Shown here piece by piece: positions 1 to 64,000 of a DNA stretch of 64,000 bases. The notes beneath the pieces are model-generated. The model searched no databases and was not told the DNA's origin. It worked only from the letters and a program-made list of their open reading frames with translations. Both the position numbers and the translations under genes were made by a program. Each line of letters starts with the position of its first letter. The first letter of the stretch is position 1. Source of the stretch: Takakia lepidozioides (lineage: Eukaryota > Plantae > Bryophyta); NCBI GenBank assembly GCA_030704615.1, contig CM060734.1, forward strand, positions 49,848,001 through 49,912,000. The letters run 5' to 3'.

Positions 1-1587
1 AGTTGGCGATGCATAGTCTGCATATCTGGCTTGATGTATGTCTTTGTGTGTTTGTCCAGGGATTGTGTCCAATGGAAAAGACATGTACGTTCTCTTCCCG
101 ACATTGGTACTTTTGGGTCTCCCGTCCCGAACACAATGCGGACAGCGTTGAAGTTAGCTTGAGCACTATCGGCCATGAAACCAACAAAATTGGGAGATGG
201 GAGACCATTGGAGGCCATAACTCGAATGAGAGCTTCCCACATGAGCTGTTGTGAATCTGTGTCCTCTGACTGCATGTCACACACTGCAATTGTCATGACC
301 CGCTGGTACACAGGGTCGTAAACATGACATGCCATTGTGGTCCAGTCTTTAACCCTCTTGACATGATCGAACATAAGGAAGTAGTTGCCAAGATCGCCAC
401 CCTTCTGCATACGTTTAACCAGGCTGACCCCGCTGCCCTCACCTTTTGTGGACATTTTGAACAAGAACATTTTCCTGGCTCCTTGTCCCGGGAAAACGTT
501 GTCTTGGATGTAGTCATACATGCTCCTTTTCTTCAAATCCATAATATTGTCCATATAACCTCGGCTCCCAAAGCCCATTCTTAAAGCGTTCACCTAATTC
601 CTAATGTTTGGAGAAGTCAAAGTTGAGAAATGGTCCATAACAGTGTCCAAAGCCGATCCCTCCAGTATTCCTCCAACCGAATTTGATGCACACAGAATAC
701 GGCTTTCCAGAAAGGACTTGCTCGCCCCCATGGCAATTGCAGATGTGGTTCCAGTTGGATTGGTATCCCACTCTTGCCTTATTAGATGCGAGACTGTGTC
801 AACGCTCTCCCTATAATCCCCCTTGGACACAGGGTGGTTGTGAAAACCGAAATGGACACAGGCTCTAGTCAGGGTTTTGAATCGATGCACCACATAATAC
901 ATTCTGGCGCCACACAAAGCAAGGCAGCAAGGTGGTACCCTACAGAACTTGCACACAAAAGTGTTACTGTATGGTGGTGTCACCCCAGGCTTGAATGGAT
1001 TCTCACTGACACCATCCCATTCGCTTTGGTTTTGCACACCTGACAATGCGAAGTGTCTGCATTTCATGTTCTCGCATTCCAGGTGCCCATTATAGACTGT
1101 TCGCCTGAATATGAGGTTGTCGTTGTTGTGAAAATTGGAGGTTTTTGTGCGGCACCAAGGGTGCCCATCGTGCTTTTTGTCCATTCCTTCCAGGAGACTA
1201 GAAATGCCCCCCAAGCGACCAGGAGGAGGCAGCTCGAAAACAGTATTACCATCAAAAGATTCCGGCAAGAATGCCACCCTCTGAATATTGAAAGTGCTCC
1301 AGTCTATCCCCCTCAACTCACTCTTGAATCCTGCCATCCCACCCATGGCTTTCAGTTTAGGAATGACACTGGTGATCTCCTCCACATCTGCTTCTACATG
1401 TGGACATGGCTGATCCACGGGCGGTATTGCACATGTGTCATTGGAGGATGAGTCCGAAAGCTCAACTACAGTGTTAACGGTACTCGTCTCCTTCTTGACA
1501 ACCACGGGTGTTTTCTCCTGGGCCACTGATGCTGCCGTGCCAGGAGTTACGAAAGATCCTGCAGATTGTCTCAGAGGAGCACTGAGC
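1..1587 (-). pseudogene. Mutator-like (MULE) transposase, 3' part: GCM/WRKY-like Zn domain followed by MULE DDE domain; one in-frame stop; runs off the window
   Basis: ORF 594-1526 (HPWCRTKTSN...CENMKC...CKFC...HFGFHNHP, GCM-like) continues in frame past a single TAG at 594-596 into FDHVKRVKDWTTMACHVYD...FMADSAQANFNAVRIVFG...CLFHWTQSL, which fits the MULE D...D-x2-A-x2-NAV...CxFH pattern. Confidence 0.75.
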
Positions 1588-1943
1588 TGTCAAGTTAAAT
1601 AAGCACAGTGTGAAAACAGTTAGAATAAAACTAGTTATTTGTATTTAACACTTGGATTTAGGTCAAGTGTTAAATCAGGTGTCAAGTTTAGTTTGACACC
1701 TGGTCTGTCTTATCTTCACGAGAGCGGCAGTCGCGCAGCTCATCTCTCTCGAGTTGAGCCTGCGCGACCGAGCTCCTGCATGTGTTTAGGTTTTAGTGTG
1801 CTTATGTAGGGATACAGGTTGTTGTGGGGTGGAGTCCCCATAGCTTGGGGTGCCCCTGGCTCGACTTCAGTTTCAATGAGTGATAGCGATGGATTTTATA
1901 TTTCTTGTGTTGGGAGTGTATGTCCTTTCAAGCTTCTTTATCA
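1588..1943 (+). repeat. 5' terminal repeat (LTR segment B)
   Basis: Matches 13153-13507 with only two C/T differences that I could find; ends TTTATCA; contains hairpins at 1643-1675, 1676-1702 and 1730-1768. Confidence 0.95.
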
Positions 1944-1961
1944 CTCGAGAGAGATGAGCTG
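1944..1961 (+). promoter_or_regulatory. Primer-binding-site position sequence complementary to the element's own LTR (putative self-priming)
   Basis: CTCGAGAGAGATGAGCTG is the exact reverse complement of CAGCTCATCTCTCTCGAG at 1736-1753; there is no TGG tRNA-type PBS. Confidence 0.75.
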
Positions 1962-2327
1962 TTACCTGTGAGTGCAAGGTAGGAGTTGTGGGTTAGCACT
2001 TGCAAGATTACCTGTGTGTAAGTAGTGCTTAGTTTGAGAAGCATATCATTGAATGTGATCACAAGATTCAGCGTGCCCTGAAACGCCTGGAGGATGACGA
2101 TGCCGGAGCCGCCACTGTTATTGCAGTCGCTAAAGCTACCAAGTCACCAGAGGCTTTGGAGTACACGAGGAGAGACTTAAAAATGCAGCAGCAAATGCTA
2201 GTTGGCACCTATGCGTGATCCTTGAAGCTGGATGATTGTTTCCCCAGTAAGCTTAGAGAGAAGCTCTACCGTGCAGCATGGAGCAGCGCTGGCAAGCGGT
2301 GAACGCTGATACCTGCACTCTTGCAGT

Positions 2328-2420
2328 CTTGGAGTCCAAGCTAGGACACAGGGAATATGACCGGTCAACAACCAAGGTGCTGCATTTGATCAACAATCCT
2401 GAAGTGGAGGGAGAATTGCG
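2328..2420 (+). pseudogene. MAD1: Captured fragment resembling spindle checkpoint protein MAD1
   Basis: Translates LESKLGHREYDRSTTKVLHLINNP, which resembles the conserved MAD1 segment SKLGHGDY...TKVLHM..NP. Confidence 0.65.
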
Positions 2421-2690
2421 ATGGCCGCAGTAGCGCCATCTGCAGCGGAGGTGCGGGCGCTGTTGAGAGGCTTTCTCAGAGAAGCGTGAAGATTTACGCA
2501 CTATAATGTGCGGGAGTACGTGAAACGGCGAAGTCGGGAAGCGTTTAAGGACAATTCCGAGCTGTCGGATCTTTCCAGCGTTGTCTCTGCTTTCAATCAG
2601 GGGAAGCAGCAGTTGGAATTGACCAGGCGGCAATCGGTTGTGTATTCGTTGTATCAACCTCGAATGACGAGTGTAATGGACTTGAAGATT
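2421..2690 (+). pseudogene. ISD11: Captured near-full-length LYR-motif protein ISD11/LYRM4 with one in-frame stop
   Basis: MAAVAPSAAEVRALLRGFLREA*RFTHYNVREYVKRRSREAFKDN...GKQQLELTRRQSVVYSLYQPRMTSVMDLK; the YNxREYxxRR signature is recognisable. Confidence 0.75.
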
Positions 2691-3263
2691 CGCAAGGGGG
2701 ACTCGGACTCAAGGACTCGATTCTGCTGGGAAGAAAAGGATTTTGGTCTGCAGATTGGATAGTCCATTCCGATTGTACATCCGCCCGTCAAACTTGCATA
2801 ATAACGTGGAAAGTTTAGGTTTCAGGCTGTCCTGTGTGCTTGATGTGAAATGGTTGAGTGGAATAGTAAAATCTCTAAGAATGTAACAGGCTCGAGACAA
2901 AGTCAAAAGCTGGACTCTGCAGGTGAAGGGGAGTTTTCTTCTGGTTTTCTTTCATTTGGTGAGCATGCCGGGAGCGTGGAGGTGTGAGGAGTGGCAGGGC
3001 TGTCATCAGTTGCATCTTTCTCAGCTGCTGTGTGTTTCACTAGTTGAACATCTTCGAAGCTGAATTACGGCTTAATTGGAAACCCGTACCCTGCTACTTC
3101 TGCCTATCAAGGTTATGGTGGGGGTGGATCAGGGGGGCAGGTGTTCCAGCTCCAGTTGTGTGCATATGTAACCTACCTCCCCGTAATCTCTTTTAGTTCT
3201 CCTCTAGGAGAGGTTACTTACTTGGACTGACAGGACCTGGATCAGTCTGGAAGAAAGTTTGAC

Positions 3264-3480
3264 CTGCGAATAACGTCCGTCCTTGTGATCCTTCTTCCTG
3301 TTCAAGAACCAGTCAGGTATCTTGAACTGCCGGGGATTCGCGACAATCACCATCAAGTTCTCCAGCTCCGCACCCGACAGCTCACCAGCTCTCTTGCTGG
3401 TGTCGACGTCCGCCTTCTTGCAGACCAGGTTAGCGAAACGGCGCCCCACTCCCTTGATGGAGGTCAAAGCAAACATGATC
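3264..3480 (-). pseudogene. RPS18: Captured internal fragment of 40S ribosomal protein S18 (uS13)
   Basis: [26 protein letters not shown]...RAGELS...[25 protein letters not shown]; N- and C-termini are absent. Confidence 0.93.
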
Positions 3481-4205
3481 GCTACCTGAATTGAGATAGT
3501 GCCTTGCCCTATCGGAGTATGCAGACCTATGCTCCAAGCTTCAACTAAATGACGAAGCTGATCTGGTTACTCTCCACTTTGTGGATAGTCCAACACAGTT
3601 GCCTTTGTCAATAAGCTCCTTCACCACTTCCACATTTGACACTAGGTCCGAAGATTGTCTGAAGAGAGAGCAAGTGCAGATGGCAGCTGCCCACCAGGTT
3701 CTGACAGAGTATCATCAGGGCTTGTCCCTGCATTAGGGATGGCTCGAGTGCTTGCATCACGGGAAATAGATGCCTGACGCTGCACAGGCCACCACCATCG
3801 CCATAGCCATCCACCCGAGCTCGAGAGTCGTCGCTGGAGCAAAGCAGCTCACTAAGCGAGCAAGTCTGTGGTGCATCTGTAACCACAAATGAAACCCGGG
3901 AACGGTTCTTAATGGCGGGAACGTTTTGGTGTTAAAAAAAAAAAAAAAAAACTTTGATATAATTTAAATGATTTAGAGCCTGGTTGGTCATAACTTTGTC
4001 AAATGGACTCCGTTTGACTCAGTTTTTGGGTGGATAGCTGCAGAAAGGGGAAATCTACCTATCTAGACCTGGTTTCTGTTTTTGGGACTCTGCTAAAAAT
4101 CTATGGAATTTTTAGAGTGTGAGTGTGCCATGAAAGATCCACAATCCTGTTTCTAGAACCTGTGCTGGTCTATATTAGAGACAAATCTGTGGATGTACTC
4201 CTTGT

Positions 4206-4955
4206 ATGGCTGGGGGAAATGAGGACGTAATTGAAGGGCAGGTCTCTTCTCTTAGCCTGTGCACACAAGGGGACAGGATCTATGTTTCCCAAGGAACTCA
4301 GACTGATTTGAGTGGAGAACAGTTGGACGAGTTGATTGCATACTGGGAGTCAGGCATTAGCAGTAGACAACAGACTGCTGTAGTTGGCATTGAGGGCCTC
4401 AATATCGCCTTGGACAGTCAGAACTCTGTTGGAGCCAGCAGTTCTGCAGCTGTAAGTGAAATACCAAAGTGGGTGAAAGCTAGGCTTGGAACACAGCCAA
4501 AGACAGCCCCGGGGACCAAGGTGTTCAGCCACAAGGCCGTGGTGTACTGGAGCAGAGGAGCAGGAGCTGCACAAGTTTGTGCAATTAGACAGTGTTGCAG
4601 TCGGACACGCTCTGCACAAGGCAACCACGAGCGGGGGTTCATTAGCGAGGACAAGTTTGTTCTGTTTGAAGGCGATCCAGTCATTCGCAATGAAGACACC
4701 CGCAACCGTCTCAAAGCTTTCGAGTTGAGAGACTATCAGACCCTACCTTTGTTTTCTTTAGTGTTCAGTGAGCGGGAGATAGCAGAGTGTTGCTTTGTCT
4801 CTACCTGGCAGAAAGAGGAGGAGGGTTGGTTAGAGCGAGCTACTGTAGCTTGGGACAAGGTTAGTGGCAGGTTTCTGGACATAGATATACCTCCTACACC
4901 TTACCATCAAGCAGAGCGAGGCACTTTGAGAGAAGTCTGGAAGTTGATAGCATAG
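4206..4955 (+). CDS. Additional 249-aa ORF upstream of gag, unknown function
   Basis: Intact ATG-to-stop ORF inside the retroelement, same strand as gag-pol; no recognisable domain. Confidence 0.55.
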   Translation: MAGGNEDVIEGQVSSLSLCTQGDRIYVSQGTQTDLSGEQLDELIAYWESGISSRQQTAVVGIEGLNIALDSQNSVGASSSAAVSEIPKWVKARLGTQPKTAPGTKVFSHKAVVYWSRGAGAAQVCAIRQCCSRTRSAQGNHERGFISEDKFVLFEGDPVIRNEDTRNRLKAFELRDYQTLPLFSLVFSEREIAECCFVSTWQKEEEGWLERATVAWDKVSGRFLDIDIPPTPYHQAERGTLREVWKLIA

Positions 4956-5654
4956 ATCAGGATTAGATCTTGCTTGGGCGGGCTTCTATTCTTCCCCTCC
5001 ATCTCTGTACTATTTTCATTACCTTGTACTTGTAGTTGCCAAAGCCTCTCTGGTGGAGGCCAGTCAGTCCGGGGTCTTGGGCTGGGATATTCTGCAGGAT
5101 CAGCGTTGCTGCTGGATTTTGGTGTGGGGGTGTTGATGTTTTGATTTCTTGTGTTTGGATCCCCCCCAACACCTGCATGCTTGACTGTGCGCCATGTTGG
5201 TTTTGTGTGGGCGCTTGCTTTCATAGGGATTAGGCCGGATTTGATCACCGGTCAATCCTAGAGTATGCTGTCGGTGGTGAGGCTGGAGTGATGACCAGCA
5301 AGACCACCAGTGTTTCTTCTATGGTGAGGCTGGGTTGATGACCAGCCAACCATAGGAGTTCTTGCGGTGGATGCAGGTGCAGGTGCCCTGAGCCATTGGG
5401 ATATGACCCTTAGACTGCAACAGGTGCCCACCCGTGTCACTATTAGATTAGTACTAGAGCCTTATAGTGTCACTGGAGGAGGTGCACATTGTGAGTGTCA
5501 TTACGGAGTTACCCAAGGGTTTTGAGGGGAGTACGGCTACAGGCAGTAACAGTGAGAGTGGGTTCACAAGACGAGGTATTCGGTTCAGACCACCTTCACC
5601 GCCCCCTCAATTACTGTAGAGTCAGACACAGGCTCGGAGGCTTCATCAACAGGT

Positions 5655-6960
5655 GTGCACTTTCATTCGCCATTGTTGTGGGACGACATGGAGGAGATGT
5701 ATGGAGCTACCAAGGGGCCTCGTAGGTACTCTGGAGCTGTGGGCACAATCGAGTTGGATGACTTTATCCAGGAGTTCGACAGCTGGTGTGATTTGCAGCA
5801 GATGCGCAATCCACATCTATTCACCCCATTCATGGCGTGGAAGGGACTGTTCCAGCATTTGGAAGGCCCGCCTATGGACGATTACCACGAGTTCAGGCGA
5901 GGACATGAAGCAGAGATTGAGGAGTGGAGGATGTATTGGTCACCTGACTACATCTCCATTACTCGAGGCATGACGCGACCAGTAGCTGCATCAGTACCAA
6001 TAGCTCCCACTGCCAGCACTAGTAGTGGAGCAGGTAGTGCTGGTACTTCTGCAGGTGGTACCAGTTCAGAAGGTGCTACTACTCCTCCTGCCACAGCTAC
6101 AACACATGTGCCTAGATTCAACCCGGTGGTGGAGTTCTTCCAGGAGTTGCGGAGGAACTACCAAGGTGTACGGACAGAGAAGCTGCGAAGTTTGCAAGAC
6201 TTCCAGCGCAAACCCAGTGAGAGCCTGCGAGAGGCGTACACTCGTATGAGGCGCTTGATAAGTGTGACCCAAGGGGTTACTGAAGCTCAGGCAATCCAGT
6301 TTTGGTATGGAATTCTGGACAAGGAGCTCAAGAGAAGGGTGCGAGATGCAACCCTGTTACAAGCAGCCCAACCCACATTAGCAGATGTGTTTCTGCTGGC
6401 TGAGCGGATTGAGCTCAACATGGTGGAGGAACGAGTTGTTACAATTGGATTTGGCAAGGACATGCCTGTACGGGGCACAGCTGTCAGCCCACAAGCACAA
6501 GGGACTGCCCAACAGCGTGGTCAGGGGGGCAAGGTTGCCCAGCCCAAGTTCCATGGAGCTTACAGGGGCCTCAGGTGCAAAGGCCCGTGGCATCTTTTGC
6601 AGGCCAACAGCAACCAGGGGTGATATGTTGGACATGTGGAGGACCCCATGTCAAGAGAGATTGCCCAGAGAGTGGCAGAAGGCCGGCACAAGCACAGCCT
6701 GCACAGTTGCAGTGTGGGCATTGTGGCAATATGGGCATGGAGATGCCCAGTGTTATGACTTGCATCCTGAGTTGCGCCCAGGCCAGTTCCAAGGGAACAA
6801 TGGTGGCCGGGGGCGAGGTGGACCAGCCCAAAGAGGACGAGGTGGTCGGGCACGAGGTGCAGGCCAAGGGCAACCTCCACATGGCCAAGGACGCGGAGGT
6901 CAGGGTGTTGACCAAGGCATGGCCAATCGGCTTCAGCAGCTAGAGCAGAGGCTCGCTGCC
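5655..6960 (+). pseudogene. gag: Gag with two zinc knuckles (frameshifted)
   Basis: Retrotransposon gag-like LQDFQRKPSESLREAYTRM...QFWYGIL; CWTCGGPHVKRDC and CGHCGNMG-HGDAQC lie in adjacent frames (frameshifts near 6567 and 6735). Confidence 0.85.
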
Positions 6961-7689
6961 ATGGCTATAGCTCAGGCGGTACCGGCTCCCAGGCGGGATG
7001 GCCCACCTCCTGCTCCTGAGGGAGGAGATATGGGCGGAATGGGATTCATGTGCGGAGCAGCACTACCATTAGAGCAGGTGGGGTCTGCTGCAGCCGTGAC
7101 TCGAGGAGCAACACGAGTTCCTGAGCCACGAGGTGCAGAGGTGGAGTTGGATCCACAACGTGGGGAGGCAAGCCGTCAGGCAAGGCTGCCTCAGTCATTC
7201 ACCTTGGCGGAGACAGTGTCAACGCCATCCATGGCACCTAGTTCTCGCCCGACTGTTACCGAGGCGGAGGTTACTATGCCATTGGGGAGAGCTACACGTG
7301 CAGCACTGACACCTGCTACCAAGGCTAGTGCAGCCGGTGTGTTATTGGGAGCAGCCACCTCTGTGTGTCAAGCCCCATTGTTCTCGGCAACCATGATTGC
7401 GACGCCGGGGGTGAGGCCAGCTGCAGTGTTCAGACTAGCAGCAACACTCTGTGAGAGTGGGGAGGTCACTTCATCTTCTGCGGAGTTAGTGGAAGGTGTA
7501 GTGGCAGAGGGATCCTCGGATTTGAGGGTCAAGACTGCCACGGCAGCGCCCTGGCAAGCTGCAGCTGCCAGATTGACGGAGCTGCCAGCTAGGCCAGCCT
7601 TTGAGCGCGCCATGGTGACACCTGGAGTTGTCTTGTTAGACAACCAGGGAGGCATTTTCACTTTGAGTGGACCGGCAGGCAAGAAGTAC

Positions 7690-7990
7690 CGGCCACTGCG
7701 GGTCTTGTTGGACTCAGGAGCTCAGCCACTGATGTTGGGCAGAGCTGCTATTGCAGGTTTGGGCCTCATGGAGGCGGATATGGAGCCTTGTCCTTTCCAG
7801 ATACAGACATCTCTGGGAGGATCAGAGCAGGCTCGCGGCATGACACGGCATCAGTTGGCTATTAGACTGCAGCCGGATCATCCTGTAGATGGCTCAGTGA
7901 TGCGAGCCAAGGCCATTGTGACAGACGCGGTCTCTTACGATGTCCTCGTTGGTGGGGCAGTGTTATACCCCATGGGCTTCACCCTGGATT
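7690..7990 (+). CDS. Aspartic protease domain of the polyprotein
   Basis: RVLLDSGAQ active-site motif and downstream YDVLVG motif in ORF 6385-9669. Confidence 0.85.
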
Positions 7991-8421
7991 TCTGGGAGGA
8001 GTCAGCATCCTACAGGCCTGGATGGCAGTCAGGGGATGGTCGCCGTGCACAGCTCCCTGTGACATTCATTGGGGGTATTGCAGCTGCTCAGCGGGGCAAG
8101 ATGCCAACACTAGCCGCCTTCACAGCTGCAGTCAGCTGGCCTGGAGAGTTGCTGGAAGGCAATGCCATGCAGAGGATGTGCCACCTCCAGCAGAGCAGGA
8201 TGACATGCATGGTACGGCGGAGTTGCCTGCCATGGTTGCTCACACCCGTTGTGGGGTACGAGCAAGATTTGCAGCAAGCTGCTGATGGACGGGTGCAACA
8301 AGCTTGGGAAGAAGCTTTTGTACCGTCAGGAGAGGAGGAGAGTGCGGTGATTGCACCAGGGCCACCTCAGTTGTCGCCATTGGACACCACACCTCTTGTA
8401 TGGCAGCGGCCGGATGAAGGC

Positions 8422-9383
8422 ATTTGCCTTCTGGACTTGTTTGGCGGGATCAGCACCGGATTGGCTGCTGTGCTACAGGCAGGTGTGCGGGTAAGGCGTT
8501 ACCTGTATGTGGAGAGGGATGAGACTGCACGACGCGTCTCACTGCGCCATGTGGCTCAGTTGGTACAGCAGTACCCTGACTTGTTGCCTGTGTCTGCAGT
8601 TCGTGGATACCAACAAGCCTTGCCAGCAGACATTTCCTTGTTGGGGGCGCAAGATTTGGAGCAGGTTGGCTCCATTGATCTGATAGTGGCAGGTTGGCCC
8701 TGCCAAGGGCATTCATCAGCCGGGCATGGCAATGGATTGCGAGACTCGAGGACGGGTCTGTTTTGGGAGATGGTGCGGATTTTGCGCTGCTTGCAGCTTC
8801 ATCAAGCTGTATCTCCAGCATACATCTTGGAGAATGTACCACTGATGGGTGATTCTCGGGCCAGGGTGATGGCCAGTGTGCATCAAGTCCGGTCGTGGCT
8901 TGGGTCAGCAGTGTTGCTGGATGCAGCTGCAGTGGGGTCACGGGCTCATCGTCCACGACTATGGTGGACTAACTTGATGCCACCCGCACTGCTCAAGCGT
9001 GCATTTGATGGGGTGCAGCGGCCAGCACACCTCACCGTGGATGGCATTTTGGACACAGGAAGGCAGTCTCAACGTGTGAGACACGATGACCGTTCGCCTT
9101 TGGCAGTGGTCAACAGGGTGGGTCAACCACGAGCAGCATTACCTACACTGCTCAGCTTCCCAGGATCCCATGCTTTTCGGGATGGTGGACCTGGCCTCCT
9201 GTGGGATGCTCAGTTGCAGCAGTTAGTGGAGCCTAATGCCGACGAGCGAGAGCGGGCTATGGGGTTTTCCACTGGGACCACGGCGGTGCCTTCTCTTTCT
9301 GAGGCATCACGTCGTCAGGTGTTGGGGCAAGCAATGGATCTCAATTGCTTGACCTGGATTGTCAGCTTGGCTATGGCTGAGCA
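8422..9383 (+). CDS. C5-cytosine DNA methyltransferase domain (DNMT3-like) within the polyprotein
   Basis: Uninterrupted motifs in canonical order: I DLFGGISTG, II YVERD, III DI, IV IDLIVAGWPCQG (catalytic PC), V RTGLFWE, VI ILENV, VIII AHRPRLWWTN, IX ERERAMGF, X RRQVLGQAM. Confidence 0.93.
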
Positions 9384-9830
9384 ACGTAGAGTGCGGAGTG
9401 CACTTCCCTTGACGGTCTCTCTGCCTACCGAGACGGTACAGGCAGCGAGTGGGGGCGAGCCGGTGAGGACCACGAGGTGTAGACATCCATGGCACATGTG
9501 GGAGGTGCTCGAGGTTCAGAGGGAGTTGGCAGCGAAGGCAGCTGTGATGGATGAGGTTGGGGATTCTTCTCGGGATGAGGAGGTTCTCAATGATGAGATG
9601 ATGGGGCAGGATGAGGCCTTGTCATTGACTGAGCAGGAAGGGGGTACTGCTCAAGAGGTTGCAGCATAGCAACCAGCGGGACGACGTCCTCTACCTCTAA
9701 GCCCACTGGACTTAAGGTTGCAGTTACGGAGGACAATTGGGAGCCTGGCATTGGACCCATTGTCACCGGAGGAGAGAGACGACGTATACGGCGGTTCCTG
9801 AGGGCTTACAGGAATTGCTTTGCCTTCAGT

Positions 9831-11160
9831 TTGAAGGACTTGGGAGCACTGAAGGGTCAAGAGATCCGTATTGAGTTGGCCACTGACACGCCAATCTTTC
9901 GGAGACCCTATAGATACAGTGACATGGAGAGGTCTTTGATTCAGATGAGGACTCAAGATCTCTGGGAGGCAGGTTTGGTGGAGCTCTCTGGTGGAGAGTA
10001 TGCTTCAGCCACAGTGATGCCAGCCAAGAAGGATGTCTATGGCAATTGGACGGAGAGACGTATGTGCGGTGATTACCGGCCTGTAAATCGTCAGACCAAG
10101 TCCGATAGGTATGCCATGCCAACACCAGAGGAGATCTTTGATGCCATTGGGCATTCCAAGGTCTTTAGCACGTTGGATTTACGATCCGGATATCACCAGT
10201 TGCCGATCAAGGAGGCGGATAAGCAAAAGACGGCATTCTGGGGGATCAATGAGCACGGGAAGGATTGCCTATACCAGTGGCGGTTCTTACCATTTGGGCT
10301 TAAAAACGCTCCCGCTGAGTTTCAAAGAGTCATGGACAGGATTCTAGCAGGGGTGGAGTTTGCTCGGTGCTACATAGATGACATCATCATCTTTAGTGCT
10401 GCGGTGGAGGAGCATGAGAGACACCTTCAGGGGGTATTTGAGCGCTTGAGGACGCACGGATTGAAGTTACATCCGGGCAAGTGCAAGTTTTTCCACAACC
10501 AGATTGAGTATCTGGGTCACATGATATATCCTGGAGGATTGGGGGTACAGCAGACTAAGGTAGAGTCCATTGCACAGGTTCCACGTCCCACGGATGTGAG
10601 CCGAGTTCGAGCTTTCATGGGGTTAGCAAACTATTACAGACGGTTTGTTAAGGGATTTAGTGCCATTGCAAAGGCTCTAACCAAGCTGACCAAGGTGGAC
10701 CAGGAGTGGCAGTGGGAAGATGAGCAAGAACAAGCTTTTCAAGAGCTCAAGGCGAGGTTGACCTCGGCGCCCATCTTGAGACGACCTATCAGGGGGCGTC
10801 CTTTTCAGCTGCATACAGATTGGAGCATGCTGGGGCTTGGAGCGGTGCTCACACAGGTGGATGATGAGGGAAGAGAGTTCGTAGTGGCTTATGCTAGTCG
10901 CTCGAACAATGCTGCAGAGTCTAAGTATAGCTCATATGAGGGAGAATGCTTAGCTGCAGTGTGGGCCGTGGCACACTTCAGGTGCTATCTATACGGCAAT
11001 CTCTTCACCCTTGTCACGGATCACCAACCACTCAAGTGGTTGATGGAGTCAGACAAGCTTACGGGGAAGCTTGCACGGTGGGCACTCATCCTTCAAGAGT
11101 ATGACTTTCAGGTGGTGCATCGACCGGGTTTGGTCAATCGAAATGCAGATGGGTTGAGTC
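9831..11160 (+). CDS. pol: Reverse transcriptase and RNase H
   Basis: [31 protein letters not shown]; RNase H TDWS...EGECLA...TDHQPL; preceded by TAG at 9667-9669 and a frameshift. Confidence 0.95.
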
Positions 11161-11559
11161 ACAATCCATGCACGAGCCAGCAGGATGACACTGGAGCTCG
11201 GTGGCATGGTGAGACGGACGAGGAGATGGTGCCCGGATGGCATGCATCTGCATTTCTGTGTATCTTGGCAGCGGAAGGCCAGGTTGGACCTACAACAGGG
11301 ATGACTGTAGATCAAGTGTCTGAGGACCCTGAGGCCAGCAATGAGCAGGGTGGCGCCAAAGATATACATGAGGATTCAGTTGTGTTGGACTACCTCCGCA
11401 TTGGAGACACGGCAGCCACTATGACTGCCAAGGAGAGGGATCGGATCCTACAACGAGCCAAGAGGTTCAGGTGGGAGGGGACACACCTGCTCCGAGTGTG
11501 GGAGGATGGTCGAGTGAGGATTGTGCCTCACCCAACACAGCGGGCACGGTTAGTGCGGC

Positions 11560-12805
11560 ATGCCCATGAGGAGTTGGGGCATTTTGGGGTGCGACGCACT
11601 CATAGTCTACTGCAGGGGTAGTATTGGTGGCGTGGTATGCACACAGAGGTGCAACAATTTGTGGCTAGGTGCATGGTGTGTGACAGGGTGCGTGCTTCAT
11701 TCAACGCCCCTACTCCACAATTGCACCCTCTTCCGATCATGGGATTGGGCTACAGGTGGAGTCTTGACTTCGCAGGGCCGTTGCCACTGACCATGCGCCA
11801 CAACAAGTACGTGTTGGTGATGGTGGAGCACTTCTCCAAGTGGATTGAATTGGTTCCATTGCCTGATAAGGCTAGTGAGGGAGCTGCGTATGCATTCCTG
11901 GATTGTGTGCTTAGCCGATTGGTGCTCCAGCTGAGGTACTCACGGACCAAGGGAGAGAGTTCTTGGGGGAGTTTCAGGCTTTGTGTGACAAGGCCTTGAT
12001 AGACCACCGCACCACTTCTCGGGATCATCCTGAAGCCGATGGCTTGGCAGAGAGAGTTGTTCAGACAGTAAAGAGGGGTTTGCGCAAGTATGGCTTGCAG
12101 AAGGGACACCTAGGAGATTGGGACCTTCAGTTACCCTGGTTAGCCATGGGCTACAGGTTCAGCAAGCAAGCATCACTTGCCTCCTTCTCACCATACTTTC
12201 TTCTCTTTGGCCGAGAGCCGGATTTGCCTACATCCATTCGCAGAGAAGCTGCTACAGTTCTTAACCTTGACGATCCGGACGTGTGGGCACGTGCATGTGA
12301 GCAGCGTGCAGAGTTGTTCAAGAGAGTCATGCCTATGGCTTTCGAGAACCTTGCCATTGCACAACACCGTGATACGTTGAGGTATGCTACCATACGTGGT
12401 GGGGGCTATCGTCCTGGGGTTCGGAGATTCAACCCTGGTGACTATGTCTATCTGCAGCAGACTGCTCCTACGACCCTGGATGTGACTGCAGGACGTGTTA
12501 TTTTGAGGGTTCGAGAGGTCTTGCCCTCAGGCGTCTTGGTCTTGGAGGGTCGGGATGGCATCACTTGGAAGGACCATGTGCGTAATTGTGCGCCATGTCA
12601 CCTTCCGAATGTCGATGGCAGGATTGACCCAAACCTGGCAGTGGTATCTGCAGGTTTGAGGTGCATGTTGTGTGGGTCTGCTAAAGGGGCAGCCACCATG
12701 CTGGTATGTGATCGGTGCTCTAGAGGTTGGCATATGGGATGCTTGACTCCACCTCTTGAGATGGTTCCGGATGGGGATTGGTTCTGTCCACATTGCATTG
12801 GATAG
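11560..12805 (+). pseudogene. Integrase (HHCC + DDE) with C-terminal PHD finger (12662-12796)
   Basis: HEELGH...CMVC, SLDFAGP, TDQG, DGLAER; C4HC3 motif CMLC...MLVCDRC...WHMGC...WFCPHC; stop at 11619 and frameshift near 11920. Confidence 0.9.
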
Positions 12806-13054
12806 TGGGAGTGAATACAACCATGGGAGGCTAACAAGAAACGCAAGGCCCAGCTACTAGGAGACCTTGAACACACGAGATCTTGGCTCAAGTTCATAGA
12901 TTGCAAGACGGCGACTAACGATGGGGCTACTCTTGTACCCGGCCTCTTGGTTGATAGAGTTTGAGCACGATAAAGACAGTGATAGAGGACTTAGTACGGC
13001 TGTGGCTATTACATCTTGTAGCTATCTGGAGGTAGAGGGACCTATCCACCAGCT

Positions 13055-13065
13055 AGGGGGGCGAT
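13055..13065 (+). promoter_or_regulatory. Polypurine tract
   Basis: G-rich run TAGGGGGGCGAT directly before TGTGCTAG at 13066. Confidence 0.7.
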
Positions 13066-13595
13066 TGTGCTAGACTACTTTATTGTGCCTATATGTGTGG
13101 TGTGGTCTGGACAGCGATGTAGTTGTGTAGCGATATGTATGCGCACGACAGCTGTCAAGTTAAATAAGCACAGTGTGAAAACAGCTAGAATAAAACTAGT
13201 TATTTGTATTTAACACTTGGATTTAGGTCAAGTGTTAAATCAGGTGTCAAGTTTAGTTTGACACCTGGTCTGTCTTATCTTCACGAGAGCGGCAGTCGCG
13301 CAGCTCATCTCTCTCGAGTTGAGCCTGCGCGACCGAGCTCCTGCATGTGTTTAGGTTTTAGTGTGCTTATGTAGGGATACAGGTTGTTGTGGGGTGGAGT
13401 CCCCATAGCTTGGGGTGCCCCTGGCTCGACTTCAGTTTCAATGAGTGATAGTGATGGATTTTATATTTCTTGTGTTGGGAGTGTATGTCCTTTCAAGCTT
13501 CTTTATCTATTGTGCTAGACTACTTTATTGTGCCTATATGTGTGGTGTGGTCTGGACAGCGATGTAGTTGTGTAGCGATATGTATGCGCACGACA
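13066..13595 (+). repeat. 3' terminal repeat block A(13066-13150)-GC-B(13153-13507)-TAT-A(13511-13595)
   Basis: The 85-bp segment A occurs twice, apparently identical; B matches 1588-1942. Confidence 0.92.
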
Positions 13596-13850
13596 GAGCA
13601 CCCTGTATCTGCCTGGAGGCACTCTCCATTGTGTGGCTGGTGCAGTATGGGAAGGTTTCTGGAACACGTACTTGAGCAGTTTTCCATTGGCATCGTACAC
13701 TTCCCTTTGAAGGAATAGAGTTCCATTTTCCAACCGAAACTGCGTTGCGAGGACGTGTTCATGCACCAGCGCAAAACCATCATCTTCCACCTCGTAAGAA
13801 AATGGCACAGGGTGGTCCTCACTGAAGAAGTCCGCGTCAAGGGAGCCCAT
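13596..13850 (-). pseudogene. 5' part of the same MULE-like transposase, split by the Gypsy insertion
   Basis: Removing 1588-13595 and one GAGC copy gives a continuous frame: MGSLDADFF...QWRVPPGRYRVL|SAPLRQSAGSFVTPGTAASVAQEKTPVVVKKETS. Confidence 0.85.
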
Positions 13851-15032
13851 GGCCTCGATGTTGCTTCAGAAAGTAGAGTTCACAGTCCGACGGTGCTTGT
13901 GAATGCAAATTGTGTGGGAGCGGAGTTTTTGGCGTCCTCACAGAGAATTGCAGGTATCGCTGCGGCTTGCAGATCTCCTAACGCGGGTTTCCACTTCTGT
14001 GAAATGTCTCCCCATGCGAACCAAGCGCATGGTCACAGAGTGCCCGAATGCGGAGTCCATAATGTCAGCCCTAATCCTAGAATCCAACTGTTTTTTCACA
14101 AGTGCCCCACCAGTGCATTCGTTGACAGATTGATTGACAGAGCCGCCATTTGGTTGTCATGTCAGAGAGGCCAGAAGAGATGCCCATTTCCATTTAATTT
14201 TAACGGCACCTGCACCGCTGTACAACTGTACATACTTGACATTCCTCTGGAACATCCCAGAATAAATTGCCCGATAATGAACTTTTTCAGATGAGAGGTG
14301 ATTAGACCCCAACGATTTTTGGATGGATAAGGATCCAATGATCTCCGCCGATATTTCATAACGATTAGATGGACACGTGTTCGCCATGCATGTGGAATGA
14401 GTCAGTGGCGCACTAAACGTTGCGAGCGAACATCTTGGCGTTGAAGGCCTTGCGATGAACCTCCCATAGTCCTCTTTTTTCCCTCTTCTCCTTATTGTCT
14501 TTGCAACCCTGGATTCTGCAGAGACGGTGACCCAATTCCGAGGGAGAAGCAAGCGTCGAAGAACACTTTATTTCACATCAAACAAGCAAAGGGCACGCGC
14601 TAAGGAGAGGATGAGGAAGGCGAGATGGGAACTTAGAATGGGAGAAGAAACATCCGGCGTAGAGGAAGACGAAGGGCAAAACAGGATTCTGCAACCGCAG
14701 TGTGGAGAGGAAGGTCTTAAAGTGAACCCGGAGGCGACCGATGAGCAACCTCCAATAGAAGGGGGGGAGGACGAGGAAGTGAGCTGGGCTCGGGAGAAAG
14801 CACTGCGAGTAGAGAAACAGGTCTTCCAAGAGCAGGGAGAACAAACGGACGCGGAAACGATGTCGTCTGCCCTTGTTTCGCACCATCGGGACCTCCTTGG
14901 AAGCATGCTACCTCCAGACCAAATGGAAAGATTGAATGCGTCAAGAGCATCATCAAGTGCAAAGAAGAAACCGGAGGTGGCTATGAACTCTCTTTCTCTC
15001 TCTCTGATTCTGTCTGGTTCTTGCTAAACATT

Positions 15033-15645
15033 GAGGTCGACATCAACCTTGCGTCAACGCAAGGTTGAAGTCGACCTCCTTTCTCTCCCTCTGATTCTGT
15101 CTGGTTCTTGCTAAGCATTGAGGTCGACATCAACCTTGCGTCAACGCAAGGTTGAAGTCGACCTCCTAAGTGTATATATTGGGCATCAAAACAGTGCAGA
15201 TGCTGCACTACAATCAAGCTAGACAGACATGGATGCTTGCGACGCATCATCAAGTTCGAAGAAGAAGAAGTGACAGCAATCTCCTTTTCCTGTAGCTTTT
15301 GTGTTTGTTCAACACCGATCCGAGAGCTCGCAATCAACCTTGCGTCAACGCAAGGTTGATGCCAACCTCCATGGTGTATGTTAGAACTTCTAGTGAAACG
15401 AACAGATGCCGCACAGGAATCAACATTGCGTTGACGCAAGGCTGGTTTTGATGATTTTTTTGTTCAATGGAAGCGTCCGATCTCTCATACCCTGAACTGT
15501 AAGGTAGGGAAAGTTGATTAGTTGAAGCTCCCAAAAGAACCCTGCGTCAACGCAAAGCATTTTTTTGCTTCAAAAGTCTTTCCTGTATGTCTTTCAGTCT
15601 AAACTACATCCCCATCAATCAACCTTGCGTCAAAGCAATGTTGAT
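15033..15645. repeat. Cluster 1: six copies of palindrome TCAACCTTGCGT-NN-ACGCAAGGTTGA
   Basis: Copies start near 15043, 15130, 15334, 15420, 15537 and 15619; the first two extend to 46-bp palindromes and belong to an ~87-bp tandem duplication. Confidence 0.9.
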
Positions 15646-17525
15646 CCATGGGTGCTCAATCTGTCACTCACAGATAATTCATTCTGTGCAGAGGAAAAGA
15701 AAAAGGAAATCCGAGGGGAAGATTTGGCCGCGTCAGAAGGTGAAGGTGAGGAAGACTCATTGGAGGGAAACTATGAAGATAAGGCCGAGGAGATAATTGG
15801 TGGGCAAAAAGTGAACTCGTCGAAGGTGATTCTGTCGATGGAGGTTCCCGGCGGAAACTTGGTCATTCTGCTGTGCAGGATGATCTCCATGCCCGCTGTT
15901 CGACCGGCATTGAGGAATGATATAACGAAGTTGAAGAACGACTTTGTTCACGGCTATGTCAAGGGATCAGCAGTGTTCTACGTATCCACTATGAACACGA
16001 AAGGAGAGGAGTGTCTTGTAACAGAGGACATTGAGCAAGGTTGGGATGCATGTTGGCGGGATGTAAACAGGGAGTTCGAGTTTAAACTGTCCAAAAAGGC
16101 CTCCACAAAAGCATTCATGGGAAAGATGTTTTTTGTCTGGGATGGGAACCACAGACTGCTTGCCTGGATGGATTACATTTCAAGCTTGCACTCGGACGAC
16201 ATCGAATGGCACTGGAGCGTGGTTTCCATGGTTCTCGATCACAAAGGACGTGTCACGCAGCTCTTGATAGCCATGCACGACATAAACAAGTAAGTTTCCA
16301 ACTTTGTGTCTGTTCCTTGTTTTGACAATTTGAAATCATCTTATGAGTTGAAGGTTTTTCCAGGTCCAATGAAACATCTCATGTGACGACCAATCTGTGC
16401 CACACTCTATTCCGCATCCAGAAGGTAGGGCTGATGCCACTGGAGTCATTCACGAACGTGCTCAGTCCTCAGCAGATGAAGAGGTGTGCTGAGAAGAAGA
16501 CAAGCACATGGTACAGCTTGACAAGGGAGGCTTTTCTTGAGTACATGTACACTGTAAGCTTTTTGACACCTGTTTGCCTGTTCTTACTGCAAATTTTGTG
16601 AAGAAATTCCAGTGTTTGATTCTATTTACCTGTTATGTATGCAGCAAGAAATAGCAGAAACTGGATTGAAGGCGAAAGCAGAGTACTATGATTCCGACAC
16701 AGAAGAGCAGCGGTCTGCAACTGGGCTTAAGGACATGATGAAGTTCGAGATGAAAAATCAAAGGAAGAACCTCATGAGTGCATTCGACAAACAGATCCGG
16801 ATAGCAGACCCAGGTCTTGGCACGGAATATTCTGGAGCAGGTGAAAGCACACTATGACAAGTATGGCTCCAAGCCAGAAATGACTCAAGAGAAACTACAT
16901 CGCCTTTCCATTTCAATGGTGGACAATGCAACCAAAATCAGGTGGTTGGAGATATGGAATTCGGATCCTCTTGTGAGAGACACGAACATGTTCCCAACTC
17001 CAGAGAGGGACCCGAAGACACAAGCAATAAGAGTTGTTAGCGACCACACATTCGATCAGTGGCTACACAAAGCCACATTCTGGAGCCAGGTAAGGTTTGA
17101 ACCAAACCATTTTCAGACATTTGTGTTGCTCCGTAACCTCTCCCAAATTCTTACGAGCTTTCTTGTTGCAGTTAGAAAAACGTGCAGTGGCTGCACTTGC
17201 TGAGTCAATGGCAGACTACAAAATCCAGATGGCTTGCCCCCGGATCACACTGGAGGCCTATATCAGGAGATGGAAGCTCGCTGTCTGGAACAACTGCTTC
17301 TTCAGGGAGTTTGAGAAAGAGAAAGGAATCTCCAGGTCTTACGAATTCAAAAACCAGTACAACAGCGAGCAAGCAATGAAGCGAGTGTTGTACAGGTGTG
17401 ACCTCCTTGAATCAAAATTGGTGCTTGAAGGGCATGTTTCTGCAATCTTCTGTCGTTCTTTCCATAAAGAATTGCGAATTTGCAGTGCTTTGCGAGATCT
17501 CTGAGGGCTCTGCATGTGCAGTCGA

Positions 17526-18154
17526 GCAACATTGCGTTAACGCAAGGTTATTTCCCATTGTCCTGGTTTCACTTACCTATACCTGGGTATCCCATAATGC
17601 CGTTTTTCTGGATGTGAAAGGGGATAAACTGACAGGAAAATCAGCCTTGCGTCAACGCAAGGTTGATGAAGTGGCAGGCTATGTAGCTTTTCCTGTGGTT
17701 TTGGGCAATTCAAATCCAGTTCCAATGCTGCCAAGATGAACATAAGACTGTTTGGAGTCGGTTTGAAATGCTATTTACAACTTTCACTGTACCAACAAAC
17801 AGCCTTGCGTTGACGCAAGGTTGTTTGGCGGTATGGATTGCTGGAAATTTCCCGCAGCCATCCCCCGATTTCAATACAATTGTAGGAAACTTATGATTAT
17901 GAGATAGCATTGACATGTGTTTCAACAGAGGATTTCAACATTGCGCCAACGCAATGTTGAATATCCGCACCAGTACATAGTCTGATGGTAGTTTTCAGGC
18001 AGTGTTTTCCATTTCCTCTCTGAATGAAAACAACCTTGCGTTGAAGCAATGTTGAATTGCGCTTCTCAGTCGTTGTCTCTATCAATACAACATTATCATT
18101 TGGTGTTCCCCATTTCTGCTCGAATGAACATTGCGTCAACGCAAGGTTGATTCG
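17526..18154. repeat. Cluster 2: six further copies of the same palindrome inside intron 17432-18274
   Basis: Copies start near 17526, 17641, 17799, 17935, 18030 and 18125, separated by unrelated sequence. Confidence 0.9.
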
Positions 18155-20555
18155 GGATTTCAAAAGTAGAATTCTCAGTGTTGCCTTCCTGCATTTCAAT
18201 ATCTTTTTTCCGGATGTGTGTTCTTTTTCGTTTTCTGATCGAATGACTGTCTGGGTTTTTTGTGTGTGATTCAGGTATATATATCATATCCTCATACCGG
18301 GAAAGTACCTTAGCAATGACCCAGACTTCATCTATTCATGGGCTGACCCCTCCAATGACAAGACAATGTACACGGCTGGTATTGCCAAAGACTGGAGCAG
18401 GGCGCACTTCCGAGACTGTGGGTGGTACCTCGACCTGCCAAAACAGGACACTCCATTCGATGAAGTTGTTTTGAGAAACCTGAACGACAATGCCGTAGCG
18501 ATTGCCCCATTGGCTGAAAAAGACATCCAGGACAGAATCATTTCGGCTCTGGCTGCAAAAGAGCCCGAGAAAACTGCTACTCCAAAACGAAAGGGGAAGA
18601 TTGTCGGGGATCCGAAGGGGAAGGGGAAAAGTGCAGCTCCGCAAGGACAGGGACCGTCAGAGGTTCCTGAAAGACAGCCTTCTCCCGCAAGGAGGGATAG
18701 GAGAACATCAAAGTCGAGGGAGCAAGTTTTCGAGGCGAGAGAACATCCCTCCAGGGTTTTGGGCCAGTTCAATCGTAAGGTGCTGAATGAAAGTTTTCTT
18801 GCAATGATGGAGTCCAGGAAGTCCACATTCAAAGGGGTGCCCTCGAAATCATGGGACATGCTTGTTTCGTTCCTCACTCAGGTGAACACTTATGTCTAAA
18901 CTGTTGTATGAATAATTGTGTTTTGGCAGCTTGTTGTGGCTTGTCCAGGGGATCAATCTCCTGTTAGATTTGGATTGGGCTTCTTACACTGTCTCATGTT
19001 TTTGGCTGTAGGTCACAAAAAGTCCGGAATGGGTGAATGGAGTTCAGCAGGCATACGCGACTGACCTTGTGGTGTTGGACATTCCTGACGGTTTTCCTGT
19101 CCCTGATGTGTTTCCTTCCAATTCGACCCCGACTTGGAACAAATCGGATTCTCGTTACTAGCAGTGGGCTTTCTCGTTCAGCAACAAGTTCCTTTCGGAC
19201 TCGGGGGCTCTTCTTCTCATGCAGTCAAAGGACATGTCGGCTCGAAGAACTCTTTTCAGCTACATGAAAGCTTCCGGGTTTCGTGTCATCAAAACTTGGA
19301 CATGCATCAATACTCTGCCTCTTACGAAGGGCGAGTTCCCAGGGCAGAAAGTGAGTTGGTTCCTTTCAATTGATGTTTTGTGGTTTTTCGGTAAATCGAA
19401 ATGGTGGGTTATGTCTTCTGTCTCATTCTCTCTTCGTGATTATTGACAGACATGGGTGTTCGAAGCTTTGTGCCTGGTGAGGCGGATGGACACTCTTCCT
19501 GCTGGTGTTGCTGAGTTTCAGTTGAGGGACCTTGCAGCTCACATTGACCCCACCTACGAGCCTGTGGAGGATGATGTTATCTTCAATTACGTCGACTCGG
19601 GTCGGACTATGAAAAGGTCGAATGGTGTCCCTTGGAGAGGTGCACGGGAGAAATCTCCAGCTTTCATGCAGACTTTGGTGGAGACATGCAGCCGTCATGG
19701 TGGACGAGTGGTTGACTTGTCTATGGGCACAGGTGGGGCCTTTCACATTGTGTTTGACATATGGGCAGTGACCTTAGGGAAACCCTGTTTTTATTTCTCG
19801 TTCTTCTTGGATTTGCAGGAGCATGTTTTCATGCTTGCAAGAGCGCCGGAAGGCACTTCTTCGGCATGGAAGCTGATACGGAGCTCTTCTCAAGCGAGCT
19901 TCGTCAGCTTGAGTCGGGCACTACTTCTGCCCCATCCACAGAGGGACTTCTGGAGGAGCCCGAAGCGCCTGACGAGGATCTGGACGTGGACTCCGATTTT
20001 GAGTGTGAGTAAGTTCTTGTGTAGTCGTGCAAAATATGTTGCATTTCCTTGTGTCGTTCCCATTCGAGAAATAGTGGCTTTCGTTGTCTATATCTGGATG
20101 TTAACATCTACCACCATTCCTCTTCTTGCTTTGCAGAGTTCAGCACCAGTCATTGAATCAGCAGACACCTTTCGGTTTCCAAGGATACTACATGTCCCCG
20201 AGCCCCCCTAGATCCAACCGCTTGCCGGTTTACGCGGAAGCTTGCGCACGAATGTTATCTGAACAAACACTGTATTCGCATCTCCATGAAGGTCGTGGAA
20301 AAAAAAAACGTCATGGATGTGCTGCTGTATTCATAGATGATATTGCTGTAAACTCTGGAAGTGGTTCCTCTGAAACCTCCAATATTTCTTTAGGTTCAAG
20401 TACCGAGGCTCAATAAATTGTGTTTTGGTTTTGCTTCCATCTCCAAACTGTTTTTCAAGTTCTTTGCACGTTCCCGTAAGTACAGTTAGGGATTGCCTAG
20501 GATAGGTCTTCGGATTGCGGAATTGAAAAATGTTTGTGTCGCGGCCCTTTGCCTT

Positions 20556-23500
20556 TGAACGAGGCAATTGAGAGGGCTGAATGTTTCTCGGATGTCCCTA
20601 GGGGTGAAAGACAAGGCCGTATGGAGCTGAACCACAAGAAGACCCGGCGGGAAGGTGACTCCTTCCGACCGGAAAAGAAGTGGGATAGGCCACGCGGCGA
20701 AAATGGCACGTGGAAATCGAAGGGAGGGCCTTCACACGTCAAGGCGACACCCGGTGCTTCGAAAGGAAAAGCGGGTGGAGCGGCTTATGGCAGACAGAAG
20801 GCGACCTTTGATGGAGTGTGTTTCAATTGCGGGGAGCCCGGGCACATGGCCAAGAAGTGCACGAAGCCCCGGCAATTGAACATGACTTAGGCGACCACGG
20901 AGCTGTCGGAAGATACCATCAGTCGCTTGGTGGAAGCGGTGGTCGCCAGGACTTGCAAGGTAGGCAAATTTTCTTGTGAGTTGTATCAGGAAACTGGCGC
21001 CCTACGAAAAGGGAGTCAGTTATTGTTCGTGGATGGGATGATATCCGGAACTAACGTGTCGTTGTTGGTGGACACAAGAGCGTCGCACTCCTTCATGACA
21101 CCGGCAACAGCACAAAAGCTGGGACTCCCGACAAGTGACGTTGGGGCCTCTATTGAGGTGGGTTCTGCCAAAGGAGAACCACAGTTGGCGACAAGGTTGG
21201 CGATTGATGTTCCTCTTCAACAAGGGAGTTGGGAGGGACGTGAGAACTTCACCATCTGCGAGACCGATGGAGTGGATCTCATTTTGGGGATGACCTTTTT
21301 GAGCAAATCCGGAGCGGTCATAGATGGCCGCAAGAGAGTAGTCACGCTGCCATGTGGGAATGGTGGCGAGGTATTACGAGTGTCTGAAACGCCCAAATCC
21401 GTGGGAGGGCGAATAAACCTTCTATCAGCAAAGGAGTGGGCCGTGGAGGAGGCACACGAGCCCCAGTTTTTGCTTTACATTAGAGAAGTGAAAGGAAGGC
21501 GATGGGGAACCGAGCCCAGATTGGATCAAGGGGATTTTGGAGAAATACCAGGATGTGATGCCGGAGGATTTACCAAGCGGCTTGCCACCGCGAAGAGGAG
21601 TTGACCACAAGATTGAGGTGATACCGGGATCGGAACCGCCTGCCAAGGCGCCCTACCGGTTGAGCCACCGAGAGTTGGTCGAGCTGAAGACTCAGCTCAA
21701 GGATCTAATGTCAAAGGGGTACATCCGGCCGAGTAAGTCACCTTACGGAGCCCCGGTGCTATTCGCAGACAAGAAGGATGGGACGTTGCGGATGTGTGTC
21801 GATTACAGGGCTCTGAATAAGGTGACTATCAAAAACCGGTACCCTTTGCCAAGGATCGACGACCTCTTCGATCGGTTGGCAGGAGCGAAGTATTTCAGCC
21901 GGATCGACTTGCGCTCCGGCTATCACCAAATTCGGGTGGCGGAAGGAGATGAAGAGAAGACCGCGTGCAGGACAAGGTATGGTTCATATGAGTTCTTGGT
22001 GATGCCTTTTGGGCTCACCAATGCACCAGCGACATTTAGCACGCTGATGAATAGCCTTTTCCAGGAGTGGTTGGATGACTTTGTGATCGTGTACATCGAC
22101 GACATCTTGGTGTACTCGAAAACAAAGGAGGAGCACCTGGAGCACCTCAAAAGGGTGTTCCAAAAATTGCGAGAAGGGAAGCTGTATGCCAAAGCTTCAA
22201 AGTGCGAATTCGGGGTCACGAAAATGGAGTTCTTGGGCATGTGATTACACAGGATGGGATCAAAATGGATGACAGAAAGGTGAGGGCGATCTTGGACTGG
22301 GAGCCTCCGACTTCGGTCCCGGGAGTGCGTTCCTTCCTAGGACTCGCCTCCTATTACTGGAAGTATGTGAGAAATTTCGCCAAGATCGCGGGGCCGCTGT
22401 CAGACCTTGTGTGTAAATCTAAAGTCTGGGCATGGAACACCTTTTGTGGCCAAGCTTTTGCTGAATTGAAGCAGCGGATGGCGGAAGCTCCAGTCTTGAA
22501 AATCCCGGAGATCGATCGTCCCTTCGAGATACATACAGATGCGTCGGACTTTGCGATTGGGGGTGCACTTATGCAAGATGGACGTCCAGTGGCTTACGAA
22601 AGTAAGAAACTGAATGAAGTGAAGCGACGGTGGCCGACGCACGAGAAGGAGATGAAGGCGGTGGTGCACTGTCTTGAGCTCTGGCGCCACTATGTTGGTT
22701 CCAACCCAGTGAAGGTGTTCACGGACAATGTCACGGTGAAGTATTTTGCCACGCAGCCCAAGTTGTCCCCAAAACAACTTAGGTGGCAAGATACTTTGGC
22801 GGTGTTCGACGTGGATATCCAGTACAAACCGGGACGAGACAACGTGGTAGCCGATGCTTTAAGTAGAAAGCAACAGCTCTTGTTGGTGTACAAGGGCGAG
22901 ACGGCACTCCAAAGGAAGATCCGGAAGGCTTGCCGGAAGGATGAGCTGGCAAAGTCCGTGATGCAGGACTTGAGGATGGGGATTAAATCGCAGTTCCACT
23001 TGCAAAATGGATTGCTCCGGTATAAGCAAAAGCGTCTCTACGTGCCGAAGGGAGGGATCAGAGATAGCCTCTTGAGAGAATGCCATGATAGCCCGCTTGC
23101 GGGCCACGGTGGAGCCAAGCGCATTGCGGCACTCTTGAAGAAAGAGTATTTCTGGCCCAAACTGAGGGAGGAGGCAGAGGAGTATGTCAAGACATGCACC
23201 ACATGCCAACAAAACCGGAGCGAGTACAAAAAGCAAGCGGGGCTGTTACAACCCTTGCCGATCCCAGAGGGGACTTGGGAAAGCGTCTCGATGGATTTCA
23301 TGACTGCTATGCCGCTGTCAAAAGGATTCGATGCAATCATGGTGGTGGTAGATAGGTTCAGTAAAATGGGCCATTTCATCCCCACCAAGGAGACGGCAAC
23401 GGCGCAGGAGACAGGGTGACTTTACTTCGCCCATGTCTTAAAGCATCATGGAGTCCCGAAGGATATTGTCTCGGACCGCGATCCAAAGTTTACGAGTAAA

Positions 23501-26500
23501 TTCTGGAGAGCACTTTGGAAGAAGATGGGGACGAGGCTGAAGATGAGCACCGCCTTTCGACCTACGACGGACGGCCAAACGGAAAGAGTGAATTCCGTAA
23601 TGAAGCAATTCTTGCGGAATTACGTGTCGGCAGACCAATCAGACTGGATGGAACACTTAGACGCGGCAGAGTTCTGTTATAATAACACAGAACACTCCGC
23701 AACGGGAGTTTCCCCTTTCGTGTTGGTCTATGGAAAAGCACCTCTGGTGCCGACAAGTTGGGCCGCCCAGGACGTTGAGGAACCGGCAGTAGCGGCAGTA
23801 TTGGAAGAACGCGAGCGTTTGTTGAAGCTCGCAAAGTACAATATTGCCAAAGCTAGGAAACGGTATGAAAGGCAGGCGAATCGGAAGCGGAGGGAAGTGA
23901 AGTTTGAGGCAGGCACAGAGGTCTGGTTGAACATCAAGAATTTTCGACTACCTCCGGAAGTGAGTCCGAAGTTCGTGCCTCCGTATGCGGGACCCTTTCG
24001 CATTCGGAAGGTTATGAATGAGGTGTAGTGTGAAAAGAAGGGGGCATAAATCCCCTTCTAGTTAACTCCTAAATTGTTCCTTACCCAAATACACACTTAC
24101 TCACACCACACTTAATCACTCCTACTCTATTCATGATCAGAGATTGGGTACCCTCATCCACGCCGCAGCGGAAGAGAAGACATGGACAGGGGTTGAGAAG
24201 TTTCTCAAACTTATAACTTGGCTCATTTGTAAACAGGGTATTGCATATGCCAGGGTTCTGTTTCCTAAATGTTTCAAGACATACATTATCACAAAATCAG
24301 GTTAGCCAGCACCCATGAAGGGCAATCCCTTCATAATACTGGCAGGCTAGTTCCATGAAATACACATCAAGTTTTATGGTCACTGGTTCAACTACAACGG
24401 GCTCCGGGTTTTTCACACACACATAGCCTCACTTTGATGATCCACCATTCCTCTTTCAAGATCTCTTTTCCCCATCCCTTTGCATCAAGGACATATGACA
24501 CTTTCAACCCTCTCAATCCCTTCTTGCAGATACAAATGGGCTACCAATAATCACCCTCAAGTGATCTTCTCTGTTGCAGCCCTCAGCCCCTGCATGCTTC
24601 TAAGTAATCATGCAATCAGCAGCCAACAGGTTTACTTCTACCTGATTCATTCTCTCTGAAAATGCTACTTCCTAACCTAATTATATGCATGTTGCCCTCA
24701 TTGTAAGTCATGGGCACTTCTTCTTTACTCAACCTCATTCACATCCGCCCAAAATAGGAAGCATCCTTTGTTTAAGAACTGACTTCCCAACTTCTTGCAG
24801 CACTCCACACAACTTCCACCCTGCCTCACTTTCTCTCTACCACCAGGACTGGTATGAATTCCAGAAGTCTCCATTCCATTTGCCAAAATCTTTTCTATCT
24901 CCCTCATTTCCATTGAGAGTATCTCTACCAGAATTCCATAGCAACTATCCCTAAGTAAGAGAAGGGCCTTGTATCTATCACTTAGCTCTCTTATACTCCA
25001 GCTGAAGCGGTGGGATTGCCTGCCTGAAATGGCACCTCACCATCTCTGTCAGCAGCTCCCCTAACTCCTTTTGTCGTTGAATGCCACGTTGTAAAACAAA
25101 GATCTATGCATGTCAGATCCTGTCATTGCTATGCCACTCACCTTCAGATATTTCGTCGATTCAAGCGTTCCGTGAGTCTTGACAGCTCTGTTTCAACCTA
25201 TGGCAGTAACCTTGTTGCTTGCCAACTAACTACCCTATCCTACCATCTCTGCTAATCTACCCTAAGATCTGATGTGATAACAAGAAGACAGTCATTATCT
25301 GAAAGCTTCATGCTCTACATATTTCACTCTTTGCTTCTTTATTTACAGATAACCTGTATCACTGTCCACAAGCCAATGCCCTCATTCTGGCGATTGCACC
25401 ATTTCACAAGTGGTCAAGTCAGTAATCCCATCTCTGCCCTTGATCTGGCAGCAATTGCTTCTCCACAAGTGCAGCTTTCTATAATTGCACATGAATGCAA
25501 TGGGGCGGTATCAGTTTGCACACCCTACCTCTGGCAGATGCCCGTCATGATGGAGCTGCTCCATCATCTTAACTAGCCTTTGATCAAGTCTGCAACCCCA
25601 CCTTCCTATTCCCTGGCAGCAGGTTGTTTCCCTTGCAGGTTCATCCTCCTTGTCATCGTGGTTATGAGAGTAACGACGGCAACTGCTGCCCCTCCACCGA
25701 GCTGCTTTCCCCCGCAACTCCTACACCTTCAGCGGTCAATCACAGGACAGCACCGCCTCTATGCCTTCATTACTTCTGTCAGTAGTACATGATATTACTT
25801 CCCTTGCCCTTGATGAATCGTCCTGCAGCACTCCCTCTCTTCAAAGCCATGAAACGATTACTGCACCGCCTCCCTTCTCCTGGCTTGAGCAAAATTACCT
25901 AGCTGTTCCCTGCACGATTACCCTCCAGCAAGCCCCAAGCTTCCTCGACCCGCGTTTCTCTACGGTAATCACCAGCGATGAAAGCCTTCATCCTATGGAT
26001 GAAAATGCGTATTTCATGACTTAGCCACATTTTGTCCTGGCAGAGCAATAGCATAGTGTGCCCATGGAATTACCTGTAGGCATGGATAGTTCCCTCCCGT
26101 TATTAGTACCAGGGCACTCCCTTTGTAGTAATGCCGGATCCTGATGCCAAGCAAAATTTCCATGTTACTCCCCTGCATTCACACTACCGAGGATGTGTAT
26201 GAATTGGAGCTGCCGGCAAACAGCAAGGTGCACCCAGTATTCCATGTCTCCCTTTTGAAGCCTTACTCAAAGATGAAGCGCGTCCGAATCGGCACCAAGT
26301 GTTGCGTCCGCCACCTATGCTGCTGGATCATGAAAATGAACCTGAGTACAAGGTGGAGGCAATACTTAAGTCGAGGAGGTTCAGGAACCGAGAAACGGAG
26401 TATCTCGTCAAATGGAAGGGCTATCATCATGTGGAGGCATCTTGGGTGCGTGCCTCAGAAATGGGAAACGCATCCGAGGCGGTTGCAGCTTTCGAAGGGC

Positions 26501-26526
26501 GACCTCAAAAGCGGAAGAAGCGTTGA
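20556..26526 (+). pseudogene. pol: Disrupted gag-pol of the chromovirus
   Basis: ORFs 20534-20890, 20927-21604, 21537-22244, 22202-23419, 23525-24028 and 26299-26526 are successive pieces broken by stops, frameshifts and the 24024-26188 insertion. Confidence 0.9.
24024..26188 (-). mobile_element. Nested 2165-bp insertion, probably a solo LTR
   Basis: Absent from the duplicate at ~28530; GAGG duplicated (24020-24023 and 26189-26192); ends TGTAGTGTGAA / TTCACACTACC; no coding capacity. Orientation is inferred. Confidence 0.7.
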
Positions 26527-27426
26527 TGGGGACATCAACCTTGGAGCGTGGGGGAGGAAATGCATGCTTAGCCCGGTTTAGCTAGCTTAGGAATCCGATT
26601 GCAAACTTGTATTGTACAAAAATTTGTTATAAAGGAAATGGGTTCCAAATATTGTGCGTCCTATTGTGTTTGGAATGGTGATGCATGGTGTGGTTGGCTA
26701 GTGTGTAGAATGCATGCTAGTTTACAAAAGTGAGAGAGGTAAATTGGGTTAATCGTGTGTTTGCGTAGTGCCGAAATCGGGTGACTCCCATCCAAGGGGC
26801 AAGGAACTTGCGCCTTCTTTGGGAGTTCACGTGCTAGTGCGCACTTGGTGCGTGCGCGTACTATAAGTGCGCTACCGAGGGGGTTGCCTTGTAGTGCGGG
26901 CTAACGCGGAAGCTACGTGCTTCCGTTCACGTACTATAATCGTGTAGCCTCGGGACGAAGTCGTAGTGCGGCTTCGGCGTGTTCCCGTACCTCAGGCCAG
27001 CATTCCAAGGCGGACCCAATTGTAGTGATTGGGGCGCACGGTTGGTTCAAGGTTATCTTCCTAGTCAAAGAGGGTTCCAGGTGAACCCTTGCTCAAGTGA
27101 TGCCAAAAGCGGCATCATGAGCGATCGCAAGCAATGTTGTTGCAGTAAGGCGATTCGATCCTCGGGAGGATCGTTCCTTGGCCTTGAAGTAGGCCAAGAA
27201 GAGTGCACTGGGAGGAGCTGGAGAGGCTCCACCCTTGGCCGAGACTTGGAGGAAGTCGGCCGAACTAGCTAGTGGAGAGTAGAGTCAAGTGTGGGGTTTG
27301 GTTCTTTGCCATGGGACGCCATGGTACGGAACAAACTCCTTGATGTGGGACTCCACAACTTGGATGTTCGTTTCTACAAAATGGACAAGTCGATGAGGAC
27401 ATCGACTCCCTGTTGGTAGGGGTGTG

Positions 27427-28151
27427 TGTCGCGGCCCTTGCCTTGAGGGCAGGGGGGTCGGGACACATGAGGGTCTGCCCCTGTGGTGGGGCAGCGGCAG
27501 CGATAGGTATGGGGGGCTGAGGCACCCTTGAGTGCCCAAGGCACTCAGGGAAGCGGAGGCGCTCACTAGATGGAGCCCCACACACCGGGTTGCGGTGGGG
27601 GTGGCTCCACAAGGGGTGGTGGTAGCTTAGTGGGACTTAGTGGGGGTGGCATAGGACTCACCATGGGGGCGGAGACCTCGTGGTGGGAGTCGTGGGGAGT
27701 CTTGGGACTCATCACGGTCCATAGGGGCCGTGGTGAGCGGGCCAAGACTCACCGCGACTCACCACCGGGAATCGAGGGTCTTCGTGGTGGTTCGCCATAA
27801 AATGGCATGGCTGGTTATGAAACCCCCGCGGACAGCTACAGAAGTATATATAGGGAGTAGTAACCCTGAGAATGGTGCAAGCCCGTTGGTGACCAAAAAC
27901 TAGTGAGTAAGCGAGCGAGCCGGAAAGCGACCAAAGAGTGGGGAGCTGTTCCGGATTGCCATCTACCAAAGGGAATTCTCCTAGTCCCAATTAGGTGGAG
28001 GGTTTTAGAGGGGAGCGAAAGGGGACCGTTATGTCCCGGTGAGCAGCCGAAGCTCCAAGTTGGCCCGGCGGCCAGGTTGGGAGTCAGGCGCGCGCATCAA
28101 AGCGAGTAACTATGACTTGAAGGGGAGTTTACCGAAGTGAGGTGCGCGACA
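27427..28151 (+). repeat. LTR copy 1 of the chromovirus
   Basis: TGTCGCGG...GCGCGACA, preceded by GGTAGGGGTGTG; TATA-like GTATATATAGG inside; direct repeat of 29775-30497. Confidence 0.92.
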
Positions 28152-28153
28152 AA

Positions 28154-29774
28154 CAGACTGGGTGGAACACTTAGACGCGGCAGAGTTCTGTTATAATAAC
28201 ACAGAACACTCCGCAACGGGAGTTTCCCCTTTCGTATTGTCTATGGAAAAGCACCTCTGGTGCCGACAAGTTGGGCCGCCCAGGACGTTGAGGAACCGGC
28301 AGTAGCGGCAGTACTGGAAGAACGCGAGCGTTTGTTGAAGCTCGCAAAGTACAACATTGCCAAAGCTAGGAAACGGTATGAAGGCAGGCGAATCGGAAGC
28401 GGAGGGAAGTGAAGTTTGAGGCAGGCACGGAGGTCTGGTTGAACATCAAGAATTTCCGACTACCTCCGGAAGTGAGTCCGAAGTTCGTACCTCCGTATGC
28501 GGGACCCTTTCGCATCCGGAAGGTTATGAATGAGGATGTGTATGAATTGGAGCTGCCGGCAAACAGCAAGGTGCACCCAGTATTCCATGTCTCCCTTTTG
28601 AAGCCTTACTTCAAAGATGAAGCGCGTCCGAATCGGCATCAAGTGTTGCGTCCGCCACCTATGCTGTTGGATCATGAAAATGAACCTGAGTACGAGGTGG
28701 AGACAATACTTAAGTCAAGGAGGTTCAAGAACCGAGAAACGGAGTATCTCGTCAAATGGAAGGGCTATCATCATGTGGAGGCATCTTGGGTGCGTGCCTC
28801 AGAAATGGGAAACGCATCCGAGGCGGTCGCAGCTTTCGAAGGGCGACCTCAAAAACGGAAGAAGCGTTGATGGGGACATCAACCTTGGAGCGTGGGGGAG
28901 GAAATGCATGCTTAGCCCGGCTTAGCTAGCTTAGGAATCCGATTGCAAAAACTTGTATTGTACAAAACGTGCTATAAATGAAACGGATTCCAAATGTTGT
29001 GTTTCCTATTTTGTTTGGAATGGTGATGCATGGTATGGTTGGCTAGTGTGTAGAATGCATGCTAGCTTATAAAAGTGGGAGAGGTAAATTGGTTAATCGT
29101 GTGTTTGCGTAGTGCTGAAATCGGGTGACCCCCATCCAAGGGGCAAGGAAACTTGCGACTTCTTTGGGAGTTCACGTGCTAGTGCGCACCTGGCGCGTGC
29201 GCGTACTATAACTGCGCTACCGAGGGGGTTGCCTTGTAGTGCGGGCTAACACGGAAGCTACGTGCTTCCGTTCACGTACTATAATCGTGTAGCCTCGGGA
29301 CGAAGTCGTAGTGCGGCTTCGGCGTGTTCCCGTACCTCAGGCCATCATTCCAAGGCGGACCCAATTGTAGTGATTGGGGCGCACGGTTGGTTCAAGGTTA
29401 TCTTCCTAGTCAAAGAGGGTTCCAGGTGAACCCTTGCTCAAGGTGATGCCAAAAGCGGCATCATGAGCGATCGCAAGCAATGTTGTTGCAGTAAGGCGAT
29501 TCGATCCTCGGGGAGGATCGTTCCTTGGCCTTGAAGTAGGCCAAGAAGAGTGCACTGGGAGGAGCTGGAGAGGCTCCACCCTTGGCCGGGACTTGGAGGA
29601 AGTCGGCCGAACTAGCTAGTGGAGAGTAGAGTCAAGTGTGGGGTTTGGTTCTTTGCCATGGGACGCCATGGTACGGAAACAAACTCCTTGATGTGGGACG
29701 CCACAACTTGGATGTTCGTTTCTACAAAATGGACAAGTCGATGAGGACATCGACTCCCTGTTGGTAGGGGTGTG
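28154..29774 (+). repeat. Duplicated integrase C-terminus/chromodomain and 3' UTR
   Basis: Repeats 23640-24023 joined to 26193-27426; ORF 28409-28870 has GPF and chromodomain. Confidence 0.9.
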
Positions 29775-30497
29775 TGTCGCGGCCCTTTGCCTTGAGGGCA
29801 GGGGGTCGGGACACATGAGGGGCTGCCCCTATGGTGGGGGCATCGGCGATAGGTATGGGGGGCTGAAGCACCCTTGAGTGCCCAAGCCACTCAAGGAGGC
29901 GGAGGCGCTCACTAGGTGGAGCCCCGCACACCGGGTTGCGGTGGGGGTGGCTCCACAAGGGGTGGTGGTAGCTTAGCGGAACTTAGTGGGGGTGGCATAG
30001 GACTCACCATGGGGCGGAGACCTCGTGGTGGGAGTCGTGGGGAGTCTTGGGACTCAGCACGGTCCATAAGGGCCGTGGTGAGTGGGCCAAGACTCACCGC
30101 GACTCATCACCGGGAGTCGAGGGTTTTCGTGGTGGTTCGCCATAAAATGGCATGGCTGGTTATGAAACCCCCACGGACAGCTATAGAAGTATATATAGGG
30201 AGTAGTGACCCCGAGAACGGTGCAAGCCCGTTGGTGACCACAAACTAGTGAGTAAGCGAGCGAGCCGGAAAGTGACCAAAGAGTGGGGAGCTGTTCCGGA
30301 CTGCCATCTACCAAAGGGAATTCTCCTAGTCCCAAATAGGTGGAGGGTTTAGAGGGAAGCGAAGGGGGACCGTTATGTCCCGGTGAGCAGCCGAAGCTCC
30401 AAGTTGGCCCGGACAGGCCAGGTTGGGAGTCAGGCGCGCGCATCAAAGCGAGTAACTATGACTTGAAGGGGAGCTTACCGAAGTGAGGTGTGCGACA
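29775..30497 (+). repeat. LTR copy 2 (3' LTR) of the chromovirus
   Basis: Direct repeat of 27427-28151; followed by TSD GTTTG. Confidence 0.92.
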
Positions 30498-31342
30498 GTT
30501 TGTGTGTTGGAATGAATGTACTGCTTTGCCCAAAAAAAATGTTTGCTTTTAATATTCAGTTCTCTAGTGGACGATCTCCTCATTCCAAAGTCATGACCTC
30601 AATCATAATTCATCCGCAAACCTGCCATTGTTCTCGGCCACAAAGAATATTCATGTGGGGGCCATGAAGAGGGATAAAAAATTAGGACATAGGCGACAGC
30701 TGATCCGCGGTAGTAGGGGGGGGGGTAAGCACGGAATTAGGGCCTGAACACGTGGATGCTTGCTGACGTGGCGTGAGCCTAGCCAGGCTCACAGGCTCAC
30801 GCGCAAGCATTCCCCAAATCCGGCGAATGGTTTTTGCCAAGTATTCGGCTTTCGTTCTTGACTCAAATGATTTATAGGTCCCTGCAACCATCAATAGTGT
30901 CCAACACCTTGAACTTGGGATCACGCAATGATTTGAGCATTCTGATTTTCGAAGCTGCCTTCAAACATGATTTCGTTACCCTCTGGGTCCGAAGCCTTAA
31001 CCTCCAACATAATTATTAGACTTCGAGTAGGCTCCACTTATCGTCGTACGGGGTCCAGACGAGGAAATACGCGTCGCATTGGTGGCCCATCGTCTCGAGA
31101 GCGTCGGCGTGATGTTGAAGGTCATGAAAGTCGGAATGGCTGATCTGGTAGTTGAGTAAGCGACAACTCCAATGTATCTGGTTCCTGTGACTCCATGCTG
31201 CCAATACAAGATGCAAGAGTCCTAGAAGTGTAGCTTTACATACTGATTTGTGGTACTCATCCCTCCTCAGTGTGTATCAGGTACATTGAATGTGGAGTCT
31301 TCACCTTGAAGTTAACTTGGCCGACATCATCATTGTGACGTC

Positions 31343-34300
31343 TTATTGACGTGTAGCTCGGGACTTAGCTGGATATCGTTGATGAAACTCTTGGACTTTG
31401 TCAGAGGTATTGGCGAGGTTGGATGAAGGTTCCCACGTTCGTTCGCTGATGTCGTAGCCTTTCCAATATACGAAATACTCAAGACATTTATACTTGATGC
31501 GAGAGTCTAGGACTTCGTCGACTTCATACTCAATTTCCTGATTGACTTCGATTGGTGGAGGTGGTACGGAAACTCTCCCTGGAATATTCGATGGATGATA
31601 CAACTCCAACAATGAAACATGAAAGACAGGATGGATGCGCATACTTCGTAGGAGTTCAAGCCGAAAACTGACCGGATTTATTTGTCGAATAATTTTGAAT
31701 GGTCCTAGGCGTTGATAATTCAACTTCCTTGATGGTTGCGAGGTTTGTATGTTCCGTCAAAGAAGCCACACACGATCTCCGACCTTGAACTGGGGTTGGA
31801 GTTGACGACGTTGATCTGCATACTCCTTGTATTGTTTTTGAGCTTTTGCGAGGTAGGATGTAAGCTCCTTGTGAATCGTAGCAAGATGAGTAGCAAAGTT
31901 TTCTGCAGCAGGGTTTCCAACAGTTTTCATGTGGAAAGGGTTTGCTAGAGGATGATGACCATAATTGGAGAAAAATGGAGTTTGTTTGGTCGAAGAATGT
32001 ATAGTGTTGTTGTAGGCAAAATCAGCCAATGACATAAGATCCGTCCAATTATCTTGGTGGTAATTTATTGTACAGCGAAGATACTGCTCCAAAATCTGGT
32101 TTACACGTTCGGTTTGACCATCAGTCTGTGGATGATTAGCTGTAGAGATGTTGATCTTAGTATCCAACATATGAAATAATCCCCTCCAGAAATTTGATAT
32201 GAACTGTGTTCATCGATAAGATACGATGTCCTTTGGGAGTCCATGAATGTGGTAGATATTATTGAGGAAGAGTCTTGCAGTTTCCTCGCTGGTAACCGTC
32301 TTATTACATGGAATGAAATGTGCCATCTTCGTAAAACGATCTACAATAATAAGGATTGAATTGGTAGTCTTGAAAATTGGAAGGTTCGTAATAAAGTCCA
32401 TAGACACGGACGACCATGGACCCTTAAGAATGGGTAATGGTTGAAGAAGGCCGTAAGGTCGATGTCGTGGTCCCTTCGCTCTAGCACACCTGTCGCAAGA
32501 TTTTATAAATTCTTTCACGAGTTTCCACATCTGCGGCCACCAATAGTCCCTGGATATCAATTCCAATGTTTTGTTGAAGTCGAAATGTCCTGCAGCCGAA
32601 AGATCATGACATGTTTGAAGAATTCGAAGTCGTATAGGTCCTGGAGGTACATAGAGAAATCCCTTAAAATTAAGTAAGTTATCTTTGAATTCGAAGTCAT
32701 TTGTAACATGTGTGTTGTCTCGAGGTCGATTTAGTTGACTTCGTAGTGTCATGGCAAATTGGTCGCTCTTCAGTGCTTCCTGAATCTCCTTTATGATCTC
32801 TACATCGTCAGAGGTGGACATGGATAGCATATTAAATTGCAGATTTGCTGGTTTCAAGATGATGGATTTCTGTTGGTCGAAAGCTGCATTCATTTCTTTT
32901 GGCCCAAGATACGATCGTCGAGAAAGAGCATCTGGTTTTCCTTGAAGATGTCCGGGACGGTAGGTAATAACAAAATCAAACCTTGCTAGTGATACTCCAT
33001 CTCGCTTGACGTCGATTCAAAACACGAGCACTCATAAAATACTCGAGGTTTTTGTGATCGGTATAGATAGTGACCTGATGTTTAGCTCCCTCTAATAGAT
33101 GACGCCACTCCTCAAAAACATCGATAATCGTTAGAAGTTATTTGTCATGGATTTCATAATTGATCTCCGCAGCGGAAAATTTGCGAGAACGAAAGCCAAC
33201 AGGGTGAAGTCGGTCATCTACACCGTGTTGAGATAGTATCGCGTCAAGTGCAAAGTCTGATGCAACTGCTTCCAAAAAGAATGGTTTAGATGGGTCTGCA
33301 TGTACCAGTATTGGAGCCGTTGTAAATGTCTGCTTCAGCCTTTCAAATGCTTGGTCAGCCTTCTCGTCTTATACAAATTTGTCATTATCTGTGAGTCATG
33401 TCAATGGTGCAGCAATTTTGGAGTAGTCATTGATGAAGATTCTATAGAAATTTGAAAATCCTAGAAAACATTGTACATCTCGGACTGAAGTTGGTTTAAT
33501 CCACTCGATGATGGTTTGTATTTTCTTCTGATCCATCAAGACTCATTTGTCGGAAATAATATAGCCCAAAAATTCGACTTCAGATTGGTGGAAAATACAT
33601 TTTTTCAACTTGGCATATAGTTTTTTTTCCCTCAATTTATCAAGGACAAGACGTACATGGCGACCATGTTCTTCTTCATTTTATGAAAATATCAAAATGT
33701 CGTCCAAGTAGATGACTACAAAATCATCTAAAAATTCTCAAAAGATGTCATTCATCATGTGTTGAAAAATTGCTGGAGCATTTGTAAGATCGAAAGGCAT
33801 AACACGGTATTCGAAATGTCCGTACCTTGTGTGAAAAACAGTCTTCCATTTGTCTCCTTCTTTTATTCGTACAAGGTTGTAAGCTCATCTCAAGTCGATC
33901 TTTGTGACAAAATTTGCTTGTCCAAGTTGTTCGAGGAGTCCGGAAATCAACGGTAGTGGGTAACGATTTTTTATAGTGACTTTGTTGAGCCCACGATAGT
34001 CCACACACATGCGTAACGATCCGTCCTTCTTCTTCACAAATAAGATAGGTGCTCCCGCGGGTGATTTTGAATTTTGAATGTCGAATGAAATTCTTTGACA
34101 AATTTTCATCAATGTATTCGCGTAAAGCAGCCAGCTCCGTTTGAGATAAATTGTAGATCGGGCCGAATGATGGTTGAGCTTCTTCTTGCAACTCAATTGC
34201 ACAATCATAAGGTCGATGTTCTGACAACATGTCTGCATTTTTCTTCTCGAAAACATCCTAGAAATCTTGATATTGAGTGGGTAATGTCGAAGTACCTTGG

Positions 34301-36490
34301 TCTATTGTGGTTTTGATCGGAGTCGCATAAAGTGCAAATGTCGCGTCTTTATTCGTAGCTCTCATGAAGGCTCTAGCTCCAAGAAACATGGGTTGAATAC
34401 CTTTGGTACTTTTGCATTTTAGTCTTGCCGAAATTTTTCATGATCGCCAGTCGATGTTAGGATTATGAAGTACAAACCAAGGAAGTCCAAGGATTACATG
34501 ATTTGTTGGAGACTGGATGACATTGAAAACAATATGTGATGCTTGATTTTTAAGCTTCACTTCAAGGGGTCGAGTTTCATGGTCAATATTTCCTGATGCT
34601 AACGGTCATCCATCGATGACTTCTATAGGGGCCGAGAATTTCTTTCTTACGAGCGTTAAATTGTGTTGCTTCGCAAAGTCTTTGTCAATAAAACACGCTG
34701 AAGCGCCCGAGTCCAAAAGTGCTTTTATGGAGATATTTCGATTTTGCATCCTCATCTTTACTGGAACTGTGAAACAAGGTACAGGGTCTCGAGGTAGAAA
34801 TAGACTTTTTTTTTGTGAAGAATTTGGGGTGTCCAGCCGTATGGTCCCTACTGTGACTGGACATCTTCGTTTTCCGACCTCCTCGTATCGAACACTTGAG
34901 TGTGCCCCGAGCTTTGAATCTTCTCTTGTTGGGACAATTTAATGCTATATGATCTTCTTCTCCGCAATAAAGACATAATCCATTCGAGCGCCGTCTTTGT
35001 TTTTCTTGTGGCGTCAATGGCTTAAATCGGACAACATCAATCTACATAGGATCATTACCGGATGTCTGATGGATCGTTGTGTTTGGTGCCGTAGTAGCAG
35101 CGGCATGGTGCGTCGTCGACCATCCAGATCGCTTCTCTTGACGTCTTCCGAACAAACGATTATTGCATGCAATGACTTGGGTGATGAATTCGCTCACTGT
35201 ACTCACGTTTGGCATTGTCAGCAACAATCACATAGAAACTGACTAATGATGCTCTTATCATTCCAGTCGAGGTCGCACGCAAGTTGTCGAAATTTGGCAG
35301 CATAAATGGAAACATGGCGTGCTCCTTGTCGAAGATTTCGTATCTTTGTCTCTGCAACTCTCTCTCTATCATTCTCTCCAAACGTTGCAGTGAACTCGGA
35401 CATGAACGCTTCAATATATTGTATAGTAAATGTGAATTTTTCTCTAATAGCGGTGCAAACCAAGATAGGCAGTGCCTAATAGAAGGGTGCCCACGAATCC
35501 CACTTGAATACCTTCATCAGGGTAGCGTTGTGGGTGTAGTTGTAGGAACAATCGTACTTATTGAACAAAACCACAAAATCTTGATCTCGTCCCATCAATT
35601 TTCTCGGGCATGCTGACTTTTGGTTCCCTTGTAATCTGTTGAAGATTTGGAGGAACCGTTGCAGTAGGATTTGAACTCGTAAGGTTGAAGATCCATTGTT
35701 CGACTCATTCAACTCTGAAATTTGATGTTGCAAATTGTTGAGAGCGTTGCCAAGATCTTGAGACTGATCAGCTTGTAGTTGGGCAGTAGAGGCACAAAGT
35801 TCTTGCATCTGGAGCTGAAGACTCTGCAATGTAGCAACCATTTCCGCAAATGTGTCTTCCATCTTAACTAACTAAGAAACAAACTTTAGTCTCACCAAAC
35901 TGTCAAGGACGAGAACATGACTGAACACAAACAAGAGTTCAGACTAGAGGTACAAGACTAGACAAGAAGTTAAGGTCGGCGTGGCCGAGTGCATGGTGAA
36001 TAAACATGAATCAAGATGATCTTTATAACAATGGACAAGAGTACAAGATACTGGAACTCGACTCGAATACTGGAATGCTGGAAACTGGACTGGGGTACCA
36101 GATACTGGAAGCTGGACTGGAGTACTGGGACTGGGAACAAGAGTAGCTTGAACTTGTGTTGGCGAGACTGAAGAGTGTCCAGTCTCGCTGCCTATATATA
36201 CTGGCTACTAAGAAGCTTCCCCTATGGAGGTTTCTTGCTGGAGAAGTTTCCAAGATTAAACAAAGGTTTCTTGATGAAGAAGCTTCCTTAAACAAATGAG
36301 GTATCTTGATGGAGAAATTTCATCCAAATGAAGCTTCTTGAGCAGTTTCCCAAGTTACTCTTGATAATTTGGTAAACTCTCGGTAACTTGGTAAGTAATG
36401 ATAAATCATGGTAGATCATGGTAACTTCCGGTAACTTGATAACTTCTGGTATTTACTCCTGGTAAGTTCCTCTGGGCTATGTCCGTGACA
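31343..36490 (-). mobile_element. Degenerate Tcn1/Tf1-like chromovirus; 5' LTR present, 3' LTR missing
   Basis: Gag (NLRQG, CLYCGEEDHIALNC), protease [20 protein letters not shown] and YLDD, integrase HPQTDGQTER, GPF, chromodomain YEVDEVLDSR...WKGY; many stops and frameshifts. Confidence 0.9.
35901..36490 (-). repeat. 5' LTR of the Tcn1-like element
   Basis: Inverted termini TGTCACGGAC / GTCCTTGACA on the minus strand; TATATATAG near 36192-36200; located just upstream of gag. Confidence 0.8.
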
Positions 36491-39400
36491 GGCTCGACAA
36501 GGCCCAAGAGGTGACTATTCACTTACCACTCGGCAGACGTACCATTTATATGACGAGGCTTGAGCGCGCGCGTTCAGGGTGACGACATATTCGTCTGCGG
36601 GGTCGTGGTAAGTTACGGTGTAGGTTGGGCTCATTGAACTGCCTACCCGACTGCGGTTAGTGCAGGGGGTCCGTGGTCGTACATGGTGGCTATGGTCACT
36701 ATCCAAGTCCTACCGCAAAGAGAAATCACGTACTCCTCTTCACAGGGCGAGTTTGCGTTTATAAGTCCTACGGTATCTTACAATCTATTTAGTAACTACC
36801 TTCCAAGTCTTTGTGTTTTATTGTCTAATTCCTACTGCCTAGGCCCTCAAGCCGCCTATAGCTGGGACATGTTTTAATCTCTTTACAAGGCACCTACCGA
36901 GCCTAGGAAGAAGAGGGAAAATCTTCCTCTCTCAATGCCCCTCCTTCACCGAGTGCTTAAGTTCAAGTCACATCTAATGGAAGGGCCAACGCTTCCTACC
37001 CCAGTGCCTAAATACTTTGTCCTAGCAAAGCAGTGAACAAAATTCCTATCATAATCCAATAGGTTTACCAAGTTCAATAAGGTGGTTCTAAGCCCCTCAA
37101 ATCAATAAGTTCAATCAGTTTGATCAACGCATTTCAGGCTATAATATGCACCACGTGCATCTATCCTATTCAAACAATTTCGCAAATCAGAACTGCTGGA
37201 AAATAAAAGAAAATAAGAAAATCAGGAAAAATACCTCCCTATGGGAAATCACGTGGGGAATCCAAAGATTCCCTTGGCGCCTGAAGATGCCCGTGGGAAC
37301 CCCGTGGGAACCCAATGAGAACCGAGGAACACCCGGGAACCATTCCCTACCGCGGGGAACTGCCGCGGCCCTATCGGATGAATGAATCTTGCTGAGAGCT
37401 CATCCTGCCACTACATTCGTTAGTCCGGAACATGCATGCGTAAATAATAAAATAACCACTGGTGGGTCCAAGCCAGATTTCACTCCCTTACATTATTTTA
37501 AGGCGCTGGTGCGCTTTCCCTCCGTGGAAAAAGCCATCCTCTACCTTGGGCTCTGACACAAAGGCGCACTGTAGTCGAGTTTTTAGGACATAGTACTTTC
37601 TCTCCTCCCTTGTCTCTCAAGGTCTCCGCCTCTAGCTCACTACTCACAGGCCCGCTTGGCTCTCTCTGGAGGCATAAGAACGCTCCCCTCTAAGGCTACG
37701 TCCTCCCAAAATCCTAGATTTTATCTACCACTGGCGCCTTAGATAACGGCTCCTAACGCTTAGAGGGGTATAAATTGAATCTAATAGCTAAAGGTAAGAA
37801 TATCCCCCTTTAAGGGAATTTGCAGACGCATTGCCCTCTGGGTAAAACGCTCCCGCCACGTGGCGAGCGCTCCACGCGTAGCGGTCCAAGCCGTGGACCG
37901 CTGCGGTTAACGCCGGCGTCCGCCGGTAGCTTTCGGTGATCCTGCAGGTAAAGACCCGCCCTCTGCTCACACGCTTCAGGGTCTCACGTCTGAGCCACGC
38001 GGCTGATATACTTGATCTCAGTACGACTTAAGGTCAACGCTAGGGCCCCTCGCCCCGTACGTCGTGGCTAGGCCATGGCTGCCTCCACGCTTTTAGTAAT
38101 CGAGTGCCTACTCTCTAGGCGCAGCCTCCCGGGCTGCTCGCGACTTTGGGGCAGCTACTGTCAAGCGAAATTAGCCCGCCTAAACCCCAAGACAAAAAAA
38201 TGCAATCCACCCTCCCCTAGGCCTCCATGGATTGCTAGTGGGGGGGGGGGATTAACATATAGTGGCCTTATAGTGGCATTATATCATAGATCCAGTCTGC
38301 TAGCCTTCATTTTCCAAAGATTGCTATATATCAAATTAGTAACCAAAAACACAAAGATTCTTTCTTCAAACAATTCAAATACAAGCATCTATTGGTATCT
38401 TTTCCAATAGGCTATAGGGTTCTTCCCCTTGTCAATTCTAGACATGAAATAGTGGGATTCCACAATGCACTCTCCTCTTTTGAAGAGCCTAAATGAGATT
38501 TTCAACTTCAAGCTTTGCTTGGAAAATAAATGAATCACATACATAAATGGTGAAATGGTAAGATGGGATCAACCTTTCTATGCGAGAGTGCTTGGGAGGC
38601 TCTATCGACTCAAGTAATGGTATTCTATGCGGCCTCCACTTGGGCTCTCGTCCATAAGTCCACACCAGCCCCTCCTACTCGTCTTCAAGTCACTTTCCTC
38701 CACATGAAATTGCTCTCTTCCTTCACAAATGAAATGGCTTAAAAGCCTACAAGCTAGGCCACTTGCCTTAGCTTACAAGAATTCTATCTAACTAGGGAGC
38801 TTCAAGCTCCACTCCCTAGGATCTAGCCCTTCCTCAAGCCAAAAACTATCAAGCACTACAACAACAAGCAAGAGGAAACTAATCAAATGAGCTAGATGAA
38901 GAACAAGAGAAGCCTTGTCCTTCTTTTATACTGTTTTTGAGCCTAATAAAATAATGGAAAATATTCATTAAACTATTATTTTCTTGGAGGATCTATAATA
39001 TAATATTCAACATGGATGAAAAGTCTTAGAGGCAAATGAAAGCTATCTTTTCATCCATCCCATTGGATGATCAGTTGGCGCAAGTTGTCATTTCATCCAT
39101 ACAGCTCCTCAAGTCGAATTCCAAGATTTTTCATCCATCCAAGTAGTAGAAATGCAAATAATAGGCCATGTGAGTGCCGTCGACTCAATAATTTGGCCCC
39201 GCTGCTAATCAGATAAATCAGTAAACTTGGCGACAAACTATAATAATATAATATAATTATATTATATTATATATTTATCAGCCTGTAAATTCTCAGCTCC
39301 ATCGGTGGTAAGAAGTTGCGCTTCTCGCCATTCGTCGTATTTTCGCTTCACACAGATTTTGTGGTATTTTTGGAAATCAAATCCTTGGTGATGGCTCTGG

Positions 39401-39919
39401 GGTCTTTGATTTGCCACTGAGTCATAGGTTGTCTGGAGTCCCCTCCAGTTGTCCCGCACCGCTAACAGGTCCATGCTTCGCCATTTGAAGTCGTCCTAAT
39501 CTGCTGTCATTCCGATGCGGCCAGCTGCTTTGTTACGATATTTCATCGATGTACATGTCGCTTCCACCAATTGCCAAGCTCCTCGCCGTGTGTTCCTACT
39601 GGACTTGAAAGGCGGGAGAAAAGAGAGATCGCAATCTGGGACTGAAACAGTCGTCTTCTAATGTTTGAATGGGATTACCTCGCCGTTTCTGGTACCGAAT
39701 TGGCAGCCTAATCTGTTGTCAATGCAGCTTCCTACGATCATCTTGACGCCAGAGTTCCACTCTTCGGTCGTCACAGACGCTGTCTAATTTTCTATGTGCT
39801 TTACCAACGATTTCCAGACAACTAACAAACTAACCTGTTTTGGCAGTACAATGCCGAAACCGTTTGTCTTATGATAAAAAAAGATCTGAAAAGAAAAGTG
39901 TACCAATATATGCATCTAC

Positions 39920-41025
39920 AGGTAGCTGGGCTCCAGTTGCTCTAGCCTTGGCATCTCGGTTTTTGTGTCAGCAACGCCCTATGTCATGGATGTGGTTGCC
40001 CACATCGACGATGGCTCTTTGCCCTTCCAGCAATATTTTCATGCAGCACGGGACCTCCTCTGGATACCAGCAGTACAAGCTTGTCTGCCACCTTTCGAAC
40101 AATTGGTGACTCAAGGCCTGGAGCACTTATAGGATACCATCATGGAACGCGTGCACTGACACTTTTTTTCCAGCATGCTTTCCGATGCTCCTTCAGATAC
40201 ACATCGGGCTAGATTTCTTTCTTGTGCTGGGCTTGGAGCAAGCGCCTGAAGAGCTCACGATACGACTAGCCATAGCACCATTCCGTATATCCTCAGCTGT
40301 ATTTACCACCTCCCTTCGGGTTAGACTTGGTCTTTCACATCCCCCTGTGTTAGGACTACATCGGTGTTTTGTCGCCATCCTATTGACCAACTTGGCATCC
40401 ATCTTCTTCGTTGCCATTGCAGCGGAGAACGCACTGCGATTCGTAATGTCGTCCGCGATGCAGTAGCTGCGGTTATTCGTGATGCAGGGATTCATGTACT
40501 TTGAGAGGAGATGCACATACTTCCAGTCCGCAATCATCGTTCCACACGACGACGCATTGACCTTGTCATCTCTCACGACGGGCTGCATACATTGGCGGAT
40601 ATGGTCATCACTGATCCTACTAGGGCAGATCTCCTTCTACGCATAGCCTCATCACAGGGAGTTGCTGCTTCTGTAGCCGCACAGGAGAAAGAGTGTGACT
40701 ATCGGGAACGTCACCCTACAGACACATTCCTCCTTTGACAGTCGAAATCTTTAGTTGTTTGCATCGTCAGTTCAACGACTTCCTTCGTACACGTGCCCAT
40801 TGTGCAGCTGAAAACAAATGCCTTGGAAGCCCATATGTCTCTGTTCTTACAGTTTTTTTTCGACAGCAAGTCTTTGTTGCTTTACAAAAGGTTCAAGCTT
40901 TATCTATTTTGCATCAGGCAGAGGTTGCTTCGGCAGCTTCATTTCACCTCCCGGCACTTTCTGACCTACCCTCTTTCCTGTTGTCTGATCTTCTTCAAGC
41001 AGTAGGTGATACTACAATAGTTTGA
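39920..41025 (+). mobile_element. 3' remnant of a CRE-like non-LTR retrotransposon with restriction-like endonuclease
   Basis: Degenerate Zn knuckle (HRC...HLLRCHCSGERTA), RIDLV...ADMVITDP, AAQEKE..Y and VEIF motifs across several frames. Confidence 0.7.
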
Positions 41026-41429
41026 CTTCCATTTATCATTATATCTAGCTCTATGAGATTTTACTTCTTCCCTTCCCTTTGGGATAGTTTTACCCATTTT
41101 GTACAATCACCCCATTTGGGTCTTTTTATGAAGCTATAGAGGTTTCTCTCTGTGCTCTTATCATAGCAAGAATCGAAGGCATGACAAATGGTCATGGATC
41201 AAGTTATCAGATGCCGTTAAAAGGAGAGAAATCTCCCCAACATTATAGCATTTTAGACTCGCACATGGGCTAATCCAAGTTGTGTCCTTTGGATAACTCC
41301 AATTTTTATTTTTATATGCTCAGTTCTATCATCTATGGTTTCCTTTATTAGATTTTATCCATCTATTTAAGCACTTTATATCCACCATCCTGCACATTGA
41401 AAGAATCAATTAATCCCAAATAATCTTAA

Positions 41430-42210
41430 CCCTTAAAGGATGACCTAACTTTTGGTGGGCCCACTAAAAAAGAGTATATACACTTATGGATGGGGGTGTA
41501 AATTCTTACCCCCAATCATCCAGGGGGATGAACCTTACACTTATGTGCATATCTACTATGTACACATCCTGTAAAAAATGTAGGCAAGTTGACCATTGCA
41601 TTTGGGAGATTATAACAAAATAATATGCCCCAATTTGTAAATGTATTCAAAAATTGCATGCAAAAAATTGTTTGACCATAAAATTGCAGTATTGAGTTGA
41701 ATCTTCCTAGACAAAGGCCCTCCATAATCTGATTATTTACTGCCTCCCATAAAAATCAGACCAAAATTCCAAAAATTATGATAGGCTGCTTTGTATGTGA
41801 AATATAGGGGGTAAAATTGTCTTATTTTGGCTTCTTTCACAATTACACCCATGAGATGATATTTGTTTTCCAATTCCTCTGGTAAATAAGTGCCCAGGAA
41901 CATTTCAAAAGGCCCTGTCCAAATTTTTTGGGATTATGATAAAATTTCAGCCCTAGATATTATTTTGAAGATTGCCCATTTGGCTGCCATGTAGGCAGGT
42001 CAATGGTGCTCTAACACTGGATTTTTCGACCCCTTGGCAATTTGAAAAATTCTAGGGAGCATAGCCTTTATGATTTTTTGGCGCTGTAAATTCCCACACA
42101 TGCACGTCTCTGACATCCACAATCTTCAGGATTCATTTCCATCCACTATCAAACTAGAGCGTGGGGAAAAACTGACGCTACCTGATTCGGGTCGCGTTGT
42201 CCTTTAGGGG
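41430..42210. mobile_element. Non-autonomous piggyBac-like element (781 bp)
   Basis: TTAA|CCCTTAAAGGATGAC ... GTTGTCCTTTAGGGG|TTAA; 12/15 inverted match, TTAA on both sides, no long ORF. Confidence 0.55.
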
Positions 42211-43035
42211 TTAACAGAGGGGCACCGTCACCTTTTAGCCCCCAGGAAAGACGAAAATAGAAAAGAAACTTAAGAATCCATTTACTCAACATATATTCAT
42301 TTTGAAAGAGAGATTCATATTCATCCATCCACCTTTCATTCATTCCATTAAAATGTTGTCATCTGTTTGTTAATTCAAAATTCATTTCTACACATCCATT
42401 TATATGAGGATGCTTCTATCCATCCATAGGTGTAAGCGTATTATATGTATTCTACGCTTATTCTATCCATCCATGAATACCTAATTTTTCATTGTCTGTG
42501 AGACCACAACACCTCCCTCTTACTGCGCTCCGGATAAATGTTACAGAGCAAAACCCTCCCGCAAATCCGTGGCATACTACCCTCGAAAATGACGAAGAAA
42601 CACATCATACAAACAAATTACAGAGAAAACCCCTCCGAATCCATTGCACATAATACAAACCCAAAAACGATCTTAATTAATATTCACATCAGACAATCTG
42701 ATCTCTGAGGTTCCGGCTCCAACACACGGAATCCTTTGTTCAAGTCAAAACCCCAGTTTTTGAGGAAATGCAGCTACAATTGTTTGGAGAAAATCGAGGG
42801 CAGGAATATAATATACACACATGTCTCTTGCAAGCGGATCTTTGATAAGGGACTGAGAGCTAGTTTTCAACATTCACTAATGAGACAGATGAGGACCTCA
42901 TGGAAGAGTCTTGAAATTTGTCCTATAAGTTTGTGGATCTCAGTTCTAGATATCCACAGTTTAGAAAAATTGGCCTCGATTGACTGCGATCTTTTTCAAC
43001 AGGTCTGATGGGTGCCAAGTTCTAGAGGCTGCAAT

Positions 43036-43590
43036 TTAGTCCAACGTAGGGAAGAGCCTTCTCGACCCCTCGAATGGCCGGTTGTACACTCTCTTGCTAT
43101 CATGGCAACAACTTTGCTTCTTAACTTCCTCCAGATCCAGAAGTTTACTAGAGTGCTTGAGGTCGAGATGGTGCTGGTACCCTCTCCGTAGCTTCAATGC
43201 GCTGGCCCTCATTTTCTCCTGAATCGATGTCATTCCCGCCTCAGGCTTCGCTGTCTCCTTGAACCCCATCACCTCCTCCACCTGCCTCTTCAAGCTCGAT
43301 TCATGAGCTTCCCATCTGCCTGCGGATTCCACCTTCCTGAAGCACTTCATCTTTGGGCGGGACTTGGGCTTCACACCCTCCTTAGGATTCGCCAAGTTCT
43401 CCTTCCACCCCATAACCTCCTCCGCCTGCCCTTTTAATGGCTCCAGCTCATTAGGCTTCCACTTCTTAGAGAAATTATCCGCCTCCACCTCTTCCACCTT
43501 CATCTTTGCACGCTTGAAAATTTTAACACGGAGGCTCCCACTTGTAGTCACCTTGGCGGAAATCGCCATGTAGTCCCGCTTCCCCATCAC
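43036..43590 (-). CDS. Intronless 184-aa basic hypothetical protein with an internal repeat
   Basis: ATG-initiated ORF; repeated LKGQAEEVMGWKE / LKRQVEEVMGFKE; no firm family assignment. Confidence 0.45.
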   Translation of the reverse strand: MMGKRDYMAISAKVTTSGSLRVKIFKRAKMKVEEVEADNFSKKWKPNELEPLKGQAEEVMGWKENLANPKEGVKPKSRPKMKCFRKVESAGRWEAHESSLKRQVEEVMGFKETAKPEAGMTSIQEKMRASALKLRRGYQHHLDLKHSSKLLDLEEVKKQSCCHDSKRVYNRPFEGSRRLFPTLD

Positions 43591-45551
43591 GAGCCAATTA
43601 CGGAGGCGAAAATAGAGCTAACAAGAGCTGACAAGAGAGCAACGTGGTAAGGGCAACCTGCTCGACAAAGAGGATAAGAGAGAGCAAGAATACTGGGCTC
43701 GAGAACAAGAAAGCGCAGCGCAGAAGGGCAAATATGATGAGAAGAGTGGCGAGAGGGAAGAGCGATCACGGGCAATGGCAGACAACAGTCGAGCGCCACG
43801 TGCCATTACATCTGGATACCTGCCACCTTTTTGCTCTAAGAATATACATACTTTTTCCTCTAAAAGTACAAATTAAAAATAGTAAAAGTAACTAGAGTTC
43901 TAGTTACTTTTCAGTTTTGACATACCGATCTTCAAGTGAGTCGGAACACGATCAAAAGACGTTCCTCTGATCTCTGCATGGGCTCACGTACCTGCAGGGC
44001 CGAGCCCAAGGATGCGGGGAGAAAACCATGTACAGCGAGCATGCATGGACATGCTTCCCTACTCGAATAGCGACCTCTCGACCGCCAGCATTCGCAATGT
44101 CATGCAGCGTTAAAAATGATGCTGCTGTGTTTCGCTATCAATGCAACACCGTACGTAATTGGGCATCTTCCAGTTTCTTCTTTCATAATAAAACCATCGA
44201 GACGTCTAGAATGGGACAACTGGTAGAAATATCTACACGCCATAGAAAGATGGAAAAGAATGGTCCCGAAATGATTGGCATGCAAGTCCACGAATGCATA
44301 ATATCCAGTCAACCATCTAGTCGGTTCAATGGAAGTGACCCTGTGGGTTAAACTGGTTAGCTCACAAAACTGCAAACTTGTCCACCTTGGTCCACTGATT
44401 AGCTTGCGGAGCACAGGTCGCTGGAAATACAAATAAAAGAGGACATTACAGTTCTCATTTATGGTCGAAGTGTTTGACTGACACCCAACTCAGGGCCGGA
44501 GACGCTCGTGAGCCGGCTTGCCCATCACCCTTATATAAGCTGCTCATTGCTGCCTCCTTCCTCATCTCTCTAGATCGAGCTATTCCATCACTTGAAAGTG
44601 CCAAAAAATTCTTGAAGCTCCCTCTGGTGACTCTCTCTCTTGAAGCTCTCTCTTGAGCAGGTCCATTAAACCTCGGACGTGAAAACCCTCTCTGGAGCGT
44701 CTCTCTCTGGAGCGGAAGTTAGAATCCGAGCAGAGCGTGTGCATTTAGGGCTTTTTCCCAAGCTCTAGAGCTCTTGTGAGTAAAGCATTTCAGCAGACTT
44801 GAGACCATATATTCCAGTTTTGACTCACAATACCCTCTCCGCAACAATGGCCGCTGTCTGCGCACCGCCATCCCCAAGATCAGCTCTACCTTCGCCAAAT
44901 TCGGAGGCGGCTTTCCATTTTGTGTCACAGCCGCATCGTGACATCAGGCAGAATGACTCCAGTGAGATAATCTACAGGAGTCAACAGCACCACCTTGCTC
45001 CTTTCACCCGCACCTAGCTGCCTTTATTCTTGAGTCTGCTAGTTTGCGCTACTCTTCGAAGACAGCTCTGGTGGATGGCACAAGCGGGACCCATTACACC
45101 TACTCTCAGGTCAGTTAGGATAATTTACTTTCCAATATCCGCTGAAGTAATGAAATGTAAGCTCACCGTGGTTGTTCCACCTCTGAAGCTTGCACTTGAT
45201 GTATCAATGGTGGATGCATGCATCAGTTCTCTAACAGTGCACACTAGTTAGACAAATCACCTCGAGTATGAACATATGGTCAATTGTCCATTTACATGAC
45301 AGAAGTCTGACCAGTGATGTATGACTACAGGTAGAGAAATGGGTGACGAAAACAGCTGCAGGATTAGGCTCTCTGGGTGTGATCGCGGGCGCTGCTCTCA
45401 CCAAACCTTCCAGTGTTTCCAATAGTCTATCTTGCCGTGGTGTCTCTCGGATAACTCCTTCGCCCAATCTATTGTTGACGGTCCACCTATCCTTGACCCT
45501 CCGTCTCCGCGAACCGCGAACGATTGCTGACAGCTTATTTGCGTGGTTACT

Positions 45552-45907
45552 AGAGTTATCCGTAAAGTGAGCCTGACTTTGGTACCCTGCTTGGACCCGA
45601 GTTACGGGTTTCATCCTGAGTTTGAGTTAATCCGTAAAGTGCAGAAAACTGAGCACGAAGTCAGAAAAGAGGGCACCAAATCATAAACTGGGGATGAGGG
45701 CAACCACTGCTCTGACCGCCTCCGCCTCCACGACTAACAAAACTCGGCACCAAACTCCCGCCACCCCATTTTCCTAGTCCTGGCAGTTTGGTCCCGTGTT
45801 TTTTTCTAGTCGTGCCCCCGCTTGATCCTAAGTTTCGAGTTTCATACCGAGTTTTGGCCAAACTCAGGGTTCTCATGCTGAGTTTGGGACCCTTTACGGA
45901 TAACTCT
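45552..45907. mobile_element. MITE, 356 bp
   Basis: Perfect 16-bp TIR AGAGTTATCCGTAAAG / CTTTACGGATAACTCT; ACT on both flanks (alternatively TA with a 15-bp TIR); partial internal TIR copy near 45624. Confidence 0.75.
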
Positions 45908-46601
45908 ACTACTTACATCCAGTTTTGTCGTAGTCTTTGCTCGTGGGCTCTTTCTAGTGTTGTGATGGCTGCCAAGAGATTTATTTTTTGCACTAAAACA
46001 GCCTACAAAGTTTTTCATCAGCAATGCAGCATACCCAAACCCACTTTGCCCCTTCAAATTCCACAAGTTCCACAAGTTCCACAAGTTCCAGTGTTACTTG
46101 GCCATGTTAGAGGATTTCATGTTTCGTTTGAGACTAGAGCTGTACTTCAAATGTCTTGGACTCCGCTTATGTGATCCAGGTAAGGAATATATGACCCATT
46201 TAGATATGGTGATGTTCACACCATGTCACACCATACCATAAACATGGTGGAATGCATCCCTTGGTAACCTCAACTGTCAAATTGCTTCGGGTCCAAGCCT
46301 CACTCTACTTTCTGAGAATCCCCAACTGATACATACTCCCCTAGTAGTTGACATTTGTAGGCACTCCACAGCCTTGCTGTTTTGTTTTAATTGTATGTAT
46401 CCAACAAAATTCAGGGCTCTGTTCTCATATGGTTCCCTACTGCACTACCTCACCCACAGCATATCACCCATCCTCTTGACAACTAAGTGATGATTTGATG
46501 CTTGCCAGGTTTGCCAAGTGTTCATCTACCTGAGAGCATAACAAGATTAGAGGAAGAAGCCCAGCCTTCAAGGCCCTTCAGTCCTAGTAACAGGCCAGAC
46601 T

Positions 46602-49600
46602 TCAAAAGGTTATGCCTGGTACAGGGTTGTACCTCCAACTAGCAAGCATATGAGTTGGTAAGGGAGCCACAATGTCCAGAACACGCTTGTCCTGATGCAA
46701 CAAACTTCTACCATTTTCATCTTCAACCCTATTTGATTGTCCCTTTTGTTGATGAGTGAACTCCCAGGCTACGTTGGGAAGGATCAACCGGTGACAATGT
46801 AGATGCAGCATAGGCGTGCTTGATAGAACACTGCCCTTCTCCATTCCCTTGCTATTAATGTGCTTTTGTGATGCTGCCACCCGGTCCCTTTTCAGTTCCG
46901 TCAGACCTTCACAGCAAATACCAGTCCCCTCAGTCCTTGGAGGCCAATCCTTCATGGCACGCCATCCGTATTTGTAATCACCAACAATTGGCATCTCCAG
47001 CACTTCTGCACAGTGGACCCGTAGCTGTCGCAGGGACATAAATTCCTTGTATTAGCTAAGAATGATCCAACTCATGAATGTAGAAGTATGCTTACTGTAA
47101 ACTCGCAATGCAACAAGGGCAAAGTATAAACTCATAGTTTCTGTCTGCACCCAGCACCATGCTACCCTGTAAGTTGCTCCATCCCTCTCTTTCCTACAAC
47201 CGTTCTCCTCCACCAATTTATTACCAAATAATCACATGATACAGGAATTACTGCCCAGTCCATTTCAGACACATTGGATTTGGTCTCTTAAACCAGAAGA
47301 TGGTCCTTGCAAGTCCTGTAAAACTGTGATAGCTTGGCATCAAAACGATAGCCACAAGTGGTATAATACACATCAGAGATTGCCAGCACATGTGCCCGAT
47401 GGGATGGAAGCTATGAAGGGACCCTTGAGATAAGAGTCATATAAACCCTCAAACAACCCCGTTCGTCATCTTGAGCAGACAAAGAGACAGGATAATTCTC
47501 AAACCTGATGCTTGCGGCCAGTCAAAGGGCGAAGTTCCAGCCATGTGCAACCTACCACTCCACAGATGTTCAACATCAGCTGGATAAGGCCTTAGACATG
47601 CGTCCTCTGATAATGCAGGCTGGACTCCACAGGGTCAGGCCAAGGGAATCCAGGTGCGACAAGGCAAAACCAACACAGCTGATCCCCTTCCTTACCACCC
47701 AAGAACCTGTCTCCTTGCGAGGAAACATCCCCACATTACATATTGAGTACTGTATACTCTGCAATCCCTAAAGGCACTGAAACAAAGCACGTGGAGCTGT
47801 GTAAGAGTCCAATTTTGAATGTAGGATGGTGAATCCTTCTCCCAGCTAATGTATTCTTGTTCTGGAACTCTCAAGCCAGAAAAAATGAGTGGGGAGAGAG
47901 AGTGGCTCACCACAGACCGAAGGCCCCAGGACCTCATAGTCAGTGATGGCCTCCTGAGCATCTGGGTGATTACTATGGGTCACTCTCATCTTCTCCAGCT
48001 TACCAGAGTCTGTGACCACCTGCAACAAACAAGAGCTGTCAACCACAAATCGGCAGAGCTCTGCTTCCAGAAATAACAATCACATCACTGGATGGCAAAC
48101 CACCAGTCTGTTTGGATCAAATAATCAAATGGTTACAAAGATCAAAGGCAGAAACTGCAGTTAGTAACCCGGGCAGGTAAACTATGAGTTCAAACAATGA
48201 GAGAGGCTCAGCGATGCCTAATTTCCACCAGCACTGAAAGTAGTCCCTTCTATCAGCTAGGCCAGGACAACTCTGTTATTTTGGATTTGAAGGCCACTAT
48301 AATACGGCTACCTTTTTGATGGCATCCTGGTCCATGTGGTAGTTGTCCAATGACGCTCTTAGCATTAAGGTTGACTGCTTAGGAAACCTCCAGTATGGGC
48401 CTATGCAGACTCCACCAGTCCCTTGACCACAGAGCTACCTGAGCTGATTTTTAAAAAGGACAGCAGCTTTATATTACAGAGTGCACCAAAAGGGGCAAAC
48501 GTCTTTAGACCTACTTACAGAAGCCAGGTATCTATGTGCACCTTTGCAAGAGGAGCTGAGATGCGACCTTGTGATTTTTCTGGAGTTCCCATCACCAGTG
48601 CCAAATATCGGCGCTCCATGCTCTCCCTTTGACCCTGCAGTTTGAGAGAGAACAGACAGTAGTTCAACACAGCACTTGTGCATTTCACTTATCTTACTGT
48701 AGGAGAAAGTCTCGCCTCAATGTCCTCCAATAATTTCTTGAGGAGGGGTTGTGTGATATGCACAGTTAAACCCTAACAGGGTCAGACTCAGCCTGGACAA
48801 TGTAAAAAATGGATGTTGGCTTCAGGCTACCTACACATCCGGCATTGACAATAGCTCCCTTTCCTCTCTGCATCCAATAATTTCCAGAGGTACCTTGAGT
48901 TAAGCTGCTCAAGGGACAACAAAGAGAGAGAGATAGAATGACAGTTTATTACGTCCGTGGGAAGCTCAAAGATCTTATAAGACAAGAGGAAGAAAACAAG
49001 AAAGAAAGAGTGAGATTTTCCTTCAATACCATGGATGGAGCAGTTTTAGCACGCAGCAAGGCATGCAGGAACACTGTACTCTCATGAGTACGTCCCACAA
49101 CCATTGCTCCACTGGTCTCTTTGTCCAATCGATGCACCTGAAGGGACAGTTGCAAAGTTAGAAGAAACCTTTCAGACAGTTCAAGTAAAACCTTTCTGGA
49201 ACCTAATGCTGTTGGCTGAGAACTTGCTAAAAACCTCCTATTCCTTTTCGCCACCAGAACAGAAGGCCGAAAGAGTCTTGCCTTTAACCATCTAGCCAAG
49301 TGCTTTCAGCAGTGTGGCTGACCTAGGTGCAGTTAGGTTTAAATCCCCACAAGACTATGTTGGAGGTCAACTATGCAACCTACCTAGCTGCAAAAAATGC
49401 TACTGCGTAAACCCTAAACCCACTGACAAGGTATGTGGAGAGTGCTTTCCAGGGTGAAAAAATGTGCTGGAAGACCATTCCTAGCAGTATCAGGGAGCAT
49501 GAGTGCAGGGAACTAGCTTTTAGCACCCCTGAGTCACCCCACTTTTTGTGATCCACTTTTTCATCAGCCTGTTCATCATACAAGTAGTTTGGGTGGATGA

Positions 49601-52600
49601 AGGCTGTGAGCAAGAAGGTTCTAGTGCAGCAGGGAATTTGTGAAAATGGCACATTACCAGTCGAGGGCCCTCCCTGTAGTCATAAGAGAGTGCTGCCCCC
49701 ATCATGGAATCCAGGCTCCTTGTCACCTCGCTTCCTCCCTACCAAAAGATCGAATTCACTGTCAAAGTCCACACAGGCCAGCTAGTGAACACTTTAAATG
49801 ATCAAGTCAATCAAACACCTGTGAAATAGCTCAAGTAACACCTAAAGCTTTATGATGAAATGAAATGTGATAGTACTTTATATCTAGATGTGGTATTAGC
49901 TTTAAAACTCAAAACGGCTCAAAAAAGCCACGTCGACAAGTACAACGAGATGTTTAGGGTAATGTAATTCACATGGAATTCAGTTTGCGGAGCTGAATGC
50001 AATCAATCTCACAATCTCCTCATAACCTCCTCATAACCTCACCCTAAACCCTCTCCATCGCTTCTCCCATATTTGCACTATGAGAAATATACCCTAACCA
50101 CGGATTCATACCAGTCCCTAAACCCAAAATGCACACAAGTCCTGGTAGCAACATGGGTAGGCGCCGCACATTACCTCTCTGGTAGGGGCTGGGGCACTTC
50201 CAACCTTAGGGCATGTTGATGGCACCCAGTTACCATATTTCATACCAGTAGGGTCGGGTCTTTGATACCCCTGCTCAGAACCAGGTTTATCCCCGCCTTA
50301 AATGGGCACCAGACCAACACTAATATAACATCCGCGGAAAGCTCAAAGAGCTTATGGGACAAGGGGAAGCAAGAAACAAGAAAGAGAGAGGGGGCACAAG
50401 AAGCCCAAAAGCAACTAGTGTTCAAGGGATTGTCTAGGAGTCAACGCCTCTTGCATTTCTGATCCTCGTAATACAAGACCTCCATGATTGGATATCCCAG
50501 AATAGACCTCCATGATTGGCTATCCCAGAATAGACATTTGAATCTCCCATGGATCGCACAGGAGAAAGGGCAGTAAAAGAAGAAATGATCTTCATTTTTG
50601 ATTTCCATGTTGTTCCCTGCAAGCGGGGCATAGGTGGTCCTCCTGCGGGAGCCCACCCTGAACCTCCCCAATGCCCTCAGAAGAGAGGGAGATAGAGCTG
50701 CAGACAGGTAATTGGGCCGGAAGAATCTGTCATCATGGAGGACCAAGAATGTATCCCGATAGAACTGCAGTTTTGTTGTTAGATTATAGGCTTGGGGCCA
50801 TTGACCACGTGGGAAACTAACCCTCGAGCCTTTTCTGGGGTTTGCACCCACAAGGGTTTAGCTTAACCTTGCAGCTAAGTTGCAGATATGAACTTATTTT
50901 CCACAACTGCCATTAAGTTGTTCACAGAGGCACTTGCTGCATGCAAACTCGACAGAGAAAAAAGGAAGAAAAACACGAAGGAAACAAATCGTATGATGTC
51001 AATGGGAGGACCAAAGGGCCCAAGGGACAGAGAACGGAGGCCCAGACGGCCAGGGATGCAACTCAAACAACACAGTAAATTCACATAGACAAAGCAGAGA
51101 GTATGACTCCTGCAGGTAAGCAACTAAGGTCTTCTTGTTTTCACAGCCAAATATCTCTGCCACAGACTGGGATTCTGTTAAAGGACACGAGAAGAAGAAA
51201 CGATGCTCTGGGTCCACTTTGCCGATAGTGCGAATCAGGCAGATCCAATCCTAATATTGTTCTTTCCTCTCTGAACTGCGATCCTAGTGAGTTAAACTGG
51301 TTTGATTGGTTTATCCAGTAGTGGTAGTGGTTTGGGTGTTCTGATTCTTTGTCCGATATGCTCTCCACGCTTCTCATGGGCACTGTAGCAATCTAAATCT
51401 CTTCTCTCCCTCTTGGCCACCCCATGGCCCTAGAGATTTTCTTCTATCCGACTCATATAGAGAGAGGGAGAGAGAGTATTCACGGGTTGCTCCCACGTAT
51501 ACTCTACAGTCAAAACCAACCTCCAGAGCTGGTTGTGGGGTTATGGAATATGAGATTTGAACTGAAAACACCAAACACTCTCACACACAAAAAACACAAT
51601 TGGGTTATGAGTGAAGTGTGGAGCTGGTATTAAGATCATAGTGGAAATCATGATGTTGATTCGAGGCATGCAGCTCTACCTATACCTGGTAATACAAATT
51701 TGGCTATTGTTGTGTTGGCAGTCACTTTCTTAGGAAAGGGCCAATGGAAGAAGAACTAGCTCAAGAAGCCCAGAGTGCCTATGGAACACCATATAACTAC
51801 AACAGAAAACCAAAGAAGCATACCATGAAATCAGATTCTTCAACTCACCTGCACTGCAAGGCCAAAAGGCTTGTTGATGATTATTACTTCCTCATCCTGC
51901 ATCAATCCATGCCCATGACCCATCCATTCTATCAAGGTGACTATTCATGGCTCCACCTGTGTTCTACTAAGCTCAATGCAGAAGAGGCTGGTAACAACAT
52001 CATCACATAGGTAATCCTCCAATTTGCACTCTACAAGGTTGAAGAGGTAGCTGCTTGATGATGCATATTGCTTTGAGAGATGAAGCCTGACCCATCTTGA
52101 CTAAGGGAGTAAAAAGCACCACAGTAGCAGACCAGCATTATTAATACATTGTACCCAACGCTTTGGTTTCATAAATATTACCCACCACCTGGTACTAAAA
52201 TAGTTTATTCAAAGAGTGGCTTGTATCTTCCAATACTTTCACCCTCCTGCTGTATCGATAGCTGTATGCCCAATATGTTTAATGTAACTAATGACTTGCC
52301 TTGTAGATGACAAGACTGCACAGCCACTCTATCTCCTCTCTGGTTGGCTCCAGTGTAATCTTTCCCGGAGCCCGCAGGCCTCCCTCTTTACCATGGTTTT
52401 CATGGACAGATGCAGGCAAACACAGCACTGCTCCCTCTCTCAACACATCCTTTCCTGACACCTGCTCAGTATCCACCCATCATCTGGCTTGAATCTTTGG
52501 ACATACAACTATCTTACAAGAGTGCCTGGAAAGGACTAGGAATGACAGAGCAGTTGGTAAAAGTGTTCAAGCTGAATACATAAACATAGACATAGAGCCT

Positions 52601-54118
52601 ACAAGTTACAAATTCTACAAAAGAAGTAGAGATAAGCATGGCACCCTGCAAAGTTGAAGCTCACGTTGTCTTTGAGAGGCCTCAGAGAGAGGACCACCAG
52701 GGGGAGCTCGTAATCGAATCTGCTATACACAGCACAAGAAGATACTTGATTTCCACTCACTCTTCCATGTCCCTTCCCTCCCTGACCTTTCTCTTTCATC
52801 CCCTGACCCTTGGAAACAAGACTATGGCTATCAGTCTAGTGACATACCTCCTCTCCAACCCACGGGAATATAGACCAACCTGTTAAAGCATCCTAGCCAT
52901 ATAATGGAGCAAGTTGCTAATGCAGTTCAACCCACATGAATTCACAACTGGATTTATAGCATCCACAGGACACAGTAGAACAACATAATATAACAAGTGT
53001 CTCATTAGGGACAACTACCTTCCGTAATCGAAAGAGCTTGTTGATGAGGCTATGAGGAACACCTGGGCAGCACTTGGCGACCCACCGAACTGCCGTCAGG
53101 CGCTTAATTGCTCCTCTCATTTCTTCTCCCTCCCCCATATCTGAAAGCAAACCAGGTGAAATCAGCACTCACCATCTCAGGTCTTTTACAAAAAAAAGCT
53201 GTTAAGTGTCCACTTTCTTCGTCAAAGCTGTGATATCAACATGGTTGACAAAAATTCTATGAAGATCATTGTAAGTACTTGTTCAGTGACAGCAAACAAA
53301 GGACAAGCATGGACAAACAAAGGGGCTACAAAAGAACTTGGATTTGCTCAAATTTGGATACATTCACAAAATCAACACAATACTGTTTGCCACCAGCCCC
53401 CGGTCAAATTGCAACTGATTAGTCATGACCTAATTATCTAAAAAACTGCTGAGAAGTGTTTATGCTTTCCAGTCTTGCCAGGATGTATGAGTTCACATGG
53501 GCAGTCAAATAACCACTGAAGAGAAACTCATTGGACTTCTGAGGCAAACACAGCTGTTTTTCCCCTACAAGATACACCCATGTGAACCAGACGTTCACCA
53601 CCTGAGATGCAATAGGACAACGGTATCCAGAGTAACATTGGAACCTGGAAAAGCTTCAAATGAGAAGGCGGTCACAAAAATACACGACCTCTGCTATGTC
53701 TAATGTTCTTAGATACAAAAAACAGCTGCAGATCAGCAGGAGATTTTGGGGGGGTTGGGCCGGATGGGGGGGGTGAAAAAGAAACTAACAGAAAACTTAA
53801 AACCGTCCCCAAGAACCTAGAGCGAGAGATACCCACACCTCCAATTCTCTGGTTGTTGTGTCTGCCAATGAGGGCCTCCACGGCCACTTGACGCGGCACC
53901 GGCGGGAGGTCCCGCCATCGATCCAATTCTTCCTTATTTCTGGTCGTGGAGTCTAGGGTTGAACAGTAGTTTTGATACAATACATATCGTGAACAAATGT
54001 GGTTTGCCGGAGACTCCAGCCAGATGTTGAGGGCATTGTGACGACAGACAGCTGGTATGAGAGAAGATGTGAAATGCCTTATCCAGATGAAGGTCCGAGG
54101 TGCCATAATGTCGCGCAT
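46602..54118 (-). CDS. RluA-family RNA pseudouridine synthase, probably organellar, multi-exon
   Basis: Exons encode [10 protein letters not shown] (~53020-53150), [12 protein letters not shown] (~51850-51895), [10 protein letters not shown] (~49100-49140, catalytic Asp), [20 protein letters not shown] (~47505-47550), [20 protein letters not shown] and LHLHC. Confidence 0.92.
50328..50440. repeat. Short dispersed repeat; inverted copy at ~63770-63890
   Basis: Shared GAGCTTATGGGACAA...AAGCAAGAAACAAGAAAG...GCCCAAAAGCAACTA. Confidence 0.75.
50540..51270 (-). mobile_element. Two short degenerate LINE 3'-end fragments in an intron
   Basis: YLSAAL...LGRFRVGS...EDHFFFYCP and [11 protein letters not shown] resemble the C-terminal Zn region of LINE ORF2. 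Confidence 0.5.
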
Positions 54119-54840
54119 GCGCAGGAGATTCGATAGAAGAATACTACCTACTATGGCTATAGCTACCCTGAATCATACATGAAACATTTTGCGTAAATGG
54201 GTGCTGAGGACCACATCAGGCACATCCCAACTGAGATCTTCCAAATGCTATGTGTAACAATGATGCTGCTCAAAGTATATCGGCAACATGAATTTGAGAT
54301 CGCTCTAAAATGTGCTGCAAGCTCATCACAGATTCACGATGAGGCTTGAACAGGGAACCTTGTAGCCACCTTTCACATTCATAAACTCCGTCTCCTCGAA
54401 GAAACGAGATGAACAGTTCCGTCCGTGTGAAGGTTCGTCATGCCCTACTGGAATTCCAAACTACATATATCTTCCCTCAAAGTGATCACATTTGGCTGTG
54501 GAGACTAATTGGCCAGCTGAAATGAGCCACACTATAAAGACAATCACCACAAAATATCCAGAGGTTTCCAACAAACTGAGAGATACACCAGGGGTACAGA
54601 AACTTAAGAGAGAAGGGAGGATTGAAAAAGAGGTGTGCCCACACAGGTTGCAGCTTTTGAAACAAATCCAAAGCTCTTCAACTTGCGACGGCCGCTTCTA
54701 TCAATTCAACCGAAAAAATACCATTTCATATCACTTCCACCAGTCCAGCAACCGAACTCCTGTAATCGATGAGAAACAGGGGAGGGGGACCTGAAACAGT
54801 GCGCATCTGGGCCCCGAGGTAGCATAGCCAAGGCGTCATT

Positions 54841-54857
54841 TTTAGGGTTTAGGGGTT
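54841..54857. promoter_or_regulatory. Telo-box in the divergent promoter region between the pseudouridine synthase and NAA50
   Basis: TTTAGGGTTTAGGGGTT (reverse complement contains AAACCCTAAA) between two head-to-head housekeeping genes. Confidence 0.5.
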
Positions 54858-55318
54858 AAGAAAAGAGAGGAAGTTTGGCGGGAAACGAAACGTTGCTAAA
54901 AGGCAAAGGGTCCAAGGTCAAGGTGATGGTCTTACCCTAAACTCCACTGTGTGTTCGGAGGCCGACGTTTCGGAGTTCTGGAGAAGGGACGCACCAGCAA
55001 TCCAGCAAACAGAGTTCAGTGTTGGATTGTCCCTCCCCTGCCTGTTGGGAGAGAGGAAGAGAAGCTTTTGGGGCGAGGTTTGAGAGATCTGTTGCAGGCA
55101 AATCTGAGTTTTGAGTGCGGGGGTTGAAGTGGGCGATCTTTGATGCTGCATAGTGCTCGTGTGTGTGTGAAAAGAAGAAGAGGGTTCATCGTGCTCCATT
55201 GTGTAAGGAAATAAGGGGTCTTTTGGGGAGAGGGCGACATTAATTCGGTTAAATTTTGTCTTCTTTTCAATTTTGAGTTTGGGAGGATCGCAAGCGTGAG
55301 ATTGCTTGAGGAAGCTAA

Positions 55319-57100
55319 ATGGAACGAGCTCATGATGTGCCCGTGACGTTCGACACGGTTCGCGACAAGAATGTGATGCAGCTCAAGAAGCTCAACACAG
55401 CCATCTTCCCAGTTACTTATCAGGACAAGTTCTACACTGACGCGCTTACCTCTGGAGACTTCACCAAGCTTGGTACCCTCTATGTGTGTGTGCGCGCGTT
55501 TTGAGTCTCTTCCTGCGTCATGCATAGTTGTGTTAGAGATGAACCAGAATGAAACTCCATGTTGTGTAGGTGCCATCGCTTTCTATGAGAGAGCTATGGC
55601 AGTGCCGATCTAAGAAGGGGAGGCACTGGCCCAAGGTCAGGGCATCTGTGAAGTCGTCAATTGCTGGTTGAATTTTCAATTTGGCAGCCTCGGGCGCTGA
55701 CTCCATCCACTTATCTCTCGCACTTCCAAGTCCTGCGCACGCAACCTTTTTATAAAACATTTTCTTCAGTTTATCCTGTTCCCCATGTTACATGGTGCTT
55801 CACCTTGTTAAGTTGAAAAAAGGCAGGTAAAGTTGCATTGCACGCCAAATTGGACTTAGCCAAGGAAGAATACAAGGGGTCCTGAGGACGCAGAAGAGAC
55901 GGAAAGGAGCGATATTCAGCTTGCTTTCTGACACTAACGTCCATGTGAAGTACAACATGCCATCAGGATGGATGATGAAGCCTTTGCAGATTCAGAAATT
56001 CTAGATGAATGATGGTCCAAAGTAATTCAGACAGGTTGTAAAAGCTGAGATGCATATCTTTGTACCCACTGAAATTGTAAAGCCAGAATTCTGGTGGATG
56101 CTAAGACCCACGTGTGGGCATTGCATGGATACCTCAGCCTACTATGGAGATATTTGTGTTGGGTCTATTGCCTGCCGCCTTGAGAAGAAGGAGGGCGGTG
56201 GTCTGCAGCTCTACATCATGACATTGGGGGTCCTTGCTCCTTATCGCAGGCTTGGGATTGGTAAGTCTCCCGGAGTTTCTACGAAATTCCGAAACTGAGT
56301 TTCAGCTATGTCTGCTTCCTTGTGTTTGTTTATTTGGTCGGGGTGCAGAGCCAATGAACTCAAATGGCAGAGCCTATTAAGTCCCTCTGTTTCTCTCTAT
56401 GTTGTGCTACTCTGTGCCTTAGGGCTTCCCTCTCTAACCTGAGCTTTGAGTTGGTCTTTGGTTCTACTGTTTTCTTTATTTATTTTTCTTCTTTCTCTGC
56501 TGTTCAACTTGTGTCCCCTTCCCTGCAGCTGCAATAAGTTTCTTCCAGAGGCCCCTAGCATGAGGCTCTTCTTCGGGCTATGTTTGGTGTATTTTTAGGT
56601 GTTTTGCTTTGGTATACTTTATCTCAGGGGCACCTGAGGTTTCCCTTTGGATGTTTAAAGGTTTTTTCTTTTCCATCTTTCTCTCTGAAGTGCCTCACAG
56701 CGTACGTGCTTGAGGCCCTTCATCTTACGGCAACGCTTGTTGTCATTGGTTCTTTCTACACTGTCCCATGGGCCCTCGCCGTCCCAGGTGGATGTTATAA
56801 AGTTTCATTCTTTCTTTTTTTCTCAGGCTGCTCACGTGTTGACACAACCTCTCTCGTGGCCGCAATGCAGGAACAAAGCTGCTGAAGAACGCACTGGATC
56901 TTTGTCAGCAGGACCTGAACATTGTGGAAGTTTACTTGCATGTTCAGACCAACAATGATGAGGCCATTTCTTTCTATGAGAAATTTGACTTTAAAATCAC
57001 GGACACAATACTGAATTACTACAAGCGCATTGACCCCCCAGATTGCTATGTTTTGTCCAAGAGCTTAGTGCCAGGTGGGAATGCAAAGCAGGCCTCATAG
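55319..57100 (+). CDS. NAA50: N-alpha-acetyltransferase 50 (NatE catalytic subunit); exons 55319-55472, 56138-56260, 56871-57100
   Basis: QLKKLNTAIFPVTY, LYIMTLGVLAPYRRLGIG, VYLHVQTNNDEAISFYEKF, YYKRIDPPD; GT-AG introns join in phase. Confidence 0.96.
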
Positions 57101-59544
57101 CATGTCTTATTTTTCCCACAAGGTATTCTTACAACAGTTTTGTGCAGACTCATTCTTATCAGTTTGTTGGTATCATAAGCCTGGGGGCATGAGGCAGTCT
57201 GGTGATGAGAGACCAAAGGTTTCTCTTGGGCAGCAGTAGCTGAGTACCAGAGGATAGGTTAAGTTACACCCCAAATGGTGTGACGAAGTTGCAGAGGAGT
57301 CCACAAGGCCTTGCAAGAAAACAATAACTTGAAGCAGTTGTGAACACATGGAGGTGTTCTATCTGGTGTGCGTAGCTCCTAAAGGAATCTCTTGGAATGT
57401 GCTCTGAATGTCCACAACAGGATGGAGCCTCTTGTGTTGGGCATCAGTCCTACAGGGTGCAGGAGGGCTGCTTTAGCTTCGTAAGTGTCATTCACAAGTG
57501 AAGATGCTGAGCTGCTGGCTGAGTTGTCCTATTACGTCGGTGAAGTAAGGAGTGGTAACTACAGCATGTGATGAAGTTGATGGTCTGAGACTTTGTGATT
57601 GACAACACAATGTCAAGACTTTACTCTCTATGGCACTCCAGTTTAGGTTCTAACTTGGACTGGCAACAATGTCATGTGGACCTTTTAAGGTGTGGTGACC
57701 CTCATTAAGGCGTGCAGAATTTATGGTATCCTGGTACCAAGGAGAATAGCGGCCTTTATGGGGGCAGTCAGACAGTCCTAGATGGGACTTAAAGTGGCCC
57801 TAAAGGTCTTATTCGCACAATCAATCTTATCCTCTGGCACCTCTTCCCTAAAAATGTTATAAAGATTCTTTCTTCTCTGCTTGCCATGACTGATCAGACC
57901 CAATCTGACTGCTGTGCTTTGTGTTGGATTATCTTGCTATACAATCTTACCTTCAGAGCATTGAGTTATGGAGTATCAGTGGTTAGCCAGTAGAATTAAC
58001 GTGGGGATTCGATTCAGAGTGGCCAAACATTTCTGACCTTCACAAAGTGGGACACATATAGCCCTAGTCACAGTTGGGAACAAAAATTACTGGCGATTAC
58101 AATTCAATCAAAGCTGCAATAGTTGATGCTCATGCTTGTTTTACTTGATTATGGGCCCTCCCTCCTTGACTTGGAGACTAGCCATACCCAGAACCCCTCA
58201 TACCACAACCTATTGAGACTGCTACCATAGGGTTGCCTCTGAATGATAACATCAAACACAGTACTTGCTGATCTCCAGGCAAATTGACCAAGAATTACAG
58301 AATGAGTTTTTAAATTCACTTTGAAGGTCATGTTGGTTCATCATTTCAGTTCATGAGGATACATTGTGATGTACAAGCATTTCTTACCGAGTAACATCTA
58401 TGTGGAAGTCTAGGTGCTTCCTCAATTTCTGTTATGCGTATTTGCCGAACTCCATTGGGCCCAGCCTTGCTATTGATTGCAGCAAATAAACGTCAATAAG
58501 CAGATCCTGCTCATGTAGATTCCTGTGTAGATGATTTATCTGCTATGGTTTATCACCCATCTTCTCATGTCAACAATCTGGTTACAGGGGTGGATTTGCA
58601 TCATACTATAAAAAGCATAACTTGATGCAACAAGGCTTTAGACTCTCAGACATTTTACCACAAAAAACATGAAATATATTAGAGGAGAACATCTGACCTT
58701 GTTACCATATAGGAGATGACATTAGGCGAGATATACTTGATTTTGATTCCAAGAGTAGCAGAAGTAGATTTCAGACTTAATTTCCTTCATAAAGCGAAAT
58801 ATTCTATTCCCAGTCTCAGCCCTCTTTCCTCTTACCGCTAAGACAGACCTTTAGTCCAAGTGGACTATAACTAGCAAGTGTCGTACCTACTGCATTTCAC
58901 TGGCAGAATCCACAAGTCTGACTATTTAGAAGAACACAATACTTTCGTGCATGGTCTAGAGCACAGACATGGCTTCATTGGTTTCCCTGCCATAACACAG
59001 AAAAGTTACACAAGGTTTGACAACCTCCTGTAGAAAACATCAGAGCGAGATGTAGATCTTGATCCCTCGCAGTAATGGAAGACATGGCTGCTCCACAAAT
59101 CACATGAGTACTACTACAAGCTCCTGCCTCAAAGATGACCCCAGGACCTTAAGGGCCGTGGGTTGTATTTGAGTTTGCTTCTAGGTAGTCAGAATACATT
59201 ACCCAAAAAATTGATTATGCAAATGGAATGATGGCACAGAGAATCCCTTGATCTCTCATCCGTGGGATCCATTTTCCTGGAAAATACCTCATTGCATCTC
59301 TCATTCTGGGAGAGGTACACTCATCGCCAAGTGAAAAGTATTAACAACCACTACTGATCATTAATGACACAAAAGGCTTCATATCTCCAGACTCGTGGCA
59401 TTGGCGGCCAAGATGAAAAGTATACAATTTACTGATTGAACTTTAGAGATACTAAGGGACCAGGAAGCTCGAGGGGGAACAACAGCAATGTAAGCATACC
59501 ATCCGCATGTCCATGATGAACTGATCGTCTATCACAAATTTATC

Positions 59545-59630
59545 AGAGGGAGAGTGATATACTCAGAAGACGTTGTTTGCCGTAGCCTTGTGGCCATAGA
59601 CCCCGCGCCCGGTTTGTGCGGTTGGGGGAG
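59545..59630. repeat. Short dispersed repeat; inverted copy at ~63120-63195
   Basis: GTTGTTTGCCGTAGCCTTGTGGCCAT matches the reverse complement of ATGGCCACAAGGCTACGGCAAACAAC. Confidence 0.75.
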
Positions 59631-60215
59631 GTCTGGGGGAGAGAGAGAGCGAGAGAGAAGACCTTTAGCAGGCAGTGATGTAAGGCTTGCCGCAGGGCTT
59701 GATTTTGCAGCCTTAAGGAAATAACCTCTGATGTTAGAAACAGCCTGGTCCATCCACACCAGCAGACTTGTGAGACCAAGTTTGTTCTCCTACTAACTGA
59801 AATCCGTCATTTCTTCACTCAATTTCCTCCATAGGAATACTGTTTTTTTAACTCTAATCTAGTGAAGCTCAGATCTCCCAAACTCAGAAGAAATCCCATT
59901 ACACCCATACCAGTTTACTTTTTCAGGACTCCAGTTAGATGATTATAATAGTATCTCCCTCCTTCCCTTTGTCAACCAGAAGAGTGTTTCCTATGTGCAC
60001 ATTGCAAACACTTCATCCCTTGTCCCGTCAATTCCTCCGTCGTACAAAAAGCCATGAATGGAAATGTCATGAGGCTATGACCTCTGCTCATTTTATTCCG
60101 AAAGTCCTCCTTTCTCCCATGTCCTGAGCCACATAATGCCCTTTTGTCTACCCCCAAAAACAGAGGACCTTCCAATATCTAAGACATGACTAGATGATTG
60201 CAAGAAGACACTTAC

Positions 60216-63020
60216 CGTTCCTTCAGGAGATGGTTATAGCTTGTGAGTGCCTGGTCAAGATGGCCCCAGATGCGCAGCACTTTGGCATTGATGATTGTTG
60301 TGAAGCTTTTCCAGTAATTCTCCCACTTCAGTTCAATCAAGTGCTTCTTGGAGCTTTCGGAAGGCGAACCAGGGGACCCTGCCTCAGCGTCCTTCAATGC
60401 AGACTCCAAAGTTTCCTGTGTCTTGGCAGGAGGAGGTTCCCTTTCTGCCTCCAAGTACAACTTGATTTGCTGATCAATGGGTTTGCTTTCCTTCTCTCCT
60501 ACAGATCCACAGGTGGTAAGTCAAAATGTAATGATTCTGTGTCATTTCTGTCAAGGTCAGTGTATGCAAGAGAAGACACCGTGTGATTAGAATGAATTTA
60601 ATTAAAGGTTACATATTGTAGTTTTAAGTACTAGGTTTCCTGGCGTTGAAGATCCTGTGTATTATGCCTTGCGAAAAGGACATAACCCAGAGAAGGGTTG
60701 TATCAGGTCAGCTGCAAATTTGTCTAATAATAAGCAAAACCACCGAAGATATCTTCAAATCAGCACATTTAGAGTTAAGGCTGAGTTTACTAAAGTGAAA
60801 ATGCATAAGCTGAAGCTGCTTCTCAGTTTTATGATCAATGAATGGGAGTCCAATATTGGAAAGTGACAATTGAGTAGGCTGCAAAATCTCTAAACAGTGA
60901 ATTAGTCGGAGTGATACAAAATACATTGGTGATGGTTGTCACTATAGTACTCCCCTGCCATTCTCCTCTTCGCTCACCAATCATTTTGGCTGTCAAACTG
61001 GGCAGGGGGTCTATGGCTGCAAGGCCCTTACAAATACATCTATTATGTACATATAGCGACAGACCGTGCAGTTGTTGTGGGTGATGATGCCAAAAGAGAA
61101 AGGACACACGTGGACAGCTGCACAGGCAAGAAGATTCATAGAAGTCACCCACCGGTAAGAAAGACACGCAACTTCTCAAGACTGGCGCCATTCTTCACTC
61201 CAAGAGCTTGCACTATTGACACAACCTGGACCCAGTCCTGGTGTGAGGATGGTAAAGTAGGCAGTGAATCCCTAGTCTTTTCATCGACAAGGAAAAAAGC
61301 CTCTTTACGCAACATTCCAAGCAAGGAGGAATATGCATCTTGACTCATGGTTATGGCTAAATCATCAGGAACATCTTCGTCTTTAGCCTTTTTCTCTTCT
61401 GACAGGAGGGCTTTGGAACCCAAATTGATGAAGATTTGATCACTCGGAGAGCGCCAGCGCCACCCAAGCTGATGTTCATGAATCTCTTTATCTGCCTGTC
61501 TCCGTCCCCAAAACAAGCACCCCAGTATCAAATTTCACAACTATCGGTAAGTACATAAATCTAAATTGAACTTGGGGATCCTGGAAATGGACACTATTGC
61601 CTCAGCATACAAAGGACTGCGGAAAGTACATTGAGGACAGCAGACAATGGACTCTACCACTCCTCAGGCTTGAACAACAAATGGGCAATCCTACTGGGAA
61701 CAGACTCCATGTTAGCTGGTTTGTGTTGATGTCTCTCTCAGTACGGCTGTTGTTTGCCCCAATCTTTCCAAAGCCCTTTCCCTCTGTACTCCTCCCCTCC
61801 TCCACCAACACTTCCCACTTGTTTGTCTCTCCTTCCCCCTGTCTCCAAATTGAGGAATGTCCAACAACCACACCATGAGATTGAGAACTATGGTGTTAGA
61901 GCAGTACTGTTTGTTAGGACAAATTTCGGTTTTTAAGGTCTCGCTGAGGTTCAAAAGTTTGGAGACAAGCAGGTGACAGACTGGGGCATTGCCGGAAGTG
62001 AAGGCTCACTCCAGTGAGATTCACCTTTATAGCATACATTAGTTGAGGCCCTCTATAGGTTTTTCAAACAAGGCCTTCATTAAAGGAGGGGCAAAGACAC
62101 GGAGAAAAGCCTCCACCTGGAGAACCTTGGAGACTAGCAGAGCTAGTGCACGCTGGTGCATGCAGAAAAACTGGCGACGCACTGTTGCATGTGCACGCTC
62201 AAGTGAGTGCTCCTTGGTTTGCAGGTCCTGCAACAATTTTGTAACTCGTGCAAAATCATCAGCCAGCCGTGAGTTTTGATCGATAAAGCGTTTCTCCAAA
62301 TCAGAGTGCCGCCCCTTTAGAGTACATAAAGTGTCCCGCTGTTTGTTCAGCTTTCTCTTCTGCTGGTTGGCTGTAGTGTAGTTCTCGCGATCCCTCTCTA
62401 TCAACACCAGAAGGTTATACTCCAGCTTTTCAGCGTTGAACTGGTAGGCTGCCTGTAAGCTAAGAGGTTCATGTTGTGATATTCCGCTGGTTAAACAAAG
62501 GCCATGTGGCCACAGAAGATTGAGAGATGGCGAGAGTCTGATGACACCAAAACCTGGACAGATGTACAGCTGAACACAATCACACGGAGGACAATGTAGG
62601 CATAATAAGGTGCCACAGACCACAAGTACATGAGACTGTCCATTGAAATGTGGGTGAGAGCCCAACTATTCTCACCAGATATGGTCTACCTTGGCCATGG
62701 GGCCCACTGTGGACTTTATCAATCTCTTTCTTTCTTATCCTTACTCCAACACAAGAACAATGTCGAACGACAAATTGTGCATGAATTGATAGAAAAGAAA
62801 GGTCCATGGAAAGTTCCTGCATTGTCGCATGGTGTTGCTCCAATGTCTGCATATCTGACTCCAGCCGTATTTTGAGTAGATTATACTCCTCAGCATCAGC
62901 ATCACAAATATCGTCCAAAACTTTGGCAAACTCCTCTTTCCGGGCTTGCATGTCCTCTTGGAATTTGGTTTCCATAGCCAGACGCTCTTTAATCAGTGCC
63001 ATCATCTCGGCCTTGTTGCT
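60216..63020 (-). CDS. DRC1: Dynein regulatory complex protein 1 (CCDC164), partial: central and C-terminal exons; 5' end likely beyond the window, last exon not located
   Basis: EEYNLLKIRLESDMQTLEQ, AAYQFNAEKLEYNLLVLIERDREN...QQKRKL, ADKEIHEHQLGWRW, YWKSF...IWGHLDQALTSYNHLLKER. Confidence 0.85.
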
Positions 63021-64000
63021 GTAGATAGCAGCAAAAGGATGATAAGATTATGCCATACTGCTAGGTTGTAAGAACCCCCTTGATCTTTCCTTGCCTCAGT
63101 GCCCCTCCCTCTCTCTCCCTGTTCCGCCCAAACTGGGTGTGGGGTAAATGGCCACAAGGCTACGGCAAACAACATTCTCTTTCTCTCCCCCTCTAATCCC
63201 TCTTCGTCCCTTCAGTCTGACTAAGGACATATGCGGCAAGTTTGTCCTAGCTAAAAGTATATTTGTCTTTTTCGCACAACATGCGTCACCTCAATGTTGA
63301 GGCAGAGATTAGCATATTGATATCGCAAGCTCGAGGATTAGATAGGCTCGGGATCCCTACAGATTGGGTGTAGGTTGGGAACTAGTATAATGCCAAGCTC
63401 TCAAATCAGCATTCAACCAGCTGTAACTGCTTTTCTACCTACGCATTCGCCGATATCGTTCTTTGAGTACTCAAGTGGATGAGTGTGAGGGACTCTGTGG
63501 AGGGGGGAGTCCTCTCAGCTTAGTATACTAAAAGTCCTAGGAGACGAGTTCCATAGGACCTGTGATCCACCCGTGGATGTACTAATTTTTTTCTTCTCCC
63601 CTGCCTATTTAAAGTTTCTCACACTGAAGACACTTCTTCTTTTACTGCCCTCTTTACTATGAGATCCACGAGAGATTCCACTGTCTGTTCCGTGACACAC
63701 AATCTCTCTCTGAAGTCTTCCATTATGAGGATCAGAAATGCTTGGCAGCTTTTCTGCATGAGGCTTTGACCCTTAGGCAATCCTTTGAGCATTAGTTGCT
63801 TTTGGGCTGCTTCTGGCTCCACTTTTTATTCTTTCTTGTTTCTTGCTTTCCTTTTGTCCCATAAGCTCTCTGTGCTTTCTGCGGACATTATAAAGTTCCA
63901 TTTCATTTCTTTCTCTCTCTGTCATGAACCTTGCATTAGTCAAATTTGGTACACAAGTTGCTTTAGTATGTTTGAACTAAGTAGAGTAGTCATAGTTCAA

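Follow-up and report, generated by a model that had tools for sequence, protein, structure and literature searches.

The window, that is, the whole 64,000-nucleotide stretch of DNA analyzed, carries a Ty3/Gypsy element of 12,008 bp (1588–13595) that begins with TGTC and ends with GACA. The element is flanked by a target-site duplication. Contigs of runs X1, X2, and X6 represent the empty site, joining 1583/1584 to 13596/13597 and skipping 12,012 bases. The ORF of another repeated, transposon-like gene on the minus strand is split by the element (3–1587 and 13596 onward); this ORF gave no Pfam match, and uninterrupted copies of it are present in the runs. The insertion site and the coding parts of the element are as follows.

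1584–1587 (+): left copy of the target-site duplication, GAGC, from the sequence
2424–3830 (strand not assigned): low-copy cargo in the leader (PF05347, PF00416), with a depth ∼100–1000-fold below that of the body
4179–4955 (+): 258-codon stop-free stretch upstream of gag, within the repeated part, putative only
5688–9669 (+): ORF1, with Gag, zinc knuckles, protease, and DNMT; a single frame in the Marchantia protein P0124 and in locus L038, offset twice in the window copy
7705–7725 (+): aspartic protease active-site motif LLDSGAQ, from the sequence, in a region conserved in relatives
8422–9383 (+): DNMT3-like C5 cytosine methyltransferase domain, motifs I–X intact, from motifs, Pfam, and structure comparison
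9667–9675 (+): conserved stop TAG followed by CAA CCA, a type I (tobamovirus-like) readthrough context, from locus comparison
9888–11108 (+): reverse transcriptase (YIDD at 10371) and RNase H of Ty3/Gypsy type, from Pfam
11565–12604 (+): DDE integrase, H2C2 and core (rve), from Pfam, with a stop at 11619–11621 and an offset near 11915
12662–12802 (+): PHD finger at the integrase C-terminus (PF00628, E 5e-11)
13596–13599 (+): right copy of the target-site duplication, GAGC, from the sequence and the empty-site contigs

The order Gag, protease, RT, RNase H, and DDE integrase is that of Gypsy elements, as are the TG...CA type ends (TGTC...GACA) and the 4-bp duplication. The best solved relative of the RT is the Ty3 RT (E 2e-71). 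No Pfam protease match was found in the element ORFs, and a tyrosine recombinase had no match in the nine element ORFs scanned with Pfam. Assignment to DIRS/Ngaro elements was ruled out by the DDE integrase, the protease, and the 4-bp duplication. The solved PHD fingers nearest to that of the element belong to CHD4, ATXR5, PHF12, KDM5A/B (KDM5 PHD1), BAZ2, and PHF21A. These relatives mostly read unmethylated H3K4, which animal DNMT3 reads through its ADD domain.

The window copy carries frame offsets near 6570 and 6735, just after 9675, and near 11915, together with the stop at 11619–11621 and a locally diverged stretch near 8160–8270. With frame breaks in gag, after the conserved stop, and in the integrase, this copy is broken and not autonomous. 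The breaks are not family-wide because most of the break sites fall at or close to positions where other copies in the runs have a different length. Contig depth over the body was ∼100 to >1000 times that over the leader cargo segment, and DNMT depth was similar to RT depth in three runs; contig depth is not copy number, and these values are read only as a highly repeated element in which the DNMT is generally retained. The leader cargo comprises a broken LYR/ISD11-like frame (+) and a ribosomal protein S18 exon with intron-like flanks (−, 3261–3500), and it looks like a gene-fragment capture by the window copy or a small subfamily. Near 3768–3810, a short piece of the leader matches a high-depth X5 contig. 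The 258-codon stretch had no match in Pfam, the Atlas, the fetched loci, or the fetched proteins, and its reading as a gene is therefore unsupported.

The original prediction placed an intronless cytosine methyltransferase with the full set of catalytic motifs in canonical order at 8422–9383, and this was borne out. Motifs I (LLDLFGGISTG, 8428–8460), II (YVERD, 8506), IV (GWPCQG, 8692–8709), VI (ILENV, 8824), VIII (AHRPRLWWTN, 8944), IX (ERERAMGF, 9244), and X (RRQVLGQAM, 9310) follow one another from I to X with PC, ENV, and RxR intact. The PF00145 match in this ORF (E 1e-12) lies over the curated cutoff of the Pfam scan and is the sole Pfam match there; DUF3444 was not found. The domain has no intron and shares the open frame 6382–9669 with the protease motif at 7705. 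The prediction had also put the DNMT inside the polyprotein, between protease and RT. Its position in one frame with the protease stood, but a TAG at 9667–9669 separates it from the RT.

The nearest solved structure by sequence was DNMT3A (E 6.5e-11), followed at a distance by the best DRM (7e-6) and M.HhaI (3e-4). An AlphaFold model of the domain from a 24-sequence alignment reached a pLDDT of 80.5 and a pTM of 0.85. With this model, Foldseek returned DNMT3A as the top match (E 2.6e-18, TM 0.67/0.78), and 33 of the 33 rows listed were DNMT3A/B, with a low identity of 19–22% over the fold. In both the solved-structure sequence search and the fold search, DNMT3 is thus a nearer relative of the domain than DRM, DNMT1, DNMT2, or bacterial enzymes, and the predicted DNMT3-like, not DRM-permuted, character of the enzyme holds. 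In DRM enzymes, motifs VI–X precede I–V, an order absent here. Host plant DNMT3 genes are multi-exon cellular genes with a C-terminal DUF3444, whereas this domain sits inside a retroelement. Capture of a host DNMT3 or DRM gene was ruled out by the lack of DUF3444, of the permutation, and of introns.

A search with the DNMT domain found 258 relatives of similar length (120 listed) and 68 longer ones. Named relatives came from Marchantia polymorpha, M. paleacea, Calypogeia fissa, Riccia sorocarpa, and three Sphagnum species, with identities of at most 74%. Other named matches were a Symbiodinium-type gene model and fish DNMT3 (E ∼1e-3), and one further named match is a JGI/NCBI record labeled as a bacterial MAG. 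Viral contigs gave one distant match only (35%). In the Atlas, the top cluster of the DNMT search was PF00145, Eukaryota, mostly Streptophyta, and the next two, of equal score, were viral.

The domain is retained family-wide in these relatives, and the fear that it might be missing from other family members was unfounded. By sequence, it is not catalytically dead either: of 200 full-length, diverged relatives, 196 retain the catalytic Cys and 198 the motif VI Glu, and the two motif VIII Arg are almost without exception conserved. In the least saturated locus pairs, dN/dS of the DNMT was 0.12 (L038/L039), 0.11 (L038/L048), and 0.16 (L003/L001), and that of the protease was similar (0.09–0.12 against 0.11–0.16); a stop-free DNMT domain occurs in only 7 loci, and pairs with the window are saturated for dN/dS. 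These ratios indicate that the domain is under purifying selection. The window DNMT is described as an intact DNMT3-type domain, with predicted activity in de novo cytosine methylation of DNA.

A chance passenger, an assembly artifact, or an algal contig could in principle explain a methyltransferase at this place, and the several frame breaks and picked-up host gene fragments of the window copy agree with a passenger. This reading is refuted, and we consider it extremely improbable. The domain occupies the same position in dozens of independent loci and in named bryophyte proteins, it is under purifying selection, and its depth is like that of the RT in three runs. The host gene DRC1 in the window is moss-like. 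Its flagellar exon at 62111–62458 shares 71% identity with Ceratodon purpureus, 60% with Riccia sorocarpa, and 43% with Mesostigma (8 matches among 259 candidates). These identities most likely point to a moss host rather than an alga or flowering plant, in line with the land-plant origin first proposed.

Elsewhere in the window, host genes with introns include an RNA pseudouridine synthase-like gene (by eye; 46602–49305, −) and DRC1 (60194–63047, −). A Gypsy element without DNMT lies at 19447–30000 (+) with repeats at ∼2.3-kb spacing, and a decayed one without DNMT lies at 31343–35871 (−) with a chromodomain-like end (by eye). Tandem units of 87 bp with an internal palindrome occupy 14992–15645 in three to four copies. 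The CpG observed/expected ratio was 0.50 for the element, 0.86 and 0.96 for the two neighboring Gypsy elements, and 0.47–0.50 for flanking DNA. Because the element value equals that of the flanking DNA, CpG depletion gives no indication of self-methylation.

The DNMT also occurs in a second architecture. In a representative library, 271 clusters matched with an E of at most 1e-30, and 144 among the best 150 were classified. In 15 of these the DNMT lies after the protease or before the RT, in 76 it lies between RNase H and integrase, in 52 the domain stands alone, and 1 is ambiguous. The second arrangement reads RT-RNase H-DNMT-integrase-PHD and includes P0209, a Scenedesmus (chlorophyte) pol, the one named organism among 10 looked up. 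Of 85 proteins with this arrangement, 50 lack the motif IV Pro and 41 have Glu there, and the Cys is invariant. A FastTree analysis of 82 domains placed the second architecture as one group (support 0.94) inside the first and grouped the window with liverwort proteins (0.999); the DNMT trees have weak deep nodes and one or two outgroups, and were built without host plant DNMT3, DRM, or Klebsormidium. The DNMT domain seems to have moved within pol.

The stop between DNMT and RT was compared across loci from a metagenome scan, in which 103 stretches were confirmed and 80 kept, with one viral locus and the window added. The spacing from DNMT end to RT start was 350–750 bases in 50 stretches, 43 of them distinct. 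Of the 43 distinct loci, 42 have a stop at the corresponding position (33 TAG and 9 TAA; L070 has a deletion), with about 36 of the 43 forming one subfamily, the independent lineages numbering five or six, and synonymous sites saturated between lineages. The stop is in frame with both DNMT and RT in 29 loci, and the remainder have spacer indels. CAR-YY follows the stop in 40 of the 42, the hexamers being CAACCA, CAACCC, CAACTA, CAGTTA, and CAATCA; the second post-stop codon encodes Pro, Leu, or Ser, depending on the locus, with YY retained. Strict CARYYA occurs in 6 of the 42 (the window, L003, L038, L039, L048, and L076). As far as described in PMC3542737, UAG-CAR-YYA is the type I readthrough signal of tobamoviruses, CARYYA works with UAA too, and the tobamovirus signal has the same stop and six-base context as the window element. 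In the window family, the signal lies between a retrotransposon DNMT and RT, and the largest subfamily mostly has CAACCC, unlike the tobamovirus UAG-CAR-YYA.

Intact relatives encode Gag-protease-DNMT, one conserved stop, and then RT-RNase H-integrase-PHD in the same frame. In L038, one frame of 2407 codons extends from Gag to PHD, interrupted only by the stop at codon 1359. A −1 frameshift at the DNMT–RT junction was rejected, since the reading frame of natural loci continues across the single stop. Re-initiation is disfavored in L038, L039, and L048 since no Met occurs within 110 codons past the stop. In the largest subfamily, an ATG lies 7 bases past the stop, the stop context is CAACCC, one letter off consensus, and re-initiation is possible there. 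The Marchantia and Calypogeia ORF1 proteins terminate shortly past the DNMT domain. Occasional readthrough of UAG-CAR-YY would very probably yield RT and integrase as part of a predicted fusion protein, so that every Gag would carry protease and DNMT, with RT and integrase scarce. Because the conserved stop is a plant-virus readthrough signal, the enzyme is likely made at Gag level.

The ends of the element differ from an ordinary LTR pair. The repeats and the sites adjoining them are as follows.

1588–1942 (+): repeat A1, left end, starts TGTC; probable 3′ part of the true LTR; 2 mismatches against A2
1736–1754 (+): stretch of 19 nt in A, exact complement of the site after A1; putative transcript 5′ end and self-primer (fold z −7)
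1943–1961 (+): putative primer-binding site of self-priming type, from complementarity, with no tRNA-type TGG start
13051–13063 (+): polypurine tract AGCTAGGGGGGCG, directly 5′ of B1, conserved in L059, L069, L072, and L038
13064–13150 (+): repeat B1, ends CACGACA; probable 5′ part of the true LTR; identical to B2
13147–13156 (+): palindromic junction GACA-GC-TGTC between B1 and A2, candidate integrase cut site, from locus comparison
13153–13507 (+): repeat A2, from comparison with A1
13509–13595 (+): repeat B2, right element end, from comparison with B1; the A2–B2 join is the candidate LTR–LTR circle junction

The layout is A1, body, B1, GC, A2, T, B2. The near-identical terminal repeats of the original prediction are therefore in part confirmed: only 2 of 442 repeat bases differ, which argues for a recent insertion, but the repeats are split in the order A-body-B-A-B and are not an LTR pair. 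The same order occurs in L059, L069, and L072, and right ends of B-A-B or B-A occur in L006, L021, L037, and L078. The B1–A2 junction corresponds to both element ends joined through 2 bases, and the GACA-NN-TGTC palindrome is found likewise in L006, L021, and L059 and in the distant L038 and L048. A self-complementary site of 17 nt with different letters is present in L059; in the other 10 loci tested it spans 6–11 bases. Duplications of 4 bp lie outside A-start and B-end in the window, L059, L072, L036, L043, and L045, with 3 of 4 bases in L026.

Two full terminal LTRs bounded by a primer site and a polypurine tract, as in a standard Gypsy element, are not present. These two sites instead bound B+A, the middle of which forms the inserted ends. 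Because the polypurine tract adjoins B1 and the self-priming site adjoins A1, the true LTR would be B+A. Since the inserted ends nevertheless fall at the B–A boundary, the insertion cut would lie inside the LTR, and cutting a two-LTR circle at the palindrome would give exactly A-body-B-A-B. We consider it probable, from the complementarity at the primer site, that the element RNA primes its own reverse transcription, which would make an ordinary linear DNA with B+A as the LTR at both ends. With somewhat less assurance, we propose that these ends are joined into a two-LTR circle, which the DDE integrase would cut at the internal GACA-NN-TGTC and insert with a 4-bp duplication.

Several features of other copies bear on this route. 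In run X2, 34 contigs depart from the element immediately past 13150 into unrelated sequence (agreement 0.36), the pattern that many insertions ending at B would produce. The element terminates at the first B in seven distinct loci (L014, L023, L026, L032, L036, L043, and L052), and those with both ends present carry the 4-bp duplication (L036 and L043; 3 of 4 bases in L026). One-LTR circles would yield such A-body-B copies, which fit this origin and also B–B recombination after insertion. The A–B join differs by 1–2 letters between loci, and L045/L046 retain 9 primer-site letters, as expected of end-joined circle junctions. L045:12566–13461 (also L046) is an internally rearranged copy in which part of A is inverted; a 4-bp duplication flanks this copy, which is possibly an inserted autointegration circle.

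The split direct repeats A1-body-B1-A2-B2 are also those of PAT/Ngaro elements. They could have arisen by PAT/Ngaro-like replication combined with a DDE integrase and without a two-LTR circle, in which case the transcript would run from inside A1 to inside B2 and the ends would be rebuilt from the internal B1–A2 copy. The repeat order is that of split-repeat elements of DIRS order, and KnitGypsy-Dnmt3 as described in PMC5890265 is comparable. This route appears unlikely to us. The polypurine tract adjoins B1 and the self-priming site adjoins A1, like those of a normal LTR B+A; the A–B join varies by 1–2 letters and keeps primer-site letters in L045; and a DDE integrase and a protease are present, with no tyrosine recombinase found in the 9 ORFs scanned. 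The two-LTR circle is our preferred route.

Foamy virus offers a precedent for integration from a circle, since its integrase cleaves the palindromic LTR–LTR circle junction according to the portion of PMC1180852 consulted. There, the DDE integrase cuts the LTR–LTR join itself, whereas the window element has a separate site inside the LTR. Because the proposed cut site lies inside the LTR, the inserted copy would be permuted. Tf1/Sushi and Tcn1 (Neumann et al. 2019, PMC6317226) share, as described there, a primer site complementary to the element's own 5′ region; the window element differs from them in its PHD finger in place of a chromodomain, its DNMT, and its permuted ends. The main text of that Gypsy survey contains neither "methyltransferase" nor "PHD".

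Taken as a whole, the account we favor, with a likelihood moderately above even, is that the window contains a broken recent copy of a moss and liverwort family whose DNMT is likely made at Gag level and packed into the particle and is predicted to methylate the new DNA copy, which would then insert, probably from a circle. The step of methylation itself is slightly favored: released DNMT would methylate extrachromosomal DNA de novo, and this DNA would bear the mark by the time it enters chromatin. As a lead only, the PHD finger may direct insertion toward nucleosomes whose H3K4 is unmethylated. Gag-level supply of the DNMT is not a general need because the second architecture has the DNMT in pol.

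The DNMT might instead act on chromosomes, at existing copies, rival elements, or host loci, as a copy-number brake or chromatin modifier. Its conservation and the selection on it are equally compatible with such a role, output at Gag level would be far above the need of one cDNA, and a host-beneficial slowing of transposition is discussed in the accessible text of PMC5890265. We regard a chromosomal role as improbable, since the RNase H-DNMT-integrase order of the second architecture points to the cDNA or the integration complex, and DUF3444, the plant host targeting domain, was not found. Less probable still is that the domain is kept for a noncatalytic or RNA-directed role, such as nucleic-acid binding in the particle or RNA methylation. 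The algal Gypsy enzyme was without activity in yeast in the account of PMC5890265, and 50 of 85 second-architecture proteins carry another residue, mostly Glu, at the position of the motif IV Pro. Against this, Cys, Glu, and both motif VIII Arg are nearly invariant in the 200 relatives, and the fold is that of DNMT3, not DNMT2. Methylation of new DNA by the packaged enzyme is hence retained as the preferred role.

Among published elements, KnitGypsy-Dnmt3 of the charophyte Klebsormidium nitens comes closest, a Gypsy element with DNMT3 and DIRS-like repeats that was called a lineage acquisition (de Mendoza et al. 2018, PMC5890265, available text). Gypsy domains, an intronless non-permuted Dnmt3, purifying selection, and the repeat order A1-ORFs-B-A2-B are shared with the window element. 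According to its authors, the algal DNMT lies in one ORF with RT and RNase H; the window family has a conserved stop between them, and the single-ORF arrangement is found in the second architecture instead. KnitGypsy-Dnmt3 resides in an alga and the window family in land plants, and the two are likened by published description. In the same source, the Klebsormidium Gypsy DNMT gave no methylation signal in yeast, which the authors call inconclusive. The survey in that paper is based on proteomes and its species table includes Physcomitrella; "Marchantia" and "Sphagnum" have 0 occurrences in three of its supplement files. No readthrough, self-priming, or repeat mechanism appears in the text examined, and the main text never uses the term PHD.

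Host DNMT3 of non-flowering plants (PpDNMT3a/b; Yaari et al. 2019, PMC6453930) shares the canonical-order DNMT3-type catalytic domain. As described there, PpDNMT3a/b have a C-terminal DUF3444, whereas the window DNMT has none, is intronless, and is fused to Gag-protease. SymbioDIRS-Dnmt3 (PMC5890265) and EpiLTRs/DAM-LTRs (bioRxiv 10.64898/2026.05.21.726589) are, by the accounts consulted, likewise retroelements with their own DNA methyltransferase; they belong to other element classes and represent separate acquisitions. SymbioDIRS-Dnmt3 is reported in PMC5890265 to methylate CG de novo in yeast. In the available text of the bioRxiv paper, this kind is mentioned only as "streptophytes (Gypsy-DNMT3)", previously described, and PMC12344493 likewise refers to such elements only as earlier reports from "streptophytes". 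A literature search with most subscription journals outside its scope found no paper on Gypsy-DNMT3 in mosses or liverworts, its readthrough, or its end mechanism.

Herein, the window element is a new land-plant form of Gypsy-DNMT3 element, distinguished by a readthrough-type stop that is conserved and by LTRs that are circularly permuted. In the searchable papers, this kind was published only for an alga, and it is now found in mosses and liverworts. We suggest, tentatively and with clear doubt, that an ancient green-plant lineage combines two-LTR circle integration with Gag-level DNMT3 supplied by readthrough that methylates the circle before insertion. Retrotransposons bearing a silencing enzyme were previously known from two algal groups with poor genetics, and that work did not settle what the Gypsy enzyme does. 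Annotated proteins that span the whole of ORF1 and have intact motifs (P0124, also designated Mp4g09160, P0129, and P0131) exist in Marchantia polymorpha, a species for which gene editing and methylation mutants exist, and self-methylation is therefore directly testable in a land plant.

The placement of the stop predicts an unusual dose, with a methyltransferase at coat-protein level. LTR circles are usually regarded as dead ends; the permuted ends predict that they are the normal insertion substrate of the window family. As no LTR pair is present, LTR-pair finders would be expected to miss such elements, and their ORFs can be miscounted as host DNMT genes. If the proposed account is true, land plants would possess a mobile source of de novo methylation in these elements, of which mosses and liverworts, Marchantia included, carry many recent copies.
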